Below, piece after piece: positions 1 through 64,000 of a stretch of DNA of 64,000 nucleotides (positions are counted from its first letter, which is position 1; each line of letters begins with the position of its first letter). This DNA is from Nemertoderma westbladi (lineage: Eukaryota; Animalia; Xenacoelomorpha), in contig JAUCBJ010007824.1 of assembly GCA_032718475.1 (NCBI GenBank), positions 49,316 through 113,315 of the forward strand, written 5' to 3'. The translations under genes were made by a program, and so were the position numbers. The notes below the pieces were generated by a model. That model made no database searches, was not told where the DNA came from, and saw only the letters and a program-made list of their open reading frames with translations.

Positions 1-71
1 GATCCGGTACGGTACAGTACAGCTCGAAAAATATTAGTTGTAATATTAAATCTATAGTGAAAGTAACCCAC

Positions 72-305
72 CTTGGTGCGGTTGTTAAATTCGTTGCCTT
101 GGATTCTCATCTCTGGTGACTCATACGTTTGGGTAAGTTTTAGAGAAACTAGCAAGGGCTTGTCTTTGCATGTATCCTGAAATGGTCGCTAAATGAGTAC
201 CAGTTTCCCCTGGGGAGTTAGGGGGACAACAGTGGAATAAGTAGCATAAATTTCTACGTAATCAAAGGCCAACTGTCTGGCCGAATAAAACTTTACTTCA
301 CTTTA
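72..305 (+). mobile_element. Possible decayed SINE
   Basis: A-box-like TGGTGCGGTTGTTAA at 5' end, central TAAATGAGTACCAG motif reminiscent of Nin/Deu-type SINE cores, and AATAAA followed by a CTTTAC-like short-repeat tail. No clear B box. Confidence 0.3.
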
Positions 306-2591
306 ATTAATTAATTTGTAATACAATAAATAATATAATTATTCGCAATTACATATATACAAAAAAAAGTAAGGTAAATCGAAACCAATAATAGTTGCAA
401 TAATAGAAAGTTTATTTACGGATTGGCAGTGGAGAACCACCCAGTCATATACAAGAAAATTCATTAGGCATTTGGTGAAAAGCAAATTCTTCGAAAACAT
501 CCCACAACCGACAACTGACAGTCGACCGACGACCGACAACCGCTAAACAAAAATAAATCTGTTTTCCTAACACTCGTTTATTGTTTTGGTTAGTTAGAAT
601 AACCTGAAGCTGCAACTGTACCTTACTGTACCATTAATGTTAATAACGGTAGTCGTCGGTTTTCGGCGTATCGTATAAACCCCTTGTACATTGCAGGCAG
701 ATACAGCACAAGTAAAATGAAAAATACAGATTGTTCTGTTCTACTATTTAAATCAAAATGAAATAAGAAAGAAAATGAAATAAGTAATTCCAAATGGTGA
801 CTCCGTGTTATAGAAGTTTCGAATATTGTCTGAAAGGAAAATAACTCAATGATAAATAAATTTGTTTGGGTTTGGCGACGCCTATATGAAAGTCTACTTC
901 GATTACAATATTATTTAATAGAACCCTTAACTATCTCTAAGAACTCGCCGATATTGAGTTCTGACGGTTTTATAGGGACGCAGTAAATAATGGCAGATTG
1001 CAAGCAAGGAAGGAGTTGGCATGAAACGTAAAGCGAAAATAACTCAGATATGTTTAACTCACCACTCAACTGCGTCTTTGATTATATTCAAAGTTTTTTG
1101 ACAAATCGAATACAATACATTCATTAAAAAAAATTTAACAATTAAATTAAATATTCAGCTGTCATTTTATCTATTATTTATACGAATTTTATATTGGTTA
1201 TTAGATTCGAAATACTGAAAGAATAAATTAAACTTGTAACAAAAGGAAAATTGTGAAGTAAAGTTACGGTCAGTCGCACATCCTGCGCTGTACATCACGC
1301 TCAAATGACAGTGGAACTACCGTGCACGAATTTTATATTCAAGTACCTTATTGGCCTTCAATTGCGACCAACCAGAACCGAGTTAGAAATCGATAACGGA
1401 TATGTGGATCCGTTTGTGTGTGTGCGTGCGCTCGCGAGCGCATACAATATGGTCCGGGCGTCCCAGTTGGTTAATGTGACAATAAAGCCGGCCGTTAAAA
1501 CCCGGGTGCTCTCAGAGGTTGCCAAACCGGACGCTTTAATGATATACCCTAATGGGACTAGCTAGTAACTGCAATCGCTCCCACATAAATTAAGTTCAAA
1601 GACAAATACAGCAGACAGGCGTGAGTTCATTACTCATAGGTTGAGTAAGATATATCGCTAGGCTATTCCTTATACAACAACTGCAGTTTGCAGAGGTGTA
1701 AATGATAGCAATTGGATTCCTTGCAAGGATAAGCCGTGGCAACATTTTAATTATTAAAAGCCACGCACGCCTGAGAAGGAATAATTGAAACTGCACTCCG
1801 TTTGTATTTTAAGCAAACAGGCTTTGATGGTGATATGGTGGGTGAGTTTGCGTAGTGCAGTTCAAATGCATCCTGATTAATCCTGCTACTTACGGCGCCT
1901 GCTGTTTAATGATAGAGTAGGAAGGATTATTACAGCATTTGTAACTTACCACGCACACGGGGCGAGGGGGGAGGGGTGACCTGTAACGGGGTGGGATGGA
2001 GTATTCGGATATATTCACTGCAGGAAAGTCGAGAGTCTGTGACATTAATTATTAAACATAATGAAACTACTGTTCCATACCTTTGAAAAACATGTTATTG
2101 GGGGACATCGCGGACATCAATAATATGAAAGCATAACTCACAAGCACATATCAGTTTCAACAAGTCGATTGTGGTTGCTCAGGGCACTAGAAGTAGCAAC
2201 AGATCAAAATGATCAATGAATACCAATTGATCTGCTGCTGTTATATGATTTGGGGAAAATATTTAGTTACGGGAGGGGGGGGGGGGGGGGGTGGTAGCCC
2301 AACCAAAAACAAAAATTCGTCTAACATTTCCGATCAAAATACAGAATTATCATGGTGAATCCAAATCCACACACCGTTTCTCCAAAACTTGTTTGGTTTT
2401 CAAGATATCTTGGGAAGATATCAGGTACCGATACAAAGTATGAAATGAAAATAATATGAAAATAATATATTAATTTTTTAAATTATAGAATGGACTTCGC
2501 TCTGTAAAATTACTATTTAATGTTGTAATAAGTTAGGAACATGACTAACTATATAAATAGGAACGACCGTATTTATTTTGAAATTTTCCTT

Positions 2592-2730
2592 GGGGGCAAT
2601 GTATTGTTTGGTTGGTAAGTGTCATTGGGGGGCAATTGTCCGACGAGCAATTGTCTGGAGGGTAATTGTACGGGGGCAATTGTCTACGGGGGCAATAGTC
2701 ATGGGGTCAATTGTCCGGGGGGCAATTATA
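2592..2730. repeat. Short tandem array of GGGGGCAATTGTC-like units (~15-16 bp), probably part of a non-autonomous DNA transposon
   Basis: About 8 degenerate copies of GGGGCAATTGTC. These explain the GGNCP repeats in the spurious ORF 2619-2942. Confidence 0.6.
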
Positions 2731-2989
2731 CTGTGACGACAGAGTATAATAGTACCGATAAATACGGTTTTTGCATACTCCAGGGTCGGATTATGTTTTC
2801 GGCTCCTGGTAGCCCCAAATTTCGGGCCCTTCCCCCACCCACCCCATTTTATTGGACCCCGTTAGAAAAAAAAAGTAATTTAAAATTTATTATTATTATT
2901 TTGTACAAAGGATTTCGTTACAAAATTCCACGTTGCTTTTAAGTACCTAAAGGCGGCCCCAAATAGGGTCATGATAAAATACACCCGGA

Positions 2990-3053
2990 GGCGCTCGGAG
3001 AAGTAATCTGGAGGTCAAGGGTTCAAATCCTATCTGTTGCCCACGTTTTTTTT
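2990..3053 (+). other. tRNA-derived fragment (3' half; SINE head or tRNA pseudogene)
   Basis: B-box GGTTCAAATCC preceded by GAGGTC and followed by a T-run. No complete cloverleaf. Confidence 0.3.
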
Positions 3054-3616
3054 CGCAAGTAATAAGACATGTACAATAACACGTTCGTGGGGTCTTCGCG
3101 CTCCACGAGGCTCAGTTATGAGATACAAATTAAAATTTAGCGATTGCATCACAAAATCAGTATTTTGATAAATTTAACCACACCGCCAATCAATCAAAAA
3201 AGGTGGATAGTAGGCCTACGTGTTCAGCCCTTTTAATCTGCACCCCAACCCAAAGGCACAAACGGCGCCACAGTATATGATATTGATGGCAGTTAGGTAT
3301 TGAGAGTGAATTTGTGTTTTATGGGTAAATCAAGATCGTAGACTGCTCAATTTGTCAGAAATATAGAAAATATCTTATGCCGATGTTGATGCAGTAAATG
3401 ATATTGAAATAATTAAATTAATATACCGGTGCCACCATAGTCAACGCAGTACTCGTCTTCTTTATAAGCCTCTTTATGCTCGTCCTGTTTTGCATTTAAA
3501 TATCTTTCCTAAACGCAGCAGACTGACAATCTTTATAACTATCGATGCGTTCAATATGCGAAGATAGGTGGTTTATAGGAGTATAGTCAACGCAGTACTC
3601 GTCTTCATTACAAGCC

Positions 3617-4786
3617 TGTAAAGGCTTTTGCGGATCTAGCTAGTTATTTTCCCCGCAAAGTACTCTGTAGGTGTTTCAGTGGATATAAAAAGCCATTTCT
3701 TCTGTATGTGTACTTTAGTGGACATAACTAGCTGTGTACTTTAGCGGACATAACTAGCGATCTTATGTCGCAATAAGCCAAAATCCTCTTGATACAGTGT
3801 AGTTACCATGACGACATCTAACAGCTGATATGTCCACGTGTAACATTTCTTTGTTCTTTGTTCTCTCTTTGTTCGGTCGACCAATCAGAGCGTTTTTTGA
3901 CTCTGTGTTGGAGATTGTATACAGAAACTCATGCGATTCAGTCAGTATGTGTATTTTTGTCCACAGCCATAAGACCGGCTTTGGAATTCTGTGTTTTCAG
4001 GCTTTAGCCAAAAATTAGTAGGCTTGATCATAGAAACGTATAACTGTTATCAATTCAATTCATACCAAACCAACTCAGTACATATGCATTATGCTTTCAC
4101 CGCATTATTTCACTGCTATTTATGGTTTATTCGGTTATTAATTATATCAGTTGATGGAATCTTGTTATATTTGGATAATATCTATAAATAATCAGAAAAC
4201 CCCAATCTTCTTGATATACTGAAGGTTAGAGAGACCGGTTACATATAAAAATTGCGACTTACATTATATTGGTTTTGGAGTGAATCTAATGCTATTTCAT
4301 AGGCACTACATGAGTCGGTTGTTGTTCTCTTTATATGTGACTAAAATTAGTGAAGGTCGGCAGATCGGTGTGCAGCATTGTGCGGTAGTGTGCATGATTG
4401 TGACTGATAACAAAGCATCTCCTAAAGAATGTGCTTTATACGTGAATCCATAGCCATCCCGTTGTGTCTAGTGTAAGTCATAACTCTGTTTACATATTTA
4501 GAGCGCCACGTCCTAAAGGAACTGTTAATATTTCCCGAAAGTGAATAATATTGTCAGAAATTATATATTAACGATCAGTCGAATAATACAGTAGGCCTAC
4601 ACCGCAATAAGGTCAAAGCTTCCGAATCCAGTCTTCCGGGTATATCCAGCGGGTGAATGGTCGCGCATAGACTGGCTTCGGCTAATGTAGTGTATCAAAT
4701 ACTCGTCATAGGCTAAAGTCGATTTATAATCTAGAAGACATCCAAATTTGGCAGGTTAAACTGCTAAAGGTCTGAAAGCACGAACA
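3617..4786 (+). repeat. 5' LTR of copy A (1170 bp, TG...CA)
   Basis: Start matches 15399; end GAACA defined by alignment with the TSD-delimited LTRs of copy B. Confidence 0.9.
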
Positions 4787-5140
4787 ATAACAGTTATTAT
4801 CGTCTGATTGCAGTGTAGGCAATAAATACAGTTTAATATTGTTCTGGTAAGAACAATAACAGTTATTGCTTCTGTATTGCAGTAGGCAATAAAGCTGAAG
4901 TACCGGTCAACCGGTACCCAGTAGGCCTAACTACCTAAACACCCGAACCGGTACTTACAGTACAGCAGTACAGGTACAGCAGTATTATTTCGATTGTGAT
5001 ATATTGTATATTGTAGGCTGTTAGGGGATTAGGGATTGATCATCCCTTATTCCTTTGTATGGTTTACTTATTTCTGTCAGTTTTATTTATTTGTAGGCTA
5101 ATATTGAGCAGAAGGCGTGTAAGCCTGCTCAGATTGTACA

Positions 5141-5700
5141 GATAATTTATAGGCTGGATTGTTGTCTGGCTGTTGTTAGGTCTGAAGAGATTACGGTGTG
5201 TGTAGAACGAGTTAGGAATGTAGGGGCTTCCAGTGCTGTGAGGTAAATCCCCTCGAAAGAATAAGTCGTACTACTCGGTTAGAACGCATACTAACTAACC
5301 ATTTCGGAGTCTGCATATACTGTAGTTTGTTTAGGCTTGATAGTAGTCTGCCAGCGTTTGGTCTGTATTTTTGTTTGTGTAGTCTGTACGGGTAGCGTAA
5401 TATTTCTTATTTAGATAATTTGTAGGCTGGATTGTTGTCTGGCTGTTATTAGGTCTGAAGAGATTTCGGTGTGTGTAGAGTGTATGTCCGATAAATTACT
5501 AGTTAGGAACGTAGGGGCTTCCAGTGCTGTGAGGTAAATCCCCTCGAAAGAATAAGTCATACTACTCGGTTAGAACGCATACTAACTAACCATTTCGGAG
5601 TCTGCATATACTGTAGTTTGTTTGGGCTTGATAGTAGTCTGCCAGCGTTTGGTCTGTATTTTGTTTGAGTAGTCTGTACGTGTAGCGTAATATTTATTAT
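5141..5700 (+). repeat. ~280-bp direct duplication in the 5' leader of copy A
   Basis: GATAATTT.TAGGCTGGATTGTTG...GTAGCGTAATATTT occurs at 5141 and 5414; the same duplication is in copy B (~19900-20480). Confidence 0.9.
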
Positions 5701-6649
5701 TCAGAGTTTATGCGATTATTCGCAACATTCATATCCCCAAGTTTATTCCTACAGTAATTGTGCTTGTTGTACATACCGTTATAGTTAAATTAACCCCGGT
5801 ACTACATCAGGGCTGCTTGGCGTAGGTAAAGACTGGTGATTTTGTGCCCCGGTCACTCCAGCAGATACCGTGGTTCTTTTAGCTGTACAAGTATTTCTAA
5901 CTGCTGATTATTTGTTGTATAAGTACTTGTACCTAATTTAGGGTTTAGTGTACAGTGCTTTCCGAAGGTAATTAGTGTGTAGACAGTATATTTGTGTTGT
6001 AAAGTGGTTAATAGGCACGTTGGTTCTGGTAGACCGCGGTAATTAACTTCTAGGTAGGAACACTCCGTGATACATAACGTAGTACTTATAGCGATACGGC
6101 TATAAGTCGTCAGACGGTGGTATTTTTCCTATCTGGACAATGCAGTATATTTACTACTGCTTTGTTATTTTCAAATACCGTAGTACCCTGTCCGTTGTAA
6201 TAACCAGATATTCTAACCCTTTGTTAGGCTGGTTTGTAGACTTCTTGTAAAATTACCCTAAAAATTCGTACGTGTAAATTTTTGTGTTTATTTAGAGATT
6301 GTAATCTCACCCCGAATTGTACGTAATTTGTAGTATTAAGTAACTTAGGTAAATTAGAATTATTTGTTTTAGTGTCCAACAAGTAGCACTTCACTGAGAG
6401 CGTACAGCTTCTGTGCGGTGACTCCTTCCCAGAAATAATAACATTTATTTCAAATATTGACAAAAACCCATTAAACGGGTATATATATTATAAATCAACT
6501 CAAACCGATTTATAAAATAGTAGGCCTGTCTTACAACCATTAGGTCTTAATATCAGTTGGACTACTGCTTAAATAACGGTAATCAAGTAAAGTAAAGTAA
6601 CCAAGTAACCCCTAAAATTCAGAAATTCAATTATTCTAAAATAATTGAC

Positions 6650-6910
6650 ATACCGGTATTTACGATAGGCTCATTATATCTATTTCTATAAATTTGCGCT
6701 GAAATTATATACCGGTATTCTGTAATTAATTCTAGTCCATAATTATACTTATATGTACTATAAGTGTAAGCTGTATACCGGTATTCACGATAGGCCTATT
6801 ATATATTTATATATATAGTTGTGCTGAAATTATATACCGGTATTCTGTGACAAACCTAGTCTGTAATAATACTTATATATATACTATAAGTGTATACCGG
6901 TATTCTAATA
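6650..6910 (+). repeat. ~125-bp tandem units with TACCGGTATT cores upstream of gag (copy A)
   Basis: Repeated TACCGGTATT..GATAGGC / GCTGAAATTATATACCGGTATTCTG; 2 units here versus 3 in copy B. Confidence 0.85.
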
Positions 6911-7040
6911 TATTATATATATATCATGCTATACTGAGTAGCAGTATTGGTAATTAATTACTAGGCTAACAGTTGATACTGAATTACTAGACTTGCTTTA
7001 ACTGTAATATAGCAGTAGGCATTCAACTGTACAAACAAAC

Positions 7041-9798
7041 ATGTCTGACACAAAGCCAAACCTGTCAGACAGTCTCCTAGATACAACCATCTGTGACCCA
7101 GACAGGAGTGTGGAACGTGTGAGACCAAAGTTCAACTCACCTCCTACTGTAAGAAAGATCATCCCTCCAGTAGTAATATCAGACCCTAGGCTAGTCCAAC
7201 ACCGTAGGTCTATCATAGGCACTCGAGCTCAGGTCAAGCGGGACCAAGAAGCAGCGGAACAGCAGCAACACTCGAGCCGAGAACTTATTTCTCAGCGGCC
7301 CGACAGCTCCAGTAGTGCGGATACTGTAGAGCTGACACCCGAGCGCGGAGCAAAGATGGCAGATGCGGTTTATTCGGATCCCCTTCTCATCCTTCCTGCA
7401 GCAGTACTCACTAGGGTATTGATTGCGGTGGAGGAACACCAGATTGATTGGGCGAGAAGTAAGCGATCGACCAAGGATAGTTATGCGGGATACACAAGGG
7501 AAGAACTGAAGTCTATTGTCGAGTCGCAATGGAACTTCCCCGGACCCGGACTCCCGTTTGACTTATCGGAAGCTGCCTGGGAAGACATACACAGGATGGG
7601 AGTGACAAAAGAAACCAGCGATCCAGCTGTGTGGAAGAGGTCAGCAGCAGGATACGTACAGGATTATTCAGCTCTATGGAGCGATTAGAGGAACAACTGT
7701 TTCGACAACCCCAAGGACCTCAAGAGCAGGGAGAGCTGCTTTATAAAGTTAGAGAAAGAATTCTCCGAATCAGACTAATCTTATCGGCCTTTGAGGAGGC
7801 TTCGAAAAGAAGACAAGACACGTCGTTGCAAGTTGCCGTAAAGACTTGGTTTCAGCGGGTGAGTCTCAAAGTTCAAGGAACTGCCACGTGGAAATCTCAG
7901 TTGGCCGAGCGCTCAACCCATGGAGAATCAACAGACGCTACCTTTTCCCAAGTGGAAAGTGAAGTGACAGCAGAAAAACCGCATAAGAGGGATGCTATTG
8001 ACATCTATCTGTCAGACTATCAACGATTTGTAGGTGACGAAGAGTTGAGGAGACGGCTGTCTGGACTTAGCCCTAATAGTGAAGGAGCCAAGCTTGTGTT
8101 GGACGCAATTGATGCGGATATGATAGCTGCGAACCAAGCTAAATTTGATGAACGCCTCCGCATCGCTAGGGTCCAAGAAGAACAAGTAAAGAAAAAACGT
8201 ATAGAAGACAGAAAGACAACAGCAGCGGCAATGGCAGCGGCAGAAGCGGAAAGAAAGGCAGCAGAGGCAGCGGCAGAGGCAAAACCGGCAGCTGCAGCAA
8301 TAAAAGCGGCAGCGGTAGAGGCAAAAGCGGCAGCTGCAGCAGTAGAAGCGGAAAGAAAAGCGGCAGCGGCAGAAGCAAAAGCGGCAGCAGCAGAGGCAAA
8401 AGCGGCAGCGGCAGAAGCGGAAAGAAAGATAGCAGTGGCAGAAGCAGAACGAAGAGCATCGGAAGAGACCACCCAACTAGATTTGGAAAATATTCAAGAG
8501 AATCAAGACTGCATAAATAAACAGTTAACAGCTAGTCATATGCAGATGATGAATCGATCTACTCCCAAAAGACAGGGATATACATCATCTGATGAAGGCG
8601 ATACCACCGATCCTGAAGGCGGAGGAAATAGATCTCGTCTAAGCAGACGTAGAAGAATGTCCCACCGTCAGAAATTGCCTGATTTGCCCCCAGCTGTTAG
8701 AAGGCAACTAACTAACACAGACTTAGGTAGTACAGAACCCACAGACCAAATAATTAAAATAGAAAGACTCCCTACTATAGTAGATGAGCCTGAAATAATT
8801 AGGCCTGTTCTCGAAGCCACCCCTTCGGTGATAGAGACACCTGTACTCCCTGAACCTACCTCTAAATTCACTCTGCACAGCACTAAGCTACCTGTGCCCC
8901 ACAGAACCACCCCTGAAAATGTTCATGTCCTGGACTCCGAGCGAAATATTAATGATATGTCGCCCGTTGTCCCTTGTCCGCCCGCTACAACGTTGGCGCC
9001 TCCCGCTTCGGCGGTCGAGTGGGTAGATGAGGGACGACGGGAGATGGGTCTCCTGCTCGGGCAGCTGAGGGAACACCGTTCTTGCTCCTCTCAGCAGGTC
9101 CAGGAGATGGGGGAGACTGTGCAGCAGTTAAAGGGAACAATTAGAGAGGGTAGGTTAGAGTTGCAAGAAGTGCAGCAAAGTATTGCGTTAGAACGCGACA
9201 AACTAGTAAATCTCCAAAAGGGTATACCACCACCCCCTGTAACAATGTGTCAACCTGTTAGGTCTGAAGTATTTCATGCGCAAGGTGTGGAGCCTACACG
9301 CATCTATACTGCTAGTGAAGTGGAAACTCCTATAATAAACCCTATTAAGGGTAATTATAAACCTGTTGACAATGATATTCCATATAGACTTGATAATAAT
9401 CCGAGAAATTTATATACCGATAACTCGATATTAAATAACACGATGGCCCAAGAAAGTTTTACACGTCAAATGGCTAGAACCGAAGCCCGTCAAGCGGTAA
9501 AGGTGGGAGAGATCGTCAAGTTCAATGGAGATGAGATGAAATGGTTACCTTTTAATGAATATTATAAAGATAACATACAGAACTCTGTGCTATCTAATGG
9601 AGAGAAACTTAGATTCCTCATCGAGTGCTTGGAAGGATCTCCCAAGTTAATGGCGTTAAAGTTTATTGGACATCCAGATGGATTAAGACAAGTTTGGGAT
9701 ACCCTAAACATCAGGTATGGTAATAGGAATAACATAGCTAGGTATTGGTAGCGCCCCGAAAGTTCATTAGCAGCGGGATTATAGAGTTTTCCGATGAG
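7041..9798 (+). pseudogene. gag: Bel/Pao gag (frameshifted, interrupted), copy A
   Basis: ORFs 7041-7688 and 7631-9751 join via a 1-bp deletion near 7661 relative to copy B. Motifs KFNGDEMKWLPF..KLRFLIECLEG..WDTLNIRYG are typical of the Bel/Pao capsid-like (DUF1759) domain. Confidence 0.9.
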
Positions 9799-10770
9799 CA
9801 GTTTGAAGAAATACATACATAAAAAGGACAACAAAAGTCATTAAAGGGACAACAAAAGTCATTATGCACAATTCGTAAAAAAAGGAGGACAAAAAAGTCA
9901 AATAAAAGGGGTGCATGTAAAGTGCGGACTGGCGGACTACGGACTGCAGTTTGCCAAAATCCACGCGGTCAATTTGAATTATCGACTTCCAAACTAAGAA
10001 TCCGTTCTTTGTTGTCTGGACAAATGGCAGACTGAAGCCGGCAAATTGTAACCTGATTGGTGGCTCAATCATTTACATAGGCTGAAAGGGAACTTAAAGA
10101 ATGAATCATCCAATTGCAGCATTGGCTTTTAAATGTTTACCATTGCTGCATTGTGCAACACTGTAATACAGGAAATAATTATCCTATACAGTAATTACGT
10201 AATGGACTGTTGATTAAGGGACTACTACTAGTGGCGAACCTATACCTCTACTGTAAATACAGTAGTAATCAGGTAATATTTTCCTAAACTTTCACATCAA
10301 GGCACTATTATCTTACTTAAGCCTGGATGTATTATAGTAAGTTTAGTTTTGGACGTTTAAGAATAGGCCTACTACACGTGCAATATACGGCCGCCATCGA
10401 TGACGTTAGTTATTATACTTAGTTTTAGTTTGAATTAATCGAAAACTTCAACCGGCTGACCGGTAGCCGGTGTAACAGGAAAATATGCCCCCCCGGGAAA
10501 TGTGCCCGGGGGGGGGCATATTTTCCTAGGAAAAAATGCCCCCCCGGGCAAATTTCCCTAGGAAAAAATCCCCCCCCTTAGGAAATTATGCCCCCCCTGA
10601 ATTATACAATAAACAAAACTTATTACTACTAAAATTTACAAAAATTATACAAAACAATAAACAGTCACTTTACCAAATGAAGGAAAGGAGCAGGTTACAG
10701 AGGCAGGCCTTTCTAACCAAAACAATAAACGATCATTTAACTAATTGAGGGAAAGGAGCCGGTTACAGAG
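9799..10770. other. Foreign ~970-bp insertion replacing ~700 bp of gag in copy A; contains G/C-run MITE-like sequence
   Basis: Homology to copy B stops at CCGATGAG (9798) and resumes at GCGCAAA..TCATATCTTG (10771). C/G-run repeats lie at 10484-10600. Confidence 0.75.
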
Positions 10771-12326
10771 GCGCAAATCATCATATCTTGTTGCACACTG
10801 AATTCGATCTACATTCGAATTCGAACTACATGTCCAATTCAGTGATGTGAACGACACTGACCAAAGTTCTGAGATGGAAGGATTCTATACGGACGAATTC
10901 TCCGACGAAAACGAATCCTGTTACCTGATAAATACCGCAGTGTATCGAGCACTTACGTATGAAAAGGACACCGACAGCGAGCTCCCCCTAACTACTTGTG
11001 ACCGACAACCATCTTGGAAAGCACCAACTTCCAATGTAGGAATCCGAGAATTTCCCGTAGTGCAGTTAAGGATCCACGGACCTAAAAGGAGTTATACAGT
11101 GAACGCCCTCCTTGACTCCGGTAGCACAGGAACATTCATCGACAAAGAACTAGCCGAAGACATATTTGCTGGACAACCCAAGTTCCGAACTAAGTTAAAC
11201 ATGTCAGGAATTATGCAGGTTTGGAAATCTACAGTAATAGCGGATTATTATGTAGGTGCGTTGTCCACCCCCCAGGATGAACTAGGAGAACACAGCATAA
11301 GGTCAGTAAAAATGGTGGCGATAAAGAACTTCGCTACCAGCCAAGTAGAACCTTATAACTGGGATGAGGACGATTCCACCCAGCAGCTTAATATACCTAG
11401 ATTCAACACAGACTACCCTGGAGTGCAAATACTCATCGGCCAAAATGCGCATGAGGCGCTTGAGACATTGGAGAAACGGCCTGCTCAACCGCAACCACTA
11501 CAACCCTATGCGGGAAGAACTAGAGTAGGTTGGTACTTTACTGGCCCTTCCCGTAGAACTCTCATAGAAAGGTTACCAAAAGAACGGGTATACCAAGTAA
11601 GTGAATGGGAAGCGGAGAGCAGTGAGGTAGACGACCCAACTGAGGGAACACCATACTCCTCAGATAATGACGATATTAACTCCAATGTAGATCAATGGAG
11701 ACATTGCCCCGAGACGATTAATCTAGCCGACATCGCTTCCAGAGGAGCAACTCCTCAAGAACTGACAGATACTCCAGACTGGTTAGGTGGACCCGACTTC
11801 CTAAGTAAAGAAGATGAATGGCCACGGCTATAGATCCACGGCTGAGAATAGACAAGCCAAGGGAGCGGAGAAAGTCAAACCTAAAACCCGGGCGAGTAAA
11901 TCAAGGTTATTTAAACCCGTGATAGATCTGTCTGTACTACACATTGCCAGGGACGACGCTGTGGATCTAAACTCCCCCACCGTGAACCGATCTGTTGTGG
12001 AGATCAGAGAGAGAGACTGGAGATCTGGAACACCAGATGTCTCACCGGGACTCTCACCTCTCCTGCCGGGAGCGATGGACCACTATAGATCCTGGAATTG
12101 GCTTTGTAAGGCCGTCGTGTATTTGAAGCGATGTTTCTATCGTCACTATACCAGGACGAAAAGGAAACCTGGAATTGTCTTCGAGACACAGCAGCTCAAT
12201 CGCCCAGTTGGTCGTTTATGTTTACTGGAACGAGACCGAGAACTGTCCGGAAACTATGGAAGGCAAGATACTCTTCCCACGACCACCTCCCTAATCCAAC
12301 AAACATCTAGGGACTCCCCAACGTAA
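10771..12326 (+). pseudogene. pol: pol remnants of copy A: aspartic protease, post-RNase H linker, integrase C-terminal tail
   Basis: ALLDSGSTGTFI protease; jump at ~11680 to QWRHCP..NLADIASRG..WLGGPDFL; YRSWNWLCKAVVYLKR; RPVGRLCLLE. RT, RNase H and the integrase core are deleted. Confidence 0.9.
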
Positions 12327-12879
12327 CAGCGTCTGGAGTGGGTGTATGACTATATTATTTTATATTTGTTTTTATTATTTTATATTTATGTATGTATTAT
12401 TATGTAATTTTATTATAATCGTTTTCTTTAATTTTATTTAGTAGAATGTTATTTTAGCAATTATTTAGTAGATTAGTGCAATATATATTAGTGTTTATTA
12501 CTTAATTACTTATATATTATATATTTACAGCGACGGCGAGAAATAATTATTTTTCTCTTTCCTTACTGTCCGTATTACATTACAAATACGTAACTACAGT
12601 AAGATGAAATGTCCGTACTTATTAAAGTACAATAAAGCTCCTACTATATTTAAGTATTATTGGTAGGCAGAGTATTAGGAATGCAAAATTCAGATCCTCG
12701 TGTATCGGCTAAACCAAGCTCTGGGTAGACCTTGGAAATGACTTGCCTCTTCTCACTGACATTGCTTCGTGCGATATTGCTCTCATACCGTATATTAAAT
12801 AATACATATAGTAGCGTGATGTCCCTTTAACAGTAGCGTATAACGCAAAATAAATCTGTTAAACCCTTTGACCATCTGT

Positions 12880-13190
12880 AATTCTAGTCGATTAAGATAT
12901 CGCGGCACCCACCGATATACTTGAAAGACAAAATTCTAGAATCAGTGGTTAACGTCCCCAGACAAGTTCTGGAATAAACCGGTGCCCATCTTAAATATTA
13001 ACTATTAATATTTACAAAATCTGTCAAATTTTAGATCCTTTAAAATTCTAGTATATTAAGATATCGTAGCACTTACCGATATTCTTAAAAAGACCAATTT
13101 CCTAGAATCAAGGATCCTAGTCCCCAGACATGTTCTGGAATAAAATTGTGTCTATTTAATATTAAATAATAAAATTTACGGGAATAAATT
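12880..13190 (+). repeat. ~165-bp direct repeat between pol and ORF3 (also in copy B ~30380-30690)
   Basis: AATTCTAGT..ATTAAGATATCG...GTCCCCAGACA.GTTCTGGAATAAA occurs twice. Confidence 0.8.
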
Positions 13191-13963
13191 TAAATTCATC
13201 TTTTAATGAATTTGATAAATTGTAATTTTTATACAATTTATAACATTCCCAAAATTCCCTAAATTAATAGATCATGGGAGCGGAGATTCACCCTATTAAG
13301 TATGTTAGTGTGCGAGAATCTCCAATATATAGTCAATAGCCGATAAAATTCATAAAATCATGTATAAAGAGGAATATTGACAATTAAAGAATTACTATTA
13401 AATAGCATCCCAGATCTGTATGCATGAGAATTACCCTAATTCTACTGCTAGCTTTCCATAATGTCACCATGGCAACAACCACGCTAGAATTAGAAGTGAG
13501 TTAAAAGAACAATAAAGGCTTGCTCCATTGAATAGCATAAGGAATAAAATAGCACACTGCTAGTATCCAAGGATACATAATAATAACGTGGCATTCTGGA
13601 AGGCACTGACTAACGGACAAATGGCCTGAATGTGTGCGATTTGTGACAGTTGTGTGGAATTTGTGCGTTTATAGGTGAATGTTACTACTAAAGTGTGTTT
13701 ACAGTAGCGAGTCGCAATTGTGAAAGTAGCCCTAACTCTCCAGTAAGAACCTGAAGTAAATCTAAGCCTTTGGGACGTACGGTGGAGTGACTCGCGCTGG
13801 TTGTTGTGGTCGTTGTGCAGCTACGACGTTGGCGATAGGCACATCGGCGAAAGTACACCAGCGCTGAGGATCTTGCGCTGTCCGGGGGCCGAGAGGGGTA
13901 GGCAGCGACGCCCGCTAGCCTAATTATAACTAATTATAATATGGATAAACTCATATAGCAGCT

Positions 13964-14410
13964 ATGACTCAGTTGATAGAAGATGATCTTGGTATCAGGG
14001 AGCGATATACTCTACCTTTACAAGCGTTTGTTGATAACTTGATACGCAGCGACGCTAGTCCAACTACTCCGGAGGACGATGGTCGTTATATCGAACCGCC
14101 GATGTCCCAGGAGCAACTTACGCGTGAATTGGGCTATCGAAAATTCACTGCTCGCTATACGCATCGTAATGGTACGCATATGGACTTCTTAACTACTGGT
14201 CATCCTATCGATTTACACGATACGGACGATTTCGACACCGAAAGGGAAATGGTACTATTTAAATATCCTACCCAGCGGAGTCGGAATGATAAACTGAAAA
14301 TAGAATGCGAAAATTCTATTCGAAATCGACTCGAAAGAGAAGACGTTAAAGAACCGGATAAGCGCAGTACCTCCAACGTATATTTGGAATTCTTGAGAGA
14401 AACGTTGTAA
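13964..14410 (+). CDS. Third ORF of copy A (unknown protein, env position); coding-like sequence continues in shifted frames to ~15330
   Basis: ATG-initiated, 148 aa, 138/148 identical to 31465-31911. Composition contrasts with the AT-rich flanks. Confidence 0.55.
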   Translation: MTQLIEDDLGIRERYTLPLQAFVDNLIRSDASPTTPEDDGRYIEPPMSQEQLTRELGYRKFTARYTHRNGTHMDFLTTGHPIDLHDTDDFDTEREMVLFKYPTQRSRNDKLKIECENSIRNRLEREDVKEPDKRSTSNVYLEFLRETL

Positions 14411-15390
14411 AACCGAATAAATATCACCCGCGTTTCCCCTACAAGACGTGCGTCTTTGGTATTATTGCGATGAATGCCCAAGACCCAACCAACAAACGGA
14501 AAGACATAAATATCCGCGGAGATGTTGCTTTAAACACAGTTTTACTCGCTATATTTACGGGAGTTTCGAGCGAAACTTGTTCGATGTATCACCTACGCTC
14601 GCTCGATTCAAACGATCCTTAAATAAACCAATGATCAGAGTTCCGGAATACTCGGTAAGACCTCCTCATTCCCTAGTTAGACCTCAGACTCTTGATCCTA
14701 ATAGTATCACGGATCCCCCCGAACTGTACTCACTGTTCAAAGATCTAGTGTTACCTGAACAATTAGTCGGTGGCACTCCGGTTGTGAGATCCCTAGATAT
14801 TCGTCCATCTTACCTAGTCGGATTGGGACGCGGACATCTAATATCGCCATTCAACCGTATCATCGTCCCTGTTTAACCCGATACAACCTGTCACCGAGGC
14901 GGAGGAGAGAGTTGTACGAAACACGTTGGACACTATTCGTCAAAAGATCGGAAAATGAACCTACAATTGTTTAGAGAAATGTAAATTACAGCAGCAAGTC
15001 CAAGCAGTAAACGAATTAACTTTATCTCAGTTCGATCAGGAAATTCAGAATCTCTAAGAAGATATCGAACTTGGACAACCCTATTCTCAGCAAGAGTTTT
15101 GGACGAACGCATCCAACGATAAGCGGAGGAAAATCAGCTCGAGGAGAAGCATATCGAAATGGACGAGACATCGACCGTAACCCTAAACCTCCGATGCAAT
15201 TGTATTGCACCCTTCACCCAGGAGTTACAGCCCTCCTAGTAAAGTGGCTCTCCCCAAAGAGAAAAGGACTCTTGCTAGCCTCAAAAAACTGCGTAAACGC
15301 CGTCCGCGCAAGAAAAACTAACTGTTTAGAGTATTTTTATATTTTAGAAACTGTGATTTTTAAATTTTATAGAATTAAATCCCATTTTCT

Positions 15391-15398
15391 GGGAGCGG
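15391..15398 (+). other. Polypurine tract of copy A
   Basis: GGGAGCGG directly before the TGT start of the 3' LTR. Confidence 0.8.
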
Positions 15399-15803
15399 TG
15401 TAAAGGCTTTTGCGGATCTAGCTAGTTATTTTCCCCGCAAAGTACTCTGTAGGTGTTTTAGTGGATATAAAAAGCCATTTCTTCTGTATGTGTACTTTAG
15501 CGGACATAACTAGCTGTGTACTTTAGCGGACATAACTAGCGATCTTATGTCGCAATAAGCCAAAATCCTCTTGATACAGTGTAGTTACCATGACGACATC
15601 TAACAGCTGATATGTCCACGTGTAACATTTCTTTGTTCTTTGTTCTCTCTTTGTTCGGTCGACCAATCAGAGCGTTTTTTGACTCTGTGTTGGAGATTGT
15701 ATACAGAAACTCATGCCATTCAGTCAGTATGTGTATTTTTGTCCACAGCCATAAGACCGGCTTTGGAATTCTGTGTTTTCAGGCTTTAGCCAAACATTAG
15801 TAG
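15399..15803 (+). repeat. Truncated 3' LTR of copy A
   Basis: Near-identical to 3617-4021, then homology stops abruptly. Confidence 0.92.
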
Positions 15804-16199
15804 CGACGCCGGGTGGTTTATAGGAATATAATCAACACAGTACTAAATGCAGTCGATGCAGTAATGATATTCAAATAATTAATTTAATATACCGGTACCC
15901 TCTGCCCTCTGTTAATGCCTCAGTGTAAAAACTTAAATAATTCAAATACACAGAAGTTCCATCAAAAAATAATAAGCCTAATATTTCGAGGAATAATTCA
16001 ATTCAAATTCAATATATTTAATCAATCAAGTTGATATAAGATATATCTTATAGTGTCAGTGAACAATAGGAACATAGGAAATTACCTTTAAAAGTTTAAA
16101 ATAACGATTACAAATCGGCCGGCGCACTAATAAATGTTCATCTTTGCTTAAATTATAGTTAGGTAATAAAAACTAAAAATAGGTTCAAACCAATTGAGG

Positions 16200-17625
16200 T
16201 TAGATAACCGCTCTTAACGTGTTAACCCGTTCCGTCACTGGAGTCGATTCCAAAATATTCCAAGATCTTCTCGTGCTTCCGACCAAATGATAATCCTGAC
16301 AGTTCGAATGTGGCTTTAATAAAATCTGTGTTATTCATATCATTTGTCGATGCTGGTCCATTAGTTATACTTTCTAGAATTTTATTTTTCGAATATTCGT
16401 AATAAACCATGGATTTTTAAAGTGGGGCACGGGAATTCTCTGAGACATTTCCAAAAAATAGTACCTAAGCCCTTATAATGGCGGGTTACATCGTTCAGCA
16501 GCAGATTGCTGTTGAGAGCTTTTTGTATCGTTTGATTAGGACATTTATTAGCACGAATTAGTAGACGCGCTGCTGATCGGAAAGCTTCCACATCTAAGTC
16601 TTTCGTGTCAAATAAGGAAAGAATGGTAGAGTTACTGGCATAAATTCCGAGAAATAGTAAAGGGCGCAATGTTTTCCGGTACTTGGCGTTTATAAAATTC
16701 CTTTGACTTTCTGTTAACGCTCCAAGGTTGAATGCAAAGTTGTAGAGGATTGCAGGTCCGCCCTTGAAGATAAGACTTCCAAAGTGTTGCAATGCCGTCT
16801 GTTTTCCGCAGCTTTGCATTCCACCCAGCCCTATGGAATGTCTCGGATAGTATTACTATCGACTTTAAACGGTCATTATATATGTCATGAATTCTAGAAT
16901 ATAGCTTGTATCCTAAAAACTTGATTGTCGGGGAGGCTGGAATTAATGTCTCTGGAAGTAATTGTCTCTTTGTCATCTTTAGCTGCAGTCATCCACTTTG
17001 TTTTGTCTATTTCTATTCGCAATCCCAGCTTCTGTAATTCAGAGTTAATTTCAGTCGCCATTAATTCAACTTCAGCAGGATTGTTACATAATAACAGTAT
17101 ATCATCAGCATATATATTGCAACCAATCCAGGTGTTGTTGCTATGGCAACCACGTCCCTTACCTTACAGATGATTGCACATATCCGTCAGGTAGAAGTTG
17201 AAGAGGTGGGGTGAAATCAGTGACCCTTGTTTTACACCACGTTTGATATAAAACCCGTTGACATATATTTCGCTGCCAAGCCTAAAGAAGATCCTGCTAA
17301 TAGAATAATAGTCAATCAACAAGCGGCATATATGTGGGTTCATTCGGTTAGAGAGTTTATAAAATAGCTTTAAATGGTCGATATTATCAAACGCACCTTG
17401 TATATCCATCTGACAGATAAACATTCTTTCTCCACGCTGTGGTTGATACTCGATTAATTCCAGTACTGTTGCTACCACTAAGTCGGCACCGATACTTTGT
17501 TTGTATGCCACCTGTGCGTCACTATTATCTAAAACTAAGCAATCCAAGTAGTTCCTCAATATAAGTGACTCGAAAATTTTCGCGAAAACACTGATCGAGC
17601 AAATCTGACAGTAGGAACCACCCAT
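16200..17625 (-). mobile_element. 5'-truncated non-LTR retrotransposon (LINE) RT fragment, frameshifted
   Basis: DIQGAFDNIDH, GVKQGSLISPHLFN, YADDIL (~17095-17115) and IKFLGY motifs on the minus strand. Confidence 0.9.
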
Positions 17626-17699
17626 ATTAATATAATAAATTATTAATTTATTAATAAATGAATAAACTATTTTGGATATTTATAGGATACTTCAAAAAA

Positions 17700-18056
17700 A
17701 AATTTTCTAGAACAATAAATGTGTTCTAGAACAAAAATCTTTATCAAAATTGATAGCTAACACGTCGTGTTCTATAACATTTATAAAGAAAAGTTGAAAA
17801 AACTAGCTAGTATAAAAAATATTAAATGTGTTCTAGAACAAAAAATGTGTTCTAGAACAAAAATATTTATCAAAATTGATAGCTGACACGTACATTTACA
17901 AAGAAAAGTTGAAAAAACTAGCTATTATAAAAAATATTAAATGTGTTCTAGAACAAAAAAGTTTGTTCTAGAACAAAAATATTTATCAAAATTGATAGCT
18001 AGTACATCTTCTATAACATTTATAAAAAAAAATAGAAAAAACTAGTTAGTATAATA
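17700..18056. repeat. AT-rich tandem repeat (~120-bp unit, 3 copies)
   Basis: TGTGTTCTAGAACAAAAA..TTTATCAAAATTGATAGCT..GAAAAAACTAG repeated. Confidence 0.85.
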
Positions 18057-18060
18057 AATC

Positions 18061-18443
18061 GGGCCAATGGGTACCCAAGGTGTACCTGTGGTCAGGAATT
18101 ATAAGTCATTGATCAAGAAAACCTCCACCTCCATGCAGCATAAAGGAGTTCCCACCTATGGCATAGACCCCATAGACCTATAACTAGGACCCCCTTCGTT
18201 CTGGGATAAGGACGCCCTTGGTCCTGGATTAAAGACCCATATACTTGGCTGCAGGGGTATATGGCCTGGCCAGGCAGATGGTGGTGATCTACCAATGGGG
18301 CTGCAGGGGTATATGGCCTGGCCAGGCAGATGGTGGTGATCTACCAATGGCTGGTCAGGAGTAGAGTGTTCTCATGTCCACTCTGAGTGCACTTCACTGC
18401 GACCTGTCCCTGGCTAGGGCATGGCCCAGCAGATGAGCTGCAC
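18061..18443 (+). mobile_element. 5' leader of a probable RTE-like LINE, left part (split by copy B); includes a 51-bp direct repeat at 18248-18350
   Basis: GC-rich segment contiguous across the TGCAC TSD with 34072-34660, which runs into an AP-endonuclease-like start. Confidence 0.5.
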
Positions 18444-19618
18444 TGTAAAGGCTTTTGCGGAATTAGCTGGTTATTTTCCCCGCAAAGTACTCTGTAGTTG
18501 GTTTAACGGACATAAGGGGCCGTTTCCTTATTGTACCGGTGTTTTAGTGGACATAAAAAGCCATTTCTTCTGTATGTGTACTTTAGCGGACATAACTAGC
18601 GATTTTATGTCGCAATAAGCCAAATACTCTAAACATCGGAACTCAGATGACGACATCTATCAGCTGTGTCCACGTGTAACTTTTTCTTTGTTCTTTGTTC
18701 GTTCTTTGTTCGGTCGACCAATCAGAGCGGTTTTCACTCTGTGTTGGACATTGTATACAGAAACTCACGCAATTCAGTCAGTGTGTGTATTTTTCCTGAT
18801 GCCAGAAGACCGGCCTTGGAATTTTGTGTTTCAGGCTTTAGCCAAACATTAGTAGGCTTGATCATAGAAACGTATAACTGTTATCTAATCAAAACAAACC
18901 AAAACATATTGTTACAAATCATATTGTCACCTACAAACACCGCATTTTTACTGCTATTTACTGTCGGTTATTAATTATATCAGTTGATGGAATATTATTA
19001 TATTTGGATAATATCGATAAATAATTATAAAACCCCAATCTTCTTGATATACTGAAGGTAAGAGACAGGTTACATATAGCAATTGCGACTTACATTAAAG
19101 TGGTTTTGGAGTGAATCTAATGCTATTTCATAGGCACTACATGTGTCGGTTGCTGTTCTCTTTATATGTGACTAAAATTAGTGAAGGTCGGCAGATCGGT
19201 GTGCAGCATTGTGCGGTAGTGTGCATGATTGTGACTGATAACAAAGCATCTCCTAAAGAATGCGCTTTATACGTGAATCAATAGCCATCCCGTTGTGTTT
19301 AGTGTAAGTCATAACTCTGTTTACATACTTAGAGCGCCATGTCCTAAAGGAACTGTTAATATTTCCCGAAAGTGAATAATATTTGTCAGAGATTATATAT
19401 TAACGATCAGTCGAATAATACAGTAGGCCTACATCGCAATAAGGTCAGAGCTTCCGAATCCAGTCTCCCGGGTATATCCAGCGGGTGAATGGTCGCGCAT
19501 AGACTGGCTTCGGATAATGTAGTGTATCAAATACTCGTCATAGGCTAAAGTCGATTTATAATCTAGAAGACACCTAAATTTGGCAGGTTAAACTGCTAAA
19601 GGTCTGAAAGCGCGAACA
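18444..19618 (+). repeat. 5' LTR of copy B
   Basis: TGTAAAGG...GCGCGAACA, preceded by the TSD. Confidence 0.96.
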
Positions 19619-21428
19619 ATAACAGTTATTGCTTCTGTATTGCAACGTAGGCAATAAAGCTGAAGTACCGGTCAACCGGTAACCAGTAGGCCTGACTGCC
19701 TAACTACCCGAACCGGTACTTACAGCAGTACAGGTACAGCAGTATTATTCGATTTTGATAATTATATACCGGTAGGTCTTAATACTTAATCGGGGACACC
19801 TGGTTTTTATTGGGATTTTACTTAGACCTATTTCTGTCAGTTTTATTTATTTGAAAGTTAATATTGAACAGAAGGAGTGTAAGCCTGCTCAGATTGTACA
19901 GATAATTTGTAGGCTAGACTGTTGTCTGACTGTTGTTAAGTCTGAAGAGATTGTAGTGTGTGTAGAGTGTATGTCCGATAAAGTACTAGTTAGGAACGTA
20001 GGGGCTTCCAGTTCTGTGAGGTAAATCCCCCCGAAAGATTAAGTCGTACTACTCGGTTAGAACGCATACTAACTAACCATTTCGGAGTCTGCATATACTG
20101 TAGTTTGTTTAGGCTTGATAGTATTCTGCCAGCGTTTGGTCTGTATTTTGTTTGTGTAGTCTGTACGGGTAGCGTAATATTTCTTATTTAAATAATTTGT
20201 AGGCTTGATTGTTGCCTGGCTGTTGTTAGGTCTGAAGAGATTGCGGTGTGTGTAGAGTGTATGTCCGATAAAGTACTAGTTAGGAACGTAGGGGCTTCCA
20301 GTGCTGTGAGGTAAATCCCCCCGAAAGAATAAGTCGTACTACTCGGTTAGAACGCATACTAACTAACCATTTCGGAGTCTGCATATACTGTAGTTTGTTT
20401 AGGCTTGATAGTAGTCTGCCAGCGTTTGGTCTATATTTTGTTTGTGTAGTCTGTACGTGTAGCGTAATATTTATTATTCAGAGTTTATGCGATTATTCGC
20501 AACATTCACAACCCCAAGTTTATTCCTACAGTAATTGTGCTTGTTATACATACCGTTATAGTTAAATTAACCCCGGTACTACATCAGGGCTGCTTGGCGT
20601 AGGTAAAGACTGGTGATTTTGTGCCCCGGTCACTCCAGCAGATACCGTGGTTCCTTTAGCTGTACAAGTATTTCTAACTACTGATTATTTGTTGTATAAG
20701 TACTTATACCTAATTTAGGGTTTAGTGTACATTGCTTTCCGAAGGTAATTAGTGTGTAGGCAGTATATTTGTGTTGTAAAGTGGTTAATAGGCACGTTGG
20801 CTCTGGTAGGCCGCGGTAATTAACTTCTAGGTAGGAACACTCCGTGATACATAACGTAGTACTTATAGCGATACGGCTATAAGTCGTCAGACGGTGGTAT
20901 TTTTCCTATCTGGACAACGCAGTATATTTACTACTGCTTTGTTATTTTCAAATACCGTAGTATCCTGTCTGTTTGTAATAACCAGATATTCTAACCCTTT
21001 GTTAGGCTGGTTTGTAGACTTCTTGTAAAATTACCCTAAAAATTCGTACGTGTAATTTTTTGTGTTTATTTAGAGATTGTAATCTCACCCCGAATTGTAC
21101 GTAATTTGTAGTATTAAGTAACTTAGGTAAATTAGAATTATTTGTTTTAGTGTCCAACAAGTAGCACTTCACTGAGAGCGTACAGCTTCTGTGCGGTGAC
21201 TCTTTCCCAGAAATAATAACATTTATTTCAAATATTGACAAAGCCCATTATACGGGTATATATATATTATAAATCAACTCAAACCGATTTATAAAATAGT
21301 AGGCCTGTCTTACAACAATTAGGTCTTAATGTCAGTTGGACTACTGCTTAAATAACGGTAATAAGGTAAAGTAAAGTAACCAAGTAACCCCTAAAATTCA
21401 GAAATTCAATTATTCTAAAATAATTGAC

Positions 21429-21810
21429 ATACCGGTATTTACAATAGGCATATTATATTATATATTTATATATTTGCGCTGAAATTATATACCGGTATTC
21501 TGTAATTAATTCTAGTCTGTAATTATACTTATATATATACTATAAGTGTAAGCTGTATACCGGTATTCACGATAGGCCTATTATATATTTATATATTTGT
21601 GCTGAAATTATATACCGGTATTCTGTGACAAACCTAGTCTGTAATAATTATACTTATATATTCTATAAGTGTAAGCTATATACCGGTATTCACGATAGGC
21701 CTATTATATATTTATATATATTTGTGCTGAAATTATATACCGGTATTCTGTGACAAACCTGGTCTGTAATAATACTTATATATATACTATAAGTGTATAC
21801 CGGTATTCTA
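21429..21810 (+). repeat. TACCGGTATT-core tandem units upstream of gag (copy B, 3 units)
   Basis: Same unit as 6650-6910 with one extra copy. Confidence 0.85.
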
Positions 21811-21942
21811 ATATATTGTATATATATCACGTTACATAGAGTAACGATATCGGTAATTAATTACTAGGCTAACGGTGATACTGAATTACTAGACTTGCTT
21901 TAACTGTAATATAGCAGTAGGCATTCAACTGTATAAACAAAC

Positions 21943-24900
21943 ATGTCTGACACAAAGCAAAACCTGTCAGACAGTCTCCTAGATACAACCATCTGTGACC
22001 CAGATAGGAGTGTGGAACGTGTGAGACCGAAATTCAACTCATCTCCTACTGTAAGAAAGATCATCCCTCCAGTAGTAGTATCAGACCCTAGGCTTGTCCA
22101 ACACCGTAGGTCTATCATAGGCACTCGAGCTCAGGTCAAGCGGGACCAAGAAGCAGCAGAACAGCAGCAACACTCGAGCCGAGAACTTATTTCCCAGCGG
22201 CCCGACAGCTCCAGTAGTGCGGATACTGTAGAGCTGACACCCAAGCGCGGAGCAAAGATGGCAGATGCGGTTTATTCGGATCCCCTTCTCATCCTTCCTG
22301 CAGCCGTACTCACTAGGGTATTGATTGCGGTGGAGGAACACCAGATTGATTGGGTGAGAAGTAAGCGATCGACCAAGGATAGTTATGCGGGATACACAAG
22401 GGAAGAACTGAAGTCTATTGTCGAGTCGCAATGGAACTTCCCCGGACCCGGACTCCCGTTTGACTTATCGGAAGCTGCCTGGGAAGACATACACAGGATG
22501 GGAGTGACAAAAGACACCAGTGATCCAGCTGTATGGAAGAGGTCGGCAGCAGGATATGTACAGGGATTCTTCAGCTCTTTGGAGCGATTAGAGGAACAAC
22601 TGTTTCGACAACCCCAAGGACCTCAAGAGCAGGGAGAGCTGCTTTATCAAGTTAGAGAAAGAATTCTAAGAATCAGACTAATCCTATCGGCCTTTGAGGA
22701 AGCTTCAAAAAGAAGACAAGACACGTCGTTGCAAGTTGCTGTAAAGACTTGGTTCCAGCGGGTGAGTCTCAAGGTTCAAGGAACGGCCCAGTGGAAATCT
22801 CAGCTGGCTGAGTGCTCAACCCATGGAGAATCAACAGAAGCTACCTTTTCTCAAGTGGAAAGCGAAGCGACAGCAGAGAAACCCCATAAGAGGGATGCTA
22901 TTGACATCTATCTGTCAGACTATCAACGCTTTTTAGGTGATGAAGGGTTGAGGAAAAGGCTGGATGGACTTCGCCCTAATAGTGAAGGAGCCAAGCTTGT
23001 GTTAGACGCAATAGATGTGGAAATGTTAGCTGCGAACCAAGCTAAATTTGATGAAAGCATCCACATTGCTAAGGTTCAAGAAGAACAAGTAAAGAAAAAA
23101 CGTATAGAAGACAGAAAGACAGCAGCAGCGGCGGCGGCAGAGGCAGAAGCGGAAAGAAAGGCAGCAGAAGTGGAAAAGAAAGCGGCAATGGCAGCGGCAG
23201 AAGCGGAAAGAAAAACGGCCGAAGTGGAAAGAAAAGCGGCAGTGGCAGTGGCTGAAGCGGAAAGAAAAACGGCCGAAGTGGAAAGAAAAGCGGCAGTGGC
23301 AGCGGCAGAAGCAGAAAGAAAAGCGGCAGTGGCAGAAACAGAACGGAGGGCATCTGAAGAGACAACCCAACTAGAGTTGGAAAATCTTCAAGAGAGGCAA
23401 GACAACTTCAATAAACAGTTAACAGCTAGTCAAATGCAGATGATGAGTCGATCTACTCCCAAACGACAGGGATTTACATCCTCTGATGAAGGCGATACCA
23501 CCGATCCTGAAGGCGGAGGAAATAGATCTCGTCTAAGTAGGCGTAGAATAGAAGAATGTCCCACTGTCAGAAATTGCCTGATTTGCCCCCAGCTGTTAGA
23601 AGGCAACTAGCTAGCACAGACTTAGGTAGTACAGAACCCACAGACCAAATAATTAAAATAGAAAGACTCCCTACTATAGTAGATGAGCCTGAAATAATTA
23701 GGCCTGTTCTCGAAGCCACCCCTTCGGTGATAGAGACACCTGTACTCCCAGAACCTACCTCTAAATTCCCTTTGCACAGCACTAAACTACCTGTGCCCCA
23801 CAAAACAACCCCTGAGACAGTTCCTGTCCTGGACTCCGAGCGAAATATCAATGATTTGTCGCCCGTTGTCCCTCGTCTACCCGCTACTATGTGGGCGGCT
23901 CCCGCTTCGGCGTTCGAGTGGGTGGATGAGGGGCGGCGGGGGATGAATCTCCTGCTCGGGCAGATGCAGGAGACTGTTCATCAGTTTAAAGGAACAGTAA
24001 GGGAAAGTAGGTTAGAGTTGCAAGAAGTGCAGCAGAATATCGCGTTAGAACGCGATAAATTAGTAAATATACAAAAGGGTATACCACCAACCCCGGTAAC
24101 AATGTGTCAACCTGTTAGGTCTGAAGTATTTCATGCGCATGGTGTGGAGCCTACACGCATCTATACTGCTAGTGAAGTAGAAACTCCTATAGTAAACCCT
24201 ATTAAGGGTAATTATAAACCTGTTGACAATGATATTCCATATAGACCTGATCATAATCCAAGAAATTTATATACCGATAACTCGATATTAAATAATACGA
24301 TAGCCCAAGAAAGTTTTACGCGTCAAATGGCTAGAACCGAAGCCCGTCAAGCGGTAAAGGTGGGAGAGATCGTCAAGTTTAATGGAGATGAGATGAAATG
24401 GTTACCTTTTAATGAATATTATAAGGATAACATACAGAACTCTGTGTTATCTAACGGAGAGAAACTTAGATTCCTCATCGAGTGCTTGGAAGGATCTCCC
24501 AAGTTAATGGCGTTAAAGTTTATTGGACATCCAGATGGACTAAGACAAGTTTGGGATACCCTAAACATCAGGTATGGTAATAGAAATAACATAGCTAGGT
24601 ATTTGTATGCAAAATTGGTAGCCCCCCGAAAGTTCATTAGCAGCGGGATTATAGAGTTTTCCGATGAGATTCAGGAGATCTGTAGACAATTAGATTGGCT
24701 AGGTAAGTCTCATGAATATCAGAGTTCTATGGTTATTGGAGCCATGGCCTCTACTTTACCGAAGGGTGGAGTAGGTACACGCTGGGATAAGAAAGTGTTA
24801 TATATGATGGAACAACAACGACGAGACCCTACCATGGCTGATCTCATGTCATTCTTAGATGGAGAAGTGAAATTACAGTTCCTAAAGCAGTCCAGAGAGA

Positions 24901-27900
24901 AGACACCGGAAAACAAGGTAAGTGAGAAACCCGTTTCTAGGAGAAAGGTAACACCAGTGTGTTATACCGACGACGGCGAAAGCCAGGCTTCTCAAGAAGA
25001 AGACAGCGGGAAAGACACTGAAAGATCTTATTATGTCAACAAAACGCCTAAAGACGTAAGTAAATTCAAGTCTCGAACCAATGACAGGAGAGAACAGGTA
25101 AGAAAAACTCCTCCTACGTCTCCTAAGAGAATTCAGGTAAGAAAGCCCAAAGAAAGAACGAGTGTGCACAACGTTACTCAAAATAAGGTAAGTAACATCA
25201 AACCGAAATGTGCGCTGTGTGACGGGCCCCACCGTTTGAATGTGTGTGATGAATTCCTAAAGAAATCATTAAAGGATAGATGGGAAGTCATGTGGGATAA
25301 GCGGTTGTGTTATAATTGCCTCAGACAAGGACACCAACGGCGAACCTGTTACTCCGACGCAAGGTGTGCGAAGTGCGGCGCAAAATATCATATCTTGTTG
25401 CACACTGAATTCGAACGAAACAGCTCGAGTCAGGTAAGTGAGTCCGAACTACATGTCCAATTCAGTGATGTGAACGACACTGACCAAAGTTCTGAGATGG
25501 AAGGATTCTATACGGACGAATTCTCCGACGAAAACGAATCCTGTTACCTGATAAATACCGCAGTTTATCGAGCACTTACGTATGAAAAGGACACCGATAG
25601 CGAGCTCCCCCTAACTACTTCTGACCGACAACCATCTTGGAAAGCACCAACTTCCAATGTAGGAATCCGAGAATTTCCCGTAGTGCATTTGAGGGTCCAC
25701 GGACCTAAAAGGAGTTATATAGTGAACGCCCTCCTTGACTCCGTTTGCACAGGAACATTCATTGACAAAGAACTAGCCGAAGACATCTTTGCTGGACAAC
25801 CCAAGTTCCGAACTAAGTTAAACATGTCAGGAATTATGCAGGTTTGGAAATCTACAGTAATAGCGGATTATTATGTAGGTGCGTTGTCCACCCCCCAGGA
25901 TGAACTAGGAGAACACAGCATAAGGTCAGTAAAATGGTGGCGATAAAGAACTTCGCTACCAGCCAAGTAGAACCTTATAACTGGGATGAGGACGATTTCA
26001 CCCAGCGGCTTAATATACCTAGATTCAACACAGATTACCCTGGAGTGCAAATACTCATCGGCCAAAATGCGCATGAGGCGCTTGAGACATTGGAGAAACG
26101 GCCTGCTCAACTGCAACCACTACAAGCCTATGCGGGAAGAACTAGAGTGGGTTGGTACTTTACTGGCCCTTCCCGTAGAACTCTCATGGAAAGTTTACCA
26201 AAAGAACAGGTATATCAAGTAAGTGAATGGGAAGTGGAGAGCAGTGAGGTAGACGACCCAACTGAGGGAACACCATACTCCTCAGATAATGACGATATCC
26301 ACCAACTCTTCGACGAGGAGAATACCATCAATCTCCTTACGGAAAACGAGACTTGGCAAAACCAAGTGAACCTATGTCAACTCATTCGTCCTTCAGGACA
26401 AGTCGACTATAACGACGAACTGAATGACGTAATCGAGCGCTATAACGCGAAGACTCGGGATGAACACGCCGTACGATTCTTTACTCAAGCGGCTGTAGAG
26501 CCCAATTCCTACGATAAGGCCCTATCGGTAGAAGAAGAAAGAGCCAAGCAGATCCAGGAGACAACTACACGTTATCTTAAAGATCAAGGTAGATATGAAA
26601 TCGGTCTACCATTCCGAAAGCGAGAACCAAAATTCATAAACAACCAACCCTTGGCGGAGAAAAGAATTGCTCAACTACATCGACGCCTTACGGCAAATGC
26701 TTCAGCTAAAGAAATGTATCAGACTCAGTTGAAGAAATTTATTAACAAGGGATATGCGGAGCGAGTACCGGAAGAAACACCTATAACTGAGAGAACGTAC
26801 TATTTAACACATCATTACGTTCCCAAACCCGGTAAACCCCATGAAGTAAGGGTAGTATTTGACGGCTCCGCCCTCTACATGGGCCAATCCCTTAATTCCG
26901 AGTTGTTACCAGGACCCAACTTACTCCAATCCTTGTTGGGAATACTCTTAAGATTACGACAATATTCAATCGCTTTCGCCTCCTATATAGAAGGCATGTT
27001 CTTACAAGTCAAGGCGCTGGATAGGGATCGAGATAGCCTACGATTTCTGTGGTGGCCAGAAGGAGACCTCAAACAGAAACCGGTGGAGTATTGGATGACC
27101 ATCCAGGCTTTTGGGATCATCTCAAGCCCTTCAAACGCCTGTTCAGTGGTGCGCACCACTGCTGATGACAACTGGGACACCTTCTCTAAAGAGGTGATCG
27201 ACAACATCAAACGGGATATATACATGGACGACAATTTAAAGTCCATTCCATCGGTGGAAGAAGCCATTGATGTCGCCAAAGGAACGGTAGAGTGCTTAAA
27301 AAGAGGTGGATTTCGATTAACTAAATTCACCAGCAACTCCCGTGAGTTTCTGGAATCGATCCCAGTAGAAGATCGAGCAGCGAAAGATCTAGACCTAATC
27401 AAAGACGATCTTCCAGAAACCAAAACACTTGGTTTGAAATGGGACACAGAGAGAGATATCCTGTTTTTCCAGCTCAAACAGCGAGATAATCCAGTTCGGA
27501 CTAAACGGATTTGTTTAAGTATCCTGAGCACTTATTTCGATCCATTGGGATTTATTAGCCCAGTTATATTGATTGCTCGGAGTTTAGTACAACAAATGTG
27601 GCTTGAAAACCACTCATGGGACGATCCACTTAAGGGAGAACTATTAAAGAAGTGGATGAAATGGGAAGATTATCTACCAGCCATCGAGAACTTTATAATT
27701 TCCCGTTCAAATTTTGGTCATGTTCTCCCTACGTATTCCTATCAACTCCATGTGTTTGGAGACGCCAGCGATATGGGAGTAGGTATAGTAGCCTACCTGA
27801 GAGTTGAAACTCTGGATGGAATCAAAGTCGCCTTGGTTACCTCTAAGGCATTGATAAACAACAAGTTGAAAGTTCCTCGAGCGGAGTTAAAAGCGGCTCT

Positions 27901-29825
27901 ATACGCTACAGCCATCAGCCGGAATGTAACAGAACAGATCGAATATCCACTGGAGAAAACTGTCTATTGGACCGATGCTTTACTCGTGTTGGAGTATATA
28001 ACCAATGAAGTCTGTCAGTTCAGCGTCTTCGTTACCAACAGAGTAGCCATTATACTTAGTTGCACGAAGATGGATCAATGGAGACATTGCCCCGGAACGA
28101 TTAATCCAGCAGACATCGCCTCCAGGGGAGCAACTCCACAAAAACTGATAGATACTCCAGACTGGTTAGGTGGACCGACTTCCTAAGCAAAGAAGAGGAT
28201 GAATGGCCTCCTCATCTTACTACGGCGGAGATTAGACAGGCCAAGGGAGCGGAGAAAGTCAAACCTAAAACTCGGGCGAGTAAATCGAAGTTATTTAAAC
28301 CCGTGGTAGATCTGTCTGTACTACACACTTCCGGAGACGACGCTTTGGATCCGAAACCCACAGCCACAAATAAGTCTGTTGTGGAAATCAGAGAGAAGGA
28401 ACTGAGACTCATGCAATGCTATGAGGATTCCGATAAGTATTTCCTGTTGTTGAGAAATCCACAGATGCGCTTAAGGGATCGTTTCTCTGGCATAATGATA
28501 GATGGGTTGATACGTGTTGGAGGAAGATTAACTAATGCTCCATTATCCTTTGACACTAAGTTTCCCATACTCATTAGAAATCTTGAAATACAAATCAAGA
28601 TGATTGTAGATGTTCACAGCAAACTTTATCATGCTGGTAGAGAACGAGTTCTTAGCGAAATTCGAACTCGCTATTATTTTTATAAACCCCGTAGAGCTCT
28701 GAACCAAGTTCTTAGGAACTGCATACCCTGTAGGAAAGCATTCAGTAGGCCTTTAACACAGCAAGAGGCAGAATTACCTAGGGAACGAGTAAGCTTCTAT
28801 GAACCACCCTTTACTAATACCGGTGTGGATTTATTTGGCCCTATTGAGGTATATCGTGCTAGGACTATAGTCACGAGATGGTGTGTCATCTTTGTCTGTA
28901 TGACTTGTAGAGCTATCCATCTCGATATGGTGAATGATTTATCTACCAACAGTTCCTATTGAGCTTACGACGACAGATCGCTCGCTTTGGAACTAGTAAC
29001 ACGATGAGATCTGATAAGGGAACAAACTTCATTGGTGCCAACAATGAAATCAAGGCTTACGTCAAAGATTGGAACCAAAGACAGGTGGACGATCAGCTAA
29101 GGGTAACAGCGTCTAGCTGGACCTTCAATGCCGCCGACGCCCCTTGGTGGGGAGGAAGTTGGGAGAGATTAATCAGGAGCGTGAAGACCGCATTTCACTT
29201 TATAGTGCCGTGCCGCGCGTATCTCACCGACGAACTTTTGCGGACATTAATGGAGGAAATCGCCGCCTATCTCAACGAGAGACCGCTTATGCCAGTCTCA
29301 TCGAGTCCCGATTCCCTGGAAGCGCTAACACCCGCGCACTTCCTACTGAAGAAACCTGTAGCCATGCTCCCACGATTGGAAATCACAGACGGAGACGAAT
29401 ACTGCCGGCAAACTTGGCAACTTATGCAGTTGTTATCACGTTGTTTCGCTGACCATTTCGAAAAACATTATCTGCCCACGCTACAACTTCGAACTAAGTG
29501 GTTTGCGCAGCAAGAAAACGTCAGCGCTGGAGACATGGTCCTTATTGTAGATTCAGATCTTCCACGTAAGAGGTGGCAGACAGGTCGTATCATCGAGACT
29601 CACATCTCGGATGATGGTTTGGTGCGATTGGTAGAACTCGTCGTCATGCGACGTAACTTTAAGAAACCGGGAATTGTCTTCGAGACGCAGCAGCTCAATC
29701 GCCCAGTTGGTCGTTTATGTTTACTGGAAAGAGACAGAGAACTCTCCGGAAACTATGGAAGGCTAGATACTCTTCCCACGACCACCTCCCTAATCCAACA
29801 AACATCTAGGGACTCGCCAACGTAA
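21943..29825 (+). pseudogene. gag-pol: Bel/Pao gag-pol polyprotein of copy B (several frameshifts, RT motif A mutated)
   Basis: Triple Cys/His gag knuckles (CALCDGPH..C, CYNCLRQGH....C, CAKCGAKYH); protease LLDSVCT; RT RVVFDGS, LLPGPNL, FASYIEGMFLQ (catalytic D>Y), YMDD; RNase H FGDAS, WTD, NPADIASRG; integrase HSKLYH..CIPC, GVDLFGP, SDKGTNF, GGSWER. Confidence 0.96.
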
Positions 29826-31464
29826 CAGCGTCTGGAGTGGGTGTGTGACTATATTATTTTATGTTTGTTTCATTATTTTTATACTTATGTAAGTATTATT
29901 ATGTAATTTTATTATAATCGTTTTCTTTAATTTTATTTAGTAGAAGGTTATTTTAGCGATTATTTAGTAGATTAGTGCCATATATATTCGCGTTTATTGC
30001 TTAATTACTTATATATTATAGATTTGGTGCGACGGCGAGAAATAATTCTTTTTCTCTTTCCTTACTGTTCGTATTACATTATAAATACGTGACTACAGTA
30101 AGATGAAATATCTGTACTTATTAAAGTACAATAAAGCTCCTACTATATTCAAGTATTGTTGGTAAAGTAGAGTATTAGGAATGTAAAATTCAGATCCTCG
30201 TGTCTCGGCTAAACCAAGCTCTGGGTAGACCTTGGAAACGACTTGCCTCTTCTCACTGACATTGCTTCTTGCGATATTGCTCTCATACCATATATTAAAT
30301 AATACATATAGTTGCGTGATGTCCCTTTAACAGTAGCGTATAACGCAAAATAAATCTGTAAAACCCTTTGACCATCTGTAATTCTAGTCGATTAAGATAT
30401 CGCGGCACCCACCGATATACTTGAAAGAACAAATTCTAGAATCAGTGGTTAATGTCCCCAGACATGTTCTGGAATAAACCGGTGCCCATCCTAAATATTA
30501 ACGATTAATATTTATAAAATCTGTCAAATTTCAGATCCTTTAAAATTCTAGTCGATTAAGATATCGTTAGCACTTACCGATACTCTTAAAAAGACCAATT
30601 TCCTAGAATCAAGGATGCTAGTCCCCAGACATGTTCTGGAATAAAATTGTGTCTATATAATATTAAATAATAAAATTTACGGGAATAAATTTAAATTCAA
30701 ATTTTAATGAATTTGATAAATTGTCATTTTTATACAATTTATAACATTCCCAAAATTCCATAAATTAATAGATCATGGGAGCGGAGATTCACCCTATTAA
30801 GTATATTAGTGTGCGAGAGTCTCCAATATATAGTCAATAGCCAATAAAATTCATAAAATCATGTATAAAGAGGAATATTGACAATTAAAGAATTACTATT
30901 AAATAGCATCCCAGATCTGTATGCATGAGAATTACCCTAATTCTACTGCTAGCTTTCCATAATGTCACCATGGCAACAACCACGCTAGAATTAGAAGTGA
31001 GTTAAAAGAACAATAGAAAGCTTGCCCCATTGAATAACATAGGGAGTAAATAGCACACTGCTAGTATCCAAGGATACATAATAATAACGTGGCATTCTGG
31101 AAGGCACTGACTAACGGACAAATGGCCCGAATGTGTACAATTTGTGACAGTTGTGTGGAATTTGTGCATTTATAGGTGAATGTTACTACTAAAGTGTGTT
31201 TACAGTAGCGAGTCGAAATTGTGAAAGTAGCCCTAACTCTCCAGTAAGAACCTGAAGTAAATCTAAGCCTTTGGGACGGACGGTGGAGTGACTCGCGCTG
31301 GTTGTTGTGGTCGTTGTGCAGCTACTACGTTGGCGATAGGCACATCGGCGAAAGGACACCAGCGCTGAGGATCTTGCGCTGTCCGGGGGCCGAGAGGGGT
31401 AGGCAGCGACGCCCGCTAGCCTAATTATAACTAATTATAATATTGATAAACTCATATAGCAGCT

Positions 31465-31911
31465 ATGACTGAGTTGATAGAAGATGATCTTGGTATCAGG
31501 GAGAAATATACTCTACCATTGCAAGCGTTAGTTGATAGCTTGATACGCAGCGACGCTAGTCCAACTACTACGGAGGACGATGGTCGTTATATTGAACCGC
31601 CGATGTCCCAGGAGCAACTTACGCGTGAATTGGACTATCGAAAATTCACTGCTCGCTATACGCATCGTAATGGTACGCATATGGACTTCTTAACTACTGG
31701 TCATCCTATCGATTTACACGATACGGACGATGTCGACACCGAAAGGGAAATGGTACTATTTAAATATCCTACCCAGCGGAGTCGGAACGATAAACTGAAA
31801 ATCGAATGCGAAAATTCTATTCGAAATCGAATCGAAAGAGAAGACGTTAAAGAACCGGATAAACGCGGTAACTCCAACGTATATTTGGAATTCTTGAGAG
31901 AAACATTGTAA
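31465..31911 (+). CDS. Third ORF of copy B (unknown protein, env position); coding-like sequence continues to ~32830
   Basis: Counterpart of 13964-14410 with the same start and stop. Confidence 0.55.
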   Translation: MTELIEDDLGIREKYTLPLQALVDSLIRSDASPTTTEDDGRYIEPPMSQEQLTRELDYRKFTARYTHRNGTHMDFLTTGHPIDLHDTDDVDTEREMVLFKYPTQRSRNDKLKIECENSIRNRIEREDVKEPDKRGNSNVYLEFLRETL

Positions 31912-32896
31912 AACCGAATAAATATCACCCGCGTTTCCCCTACAAGACGTGCGTCTTTGGTATTATTGCGATGAATGCCCAAGACCCAACCAACAAACGG
32001 AAAGACATAAACATCCGTAGAGACGTTGCTTTAAACACGGTTTTACTCGCTATATTTACGGGAGTTTCGAGCGAAACTTGTTCGATGTATCACCTACGCT
32101 CATTCGATTCAAACGATCCTTAAATAAACCTATGATCAGAGTTCCGGAATACTCGGTCAGACCTCCTCATTCCCTAGTTAGACTTCAGACTCTTGATCCT
32201 AATAGTATCACGGATCCTCCCGAACTGTACTCACTGTTCAAAGATCTAGTGTTACCCGAACAGTTAGTCGGTGGCACTCCGGTTGTGGGCTCCCTAAATA
32301 TTCGCCCATCTTACCTAGCCGGATTGGGACGCGGACATCTAATATCGTCATTCAACCATATCATCGTCCCGGTTTAACCCGATACAACCTGTCACCAAGT
32401 GAAGGAGAGAGTTGTACGAAACGTGTTGGACACTATTCGTCAAAAGATCGGAAAAGGAACCTATAATTGTTTAGAAAAACGTAAATTGCAGCAGCAAGTC
32501 AAAGCGGTAAACGAATTAGCTTTATCTCAGTTCGATCAGGAAATCCAGAATCTCTAAGAAGATATCGAACTTGGACGACCCTATTCTCTGCAAGAGTTTT
32601 TGGACGAACGCATCCAACGATAAAGAAAATCAGCTCGAGGAGAAGCATATCGAAATGGACGAGACATCGACCATAACCCTAAACCTTCCGATGCAATTGT
32701 ATTGCACCCTTTACCCAAGAGTTATAGCCCTCCTAGTAAAGTGGCTCGCCCCAAAGAGAAAAGGACTCTTGCTAGCCTCAAAAAACTGCGTAAACGCCAT
32801 CCGCGCAAGAAAGACTAACTGTTTAGAGTATTTTTATATTTTAGAAACTGTGATTTTTTATATTTTATAGAATTAAATCCCATTTTCTGGGAGCGG

Positions 32897-34071
32897 TGTA
32901 AAAGCTTTTGCGGAATTAGCTGGTTATTTTCCCCGCAAAGTACTCTGTAGTTGTTTTAACGGACATAAGGGGCCGTTTCCTTATTGTACCGGTGTTTTAG
33001 TGGACATAAAAAGCCATTTCTTCTGTATGTGTACTTTAGCGGACATAAATAGCGATTTTATGTCGCAATAAGCCAAATACTCTAAACATCGGAACTCAGA
33101 TGACGACATCTATCAGCTGTGTCCACGTGTAACTTTTTCTTTGTTCTTTGTTCATTCTTTGTTCGGTCAACCAATCAGAGCGGTTTTCACTCTGTGTTGG
33201 ACATTGTATACAGAAACTCACGCAATTCAGTCAGTGTGTATATTTTTCCTGATGCCAGAAGACCGGCTTTGGAATTTTGTGTTTCAGGCTTTAGCCAAAC
33301 ATTAGTAGGCTTGATCATAGAAACGTATAACTGTTATCTAATCAAAACAAACCAAAACATATTGTTACAAATCATATTGTCACCTACAAACACCGCATTT
33401 TTACTGCTATTTACTGTCGGTTATTAATTATATCAGTTGATGGAATATTATTATATTTGGATAATATCGATAAATAATTATAAAACCCCAATCTTCTTGA
33501 TATACTGAAGGTAAGAGACAGGTTACATATAGCAATTGCGACTTACATTAAAGTGGTTTTGGAGTGAATCTAATGCTATTTCATAGGCACTACATGTGTC
33601 GGTTGCTGTTCTCTTTATATGTGACTAAAATTAGTGAAGGTCGGCAGATCGGGGGGCAGCATTGTGCGGTAGTGTGCATGATTGTGACTGATAACAAAGC
33701 ATCTCCTAAAGAATGCGCATTATACGTGAATTAATAGCCATCCCGTTGTGTTTAGTGTAAGTCATAACTCTGTTTACATACTTAGAGCGCCACGTCCTAA
33801 AGGAACTGTTAATATTTCCCGAAAGTGAATAATATTTGTCAGAGATTATATATTAATGATCAGTCGAATAATACAGTAGGCCTACATCGCAATAAGGTCA
33901 GAGCTTCCGAATCCAGTCTCTCGGGTATATCCAGCGGGTGAATTGTCGCGCATAGACTGGCTTCGGCTAATGTAGTGTATCAAATACTCGTCATAGGCTA
34001 AAGTCGATTTATAATCTAGAAGACACCTAAATTTGGCAGGTTAAACTGCTAAAGGTCTGAAAGCGCGAACA
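32897..34071 (+). repeat. 3' LTR of copy B
   Basis: Preceded by PPT GGGAGCGG and followed by TSD TGCAC. Confidence 0.96.
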
Positions 34072-34660
34072 TGCACAGACAATGGTGGGTCATGTGCGTC
34101 AGAATAGGTATGGGTGATGGGCCTCATATCGGACTCCACTGCAACACCCACCCCGCGGAATTGCAAACCAGGGTGTGGTATTTGCTCCGAGAGCTGACTC
34201 GGCAAAAAGCACCCTCAACCCCCACTATGGATTACATTAGTAATGCGGAGGTCCGGCCACTAGAGGCCAGTGGAATTCCCGTACACAATTGGCCTCACAG
34301 GCGTCAGTTATCTCCTGACCGGCTGCCTGTTTCACCCCCTACTGGAGAGAGAGCGTCGAACAATTCTGTGAGTCCCTTTCCTGATAACCTTTCTGGCCCA
34401 AACCCTGGGTCACCAGGGATGCCAGATTGTGAGGGGGAGAGGGATTATGGAGTTGGAGGCTACTCTCATGTTCCACCCCGTCCAACCAGGCCATTGGTGA
34501 ATCTGAAGCAAGTCGCTTGACTAGTCAGTTAACACCCTAACAATCGGGTCCCCAATGCGACAAGGTGAGCTGACTGCCTATGCAGATAAGCTTTCTTTAA
34601 GCGCAGTAGGTATTCAAGAGCACCGAATGCACACTGGACAGACTGATAACGATAGGTTCA
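34072..34660 (+). mobile_element. Probable RTE-like LINE 5' leader and start of AP endonuclease (right part), truncated
   Basis: GELTAYADKLSLSAVGIQEHR resembles the N-terminus of LINE AP endonucleases. Confidence 0.55.
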
Positions 34661-35053
34661 TTAATGGTACCCCTACGCTAAGGCTCACCTTATTTCGTGG
34701 CTTGCCCCACACTACCAACTTATGGAATACTTACTGTATCATAGTAAACATGGAAAGGGAAATCATAATGCGAATTATGTCCGTTTAAATGCGGTGTAAT
34801 TTTTATTCTTTTCTATTAATCATTTAGTAGTGCGTACTAATATTTTTGATTACAAACATGTATGGAAAAAAAATAGCGTGGTCTTCCATCTCTTCTCTAT
34901 TATGACCTATAAATTGCTAAAAATAATTGAAATTGCGCCAACAATCTATTCAATTATTTTCTTTGTTCAACTTTTTAACCAGTTTTTAGATTATTTAATT
35001 ACACCATCCAAGAGACTTCATGTCCATGAATAGGAATACATCGTAGTGGCCTA

Positions 35054-35186
35054 ATGGGAAATAATATGGAACTGAGATATAAAGTTAGAAAAAGAAAATA
35101 TATGGGGAATAATGAGGGACTGCGATATAAAGTTAGAAAATATATGGGAAATAATGTGGGACTGCGATATAAAGTTAGAAAATATA
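35054..35186. repeat. 39-45-bp tandem repeat (3 copies)
   Basis: ATGGGAAATAAT..GGGACTGCGATATAAAGTTAGAAAAT repeated. Confidence 0.85.
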
Positions 35187-36233
35187 TAAGACAATCATTT
35201 AGCCTACATCTACTAGCCTTGCGACTACCGAACTCGTGATGATTTCAGATAATCTAATTTTCAAATAAATCGAATAGAGTGGTCTTACATAGAATGAACA
35301 GGTTTCTGATTATTGATTATGATTAGTGCTTATAATATAAATAATAATATCCAAATCCATAAAACCAAAATTAAATATAAAACTGCACCAGTTTCTGATT
35401 ATTTGGTTAATAGTTAAACATAAATAAGAGATTATATTTCCAAATAACTTCCAGAAGTGGTAGTAAGAGGGAAACATTGTTGTATATATTAATTAAAATA
35501 CGGTAGTGATAACTATTGATTATATGGAAATTAAATAAGTGCTTTATTTTAGATATAATAATATATCAATATATTATTATATATAATATCAAATAATATT
35601 TATATATAATTTACAGAGAATGTGTGATCAATTCTTCATCATAAACATAGTAACATTATATTTTAATGTAACAACTATGTAATTTTATTCCTTAAATTTG
35701 CCTTTTTCCAGCTTGCATATTAACGTTATTTTAATTATTACGAACACTTTTGTATTTCTATGGGACACTATATACCCCGCCTGGATTTTAATTAATTTTA
35801 TTGTACAAATAGAAAGTAACAAAACAAAATATACTCTCTTAATTAAAAAACTGCGTTGTGATTAAAATGCGTTATTAAAATAAAATAATTTAAAAATTAT
35901 TAACAAAACAAAATTATGTAGGCCCTACAATGTGATTATAGTAGGCCTCCACCAGAGCACTATAATAACAATGGGGATACATCCCTTGCTGAGAGGACAC
36001 GGCGGGATCCTGATTTAGTTTGCATCCAAGTACTGTACACCATGTCCCAGAATATAGTGTCGTAATTCGGTGACACCCCCCCCCCCCCCCCCCCTAATTT
36101 TTCTACAAATCTTAATGAGATTGCATGAAACAGAGATAGTTTCACCTCCTGACCACTGACTGGGTGTCCCCAGAATTATTATTTTTTGCTTTCAATCTTT
36201 AGCTACAAGCGTTTTAAAAAGTGTCTCCAGCGA

Positions 36234-37217
36234 TATTACACCAGTTGTACTGCAGTTATTCTTCTACCTTATAGCTGTTTGATAGTACCAATGGAAAGCT
36301 GGTCATGCAAGGATTCTAAATATGTAACACAATTTGAATTTCGTTGAAAAATAGTTGAGATATGAGCGTTCAAATGTTGCATGGTTTTGCACCGGCGCGA
36401 AGCAATTTTATTCTATTTAATAAATGCATCATAATCTGGAATATTTTGTTTATCCAAATACTTACAGTTGGTGTATATTGTATTATATTTTATGATTAAA
36501 TTAATTGGCAAATAATCCCGTACATGACTAAAATTAATAGTAATTAATATTAAAATAAACACCCAAGAGTTGCATATTTCTAGTAGTAATGAATAGAGTT
36601 TGTAAAGTGTACATCTAATATTCCTCCTCTCCCTCCTCAACTTCGGCTCCACCACTATCAACTCCAACCTCCTCGTAATCCTTCTCCAGAGCAGCAATAT
36701 GCAATCCAAATACGTAGCTTGGCAACAATGCATTACATCTTAATCTTACTATTACGTAGCTATTCATACATCATACATTTAAAAATGTTCCAGAATATGG
36801 TTTATTTATTAAATAGAATAAAATAGCCTCGCGCCGGTGCAAAACCATGCAACATTTGAACGCTAATATCTCAGCTATTTTTCAACGAAATTCAAATTGT
36901 GTTACATATTTAGAATTCTTGCATGACCAGCTTTCCATTGGTGCCAACAAACAGCTATAAGGTAGAAGAATACTACTAGGATCGGCATGCTGCAGTGCAG
37001 CTACATTTTTAAGAATGCTGTGCCGGCTTGTCAACAAAATTGCACCGCCACAACTCCCTATCACCCATGACATTTGCTAGATCATCCGCATCTTCAAGGC
37101 TAGTGTCCTTTAAGATGCGTCTCAAGAAAGTCATGGGCTGTCCACCATGCTTATTCACTCCATGAGGCTGCCAAAGTACAAGGTAGAAGAATAACTGCGG
37201 TGTAACTGGTGTAATAT
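36234..37217. mobile_element. MITE / non-autonomous DNA transposon with ~190-bp terminal inverted repeats
   Basis: 36234-36424 is the reverse complement of 36805-36972 plus 37194-37217. Confidence 0.85.
36973..37179 (-). mobile_element. 207-bp 3' end of an RTE-like LINE inserted in the MITE arm
   Basis: 14-bp TSD AAGGTAGAAGAATA (36959-36972, 37180-37193); peptide WQPHG..HGGQPMTF...LKDT...MGDRELWR; short TAG-repeat tail. Confidence 0.8.
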
Positions 37218-38403
37218 TATCTACCATCATATGGGAGTTTTGGTGAATTTATTGTATAGAGTTCAGGTTCTGTTGATAAAATAAGGAATGAATAATTGAA
37301 AAAAAATAATGTGACAGAATTTAAGATTGCTCTCCTTATGTGCTCTCCTTATTGTGGCCTTAATTTTAGTAAAAGTAGTAAAAGTTGGCCTATAAGAAGG
37401 AAAATTATAAAATATTGAAAAAATAAAAACCAATAATATGCAGGGAGCGTTTAAAATTATGTAATAAATTGGCTTCTCAATTCTATGAATTATTTATTTG
37501 GCTTTAGGCATATGTGCCGTGTAATTGCGCGTAATCTGACCCCCCAATCTGACACACATAAAGTCATCCATATTGCACATAAGGAAAGAAATAAAAAAAT
37601 AAGGAAAAGTTAAATATTTCTCTAATAATATCAAGGCCGACGGCCATAAGAATTTTATTAATTGAACAGAAAAAAGTAAAGATGAGAACCTTACCTATAA
37701 ATTTGGACACATCTACACAACAACGATCATTTCCTTTTTATACAGTAGGGCCTAGCAGGTAGGCCTACAGTACAAGACATAAATCATGACATTTCACATT
37801 GTTGGCAAACCATTGCGGAAATGCAATTGGTGAGCGAGCGGGATGCTTTATTGATTAATGTATTTTACAAGGACGCAGTGTAGTTACAGTTCCAATTAGG
37901 ATCCTAATTGTTTGTCTTTCCTTTAAATTAATTTGTTAGAAACCATTGCAATCTCTCGGGGTACACAACAAGTCACAAATTCCTATACGTAAAGTAGTTG
38001 TACGTGCAGTACGTGCATGGTGGCGTCGCACATCTTCAAATCCGACTAAAAGCTGTATAAATTTTGCACTATTGTATCCTTAGTGCCTACGCCAACACTG
38101 CGGTATAATGGGAAACGTCTTTTTGTGAGAATAATAATGCATACACTCTGATAAGACTGAAAAGTCCCTAAGGTGCATTCGAAACAAATATAAATATTAT
38201 TATCTGAGCCAAACACAAAAGGTGTGGTGGTTTATTTTACGTTAGAGATGATTGGATTTATCGGGATTTGGAGGCTAATCCCGATGTTTCAGAGTTATCG
38301 AAAGGTAAATCTCATCAACCCCATAGCAGTGCCGAAAGCTCAATATGGTCTGCTTTCTCCTCACAGTCTGACATCAATGGTTGATGCTATCTGCACCTAA
38401 TAA

Positions 38404-40105
38404 CTAAAAAAATGAAAGAAATTTGAGACACAAAACTGAATGAGAGAAAAAGTGGAGTGTGTTATAGAAGATGGAAAAACTTATAAATATAAAACTTATT
38501 AATATAAATATAAATAAATATTGGGTTGGTGCAGCTATATATTTAATTTTATATAAAACTTTATCAAATATCTTTATGCCATATAGTATCGTCAGCAAAT
38601 AGCGCAGATAGTAAGTAGGTGGCATTAGGAAGGTCATTTATATATTGTAAGAATAGAATAGGAGAGAGAGTGGACCCTTGAGGGACACCACAGGTTAGCG
38701 GTTCTAGAGAAGAGGTGTGGTTATCAATAGTTACAGATTGGGTGCGGTCAGAGAGAAAGCTAGCTATTAGTTTATTTGGTAGGCCTCTGATACCATAAGA
38801 TTCAAGCTTCTTTAGTAATATTTGGTGATTGAGGGTATCAAAGGCCTTTTTGAGATCTATAAATATAGCGCAGGTAGAGTTTTTGGAGTCAAGAGAGTCA
38901 TGGATTCGTTCGATTACTGAAAGTAGTGCATGAGTTGTAGTTGTTTTAGGTCTGAAGCCGAATTGTGACGTAGTAAGAATTGAATATTTAGTTAAATATG
39001 AAAATAACTGCAGATTAATTATTTGTTCAAATATTTTGGACAGTGCAGGTAGTAATGATATAGGCCTATAATTATTTGGGTCGTAGGGGCTCTCTCCTTT
39101 GTAAGATGGTATAACTTTAGCATACTAAAGTAATTTAGGGAAGAAGCCTTTATTAATAGACAGATAAATTAATTTACTGAGGTGAATAAAGAGAGATAGG
39201 TTTAGCTGCGTGAATTAATAGTTGTATAGGGAAGTAATCATTTGAAGACTTTTTGGGGTTTAGGTGTAGTAAATAGTATTCTACTTCTACCAGGGAGGTT
39301 TCTACTAATGAAAACGAGTTAGATTTAGTGTGATTAATATAGCGGAGAGGGGAGCGAGTAGAAGTGGGTATTTCATTTGCCAGTTCAGGACCTATAGTGG
39401 CGAAGTGGGTGTTTAATACATTCGCAATGCGAGTTGGGTCTGTAATTGTCTCAGTGGTGGTGTCAGTGCATGTAGTTTTTTAGGAGATTTAAGTTTAGAT
39501 GATCTATTTAGGGCGGAGTTAATGATAAGCCAGGTTTTTTGAGTATTGTTAGAGTTAGATTCAAGCTGAGAAGAATAACCAGCAGCAGCCCGTAAAATGG
39601 AAGTCAACTTATTCCGGTACTTTTTAAATTTATTAAGGTTGGACTCTGTTGGGTGTTTTATAGAGTTACGGTAAAGGTTGTTTTTTTTAATGGTGCAGTT
39701 TAACAGATTATTTGTCATCCAAGGTTTAATTATAATTTTCTTTGGGGGGACAGATTATTTTGGTATGTGAGATGAGCAGATATTTTCTAAATTTTGGTAG
39801 AATTCATTGAATTTTTCTGAGTTAGGTGTATCGTCCGAATTATAAGTCCATGTAAAAGGGGAGTTAATTTGTTCCAGAAATTTTTTGCGATTATATTTAG
39901 TGTAGTCATAAATGGTATGATTTTTGGGCTGATTGAAAAAACAGGAGTATTTCTGAAAAATTGTGAAAGTGGGTTGGTGATCCGAAGTGAATCCTATTTT
40001 ACTCTGAAAAGTACCAGCTTTTGAAATGGAGGTAGTGATGTTAGTTATAATGTGATCGATTAGAGATTCAGACCAAGTAGTTACTCTAGTAGGTTGATTA
40101 ATTAA
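38404..40105 (-). mobile_element. Decayed CR1/L2-like LINE ORF2 fragment (endonuclease end plus RT)
   Basis: Minus-strand motifs IDHII, SDHQP, PWMT, YRPISLL, QFGFRP, DLKKAFDTLNH, GVPQGSTLSPILF, FADDT. Confidence 0.9.
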
Positions 40106-40659
40106 CCTTTATCTACCAGAGGCTTCCTAAAGCCAGTAAACATACCTCCATGAATTTGTAAATGATGTTGCCAAATTTATTAATAGAGGTCATAATTGTA
40201 GTGAATTCGCTAAAGGGAATGTGTCCTTTCCCTCTGAATGTAAAATTGACTGCCAATATTGACTTTTGAAAGATTTATTGCAGAATGAAAACCTCCTATG
40301 TCAGAAATCCAACCTTATTATGTTCCCGCTTTAATAACTCCTAAAATTATTTCAAGGTTTAAGTTTAATGTATTTTTTAATAAAACGCATAAAGGAAATG
40401 TGTAACAATATTAAAAAACATTCTGCAGGATATACTGTAGGCCTTACTGCACATACTACAGGCCATGCTGGGAGAGATGGTATAGGCGATAGGGTACTGT
40501 GAATGCCTGGATTGAACCCGGAGGTCGCGGCATATATACCGGGTAGTAGGCAGGAACCTGATAGAACTATACCGGTACCTACACCAGTATGACTATAATA
40601 TGCAGGGATACAATATATACCCAGGGGAAGGGGGGGGGGGGGGCGTGTATTGCAGATAG

Positions 40660-43600
40660 GTGTATGGGCCCAAGACATCTACCCCAGTACCAAATATAAC
40701 ATCGGTGAGGGGGGGACAGGGTGACATTCCCCCATTACAGTATCTGCAATACACACAACCAAAATTAAATACCCCGACCCCCTCAGATCCAAATAGATCG
40801 TGTGACACGGAGATATGGAGGGGACCGCTACCCCCGATGATATATCCCACTCAGGGAACTCAGGGAAACCCAAGAGGCGAAGCAGAGCCAACGTTGAAGG
40901 ACCCTGCATCCCTACCGTCGAGCGCGCTGGAAGTTCAAGCGATGGGAATGGCAACATTGAGCTGCCACCCTTTCAAGCCTGTCATTCACGCCTTTCAAGT
41001 TTGATGGTAGCAAGCCGGAAGAATATCTACAGTTCCGGAGGATGTATAGTAATGAGATTTTGACAAAAAATCTCACACAGGTGGAGTGCCTTAAAAACCT
41101 ACAAGTCTATACAGGGGGGCCGCCTACGACATCGTGAGGCAATCCCAAGGTATTGAAGGAGGATTCACGACCGTGTGGAGAGGAGAGCCCTGGACAGGGA
41201 ATTTGGCCATCCTGCGAAGATTATCTGACAAACCTTAAGGGGAATAACATCAGGCAGACTCGCAGATAACCCCGTTAGCATCAAAACTTTCGCTAACAAA
41301 GTAGAGAAAGCGCTAATAGTGTTAAAGACCCTATATGCACCTTACGAACATCACCACGATAGCACAGGCACTACCGATTTGGCTAAGAAACAAATGGAGA
41401 AAGATTGCTTTCTCCACTCGAGAAAAGAAAGGTGCGGAGCCAGGGTTGGAGGAGATGTTGAATTTCCTTAACTATGAGGCGGAGCAAATAACAGATCCAG
41501 TCTATAGTGAGGACAGTCTAGGCAAGGTACTGAAAACGAAATACAGCCGACCTAAACCCGAACATAGTGCAGCGAATGCACTTCCGAAGGTGAGGCAGTC
41601 GCTACCGTATGCGGCCACACAGAGGACTACAATTTACAGAGAGCTGGGAGTAGAGCCACACTGTGGCAGGGACAGAAACCAAGTAACAACACAAACAAAT
41701 ACAAACCCAATACCCCCAGTAGGCCGAATCCAAGTAACCAAAACACTAAACCTCTAGATATGAATCTAAGCGCAATACGTGAAGCGCTATATAAGGAATG
41801 CTACAATCCCGAATACAAATGCCAATTGCATAGGATCGGCACACATAATAAGACCTTAAACTGTAAACATTGGCAGGTGTTGCTTAAACAAGATCGAATA
41901 GCCTACACCGGTAAGAATGGCGATCGATGCGATGTCATCGATGCGCAATAGGAGGACATAGAAAGGATGAATGCCAGGAACCACCGATTAAATGTGCCGA
42001 AACTTATGGGACTGGAGGCCAGACAATGGCGACAAGCACCATGGGATCAAAAAGGAAGGGAATAGTACTACTCGGAGTAGTACCAGTGAGGATAATTGGG
42101 GAGAACGAGCTATCGGTTACGATGTTAATGCTTCTCGATAGCGGAGCAGCATTCACGCTAGCAGAAAGTTGGGTGGCTGAAAAGATAGGGTTACAAACGA
42201 GGCCAAGTAAGATGGCGGTAACCACAATTTCCAGCACAGATAAAGTCATGAAGATGAGGACGGGACAATGCGAAATTGCAGCGATAACACCAGGGTGCGA
42301 CTATGGGGCTACCATCGAACCCATCCAAATAATAGAGTCGATCAACATTAACGCCATGTGACCTACAAAGATCGAGATCGAGAACTGGGACTGGACGGGA
42401 CTGGACGTCCCGAAAGTGTCTCTCATAGTCGGCATGGACTGTCCGACTACCCATGAGAGACTACAGACTGTCTTCGGCGAGGATAGGGAGCGAGACCCAG
42501 TGGCCATTCTCACGCCATTCGGATGGACGCTCAGTGGCCCAATAAAGACGAGAATCCCGTTCAGCGTGTCCAAATCCTCAGGGTGCATGTTCGCGGGAAC
42601 AATGAGGGAAATGGAGGATGAGGGAGCAGAGGAGCAACTCAAGAGGCTGCTACGGAAGGACTTCGAGGGGTTGAAGGAGACCGGGGTGGGAACCTCGGTG
42701 GAGGACAAGCAGGCGCAGGAGAGCATCAGGAACTCAATGAAGTGCGAGGGAGGGCGATATACCATAGGGATGGTATGGAAGCAGCCAAAGGTGCCCCTAC
42801 CAGACAATAAGAGGATGGTCCTGTTAAGGTTTCGAAGTGGAAAACATGCCTTCACGTGCGATATAGAGGGCATGTTTAATGCAAGTCTAGGGCATGTGAT
42901 GGAGAAGGATAGCGCTAGTCAGCGCTTCCTGTGGTACAATGGTGATGAAGAACCATCAGAGATACCGATGTACAAGATGGTAGTGCAGAATATGGGGGCC
43001 AAGTCATCCTCATTTACCATGACTACAGCCGTAAGAGGCAAAGAGGGGGAGTATAGTGAGAAGGCGATCGATGATTCGATGCGGGTTCTATGTGGACAAT
43101 AAGATGGGTTCTGGAAACTCGGTTAAGGAGATCCTCGATACAGGGCGCGAAGTTCGTGACATCCTGAAGAGGTCAGGATTTAACATTACGAAATTCCAAT
43201 CTAACTCTAGAGAATTCATAGAATCCATAGAGGATAAACAACTGGAGGTAAAGATAGATAAACCTATGATGGTAAAGGAGCAGATCATGGCAGACAAGAG
43301 AATAGAATCACAGCAGAAGGCACTAGGGATCATATGGAACCGGGAGACATGAGTTGGAGAATCAACTAAGTTAGGAGGGAGCCAGGATCCATACTAAATG
43401 AGGCTATGTGTCATACATAGCGAGGATTTACGATCCGCTACATATAGCATCCCTGTTGTTAGTCACAGGGAAACAAATATTGAAGAAGGTCTACAAGATC
43501 AAAGATGACTGGGACGCGGAGGTCCCAGTGGAGATAAGCAAACAGTGGGAGAAATGGACAGGGAGCCTCGAAGAAATGGGGATTTATAGTATGCCATGTG

Positions 43601-45712
43601 TATACTTCCAGGATGGGGACATGAGCAATTTAGAACTATATATCTTCTCCGATGCATCCCTGGAAGCCTTTGGTGTGGCGCTTTATTTGGTACAGCGGAA
43701 GGGGACTCATAAGCACAGGCTTGCATTTAGTAAAGCGAGGTCGATGCCACCAGGTTCAGCATCAGTGCCGAAACTTAAGCTAATGGCTGCGAGACTAGGA
43801 GTGAGAGCGACAGCATACTTGGTGGACACGATACCAAGTATAGTAGAGGCACACTACAGGACATAGTCCATGGTAGTGTTGGGATGGTTACATAATGAGA
43901 AGACGCATTATCCCATTTTTGTGGCTATTTGTGGATGAGATAAGAGCAACATCAGACTTGGAGAAGTGGCACTTCTGCCCAACTGACGACAATCCAGCGG
44001 ATCTGCTATCGAGGGGCATTGTACGCCACGCTTTCTCGGGAAAGCAGGAGTTGTGGCAGCATGGCCCGCACTTCCTTAACGACAGGTCGAAGTGGCCACC
44101 AATGAGGAAGGTGGATCCAAGTCCAGAGGAAGTGACAGTGGAGGATGAGAGAGAGGAATCAGAAGGAGAATAAATATTTAGTCAGCTAGTGAGGGAGGTT
44201 AAGGAGGCGCTACCACGATCAAAGGCGATAGAGTCGTGCGATAACCCAACAGATAGGCTGCTCAGTTACAGCTCCAGCTGGTACAAGATGAAGAAGCTAG
44301 TAGTATAGCTGAGGGCCTACAGATAATTATTAGGGGAGCTGGCAAGGATACCAAGACAAGACCCACCATCGATCTGGAAGGAGCAGCCAAAGCCGTGATA
44401 CGATACGAACAAAGGAAGGGATACGGAGACGAGGTAGACCACATCAGCAAACAACACCGCCTTTGTCAAGACAAGGATAGGATCCTGGTCATGAACTCCA
44501 GGGTGGTAAACAACACCAGCCCCATAATCCCACCAAAGCTGATAATAATCCCCAACAAGTCACCAATAGTCCAACAGATCATATGCGACGCCCATAAGTC
44601 CATACTACATGGGGGTACCAACCAGACCCTAATGGAGATTCAGAAGATATTCTGGGTAATCCAGCTCAGGAAGATGGTGAAGGCGGTGGTGGCGCAATGC
44701 CAGATGTGCCGACAGATGAAGAAGGAGAGGGCCGTGCAGGAGATGGCGCCATTGCCGACCAGCAGGGTGAGACATCATGACCCACCATCCACACATTGCG
44801 GCATGGACATGTTCGGGCCGATTAAGGTAAAGGTGATGCGGCATACAGAGAAACGCTATGGCATTATCTTCGTCTGCAATATCACGGGGGCAGTGGGGAT
44901 AAAACTTGCTCAGGACGCCACAGCGTCGGCATTTATTAATGCGTTGGAGAGGTTCGTGACCCACAGAGGAGGAATGGTTGAGGTACTATATTCAGATAAT
45001 GGGACTAACTTCGTGGGCGCAGAGAACGAGTTAGTAGAGGCACTTGACATTTTGGGGGGTGAAGATGTCAAGGCAGCGATGAGGAAACACCTAATCAGAT
45101 GGGAGAGGAGAACTCCATACGCACCACAAACGCTGGGATATGTAGAGCGACTTGCGGGAAGCTCCAAACAACTCATGAACAAGCTCACGAATAACCATGT
45201 GGTTACTGAGGACATACTAAGGACAGAGCTGGCGAAATGCGAGGGAATTATCAACAGCCACCCGCTGTATCCGGATCCGGATCTGTAATGATGATCCAGA
45301 ATCGCTGGATGTCCTAACACCAGCACACCTGCTGATGGAGAGACCAGCGAAGAGTGACATGCTAAATGTCAATCCAGACGATATACATTTGCGTCAAAGC
45401 TGGAAGGTGGCTAAGGCGATAAGTGCAGAGTATTGGGCAAGGTGGATCCAAGAGTACCTTCCAACACTGCACAAGAGGAGTAAATGGAGGAATAACCAGA
45501 GAGAGCTATGGAAGGGTGACTTGATAATCGTCACAGATGACACAATTATCAACAATCACTGGAAGTTGGCTAGGGTAGTGGAGACCTACCCCGGCGAAGA
45601 CGGAAGAATTAGATCCTTGGAAGTGAGGATCGGAGGAAAGATAGGGGCCAAAGATAGGAAGACCTACAAGAGGGCAGTAGGGAGGTGTTGCCTATTGGAG
45701 GAGTCACCCTAA
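40660..45712 (+). pseudogene. gag-pol: Fragmented Bel/Pao gag-pol of element C
   Basis: LPIWLRNKW gag; LLDSGAAFTL protease; CDIEGMF, FYVDN RT; IYDPL, FSDAS, DNPADLLSRG RNase H; H..ILH..CQMC, GMDMFGP, SDNGTNF, WIQEYLPTL, GRCCLLE integrase. Many stops and frameshifts. Confidence 0.93.
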
Positions 45713-45980
45713 ACTAGTTGAGTCATCCAATATATTTGACTGAGGGGGTGGGAATGAGGGTGAGACACCCTTCCCACACACTAAACAGAATAAAATAAAA
45801 TAAATAAATAAAAATAAAATAAGTAGTAAAAATACTAGTACCAAGGTACACTGTAGGTAGACATTATGTACGTCTGATGCGTATGGATGTACCAACATAC
45901 ATAATATATAGGTGTAGGTAGAAACAATTATGTACATCGGACGGGTACAAATGTACCAACGTACCTAATTTACATATGCA

Positions 45981-46420
45981 CTATTGTGGGCACTAAGGGT
46001 GTCACATGAGGAGTTGAGGGGGGTATGCATGCATGCTGTGGTGGAAGGGTACACAGTACCGTAAATACACATACTACATACTATTGTGGGCACTGAGGGT
46101 ACCATGTGAGGAGTTGAGAGGGGGGTATGCATGCATACCAGGGTGGAAGGGTACACAGTACCGTAGATACGTAATACGCACTATTGTGGGCACTGAGGGT
46201 GCCACGTGAGGAGTTGAGGGGGGTATGTACGCATACTGTAGCAAAGGGTACACAGTACCATAGTGTGGATTGGGAGGGGTATACATTGCGTGCGTCTGTT
46301 GGGCACAATGTGCCAACGTACGTAATAAATACCAGCACAAGCTGGGTCAATGGGACCAATAACACGTAATACGTACTATTGTGGGCATTGAGGGCACCAC
46401 GTGAGGAGTTGACGGGGGTA
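45981..46420. repeat. 100-bp tandem repeat between pol and the cargo ORF of element C
   Basis: CTATTGTGGGCACT.AGGG...GAGGAGTTGA at 45981, 46081, 46181, partial at 46376. Confidence 0.9.
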
Positions 46421-46906
46421 TGTAGGCGTAGTAAAATAAACCGTGGAGGCCGCACAAACTGTACTACTGTAGTGCATAGCCCGTAGTACACACTTAGGGT
46501 ATTGTTACAGAGCCAGGAGACTGTCTGGTAGGAAGCTAGTATGACAATAGGAAAACTGTAGCTAGTCTTCTCTGTATACAAGTAGGAATGGATTACTTAC
46601 GTAGTAATCAAGTGGCAGATAGAATAATAGCACATATAGGGGAGAATATAAAATAATAACAAAATAATAAAATTATAGCAACTGGGAATAAAAATACTAG
46701 AATCATTAATAAAAGAAACGGACAAAATTGTAAATAGGAGCAAAAATTTACACATAGGGGAATATTTGTACTAAAAGGTAGCAAAATGAGCAGATAGGAG
46801 GTAGGCCATTGCTAATCAAAGCTAATAAGATCTTATTTAGTAACCCTCTTACCTAACTGAGGCTTTCTAAGGCCCCACCAGCTTGGTGAGAGTGAGTTGA
46901 TTCGTG

Positions 46907-49630
46907 ATGGCGGAGAAACTAGTGAAGAAGAGGATGTAGGAGAAGAGCGGAAAGGTGTTACTAGTGGATTTCATGCTGAGGAATACGGAGAACAAGACGA
47001 AGGGATACTACAAACGAATCCCAAAAGCTCACAAAGCGCATGTGCTACAGGATCAGTTTAGGGAGATGCACGAGCGACGACTGGTCGGGACCTACGGGAC
47101 GCCGTCGTTGGACAACGCGATCGACGAGCATCTTCGCTACGTCGTAAAGGGGGATGAGGCTAGGCTCGGGATACCGAAGTACCCGAGGGAACCACCGAGG
47201 AAGGAGTGGAGGAAGTTTGTAGATTCCGTGGAGAGGGGTGGATACATGGTCCTAGACGACGAAGGGACTGTGGAGGATGACGATGGCTCGAGAAGGGGGT
47301 CAGGAGGATCAGCTAGAACCATATTGCTGCACTTAATGGCACCGAACGGAGATATCTTTCTATTCGACCTAGGGACCTACGGGTAGAGGAGCAGACCGAA
47401 GTTAAACCGGTTGCCGAGCGCGATGCAGGAGCTAGTGAGGTTGAAGACTATGGACAAGGTGGGATCGGCGATACGTGGCGACGCAGACAGAATTATTGGA
47501 CCAGGAACCCCGAATCTTCTGGACATGCAGGTAGTCTACATGGCTGTGACAAAACCAGACGGATTGGGATTGGTGGACAACACGGGACATTACGGAGCCG
47601 TGGCGATGGGCCAACTGATGGGACTCATCTGCCACAAGCCAATAGACTGGAACAAGTTCCGGGAGGAATACAGAGCGGAACTTGCAAACTCACTCAAGTG
47701 GGGAGCTAGACCGGGGAAGGAGGAGCTATATCACTTCCGGAAGGGAGCGATAAAGATATATCATAAGAGATATATCCTACAGGAGGACTGGATAATGATA
47801 GGTTTACTAGATCTATTCATCACGGTGATTATCGGCAGGGAGCCAACGGTGTTTCTACTATCGTGATCACCTCTTGAGCCACAGGAGAGCCTTTAAGGGG
47901 CTGAAGGCCCTTCAGCCCCTTCAGAGTCTCCTCTCCTCAACCCTATCCGCCTCCTGTTTCTCCCATCGCATGTATGGTGTGTCTACCTCTCTGTCCACCA
48001 GGTGTCGTGTATTGTAATATACCGACTCGCCCTTCAGTGAAGGGCGAGTCGGTATATCACAATACCCGACACCTGGTGGACAGAGAGGTAGACACACCAT
48101 ACATGCGATGGGAGAAACAGGAGGCGGATAGGGTTGAGGAGAGGAGACTAGAGGAGGTGGCCAGGAGAGAGAGAAGGGAGGCAGTGGGCAGAGAGGCAGA
48201 TATAAGGGGAGGGGAGTACGAGTGCGAAGCCCAGGACTTGGACGAGTTGAGGTGGGGATCGGAGACCTCAGGAGAGTTTCGGCTGGGGGATGAACAGGGT
48301 TGGATGGAAGAGACACCAATACAGTCTACATCGGGGCTGCAAGGAATGCCGATGCCTGCGGGGTCTGAGGGTGACTTCGGAAGGAAGAGACCAAGGGAGG
48401 TAGAAGGGTGGAAGGCCATGGGAGAATACCAGGCCGGAAAGGGACACAGTGGATCAACCGGGATCCCTGGTTTGGATCCGCTCCCGGCAGGGGATGAAGA
48501 AGAGGACGAGTTCGGGGTGATGCTGCCGATAGAGAGGATCGGACACGGACTGGGTGGATGGGAGAGTGATGACAGCCAGCGGGACGAGAGCCTTCTGGGA
48601 TGCACCCGGCAAATGGACCTGGGAGAATGGGGAGCCGGTAATGGACTTTGTGGCGAACACGATCTGACTGGGCGAGCAACCAGGGACGGCACCACGGGCA
48701 GTGTTTGGAGAAACGATGCTGAGGGAGGAGGAGGACGTCGATATGGGTAGGGAGGACAACGTCGAGATGTTTACCTACCAGTGGATCCACAGACCCAGGT
48801 GGCTATGTGGAGCCAAGGACGACTTAGGGCGAGAGACATTGATAGAGGGTTGCGATTACTGTCGGAGACTAACCCATCAGCAAAAGAACTTTCTATACCG
48901 TTTCCAGAAGGGGACGACGTGTCTTTACTGCTGCGAGTCCATGCACAGGATGGGTGTGTGCCCAAGGTTGCACCACAGGTGTTCGAAGTGCAAGTTTAGG
49001 GATCACTTTGAGCACCAGTGTGACTGGATGGAGGATGAGGAGAAGTTACGCATTTTCGAGGAGTGGGCCGACGTCGGAGTCATGACATGGCAAAGGATGA
49101 AGGCCCAGGAGTTCCGATGCAGGGGCTTCTTCAACATTAATCTACAAGCCCACCAGCAAATCACCAAGAGGAGATGACCATTCACGTATCAGGATGTAGC
49201 GACAGCGGCATCATACGGAGGGGTCATCAACACCCAAAGATATCTGGATAGATGGTCACCAGAAAATAGGATAGAATTCAGGGATTTTCAGGCGGAACAC
49301 ATGCCGCATGCGATGAAAATGATCTTGTGGGACACTACCAGTGGGAAACAGGAGGGACACTCAGTGGGACCACCTGCGAAGCGATACCGTAATTTAATAA
49401 CACCCTTGCCAAAGGACCAACAATGGGGCTTGGTAAGATGGTATCAGCGAGAATGAGTAGACTCAAGGGTAAACAGGAAGGGAGGAAGTGACCCAGGCAG
49501 GACAACGATAGGGGTAAGGAACTTAGATGGTTCCCGGAGGGTGCGGGAGGAGCAATATAAAACTCTAGAACTGATTACAGGAGATGTCAATGTGCCTGGA
49601 AAGCACCGCATTGACAAACCAGTACAATAA
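46907..49630 (+). pseudogene. Cargo ORF of element C: DEDDy (WRN/EXD-like) 3'-5' exonuclease domain, acidic linker and CCHC zinc knuckles; disrupted
   Basis: YMVLDDEG (ExoI), ILLHLMAPNGDIFLFDL, LPSAMQELV..DKVGSAIRGDADRI (ExoII), NLLDMQ, YILQED (ExoIII-like); then CDYC....H, CLYC....H....C, CSKC....H....C. Pieces are linked by in-frame stops and two frameshifts. Confidence 0.7.
47925..48149. repeat. Fold-back palindrome, 112-bp arms with 1-nt spacer (centre 48037)
   Basis: Arms are reverse complements with 2 mismatches; a second 13-bp-arm palindrome lies at 47895-47921. Confidence 0.95.
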
Positions 49631-50699
49631 TTCGTAAGTGCAATTAACCAAGTGCAATTAGTATGTACGTAGGTAATCAATCAATATTAGAGAAAGTATA
49701 ATATACGTACTATAGTCAGATATAACCTTTTCCAATTAGCTACTGGGACTGGGGACTAATTGACTGAAACAGGAGGACGAGACATTAGACTGACCTCACT
49801 TCTTGAGTGCGACAGCATAAACGATAATGTGAGGCCCAGCAGAAGTGAGTGGGGATAAAACGGGTTGAGTATGGGAGGAGCATGGGGAGAAGGTGTTAGG
49901 GTATGGGGAAGTAAAAGGGTGCAAGATTCAAGCGTGGGGAGCAGGCATGGAGGGGGATGAGTCCTAAGGGACTAGTGAGAGAGAAAGGGATAACAAAGTG
50001 CGAAAGTTAAAATTGCGTGAGGAGTGAGGGCGATCATCTAAAACAGAGATGTCAGATGCCTTGGTACAGCTTAGCTCGCAGATGTACCAAGGATGGGTAG
50101 TGAAAACAGACCCATGGGGGCCAGCCTGGAAAGCTGACCCCGAGAAGAGAATTCCACTCCACATCTAATATTAGATTGGATTCCAGTTGAATTGAAGCGC
50201 ACTTAAGGTTGATGCTATCTTCTTACCGGGAAGATAGCATGGGGGGGGGGGGGTGTAAGAGGATTCAATTCCCTGCACTACCTAGCGGAAAATGGGCGAA
50301 GTGGCTTTTTACCAATTACAGTTAGGAAGGGGACATTACCAATATAATGTCACCAAATAACCAACTCTGGCAACACACACTGCAATAGAGTTGCCAGAGT
50401 ACACCACGTATAGAGTTGAGAGGCCATAAGCCATCTCAGGGGACAAATGGGCTAGCAATTGGGAGGAAACACTTAACATCTATCTACATTAACTAACATT
50501 ACACTACTACTTACAACTAACATTAACAGGACACCCCTGTCTAGTCTGCCTTGTACATGTACATTTTGTACAGTACTGTAGTTTGAAGCTGCTAAATTAT
50601 GTGTATAGGCTTTTAGTAAGAACTACTTCAGTCAAAATGTCTCACTTTTATTGTGCTTTCTAACTGTTATTAAATTATTGAAATAAAATATTTTTCGTC

Positions 50700-50857
50700 T
50701 AGGGTGAGGGGGGGGGCTATAAATTTACGAAAAAAAAATTTTTGTGACAGAGGGGGGGGGGGGGGGGTCGAGCTTGCGTGACACTTAGTGACAGAGGGGG
50801 GGGGGGGGGTCAAAAAACTGGAAAATTAGAGTGACATACTTTATGAACGCCCCCTAA
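50700..50857. repeat. G-run-rich MITE-like terminus
   Basis: GTGACAGAGGGGGG repeats ending GTGACATACTTTATGAACGCCCCCTA; partner end not found. Confidence 0.4.
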
Positions 50858-50923
50858 GGATAGGGCAAAAAACAAATGTGTGTTTTTTATAAAAACACGT
50901 GGAAACGTTCGAAATGGGGGGTT

Positions 50924-51399
50924 TAAGTAAGTCTGGGAAGCCAATTTTGAAAATCGGCTGTGATTGGCTGCTACAAATTTGACGTCACTGCGCAGTACTT
51001 AGATAAATTCTTATATTGGTTTCTATGGAGGGTGATTTTAGCTCCATTAAAATACACATTTAATCTCAATTATTTCACACGTGGCAAGTTGGTGAGTGCT
51101 TGCATACGGGGTCAGGCAATCTACCACGTTTGCAAAATTACAAACAGTATTGTGTCAATGTTCATGATCATGAATTTAAGTAATTGTAGTGTTAAAAGAC
51201 GCCCAAGACTCTCCGCTTTCAATTGATATACCGGAAAGTCACGTGTGAAATGATTGTGATTAAATGAGTATTTGAATGGATCTAAAATCAGCCTCCATAG
51301 AAACCAATATAAGAACTTATCAGAGCACTGCGAAGTGACGTCAAATATGTATCAGCCAATCACAGCCGATTTTCAAAATTGGCTTCCCGCGCTTATTTA
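50924..51399. mobile_element. MITE-like element with ~160-bp imperfect terminal inverted repeats
   Basis: GGGAAGCCAATTTTGAAAATCGGCTGTGATTGGCTG... is mirrored by ...CAGCCAATCACAGCCGATTTTCAAAATTGGCTTCCC. Confidence 0.85.
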
Positions 51400-52107
51400 T
51401 ACACGCCATTTAGACCGTTTCCTCATGATTTTTCAAATAACACACCCCGCCACTCGATTAAGGGCACCTTCTTACCCCATATTCAATTGTTTCTAGCCCA
51501 ACAATTTTTTCGCGCACCAACCCTATTAATAGAAAATATAACACAAATACAATCACCTAACAATTTATTTAAACACAAGCAATCTATAATCTAGTATAAT
51601 TAAACAAGAACATAATATATAAAACCACAATAGAATATTTAAAAAGTAGGTAATTTTAAAAATTAAGTAAATTAGGTCCTACTAACTGCGACACCATTCA
51701 AGTGTGGTCTTTAAAGTCAATTCAACATCAAACTTCAAAATTAAGGAATACAGTGGTCACACTTCAACCGTTTATGGGGTGGAGAGCATTACTACAGTAG
51801 TTATTTATTCAAACGTGAAAATTTCAACCATTTCTACCAAAGTACCAAATTTATATATAAGTTTGGTGTATATATTTGACGCGGGTCATCGCCTACGTCA
51901 AACATACCGCTTATTAAACAAAAATTACTCGTATAATACGGAAATGGGCTTTCAAATTCAAGCAGAGAGCATAAAGCGTTTTTAATCAAGGATATATTTT
52001 TATTGCACAATATATTTTAATATTAAATATCAAAATAATTAAACAACCAAACTGTAAAAACGATAAAAATGGAAATACGTTCAATAAAAAACAATAAATT
52101 AAAAACA

Positions 52108-52559
52108 TTAAACAAACGTCTTGTATGAAAGATAATCTTTGAGACATTTTGGCAACGAAAGTTGTTCCAATGATTGGTTAGGCTGCAGTACATGTTTCCT
52201 AGCAACCACACGACACAGATGTTTCAACGATGGCACATCCCTGAGATTTCGATAAAAGTTTAAACAACCGTGAGACGTAAGGGCAACGATATGGTTGGAA
52301 TCGGGAGAGAATAGGGAGTATATACAGGTCTCTAAATGTATGTAGGAAGATGGAACGGACGGATTACTTAAGGTCCAGACGCGGACGTAGTTGTCGGTAG
52401 CGGTTGTAGTTAGTTGGGAACCGTCGCACGAAAAGGAGCAGCCTGTTAGTGCGACGCCGTTGTCGCCGCTGGCCAGCACCGGGCGAGGGGGTGGGAATAG
52501 ATGGCCCAACGAAAGGAGAACCGAGCCGCTGTCTACACTCCATACGATGACCCAGGTAT
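52108..52559 (-). CDS. WSB1: WD repeat and SOCS box-containing protein (WSB1-like), coding exon 2
   Basis: Acceptor TTTAACTAG at 52560; reads DTWVIVWSV..LGHLFPPPRP..WD40..SOCS box VPSLKHLCR..LSLPKCLKDYLSY. The two exons total 1200 nt (399 aa plus stop), in frame. Confidence 0.92.
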
Positions 52560-53216
52560 CTAGTTAAAGAGGTTTTCACATTTCCCTACCGCCTTTGGTA
52601 GTTAGATAGAACCAAAATGAAACACAATTGTATTTTAAAATTTTAGAATTAGTTAACGCTGTTATTATTAGCAATATCGATTTTCGATTATTACCAATGT
52701 AATAAAAATATTTTTAAATTATATATTTATTGGTTACCGGTAATATCGGAAAAAATTTCATTGTAAAATTAAGTTAAGAAATGTGTAAAGCGGCACAAAA
52801 TTGAATTAGAAGCATTTTTGAAGCGTAATGTGGGATCCCTCACCATTTTACATTGCATGTACTATGAATGACCGGCCTAGGTAGCCTTGTAAAAGTAGTA
52901 GTAAAAGCCGGTAACTTTAAAATGAAAATGAAACTTGAAAATCCTTTACTAGGTTACGCCACAAAGATTACGTAAATTATTATTATCAAGAATTAGGTAA
53001 TAACAAAAATATCATTTAATCTTAATTAATTTTAGCCTTTATAGCTATGCCGCAACTATACCAATACTTTGATTACATTAATGGAATAAAAACAAAATAT
53101 TAAACATTTGATGTAAAATTTTATTTTGTAATAAAGCTACAAACATATTTTATATTTATATTTAATATATACCACTACGTTCGTTTGTGTAAAGTAAACT
53201 ACTCAGGTTAGCACTA

Positions 53217-53680
53217 TGTAAAGTGGGTAAGTTGTAATGTAAAGTGAGTATAGTATTGTAAAGTGGGTAAGTAGTAACGTAAAGTGAGTAAGTTAAGTAT
53301 TAACGTGAAGTGGGTAAGTAGTAATGTAAAGGGAGTAAGTAGTAATGTAAAGTGGGGTAGTAGTAAGGTAAAGTGAGTAAGTAGTAATGTAAAGTGAGTA
53401 ATTAGTAATGTAAAGGGAGTAAGTAGTGATGTAAAGTGGGTAAGTAGTAACGTAAAGTAAGTAGTAATGTAAAGTGAGTAAGTAGTAACGTAAAGTGAGT
53501 AAGTAGTAACGTAAGTGAGTATGTAGTAATGTAAAGTGGGTAAGTGGAGTAAGTAGTAATGTAAAGTGGGTAAGTAGTAACGTAAAGTGAGTAAAGTAGT
53601 AACGTAAAGTGAGTAAGTAGTAATGTAAAGTGAGTAAGTAGTAATGTAAAGTGAGTACCGGTAAGTAGTAACGTAAAGTA
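53217..53680. repeat. 21-bp minisatellite (AAGTGAGTAAGTAGTAATGTA, ~22 copies) in the WSB1 intron
   Basis: Directly visible tandem array; it produces the spurious repetitive ORFs 53214-53699 and 53293-53844. Confidence 0.95.
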
Positions 53681-54026
53681 GGTAAAATTCCATTATCAAA
53701 TGTCTTCCGAATCCATAATTTGAAGAAATCGCTAAATTCCAATATAAGGTCTTTCAGTAGGCTTACAGTTTGATAGTACAAGTAGTATATACAGGAGACA
53801 TTAAATTTCTTGGCTTGAAAATTTATAGGAAGGTTTCCCAACAATACATGAAGCTTACACCTAATATCTGGTGTATTTATAATTTAGTACCAAAACATCA
53901 GCAAGAATTGCATCTGATTTTCTATTACTTATTCTATTTTATTATTCAAGTAATAAATTAATAGATCAATGAAATAAAGCAGTGAGTTAAAAAAATTAAC
54001 TAGCAGATAGGGGTATGTGAAATCAC

Positions 54027-54774
54027 CTAATGAAGCAGTAGCTAGGAGACCACCATCAGGGGAGAATGTACAGGCGATTACAGAGTTGTTATGACCAAGA
54101 AGCTGCCGAAAAATTGAATATTTACCAGTTTCGTATAGAGTTACAACGTTACTGGAAGTAACAACTGCCAGGAGGTGCCCTTGTGGGGACCAAGAACACC
54201 CGTGCACTGATCGCGAGGTGTTTATGGTAACTATTAGGTTACCATCATCCTTTAAGTCCCATATCTTAACGGTTGTATCTCGAGACGCAGAGGCCAATAG
54301 AAGACTCCCGTCGGATATAAATTCGAGATTGTGCACCACCTCGTTGTGATCCAACAGAATAAACACGAGTTTTCCGGTTTTAAGATCGAAAACCTTAATT
54401 TTTCCCGATTTCAACCCGCATGCGATTATGCTCGGGTGCTGATTGGGGTTGAATAGCTGGAAGCCTACGTACGAGCTACGCCTCCGCTGTCCTGATACGT
54501 GGGACGCGAAGGCGAGCGAATGTACCGTTTCGTGACAATCGAATTCCATGCAGACGTTATCGTCGGTAGATGAATCTGATCTAGCGATGTGTACCATTTC
54601 TGCGATGGAATTGCCGCAAGGGTAGGCGAAATAGTGACGACGTGAGGGAGAGAATGATCCCGTTATAGGCCTATATGGTTGATTTAGCGAAGGAGAACGG
54701 TTGAATTTGAACTTCCTTTCAGCTTTCAAGGAGACAAGATCAGATAAGGAGCACGAAAAACTTCCAGTATCCAT
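54027..54774 (-). CDS. WSB1: WD repeat and SOCS box-containing protein (WSB1-like), coding exon 1
   Basis: WD40 repeats (LASASRDTTVKIWDLKDDGN, LLGHNNSVIACTFSPDGGLLATASL); GT donor at 54026, phase 1. Confidence 0.92.
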
Positions 54775-57308
54775 GATTTATATCATCGCTAGTATAGGCC
54801 TAGTTACAGGGTTAGTAGGCCTACATCAGTGACAGTGAGCAACAGTCAGACAGTTAGTCTGTCAGACTCAGTACAGCAGTTGTATGTAATCCAAGTCTAT
54901 AGCTGTATAGTAGGCCTACTGTAAAAGGCCTACTAGAAGAAACTGCTACCCGGTAGGCACTAAAACGTTTGGGCCGACTTTGTTAAACAGTGACAACAAG
55001 ACAAAAGGAGTGATAAAAAATGACAAAGTACTTACTTCATGGTGGGGGCATTGCTGCATTGATTGAGGAATATGCAGTTTTGGGGTACCTACAGTACACG
55101 GCCATTTTTTTACCCATCATTTTTTGCGTTTTTTTTGGGTTTTTAAATTACCAGAATATGGTCAAAAACACCCTCTGATTCGGGAACACTTAGAAATTTT
55201 TTTGAGAATTGTCAAAAAGCGTGTTGAATTTCGATACCAATTGGAAAAGTTTTTCAAAAATGTCCAAAAATCAACTGATTAACACAACAAGTATAATTTC
55301 AATTACAATTCAGCAATTAACAGATTAACATTTTGGAATCAAATACATGAAATAGAATGCATGCAATACCAGTAGGCCTACTCCAAATACAATATAACTA
55401 CAAAATTCTATAGATTATTAAATTAGTTAGACAATAGATTAGTAAATACGTGCATTGACATCCTTTAATGTAGCAACAAGTTCATCATGACTGTGGTTGA
55501 CTGCGAGTAACTTAGCGACCTGGAGCCAAGCTACAAGCGGTGGAATCGGTTACTTTCGGTGGTTACAGTTAGTTAAGAACGTGCAGAACTGAATTTTGTT
55601 TCCGCTGGTGTTTCCTTTCGACGATAATGGATGGAAATGTTGACGAAGTGAACGTTTAATTACGGAATGCATACATTCGACGGTTCGTGTGTGTTCCATC
55701 AGCGGTTATAAATTTGGATCCAGCACACTCTGCCACTATGACTGTATGATTTACTACTTTAATTATGAGTCAGATTTTGCTGCCAGAGCTAACTGCATAC
55801 ATTTACCTTGCCGTGTGCATAGTAACTTATTGTATGCATTTTAACATCTTGTTGTTTCACACTATTATTGCATTGCTTTGTTGATGAATATACAGGACCA
55901 GAGATCAAACCAACTCGATTTCCACGCGGTTAGTGCATATTGTGCCCTGTCTGTAATAGATTCGGTTCATTTAGTGCGAGTGTGTGTGTCCATAGTACTG
56001 CAATATTATTCCCCAACTAGTAAATATCATCTACTAACACTATGCATGCAGCACGAGTAAACTGTGCGCTTATCACTCACTGAGTCAACATAGTGTCCTA
56101 CCTGTGATATATATAAGCCATACGTACATCTACTAGCCAACAACACAACATATCGGAACAGTTTACACGTAACTATCGTCCCCCTTTGAAGCAGTTTGTA
56201 AGTGCAGAGGCCTTATACTTACAGTAATTAATTCTACATCTAGAGATAATAATATATATATACCCCCACACTTTCGTGAGTGTTCCTGCTGTGTGGCAGG
56301 TATCCCAAGGCACTTGATAACACTCATAAGAATTACACAAAGACTCGTACGGCGTCTGTAGGTTACCCTCCCGTAAATGCCTTGACAGTAAAATACTATT
56401 TTCAAACACTGCCCCTAAGACAGTGTTCCCCCGTACAATTAATTACATTAACATCTCGAACATCAAGTGTGCTGTGGTAGTGGACTATAATAAAACTGCG
56501 CAGTTTATTATACCCACTTCGCACAGCGGTTTCCGTGTAAGTAAACTACTTCAATTACGTGTCGAACTGGTGTTGTGTTATTTACATATGTTTTTATTTT
56601 ATTTGATGTTGAGAACTGAATGCTTTGTCGACGAATTGTTAAAGGATTTGAAACATTACATTGTCCATGATGTGTAAATTCTCCAAACGTGTTGAGTTGT
56701 TAGACCTACGTTCCCCGCGGGAGGCGTAAATCGTGGGCTGGCGGCACGTGAAGCGTAAAGTTGCAAAACAGGGAGAGCGTTATTGACAAAAGATAATATT
56801 GACAATCCCGCAATTATTTGGTGTGATACTGTAGTTTGGTTTGATGTGTTACAATATTATACTAGCATTTGTGAATTCTGTTGTGCAGTATTGTGTGAAT
56901 GCAATTATTGCAGGTGCATATCCATGCGAATTACTGATTGAGTTGGAGAGTTTACTTGTGTGACTGTGGTTTAATTTATCATTATTAGTTGTACGTTTGC
57001 GAAGTCAGTGGAAGACCAAACCACCCGAGGGAGTGTAAACGGCACACTGCGTGTGAAACGGTTAATTACAAATAAATTACTATATTCATTACCGTATCTT
57101 AATAATTTAGTTAGTATTTGAAAGGTGTGTAACGGACACTATTATCAAAATTTGTTTTACTCTTTCGGTTTTATTTTAAGTAACTAAGTAACCTGGTATT
57201 TTTATTGTTTTACTGTACTTACGCCCTACCTTTGTATTAACTGTTTATCATTATAAACTTGTAACATAGCGTTACAACCCCCAAATATCGTAAGTACGTT
57301 TTATTACC

Positions 57309-57400
57309 AGAGGCGGAAATCCTGGGGGGGAAAGGGGGACATTGTCCCCCCCACTTTTTAGAATCCATGATAATGTCCCCTCCACATTTAGGTAGCACAT
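57309..57400. repeat. Possible hAT-type MITE terminus within the leader of element D
   Basis: CAGAGGCGGAAATCCTGGGGGGG..GGGGGACATTGTCCCCCC; other end not identified. Confidence 0.35.
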
Positions 57401-58930
57401 GTTTTTTCATTCAGTCCAGATTCCACCGGCGGTTGAATTGATCCAATTATCGGTTAAATATCATTATAGCGGTAATTACATGAAACACAGCAAGGTTGGT
57501 TTATTGCCTCTATGTATACTAGCCTCAATGTGAGCAGGGCCTCATTACCGCCTGACTCGGATTGCTATCAGCTGAGATTAACAGGTTGCCAGGCAACGTG
57601 CCAAAACAATACTGTTTAAAGTGGGTATAGCTGCTTTTTTATGTTTACGTTACCGGTACCGTATGGACACACAATTCTGCATACAGCTATATATAAAATA
57701 ATATTTATAAAATATTTTTTATTAATAATTTATTAATTTCAATTAAAGCAAATAATATAATAATTATTCTAGTAAAAAGTCTTGTTCAGCTCAATTAGCT
57801 GAGGCTTCATTCAAGCCCTGTATTATTTAGTTATATTCTGTGATTGGTTTCAGTTTCAGTATTGTACTGTATTTAACTTGGACATAGTTATATTTGATAC
57901 TTATCAAATTAATTTTTATCACATGGATATCAGAAACTTCTTTACAAAGCATTACTACCTACATTATTACCTACGTACAGCAATACTTAATTATTACATC
58001 CTTCTTTAGGCTATTAAACTGTTTATTTAACAGGTAAAAACCGGCCAGATTAACACATATCAATCCTTGTATTTAGTTCAAGGGAATGGACACCCCACGC
58101 CAATTTCATTCTGAACATAACCATTTATTTGGATTACAGGCGACTTCAGACATATATATTTATTTATAACAACATTGTTTGCAGGAATAATCTCAGTAGC
58201 ACTTGTGCTTGGGATTAATAAACACATCTTGCACATTAATCAGGTACCAGTGATTTATTGCGATTCGCAAATTAATCCAACCCCAAGGCGATTCATATCT
58301 CGCCCCACAGCGGCGCACAGTTCTAGACAGCTTGTCGCCAAACGGCTTCGACTCAGACTAAAACTCCTTTGTTTGACCCACCTAGTCGCGACATATAACA
58401 TTCCATTCCCATTATTAGTGCTGCTTACTCCTTCGAGTGTTGAGACCTAATACACCCCCACCACCAATAGTATACAGCAGTGGTTAGACATTCCTTACAC
58501 CCATTGGCTTGTGTAACCTAATTACTTGCCCAGTTTGTGGAATTTAGATCTCACCACTTCCTATTGAACAGTAGCCCATACCGACGTTCTTGAATACCAT
58601 CACTGATTAGACAGTAACGGACGGCATTCACTGGGATCACTGTAGACAGCGACTACTAGCAGAGAAACGAGAATTGCATAAACACTTTTACGATACTTGT
58701 TATTCCCCTTTTATTTAAAGGGTGCTTTTAATTTGTTAGAAATAAAGCCACTAAGCGGGAGCAGAGAACATTGTATCCTTAATAGTAGTCAACTTACCTA
58801 TTCTCTAGGTGGCGCAAATAGAAAACCTTGCTAATGATTAATTATTTACTTTATAGAATAAATACTTAGTTGAAAACCTATTTGTAGCTACCGTACACTA
58901 TTTGTGCAGAGATTACATTGACCTAACATC

Positions 58931-61900
58931 ATGTCAAAATCCGATACTGAGACCGAGCCATTTGTCCAACGTCCACCACCCATAGCTGCCCCTATTACTA
59001 GCATTCCCCCTTTGATTAACCAAGTTGCGCCACCCGTCCCTAGCAAGAAATCTTGGGACAGGTCCCGTATTAGAACTAGACAGTCTACCGGAGGGATTGT
59101 GAATAACACGAACATAGAACCACTTACAACTAGTGTTGTACAAGCTGGGGTAAGTTCACCATCACTATTAGTAATGAATACATCCCCCATTATGTTCGCC
59201 CCCTCACCCAACAGTAATGAGGAATTACATCGCCTGAGCGATAACACCCTTTCTCAGAACATCGCGAATGAAACGATTCCCGTTCACCCGCAAGCCAGAC
59301 TAGCTCACTTGCTGGAGGAAATCGACAGTTACCAGGAAAGAGTAGCAACTGGAACTGTAGCTATTGAACAAGAGGTTTATGGGGAGGAATTGCACTACTT
59401 AATATACTTACATTATGCCCACCCGGAACTCCATAGGTTTTTCCGGTTTAATGACATGACATGGGCAGACCTATATAAGCTAAAGGTTCCTCATGTTCCA
59501 TGCAGCAATGAAGAACTATCCGCTTTGGTTTATGATCACGTAGCCGATTTTAATCAGCGTATAGGAACCCTCACACATGAGCTACAGACTGTACAGTGTA
59601 CAGGGACGAACCAAGCTGCATACTTTAAAGTTAAAGAACTAGTCTGCAGAATCCAGCTAGTTTTATCCACCTTCTGGGAAGTGTCTAGTAGACACCACAA
59701 CGCCGAATTAGCTGCCATAGTTGGCAGGCAGTTAGCAGAAGTAGCTGTGATAGCCGGGAAGGCACTCGCCCTTGAAAGGCTAAATGGGCCGACCATTCCT
59801 CCGGGTGTGGATATAGCCTGTTCCGGTACCGTAGCCCCGCAAGATCTGCGCACAGTCTCGGAAGATTCCGGAGAAGATGAGGGTATGGATGCCATATCAC
59901 GGCACCTATAGCATTACATAGCTATAGTAGGAGAGACTGAACTACGTAGGAGGTTAAAGGGTTTAGCCCCCTCTAGCCCTGAATCAATGGCAGTTCTAGA
60001 AGGAATAGAAACCGAGCGTGACATGCAAGCACAGGCAGAAGGGCATGCAGCTGATAAGGAAATATTAGAAATGGAGTTGCAGTTAAACGCAAACCAGCGG
60101 CATAATGAAATCAGTGAATGCGCCGATGAAATGCAGTTAGAAGCCGAACAGCGGAAGAATGAGCGCTTGGAAGCTGATATAGCTCTACAAAATAAAATAG
60201 CACTAAAAAGATTAAGTGAAAATCAGCTCAAGGAAAAGTTAGGTTCAAACCGAGGATGAGATAGGCCGAATAAAGGGACTTATGCTTTGTCGGATGAAGG
60301 AAACTCCACCAACGCTAGTGAAGGTGGTAGCTACTCTCGGGGCAGACGAAAGAGAGCTGTTAGAGTGGCATTGCCGGACCTGCCTCCATATAATAGAGAC
60401 AGGATGCCCACACAGCAGACGGATTTAGATTATCCGAGACTGCTGGATTCGCGGCCCCCCTGGGTAGGTTACAGGAGGAAGATGTGCCAAACGATCCCGG
60501 GTTCAAGATCTATATAGATCCACAGGAATGGAAGCCACATCAGATGGTTGCGCCCCCATCGTGTGATGTATCAGCCGAGCCAATCGACCCAGTAGTAGTT
60601 CTCCACTCGACCATAGTAACAACCCCTTACCGCGATAGAGATTTTATACCACCAATAGGGGCCCCACCTATAAATAAACAGATACTCAGGGAAGCCCCCC
60701 TCTAAAACCCTATATCTCGTACGGATTGCCTAGAATGCCCCAAGCCTAACTACTTGTCTAGCACCTTAGCCAGGATGAAAGAGTGTCGTTTGGCGCCGAA
60801 ATATCCCCAATCACGAAAGTGGAATATATTATAGCCAACAGGACAGGCAGGATGGCAGGCACCTGGCTCCCGGATCGACCCCCTTGGCCGCGACGACGCC
60901 GGTGGTAGTGGGGACCTGGCATCCGGGGCCAGGAACACCGTTGTCATCCGGCGGGCAGGCATCAGTCCCCAATAACGGGCAGGGGAAGACCTACCCCCAA
61001 GGTGGTGTCAGGTTTGCGCCAGACACCCCCAATTGAGGTGTTTCCCCGAGGTGATCCCATTACACCTTTAGAGGCCTATGCACCCCCGTTAAACCCCAAC
61101 CTACATAACACCCACCATCATGTGCCAGAAATCAGACAACCCAGACAACGACGATTAACGGGAAATCATTGATTCTTTGTTACAAAGAAATGATGACATA
61201 GAGCAACAAATAGCCTTAATGCAAGACCATATCACTCTAACAAATAGGAAAACAGACTCGCAAGCAGCATCACAGGGTGTAAAAATCATAAAACGTGCCT
61301 CAGATGTGAGTGGCATTCATGCCGAAAATACGGCACATCAGAACAACCAAAGCTCACATCTAACCGAAATTCTGTTAAATTCTTCGGCAGTCCAAGCCGA
61401 CCTAACCAGACAAATGGCTAGGAATGAAGCCAGACAGTGCGTCTCCTCAGGTCAAATCTTAAAGTTTGATGGCGACGAACTGAAGTGGCTACCTTTTGCA
61501 GAATTCTGTAAGGATAGCATTCTAGAGTCTCCATTAAGTGAACGTGAGAAGCTTAGGTATTTAATCAGCTGTCTGGAGGGACCTCCAAAACCGATGGCCG
61601 CAAAATATGTGGGCCATGTAGACGGTATTAATACCGTTTGGGATACTCTAAAAAAGCGATATGGCAACGAAGAAAGTTTGGCACGTAATATGTATGACAG
61701 ATTGATCTCCAAGAACAGATCCACTCAAAACGGGATCATAGAGTTTAGAGATGAGGTGGGGGAAATTTGTCGCCAACTTGATTGGCTTGGACAGAAACAG
61801 GTCTATGATACTATTATGACGATCCAGTTTGTTTCCAGTGCGTTGCCAAAGGGCTCCACGGGAACTAGATGGGATAGATATACTTATAATTATAAGCTTA

Positions 61901-64000
61901 AGCATGGATGCTTCCCCGACATGGACTCGTTCAGGAGTTTCTTGGAGGCCGAAACCTCTACTTATCTTATCACCATGAACCGGGAAAAGAGCACCCGTTC
62001 CGACGCAAAGAGCACCGATAAGGTGGCAATCAAAAAGCGATATGCCTACGTCACTAACTATGAGGAGTGTCCCTCTGACCGCTCTGGTTCAGATACAGAG
62101 GGGTGTGAGAGTGTATACTATAATGACGCAAACTCTCAAAGTGAAAACAAACGCAGTGGTCAAGGTAAATTTAACAGGAGGACCCCTCCCCCTAAGGCCG
62201 TTAGCGCCCCAAAGAAAGATAATCGTAAATCAGTCACGAAAACTTATAATACAATCACGGCCGGCAATACCGAACCTAAGTGCCCTCTTTGCAAAACAGA
62301 CTCACATCCGCTTGCGAAATGCAATGCCTTCTTAAAGAAGACACTAAAGGAGAGACGACAGATGGTTTTAGACTTGTCGACATGCTTTTTGTGTCTTAGA
62401 CCAGAACATTTGCGACGTAAGTGTAGATTAGTAAACGTAAAAACATGTCCAGAATGTCAAGGCTCCCATCACCCTTTACTGCAACTAGACTGGAACCCAA
62501 AGGAAGAACCAGACCAACGTGTACATTTCACCGACTACAAGACAGACTTATCTGATGAGGGACCAGATGCATTCCTCCCTGGTGAGTTTTCTGACGACGA
62601 TGAGTGTTGCAACCATGTCATTTACCTATGAGGAAGCTGCGTCGGATGATTGTTTTAAAACAGAAAGTAATCCCAACACCCGGCTATTTCAAGATATCGG
62701 AGTCCGAGAGTTTCCAGTACTCCAAGTCCGGCTCCACACGGGAGACAACAGCATCATAGTCAATGCTCTAATGGACACCGGAAGTATGGGCACCTTCATA
62801 GACGCAAAGTTAGCAGAATCCTTGTTCGTCAGGGAACAGGGATACGACATGAAACTAACGCTGTCTGGGATAATGAAACGCTGGCAACCCACAATTGAGA
62901 CAAAGTACTATAAGGCATCCCTATCTACCCCACAGGACACCAGTGGCCGAGACAGGGTCTCCAACATTAAGATGGTTGTCATCCGGAACTTTGCAAAACG
63001 TCAGGCCAAGGCCTACGACTGGGATGACGACGCCCTTGTACACAGCCATAACATTCCCCGTTTCAACCCAGACTATCCAGGCGTACAAATGCTGATAGGT
63101 CAAAATGTTCCCGAGGCTTTAGAAATTCTGGAAAAACGACCCAGATGCGATCCAGATCGTCCAGATCCGATGGAACCAATGCCAGCCTACACCTGTCGAA
63201 CGAGAGTGGGATGGTTCTGTACCGACCCTTCACAAAAAACCCTGTTAGAATGGAAATGACCGACGAAAGCAGACACCGACACTTGTAATCTAGTGACCCA
63301 CCTTTGTAACGAAACTATGGAGACTGAAGAGGACACACTGACTACCCCCGACCAAACGGACAGTGACAGTGATGCACCCCTGTCCTCAGACCAAGACTGT
63401 TTTCTTACACGATACAGTGAACCCGACATAATGTCCCCAATGACTGACCAAGAATCACTCGACTCCCAATTAGAATTGTGTAACTTACTACACACACCCC
63501 CTGACCTGCAACAAGAACTAAATGAGCTTGAGGAAGCTAGACATATCTTAAAGCTCAAAGAGCACACCATCGTGTGGATGCAGCAGGAAGCTTTCGAACC
63601 AAATTCCAACAAAAAAGCATTGTCAGTGGAAGAGGAGCGAGCGAAACAGATTCAGAGAACCACCACTAGGTTTCTGCCGGAACAAGGCAAATACGAAGTT
63701 GGGCTTCTCTGGAGGTCCCCTCAACCTAAACTATTTAATAACGAGACACTCGAGTATAAACACATTTTACAACTGGAAAGGTGTCTCACCGCCAACCCCA
63801 CAGCTCTTGAGTTATACAAGGAGCAAATGATTAAGTTCATAACTAAGGGATACGCAGAACTAGTCCCGCTAGACGCCCCCCAGACTGACTGCACATACTA
63901 CCTTATTCATCATTACATTGAATGGGAAGACAAACCAGTATGACCATTCAAGCGTTAGGTATCATTTCCAGTCCGTCCAACTCATGTTCAGTGTTACACC
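58931..64000 (+). pseudogene. gag-pol: Decayed Bel/Pao gag-protease-RT start of element D
   Basis: TRQMARNEARQ, KFDGDELKWLPF, GIIEFRDEVGEICRQLDWLG, CPLC..H....C / CFLC..H....C / CPEC..HH knuckles, ALMDTGSMGTFI protease, KALSVEEERAKQIQ. All align to copy B; multiple stops. Confidence 0.93.

What the first reader, a model, noticed from the sequence alone, without database searches (positions are those of the whole stretch)
46907..47866. LTR retrotransposon carrying a DEDDy 3'-5' exonuclease in the env position
Seen: between pol (ends 45712) and the PPT/LTR (50241-50254), one frame from ATG 46907, broken by single TAG stops, gives YMVLDDEG, RTILLHLMAPNGDIFLFDL, LPSAMQELVRLKTMDKVGSAIRGDADRI, NLLDMQ and YILQED. 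Established: this order matches WRN/EXD2/Mut-7/Egalitarian-type DnaQ-fold domains (DxE; LQL..LFD; LP..L..KVG..I..D...L; YA..D). Several such proteins act in small-RNA pathways, and retroelement RTs lack proofreading. Inference: a Bel/Pao lineage acquired a nuclease that may counter piRNA/siRNA silencing, process its own RNA or cDNA ends, or proofread for a large genome. I know of no standard description of this cargo in Bel/Pao, but novelty was not searched.
Basis: partly seen in the sequence, partly recalled or inferred. Interest (0 to 1): 0.85.

Follow-up and report, generated by a model that had tools for sequence, protein, structure and literature searches.

The report
Bel/Pao retrotransposon carrying exonuclease-like gene
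A broken copy of a Bel/Pao jumping gene carries, behind its polymerase gene, an extra gene shared by many copies and kept by selection, which likely encodes an RNA-trimming nuclease of the EXD1/Egalitarian type; such cargo is published for rotifer retrotransposons, but we found no report of it in this group.

Summary
A 319-codon frame (46907-47866, two TAG breaks) lies between Bel/Pao pol (ends 45712) and a G14 tract + TGT (50241-50257); the 5' LTR is missing. Blind searches find no relative. A targeted test supports the exonuclease reading: an EXD1/Egalitarian-like profile scores it at P about 1e-5, above 1000 of 1000 shuffles and 789 of 789 other window frames; the profile was chosen after a first weak hit. 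Candidate site: D117, E119, D192, and Y289-x3-E293, 12 residues later than usual, with Glu for Asp. It is family cargo, not a one-off: 150-273 diverged contigs per run cover its end in three runs, and 19 of 28 listed variants are silent against 26.5% expected. DEDDy ORF3s are published for bdelloid LTR elements (PMC5408684), and this scan noted similar cargo in other genomes. New: the Bel/Pao carrier and the EXD1/Egalitarian affinity. Activity and purpose are untested; RT proofreading fits worst.

The parts
40432..45712 (+). Decayed gag-pol of a Bel/Pao element, 5'-truncated (protease, RNase H/Peptidase_A17, integrase, DUF5641)
   Evidence: Pfam hits; family contigs have loose ends before 40432. 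Pfam did not find the RT domain in the two pieces scanned.
45974..46430 (+). About 100-bp tandem repeats in the 1.2-kb spacer between pol and ORF3
   Evidence: TRF 45974-46236, period 100, 2.6 copies; further partial copy to 46430
46907..47866 (+). ORF3, 319 codons, broken by TAG at 46937-46939 and 47384-47386; about 105 N-terminal residues unassigned, then the exonuclease-like domain
47252..47266 (+). Candidate Exo I, LDDEG (D117, E119)
   Evidence: aligns with LDCEG of EXD1/Egalitarian-like proteins; coordinates
47456..47482 (+). Candidate Exo II, KVGSAIRGD (D192)
   Evidence: K, V and D invariant in the 32-row alignment A3
47699..47725 (+). W-x-x-R-P block (W265)
   Evidence: rank 1 of 310 positions in the ungapped block test
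47771..47788 (+). Candidate Exo III, YILQED (Y289, E293, D294), 12 residues later than usual
   Evidence: rank 1 of 304 positions, usual register rank 35; no listed amino-acid-changing variant in 47765-47805 among 40 of 51 rows shown
47925..48149 (.). Inverted duplication (112-nt arms, 2 mismatches, 1 nt between); the left arm has the base bias of the opposite strand and interrupts the coding region
48038..48750 (+). Acidic, G-rich open stretch in another frame (stop-to-stop frame 47905-48750), possible linker
   Evidence: no family hit
48668..49456 (+). Cys/His-rich frame, same frame as ORF3, with two C-x2-C-x4-H-x4-C knuckles at 48920 and 48980; one TGA break at 49175-49177
   Evidence: 0 of 2000 shuffles gave two in one frame; Pfam zf-CCHC_4 only E 0.9
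50241..50257 (+). Polypurine tract (G14) and TGT, likely start of the 3' LTR
   Evidence: no second LTR in the window

Best explanation
This is a dead copy of a Bel/Pao retrotransposon family whose third gene, kept by purifying selection, likely descends from a captured EXD1/Egalitarian-type DEDDy nuclease and would act on RNA 3' ends. Shown: the frame, its place behind pol, its presence in many diverged copies, the excess of silent changes, the motif order. Inferred: the DnaQ fold; a metal site of D117, E119, D192, Y289 and E293; expression apart from pol (1.2-kb spacer); a link to the downstream zinc knuckles in one RNA-binding protein. I commit to this mechanism as most likely: the protein binds RNA in the cytoplasm and trims 3' ends, and it helps the element by blunting host small-RNA silencing, the pathway in which EXD1 works (bioRxiv 2025.08.03.668247, passage). 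Odds: DnaQ-fold cargo 0.85; RNA substrate 0.65; catalytically active in intact copies 0.5; anti-silencing purpose 0.3.
For: Collinear BLASTP match over 167 columns to a Mollyvirus Egalitarian-like domain, pairwise E 0.012 (that domain hits Egalitarian at E 3e-19). hhalign to an 8-sequence profile E 0.00039, probability 35.6. HMM P 1e-5; 0 of 1000 shuffles, 0 of 789 other window frames and the reversed protein reach it; without the seed protein P 3.3e-6. Two separate blocks rank first in the ORF in the right order. 273, 196 and 150 contigs lie on 221 bases in three runs from two studies, most 80-95% alike, and 2 in a third study. 19 of 28 listed variants silent in this frame, 4 and 2 of 28 in the other + frames, 26.5% expected. 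One contig joins 45579 (pol end) to 47688 (ORF3), a second, deleted copy with the same linkage. Published precedent for DEDDy ORF3.
Against: No Pfam, NCBIfam, PHROGs or PDB-sequence hit to an exonuclease. No relative among 1888 candidates or 1.84 billion representatives. The profile was chosen after a weak hit with one of two seeds; scaled to 24,736 families its P would be E about 0.1-0.25. The HMM alignment shown covers residues 142-276 only, so Exo I and Exo III rest on other tests. In the usual register motif III reads F277...A281, with no acid. The fourth acid would be Glu. No intact or full-length copy was seen. Exo I and II were not checked across copies. The link to the knuckles is broken by a stop, an inverted duplication and frame changes. 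Nothing here tests activity, substrate or purpose.
Confidence: 0.5

Rival explanations
1. The domain has the DnaQ fold but works as a binding module without needing catalysis, as Egalitarian and EXD1 do. It would carry or shield the element's RNA, or act as a decoy in the piRNA pathway.
For: Best fit is to the EXD1/Egalitarian-like set. Egalitarian's function survives mutation of all five catalytic residues, and Exd1 is described as inactive (passages). Motif III is displaced and has Glu, or is absent in the usual register.
Against: Exo I and II acids are kept, and the YILQED block shows no amino-acid-changing variant among the rows shown.
Confidence: 0.25
2. An active nuclease used in the element's own cycle: it would trim the 3' end of the genomic RNA, the primer tRNA or cDNA ends inside the particle, or proofread for RT.
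For: Rodriguez et al. propose 3'-end processing of element RNA for the bdelloid ORF3s. The downstream knuckles have the same CCHC pattern as the gag knuckles in this window, which could bring the protein into the particle.
Against: It is a separate gene 1.2 kb behind pol, not fused to RT. The Pol I exonuclease profile gave no score (4 sequences). Two other Bel/Pao copies in the window have no tblastx match to this ORF, so it is not needed for the basic cycle.
Confidence: 0.15
3. A real, selected accessory gene of another or new fold; the exonuclease motifs are chance.
For: All blind searches were empty. The single-sequence model failed (pLDDT 31). The model was steered by an exonuclease alignment.
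Against: Five motifs in order with plausible spacing; profile score above all 1000 shuffles and all 789 natural controls, also without the seed; two blocks rank first.
Confidence: 0.08
4. A host-gene fragment picked up once and decaying as a passenger.
For: This copy has three stops and an inverted duplication in the region.
Against: Hundreds of diverged contigs, silent excess in this frame only, linkage to pol in a second copy, no close cellular relative.
Confidence: 0.02

Closest known systems
DEDDy-type ORF3 of bdelloid rotifer LTR retrotransposons Juno and Vesta, and of Athena/Terminon elements (PMC5408684, main text read; PMC6431247 and PMC5718144, passages)
   Same: A DEDDy-type exonuclease gene behind pol in place of env; family-specific; activity untested.
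   Different: The carrier here is Bel/Pao; the paper's four clades are Juno, Vesta, TelKA and Mag (their Ty3/gypsy placement is recalled). There the motif is DEED; here it would be D-E-D-E. There intragenomic variation of the env-like and GDSL ORF3s tested looked neutral; here silent changes are in excess. No bdelloid sequence was at hand, so common origin is untested.
Egalitarian and EXD1 exonuclease domains (bioRxiv 10.1101/2025.08.03.668247, passages; PDB 9uju, 5fiq)
   Same: LDxEG, LFD, KV...RxD, N..DxQ and W-x-x-R-P in order, with the long spacer before the Trp.
   Different: About 20% identity; about 12 extra residues before motif III; Glu for the last Asp; on a transposon; no KH or BicD-binding part recognised.
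WRN/EXD2, Mut-7/Nibbler and RNase D exonucleases
   Same: Same motif order; listed with similar Z (6.4-6.9) for the alignment-steered model.
   Different: Weaker profile fit. The fold result is circular and cannot rank subfamilies.
env-like third ORFs of Bel/Pao elements (roo F-like, mosquito gB-like; PMC13524379, passages)
   Same: Same position behind pol.
   Different: No envelope family hit; the paper has no occurrence of 'exonuclease' or 'DEDD'.

Membership tests
Bel/Pao LTR retrotransposons | Pao-type pol: protease, RNase H (Peptidase_A17), integrase, DUF5641 in this order | tested here: met
   all but rve over Pfam's cut-off
Bel/Pao LTR retrotransposons | RT that groups with Bel/Pao in a tree | not tested
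   Pfam found no RT in the broken pieces scanned; no tree built
Bel/Pao LTR retrotransposons | Two LTRs, primer site and polypurine tract | tested here: inconclusive
   Tract + TGT present; no LTR pair, copy truncated near 40432
DEDDy 3'-5' exonucleases | Exo I D-x-E | tested here: met
   D117/E119
DEDDy 3'-5' exonucleases | Exo II Asp | tested here: met
   D192, eight residues after the conserved Lys as in RNase D
DEDDy 3'-5' exonucleases | Exo III Y-x3-D | tested here: inconclusive
   Best block is Y289-x3-E293 with D294 beside it, 12 residues late; usual register has no acid
DEDDy 3'-5' exonucleases | DnaQ fold | tested here: inconclusive
   Unbiased model failed; steered model pLDDT 61.6, Z up to 6.9 with rmsd 4.4-5.4, circular
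Pfam PF01612 (DNA_pol_A_exo1) | Score over the curated cut-off | tested here: not met
   No PF01612 row at E up to 10. I claim descent and likeness, not formal membership.
DEDDy 3'-5' exonucleases | Metal-dependent 3'-5' activity | not testable with these tools
   needs an assay
EXD1/Egalitarian-like subfamily | Better fit to this set than to WRN-like, RNase D or Pol I sets | tested here: inconclusive
   11.4 bits against 0.7, -2.3 and none; profiles of 4-8 sequences, no animal sequence among them, no tree
Bdelloid DEDDy ORF3 clade | DEED motif | tested here: not met
   The paper gives DEED; the third acid here is Asp (D192)
Bdelloid DEDDy ORF3 clade | Grouping with these ORFs in a tree | not tested
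   sequences not at hand

The most novel reading that the evidence does not exclude
A Bel/Pao lineage captured an EXD1/Egalitarian-type gene from the host's own small-RNA or RNA-transport machinery, rebuilt its active site (D-E-D-E, displaced motif III), joined it to zinc knuckles, and uses it as a transposon-encoded suppressor or mimic of the piRNA pathway.
Probability: 0.18. Interest if true: 0.8.

Novelty: new variant of a known kind. Interest (0 to 1): 0.45.

Why it matters
It would add an independent capture of a DEDDy nuclease as the third gene of an LTR retrotransposon, in a superfamily whose reported third genes (in the papers seen) are envelope-like. Repeated capture, with selection on the gene, suggests that an RNA 3'-end enzyme gives these elements a general advantage. 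A high-copy family with natural variation makes the open question of what these ORF3s do testable, including whether animal retrotransposons encode their own anti-silencing proteins.

Tried and rejected
No whole genome is held. Empty searches for relatives of the ORF: word-index search, HMMER over representatives, PDB sequences, metagenome, viral and genome contigs, phage records (31, one E 9 row), Atlas by features for the C-terminal piece (recognition 2498, no usable hit); the Atlas question for the joined domain stays open. A search with a profile that included the ORF gave 236 proteins; the 120 listed were PF01612 proteins, the named ones mostly plant EXD1-like and pandoravirus, none named as transposon-borne; 116 were not shown. 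Single-sequence AlphaFold2 gave pLDDT 31 and meaningless Foldseek rows. The alignment-steered model and its matches are circular and not counted as support. DUF488-N3a (E 0.07-0.13, 21 residues) and phrog_33554 HNH (E 0.23) were rejected as chance. No RNA holder listed, which says nothing on expression. My interim reading that motif III is lost (F277/A281) was overturned but remains a rival. Contig depth was not used as copy number. A CTAAC at 46853 and a CAG at 46879 could be a splice acceptor, but five letters are within chance. Literature searches listed no Bel/Pao exonuclease case by title or abstract start; Repbase, Dfam and subscription journals were not searchable, and no supplements were opened.

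Full report
1. Observation. The frame from ATG 46907 to TGA 47866 holds all quoted peptides and two TAG breaks, at codons 11 and 160. It has 2 stops in 319 codons; the other five frames have 7-23, and 0 of 5000 base shuffles had 2 or fewer. Upstream lies a decayed Bel/Pao pol: Asp_protease_2, Peptidase_A17 (E 2.3e-31), integrase and DUF5641 (E 2.6e-25), ending at 45712. A G14 tract at 50241-50254 is followed by TGT. That end has no partner in the window. Family contigs part from the window before 40432, and an opposite-strand RT remnant lies there, so this copy has lost its 5' end.

2. Blind searches are empty. With X at the breaks the protein has no exonuclease hit in Pfam or PDB sequences, and its domain none in PHROGs or NCBIfam. 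It has no relative among 1888 word-sharing candidates or 1.84 billion representatives. Unbroken pieces found nothing in PDB sequences, metagenome, viral or genome contigs or the Atlas. A single-sequence model failed (pLDDT 31; Foldseek nothing).

3. I fetched reference exonucleases by tool, starting from E. coli RNase D. Of two seeds compared pairwise, a WRN-like one gave nothing (E 0.9). A Mollyvirus domain, which itself matches Egalitarian at E 3e-19, aligned over 167 columns at E 0.012: LDDEG with LDCEG, LFD with LFD, KVGSAIRGD with KVVHDSRGD, NLLDMQ with NVFDTQ, WGARP with WHRRP. Its seven relatives gave a profile. hhalign: E 0.00039, probability 35.6. HMMER without filters: 11.4 bits, P 9.9e-6; 0 of 1000 shuffles, 0 of 789 other 319-residue frames of the window and the reversed protein reached it; without the seed and its nearest relative, 12.9 bits, P 3.3e-6. 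The profile was chosen after the weak hit, and over a library of Pfam's size the E-value would be about 0.1-0.25. Smaller profiles fitted worse: WRN-like 0.7 bits (16 of 1000 shuffles as high), RNase D -2.3 (357 of 1000), Pol I none, a mixed set 5.3 (0 of 1000). These sets hold 4-8 sequences each (18 in the mix) and no animal protein, so the subfamily is a lead only.

4. Active site. Exo I is D117/E119 and Exo II is D192. In the references the Tyr and Asp of motif III stand 12 and 16 residues after the Trp of W-x-x-R-P. Here these places hold F277 and A281. An ungapped block from 18 of 22 references, slid along the whole ORF, ranks W265 first of 310 for the Trp block and Y289-ILQ-E293 first of 304 for motif III; the usual register ranks 35th, and the shift that would use D294 ranks 63rd. 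The likeliest site is D-E-D-E with Tyr, after about 12 extra residues. Whether it cuts is open. A model steered by an alignment of 31 exonucleases reached pLDDT 61.6 and matched DEDDy structures at Z up to 6.9. This is circular and shows compatibility at most; its C-terminal part was low in confidence.

5. It is family cargo under selection. Contigs of three runs (two studies) cover all 30 bins of 40000-51000. On the 221 bases around motif III lie 273, 196 and 150 contigs, most 80-95% alike, and 2 from a third study. Of the 40 variant rows shown (11 hidden), 25 are silent. In codons 262-302, 19 of 28 are silent, against 26.5% expected from the observed transition share (nominal p 6e-6; rows are not independent and are the best supported ones) and 4 and 2 of 28 in the other + frames. 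The 19 ORF rows tested gave 13 silent (they overlap these). No shown row changes a residue from R288 to L301. One contig in one run joins 45579 to 47688, so a second, internally deleted copy also has pol beside this ORF. All laid depth in three runs differs from the window at 47864, the first base of the closing TGA (table 3), so that stop is likely private to this copy. No piece spans an element, and Exo I and II were not seen in the rows shown (40 of 2593).

6. Behind the TGA come an inverted duplication (47925-48149), an acidic open stretch in another frame, and then, back in the ORF3 frame, two C-x2-C-x4-H-x4-C knuckles at 48920 and 48980 (0 of 2000 shuffles gave two in one frame). The other four such patterns outside the LTR end lie upstream of pol in the window's elements; one more falls in the putative LTR (50538). 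ORF3 may thus be one protein of about 800 residues with a nuclease and RNA-binding knuckles. This is inference; the breaks in this copy do not allow it to be shown.

7. Mechanism. Shown: position, multi-copy presence, selection, motif order. Inferred: fold, metal site, separate expression, RNA substrate. I put most weight on an RNA 3'-end nuclease that blunts small-RNA silencing of the element, because the closest fit is to a set related to EXD1, which works in the piRNA pathway (passage). The main rival is a binding module that needs no catalysis: Egalitarian keeps DEDDy yet tolerates loss of all five residues. Processing of the element's own RNA is third. Proofreading for RT fits worst: the gene is not fused to pol, the Pol I profile gave no score, and two other Bel/Pao copies in the window do without it.

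8. Comparison and novelty. Rodriguez, Kenefick and Arkhipova 2017 (PMC5408684; parts 1-3 of 5 read, the main text; the rest as passages) describe DEDDy ORF3s in bdelloid Juno and Vesta elements, acquired at least twice and shared with Athena/Terminon elements, with motif DEED and untested activity. Reviews repeat this (PMC6431247, PMC5718144, PMC6338049; passages). For Bel/Pao, PMC13524379 names only envelope-like third genes (passages). Searches listed no Bel/Pao exonuclease case; most listed papers were seen as title and abstract start only, no supplements were opened, and Repbase and Dfam could not be searched. This scan noted Rrp6-like or DEDDh cargo in LTR elements of other genomes (unchecked notes), and nothing similar in this genome or by sequence. 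The kind is known; the Bel/Pao carrier, the EXD1/Egalitarian affinity, the altered motif III and the probable knuckles make it a new variant.

9. Verdict. Observation confirmed; interpretation partly supported. New variant of a known kind, interest 0.45. The boldest reading not excluded, a transposon-encoded mimic or suppressor of the piRNA pathway, gets probability 0.18 and interest 0.8.

Noticed in passing
window 48668-49456 (+): Two perfect CCHC knuckles 20 residues apart and a degenerate third upstream, in the same frame as ORF3; may be the C-terminal part of the same protein or a fourth ORF.
   Followed up: partly
window 47925-48149: A 225-nt near-perfect inverted duplication interrupts the coding region; a genomic fold-back or an assembly artefact.
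   Followed up: partly
window 47748-47811: Summed contig depth is 10-30 times that of the flanks. It may mark the most conserved block across subfamilies, or a stretch shared with another repeat.
   Followed up: partly
window 3617-15803 and 18444-about 33300: Two neighbouring copies of another Bel/Pao family with about 400-nt terminal repeats (3617-4021 and 15399-15803 are 99% alike). Each has about 3 kb behind pol with unassigned frames (13949-15403; 31450-32870), no Pfam hit and no match to this ORF.
   Followed up: partly
window 45852-46430: 64-bp and 100-bp tandem repeats in the pol-ORF3 spacer.
   Followed up: no
window 52108-54777 (-): WD40 repeats and a SOCS box, likely a host WSB-type gene (name recalled), with a 21-bp tandem array at about 53216-53676 between the two pieces.
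   Followed up: no
window 38567-40108 (-): RT remnant (RVT_1 E 1.6e-28) with a weak endonuclease hit, likely a LINE, abutting the truncated 5' end of the element.
   Followed up: partly
window 36257-36972 and 50878-51445: Two pairs of about 200-nt inverted repeats (93% and 86%), MITE-like.
   Followed up: no
window 58922-63943 (+): Start of a further Bel/Pao element (DUF1759, two CCHC knuckles, protease), running off the window's end.
   Followed up: no
window 40629-40660: A second G run followed by CGTGT lies inside the gag region; one contig in each of three runs skips 40636-40836, so it may be a small insertion.
   Followed up: no
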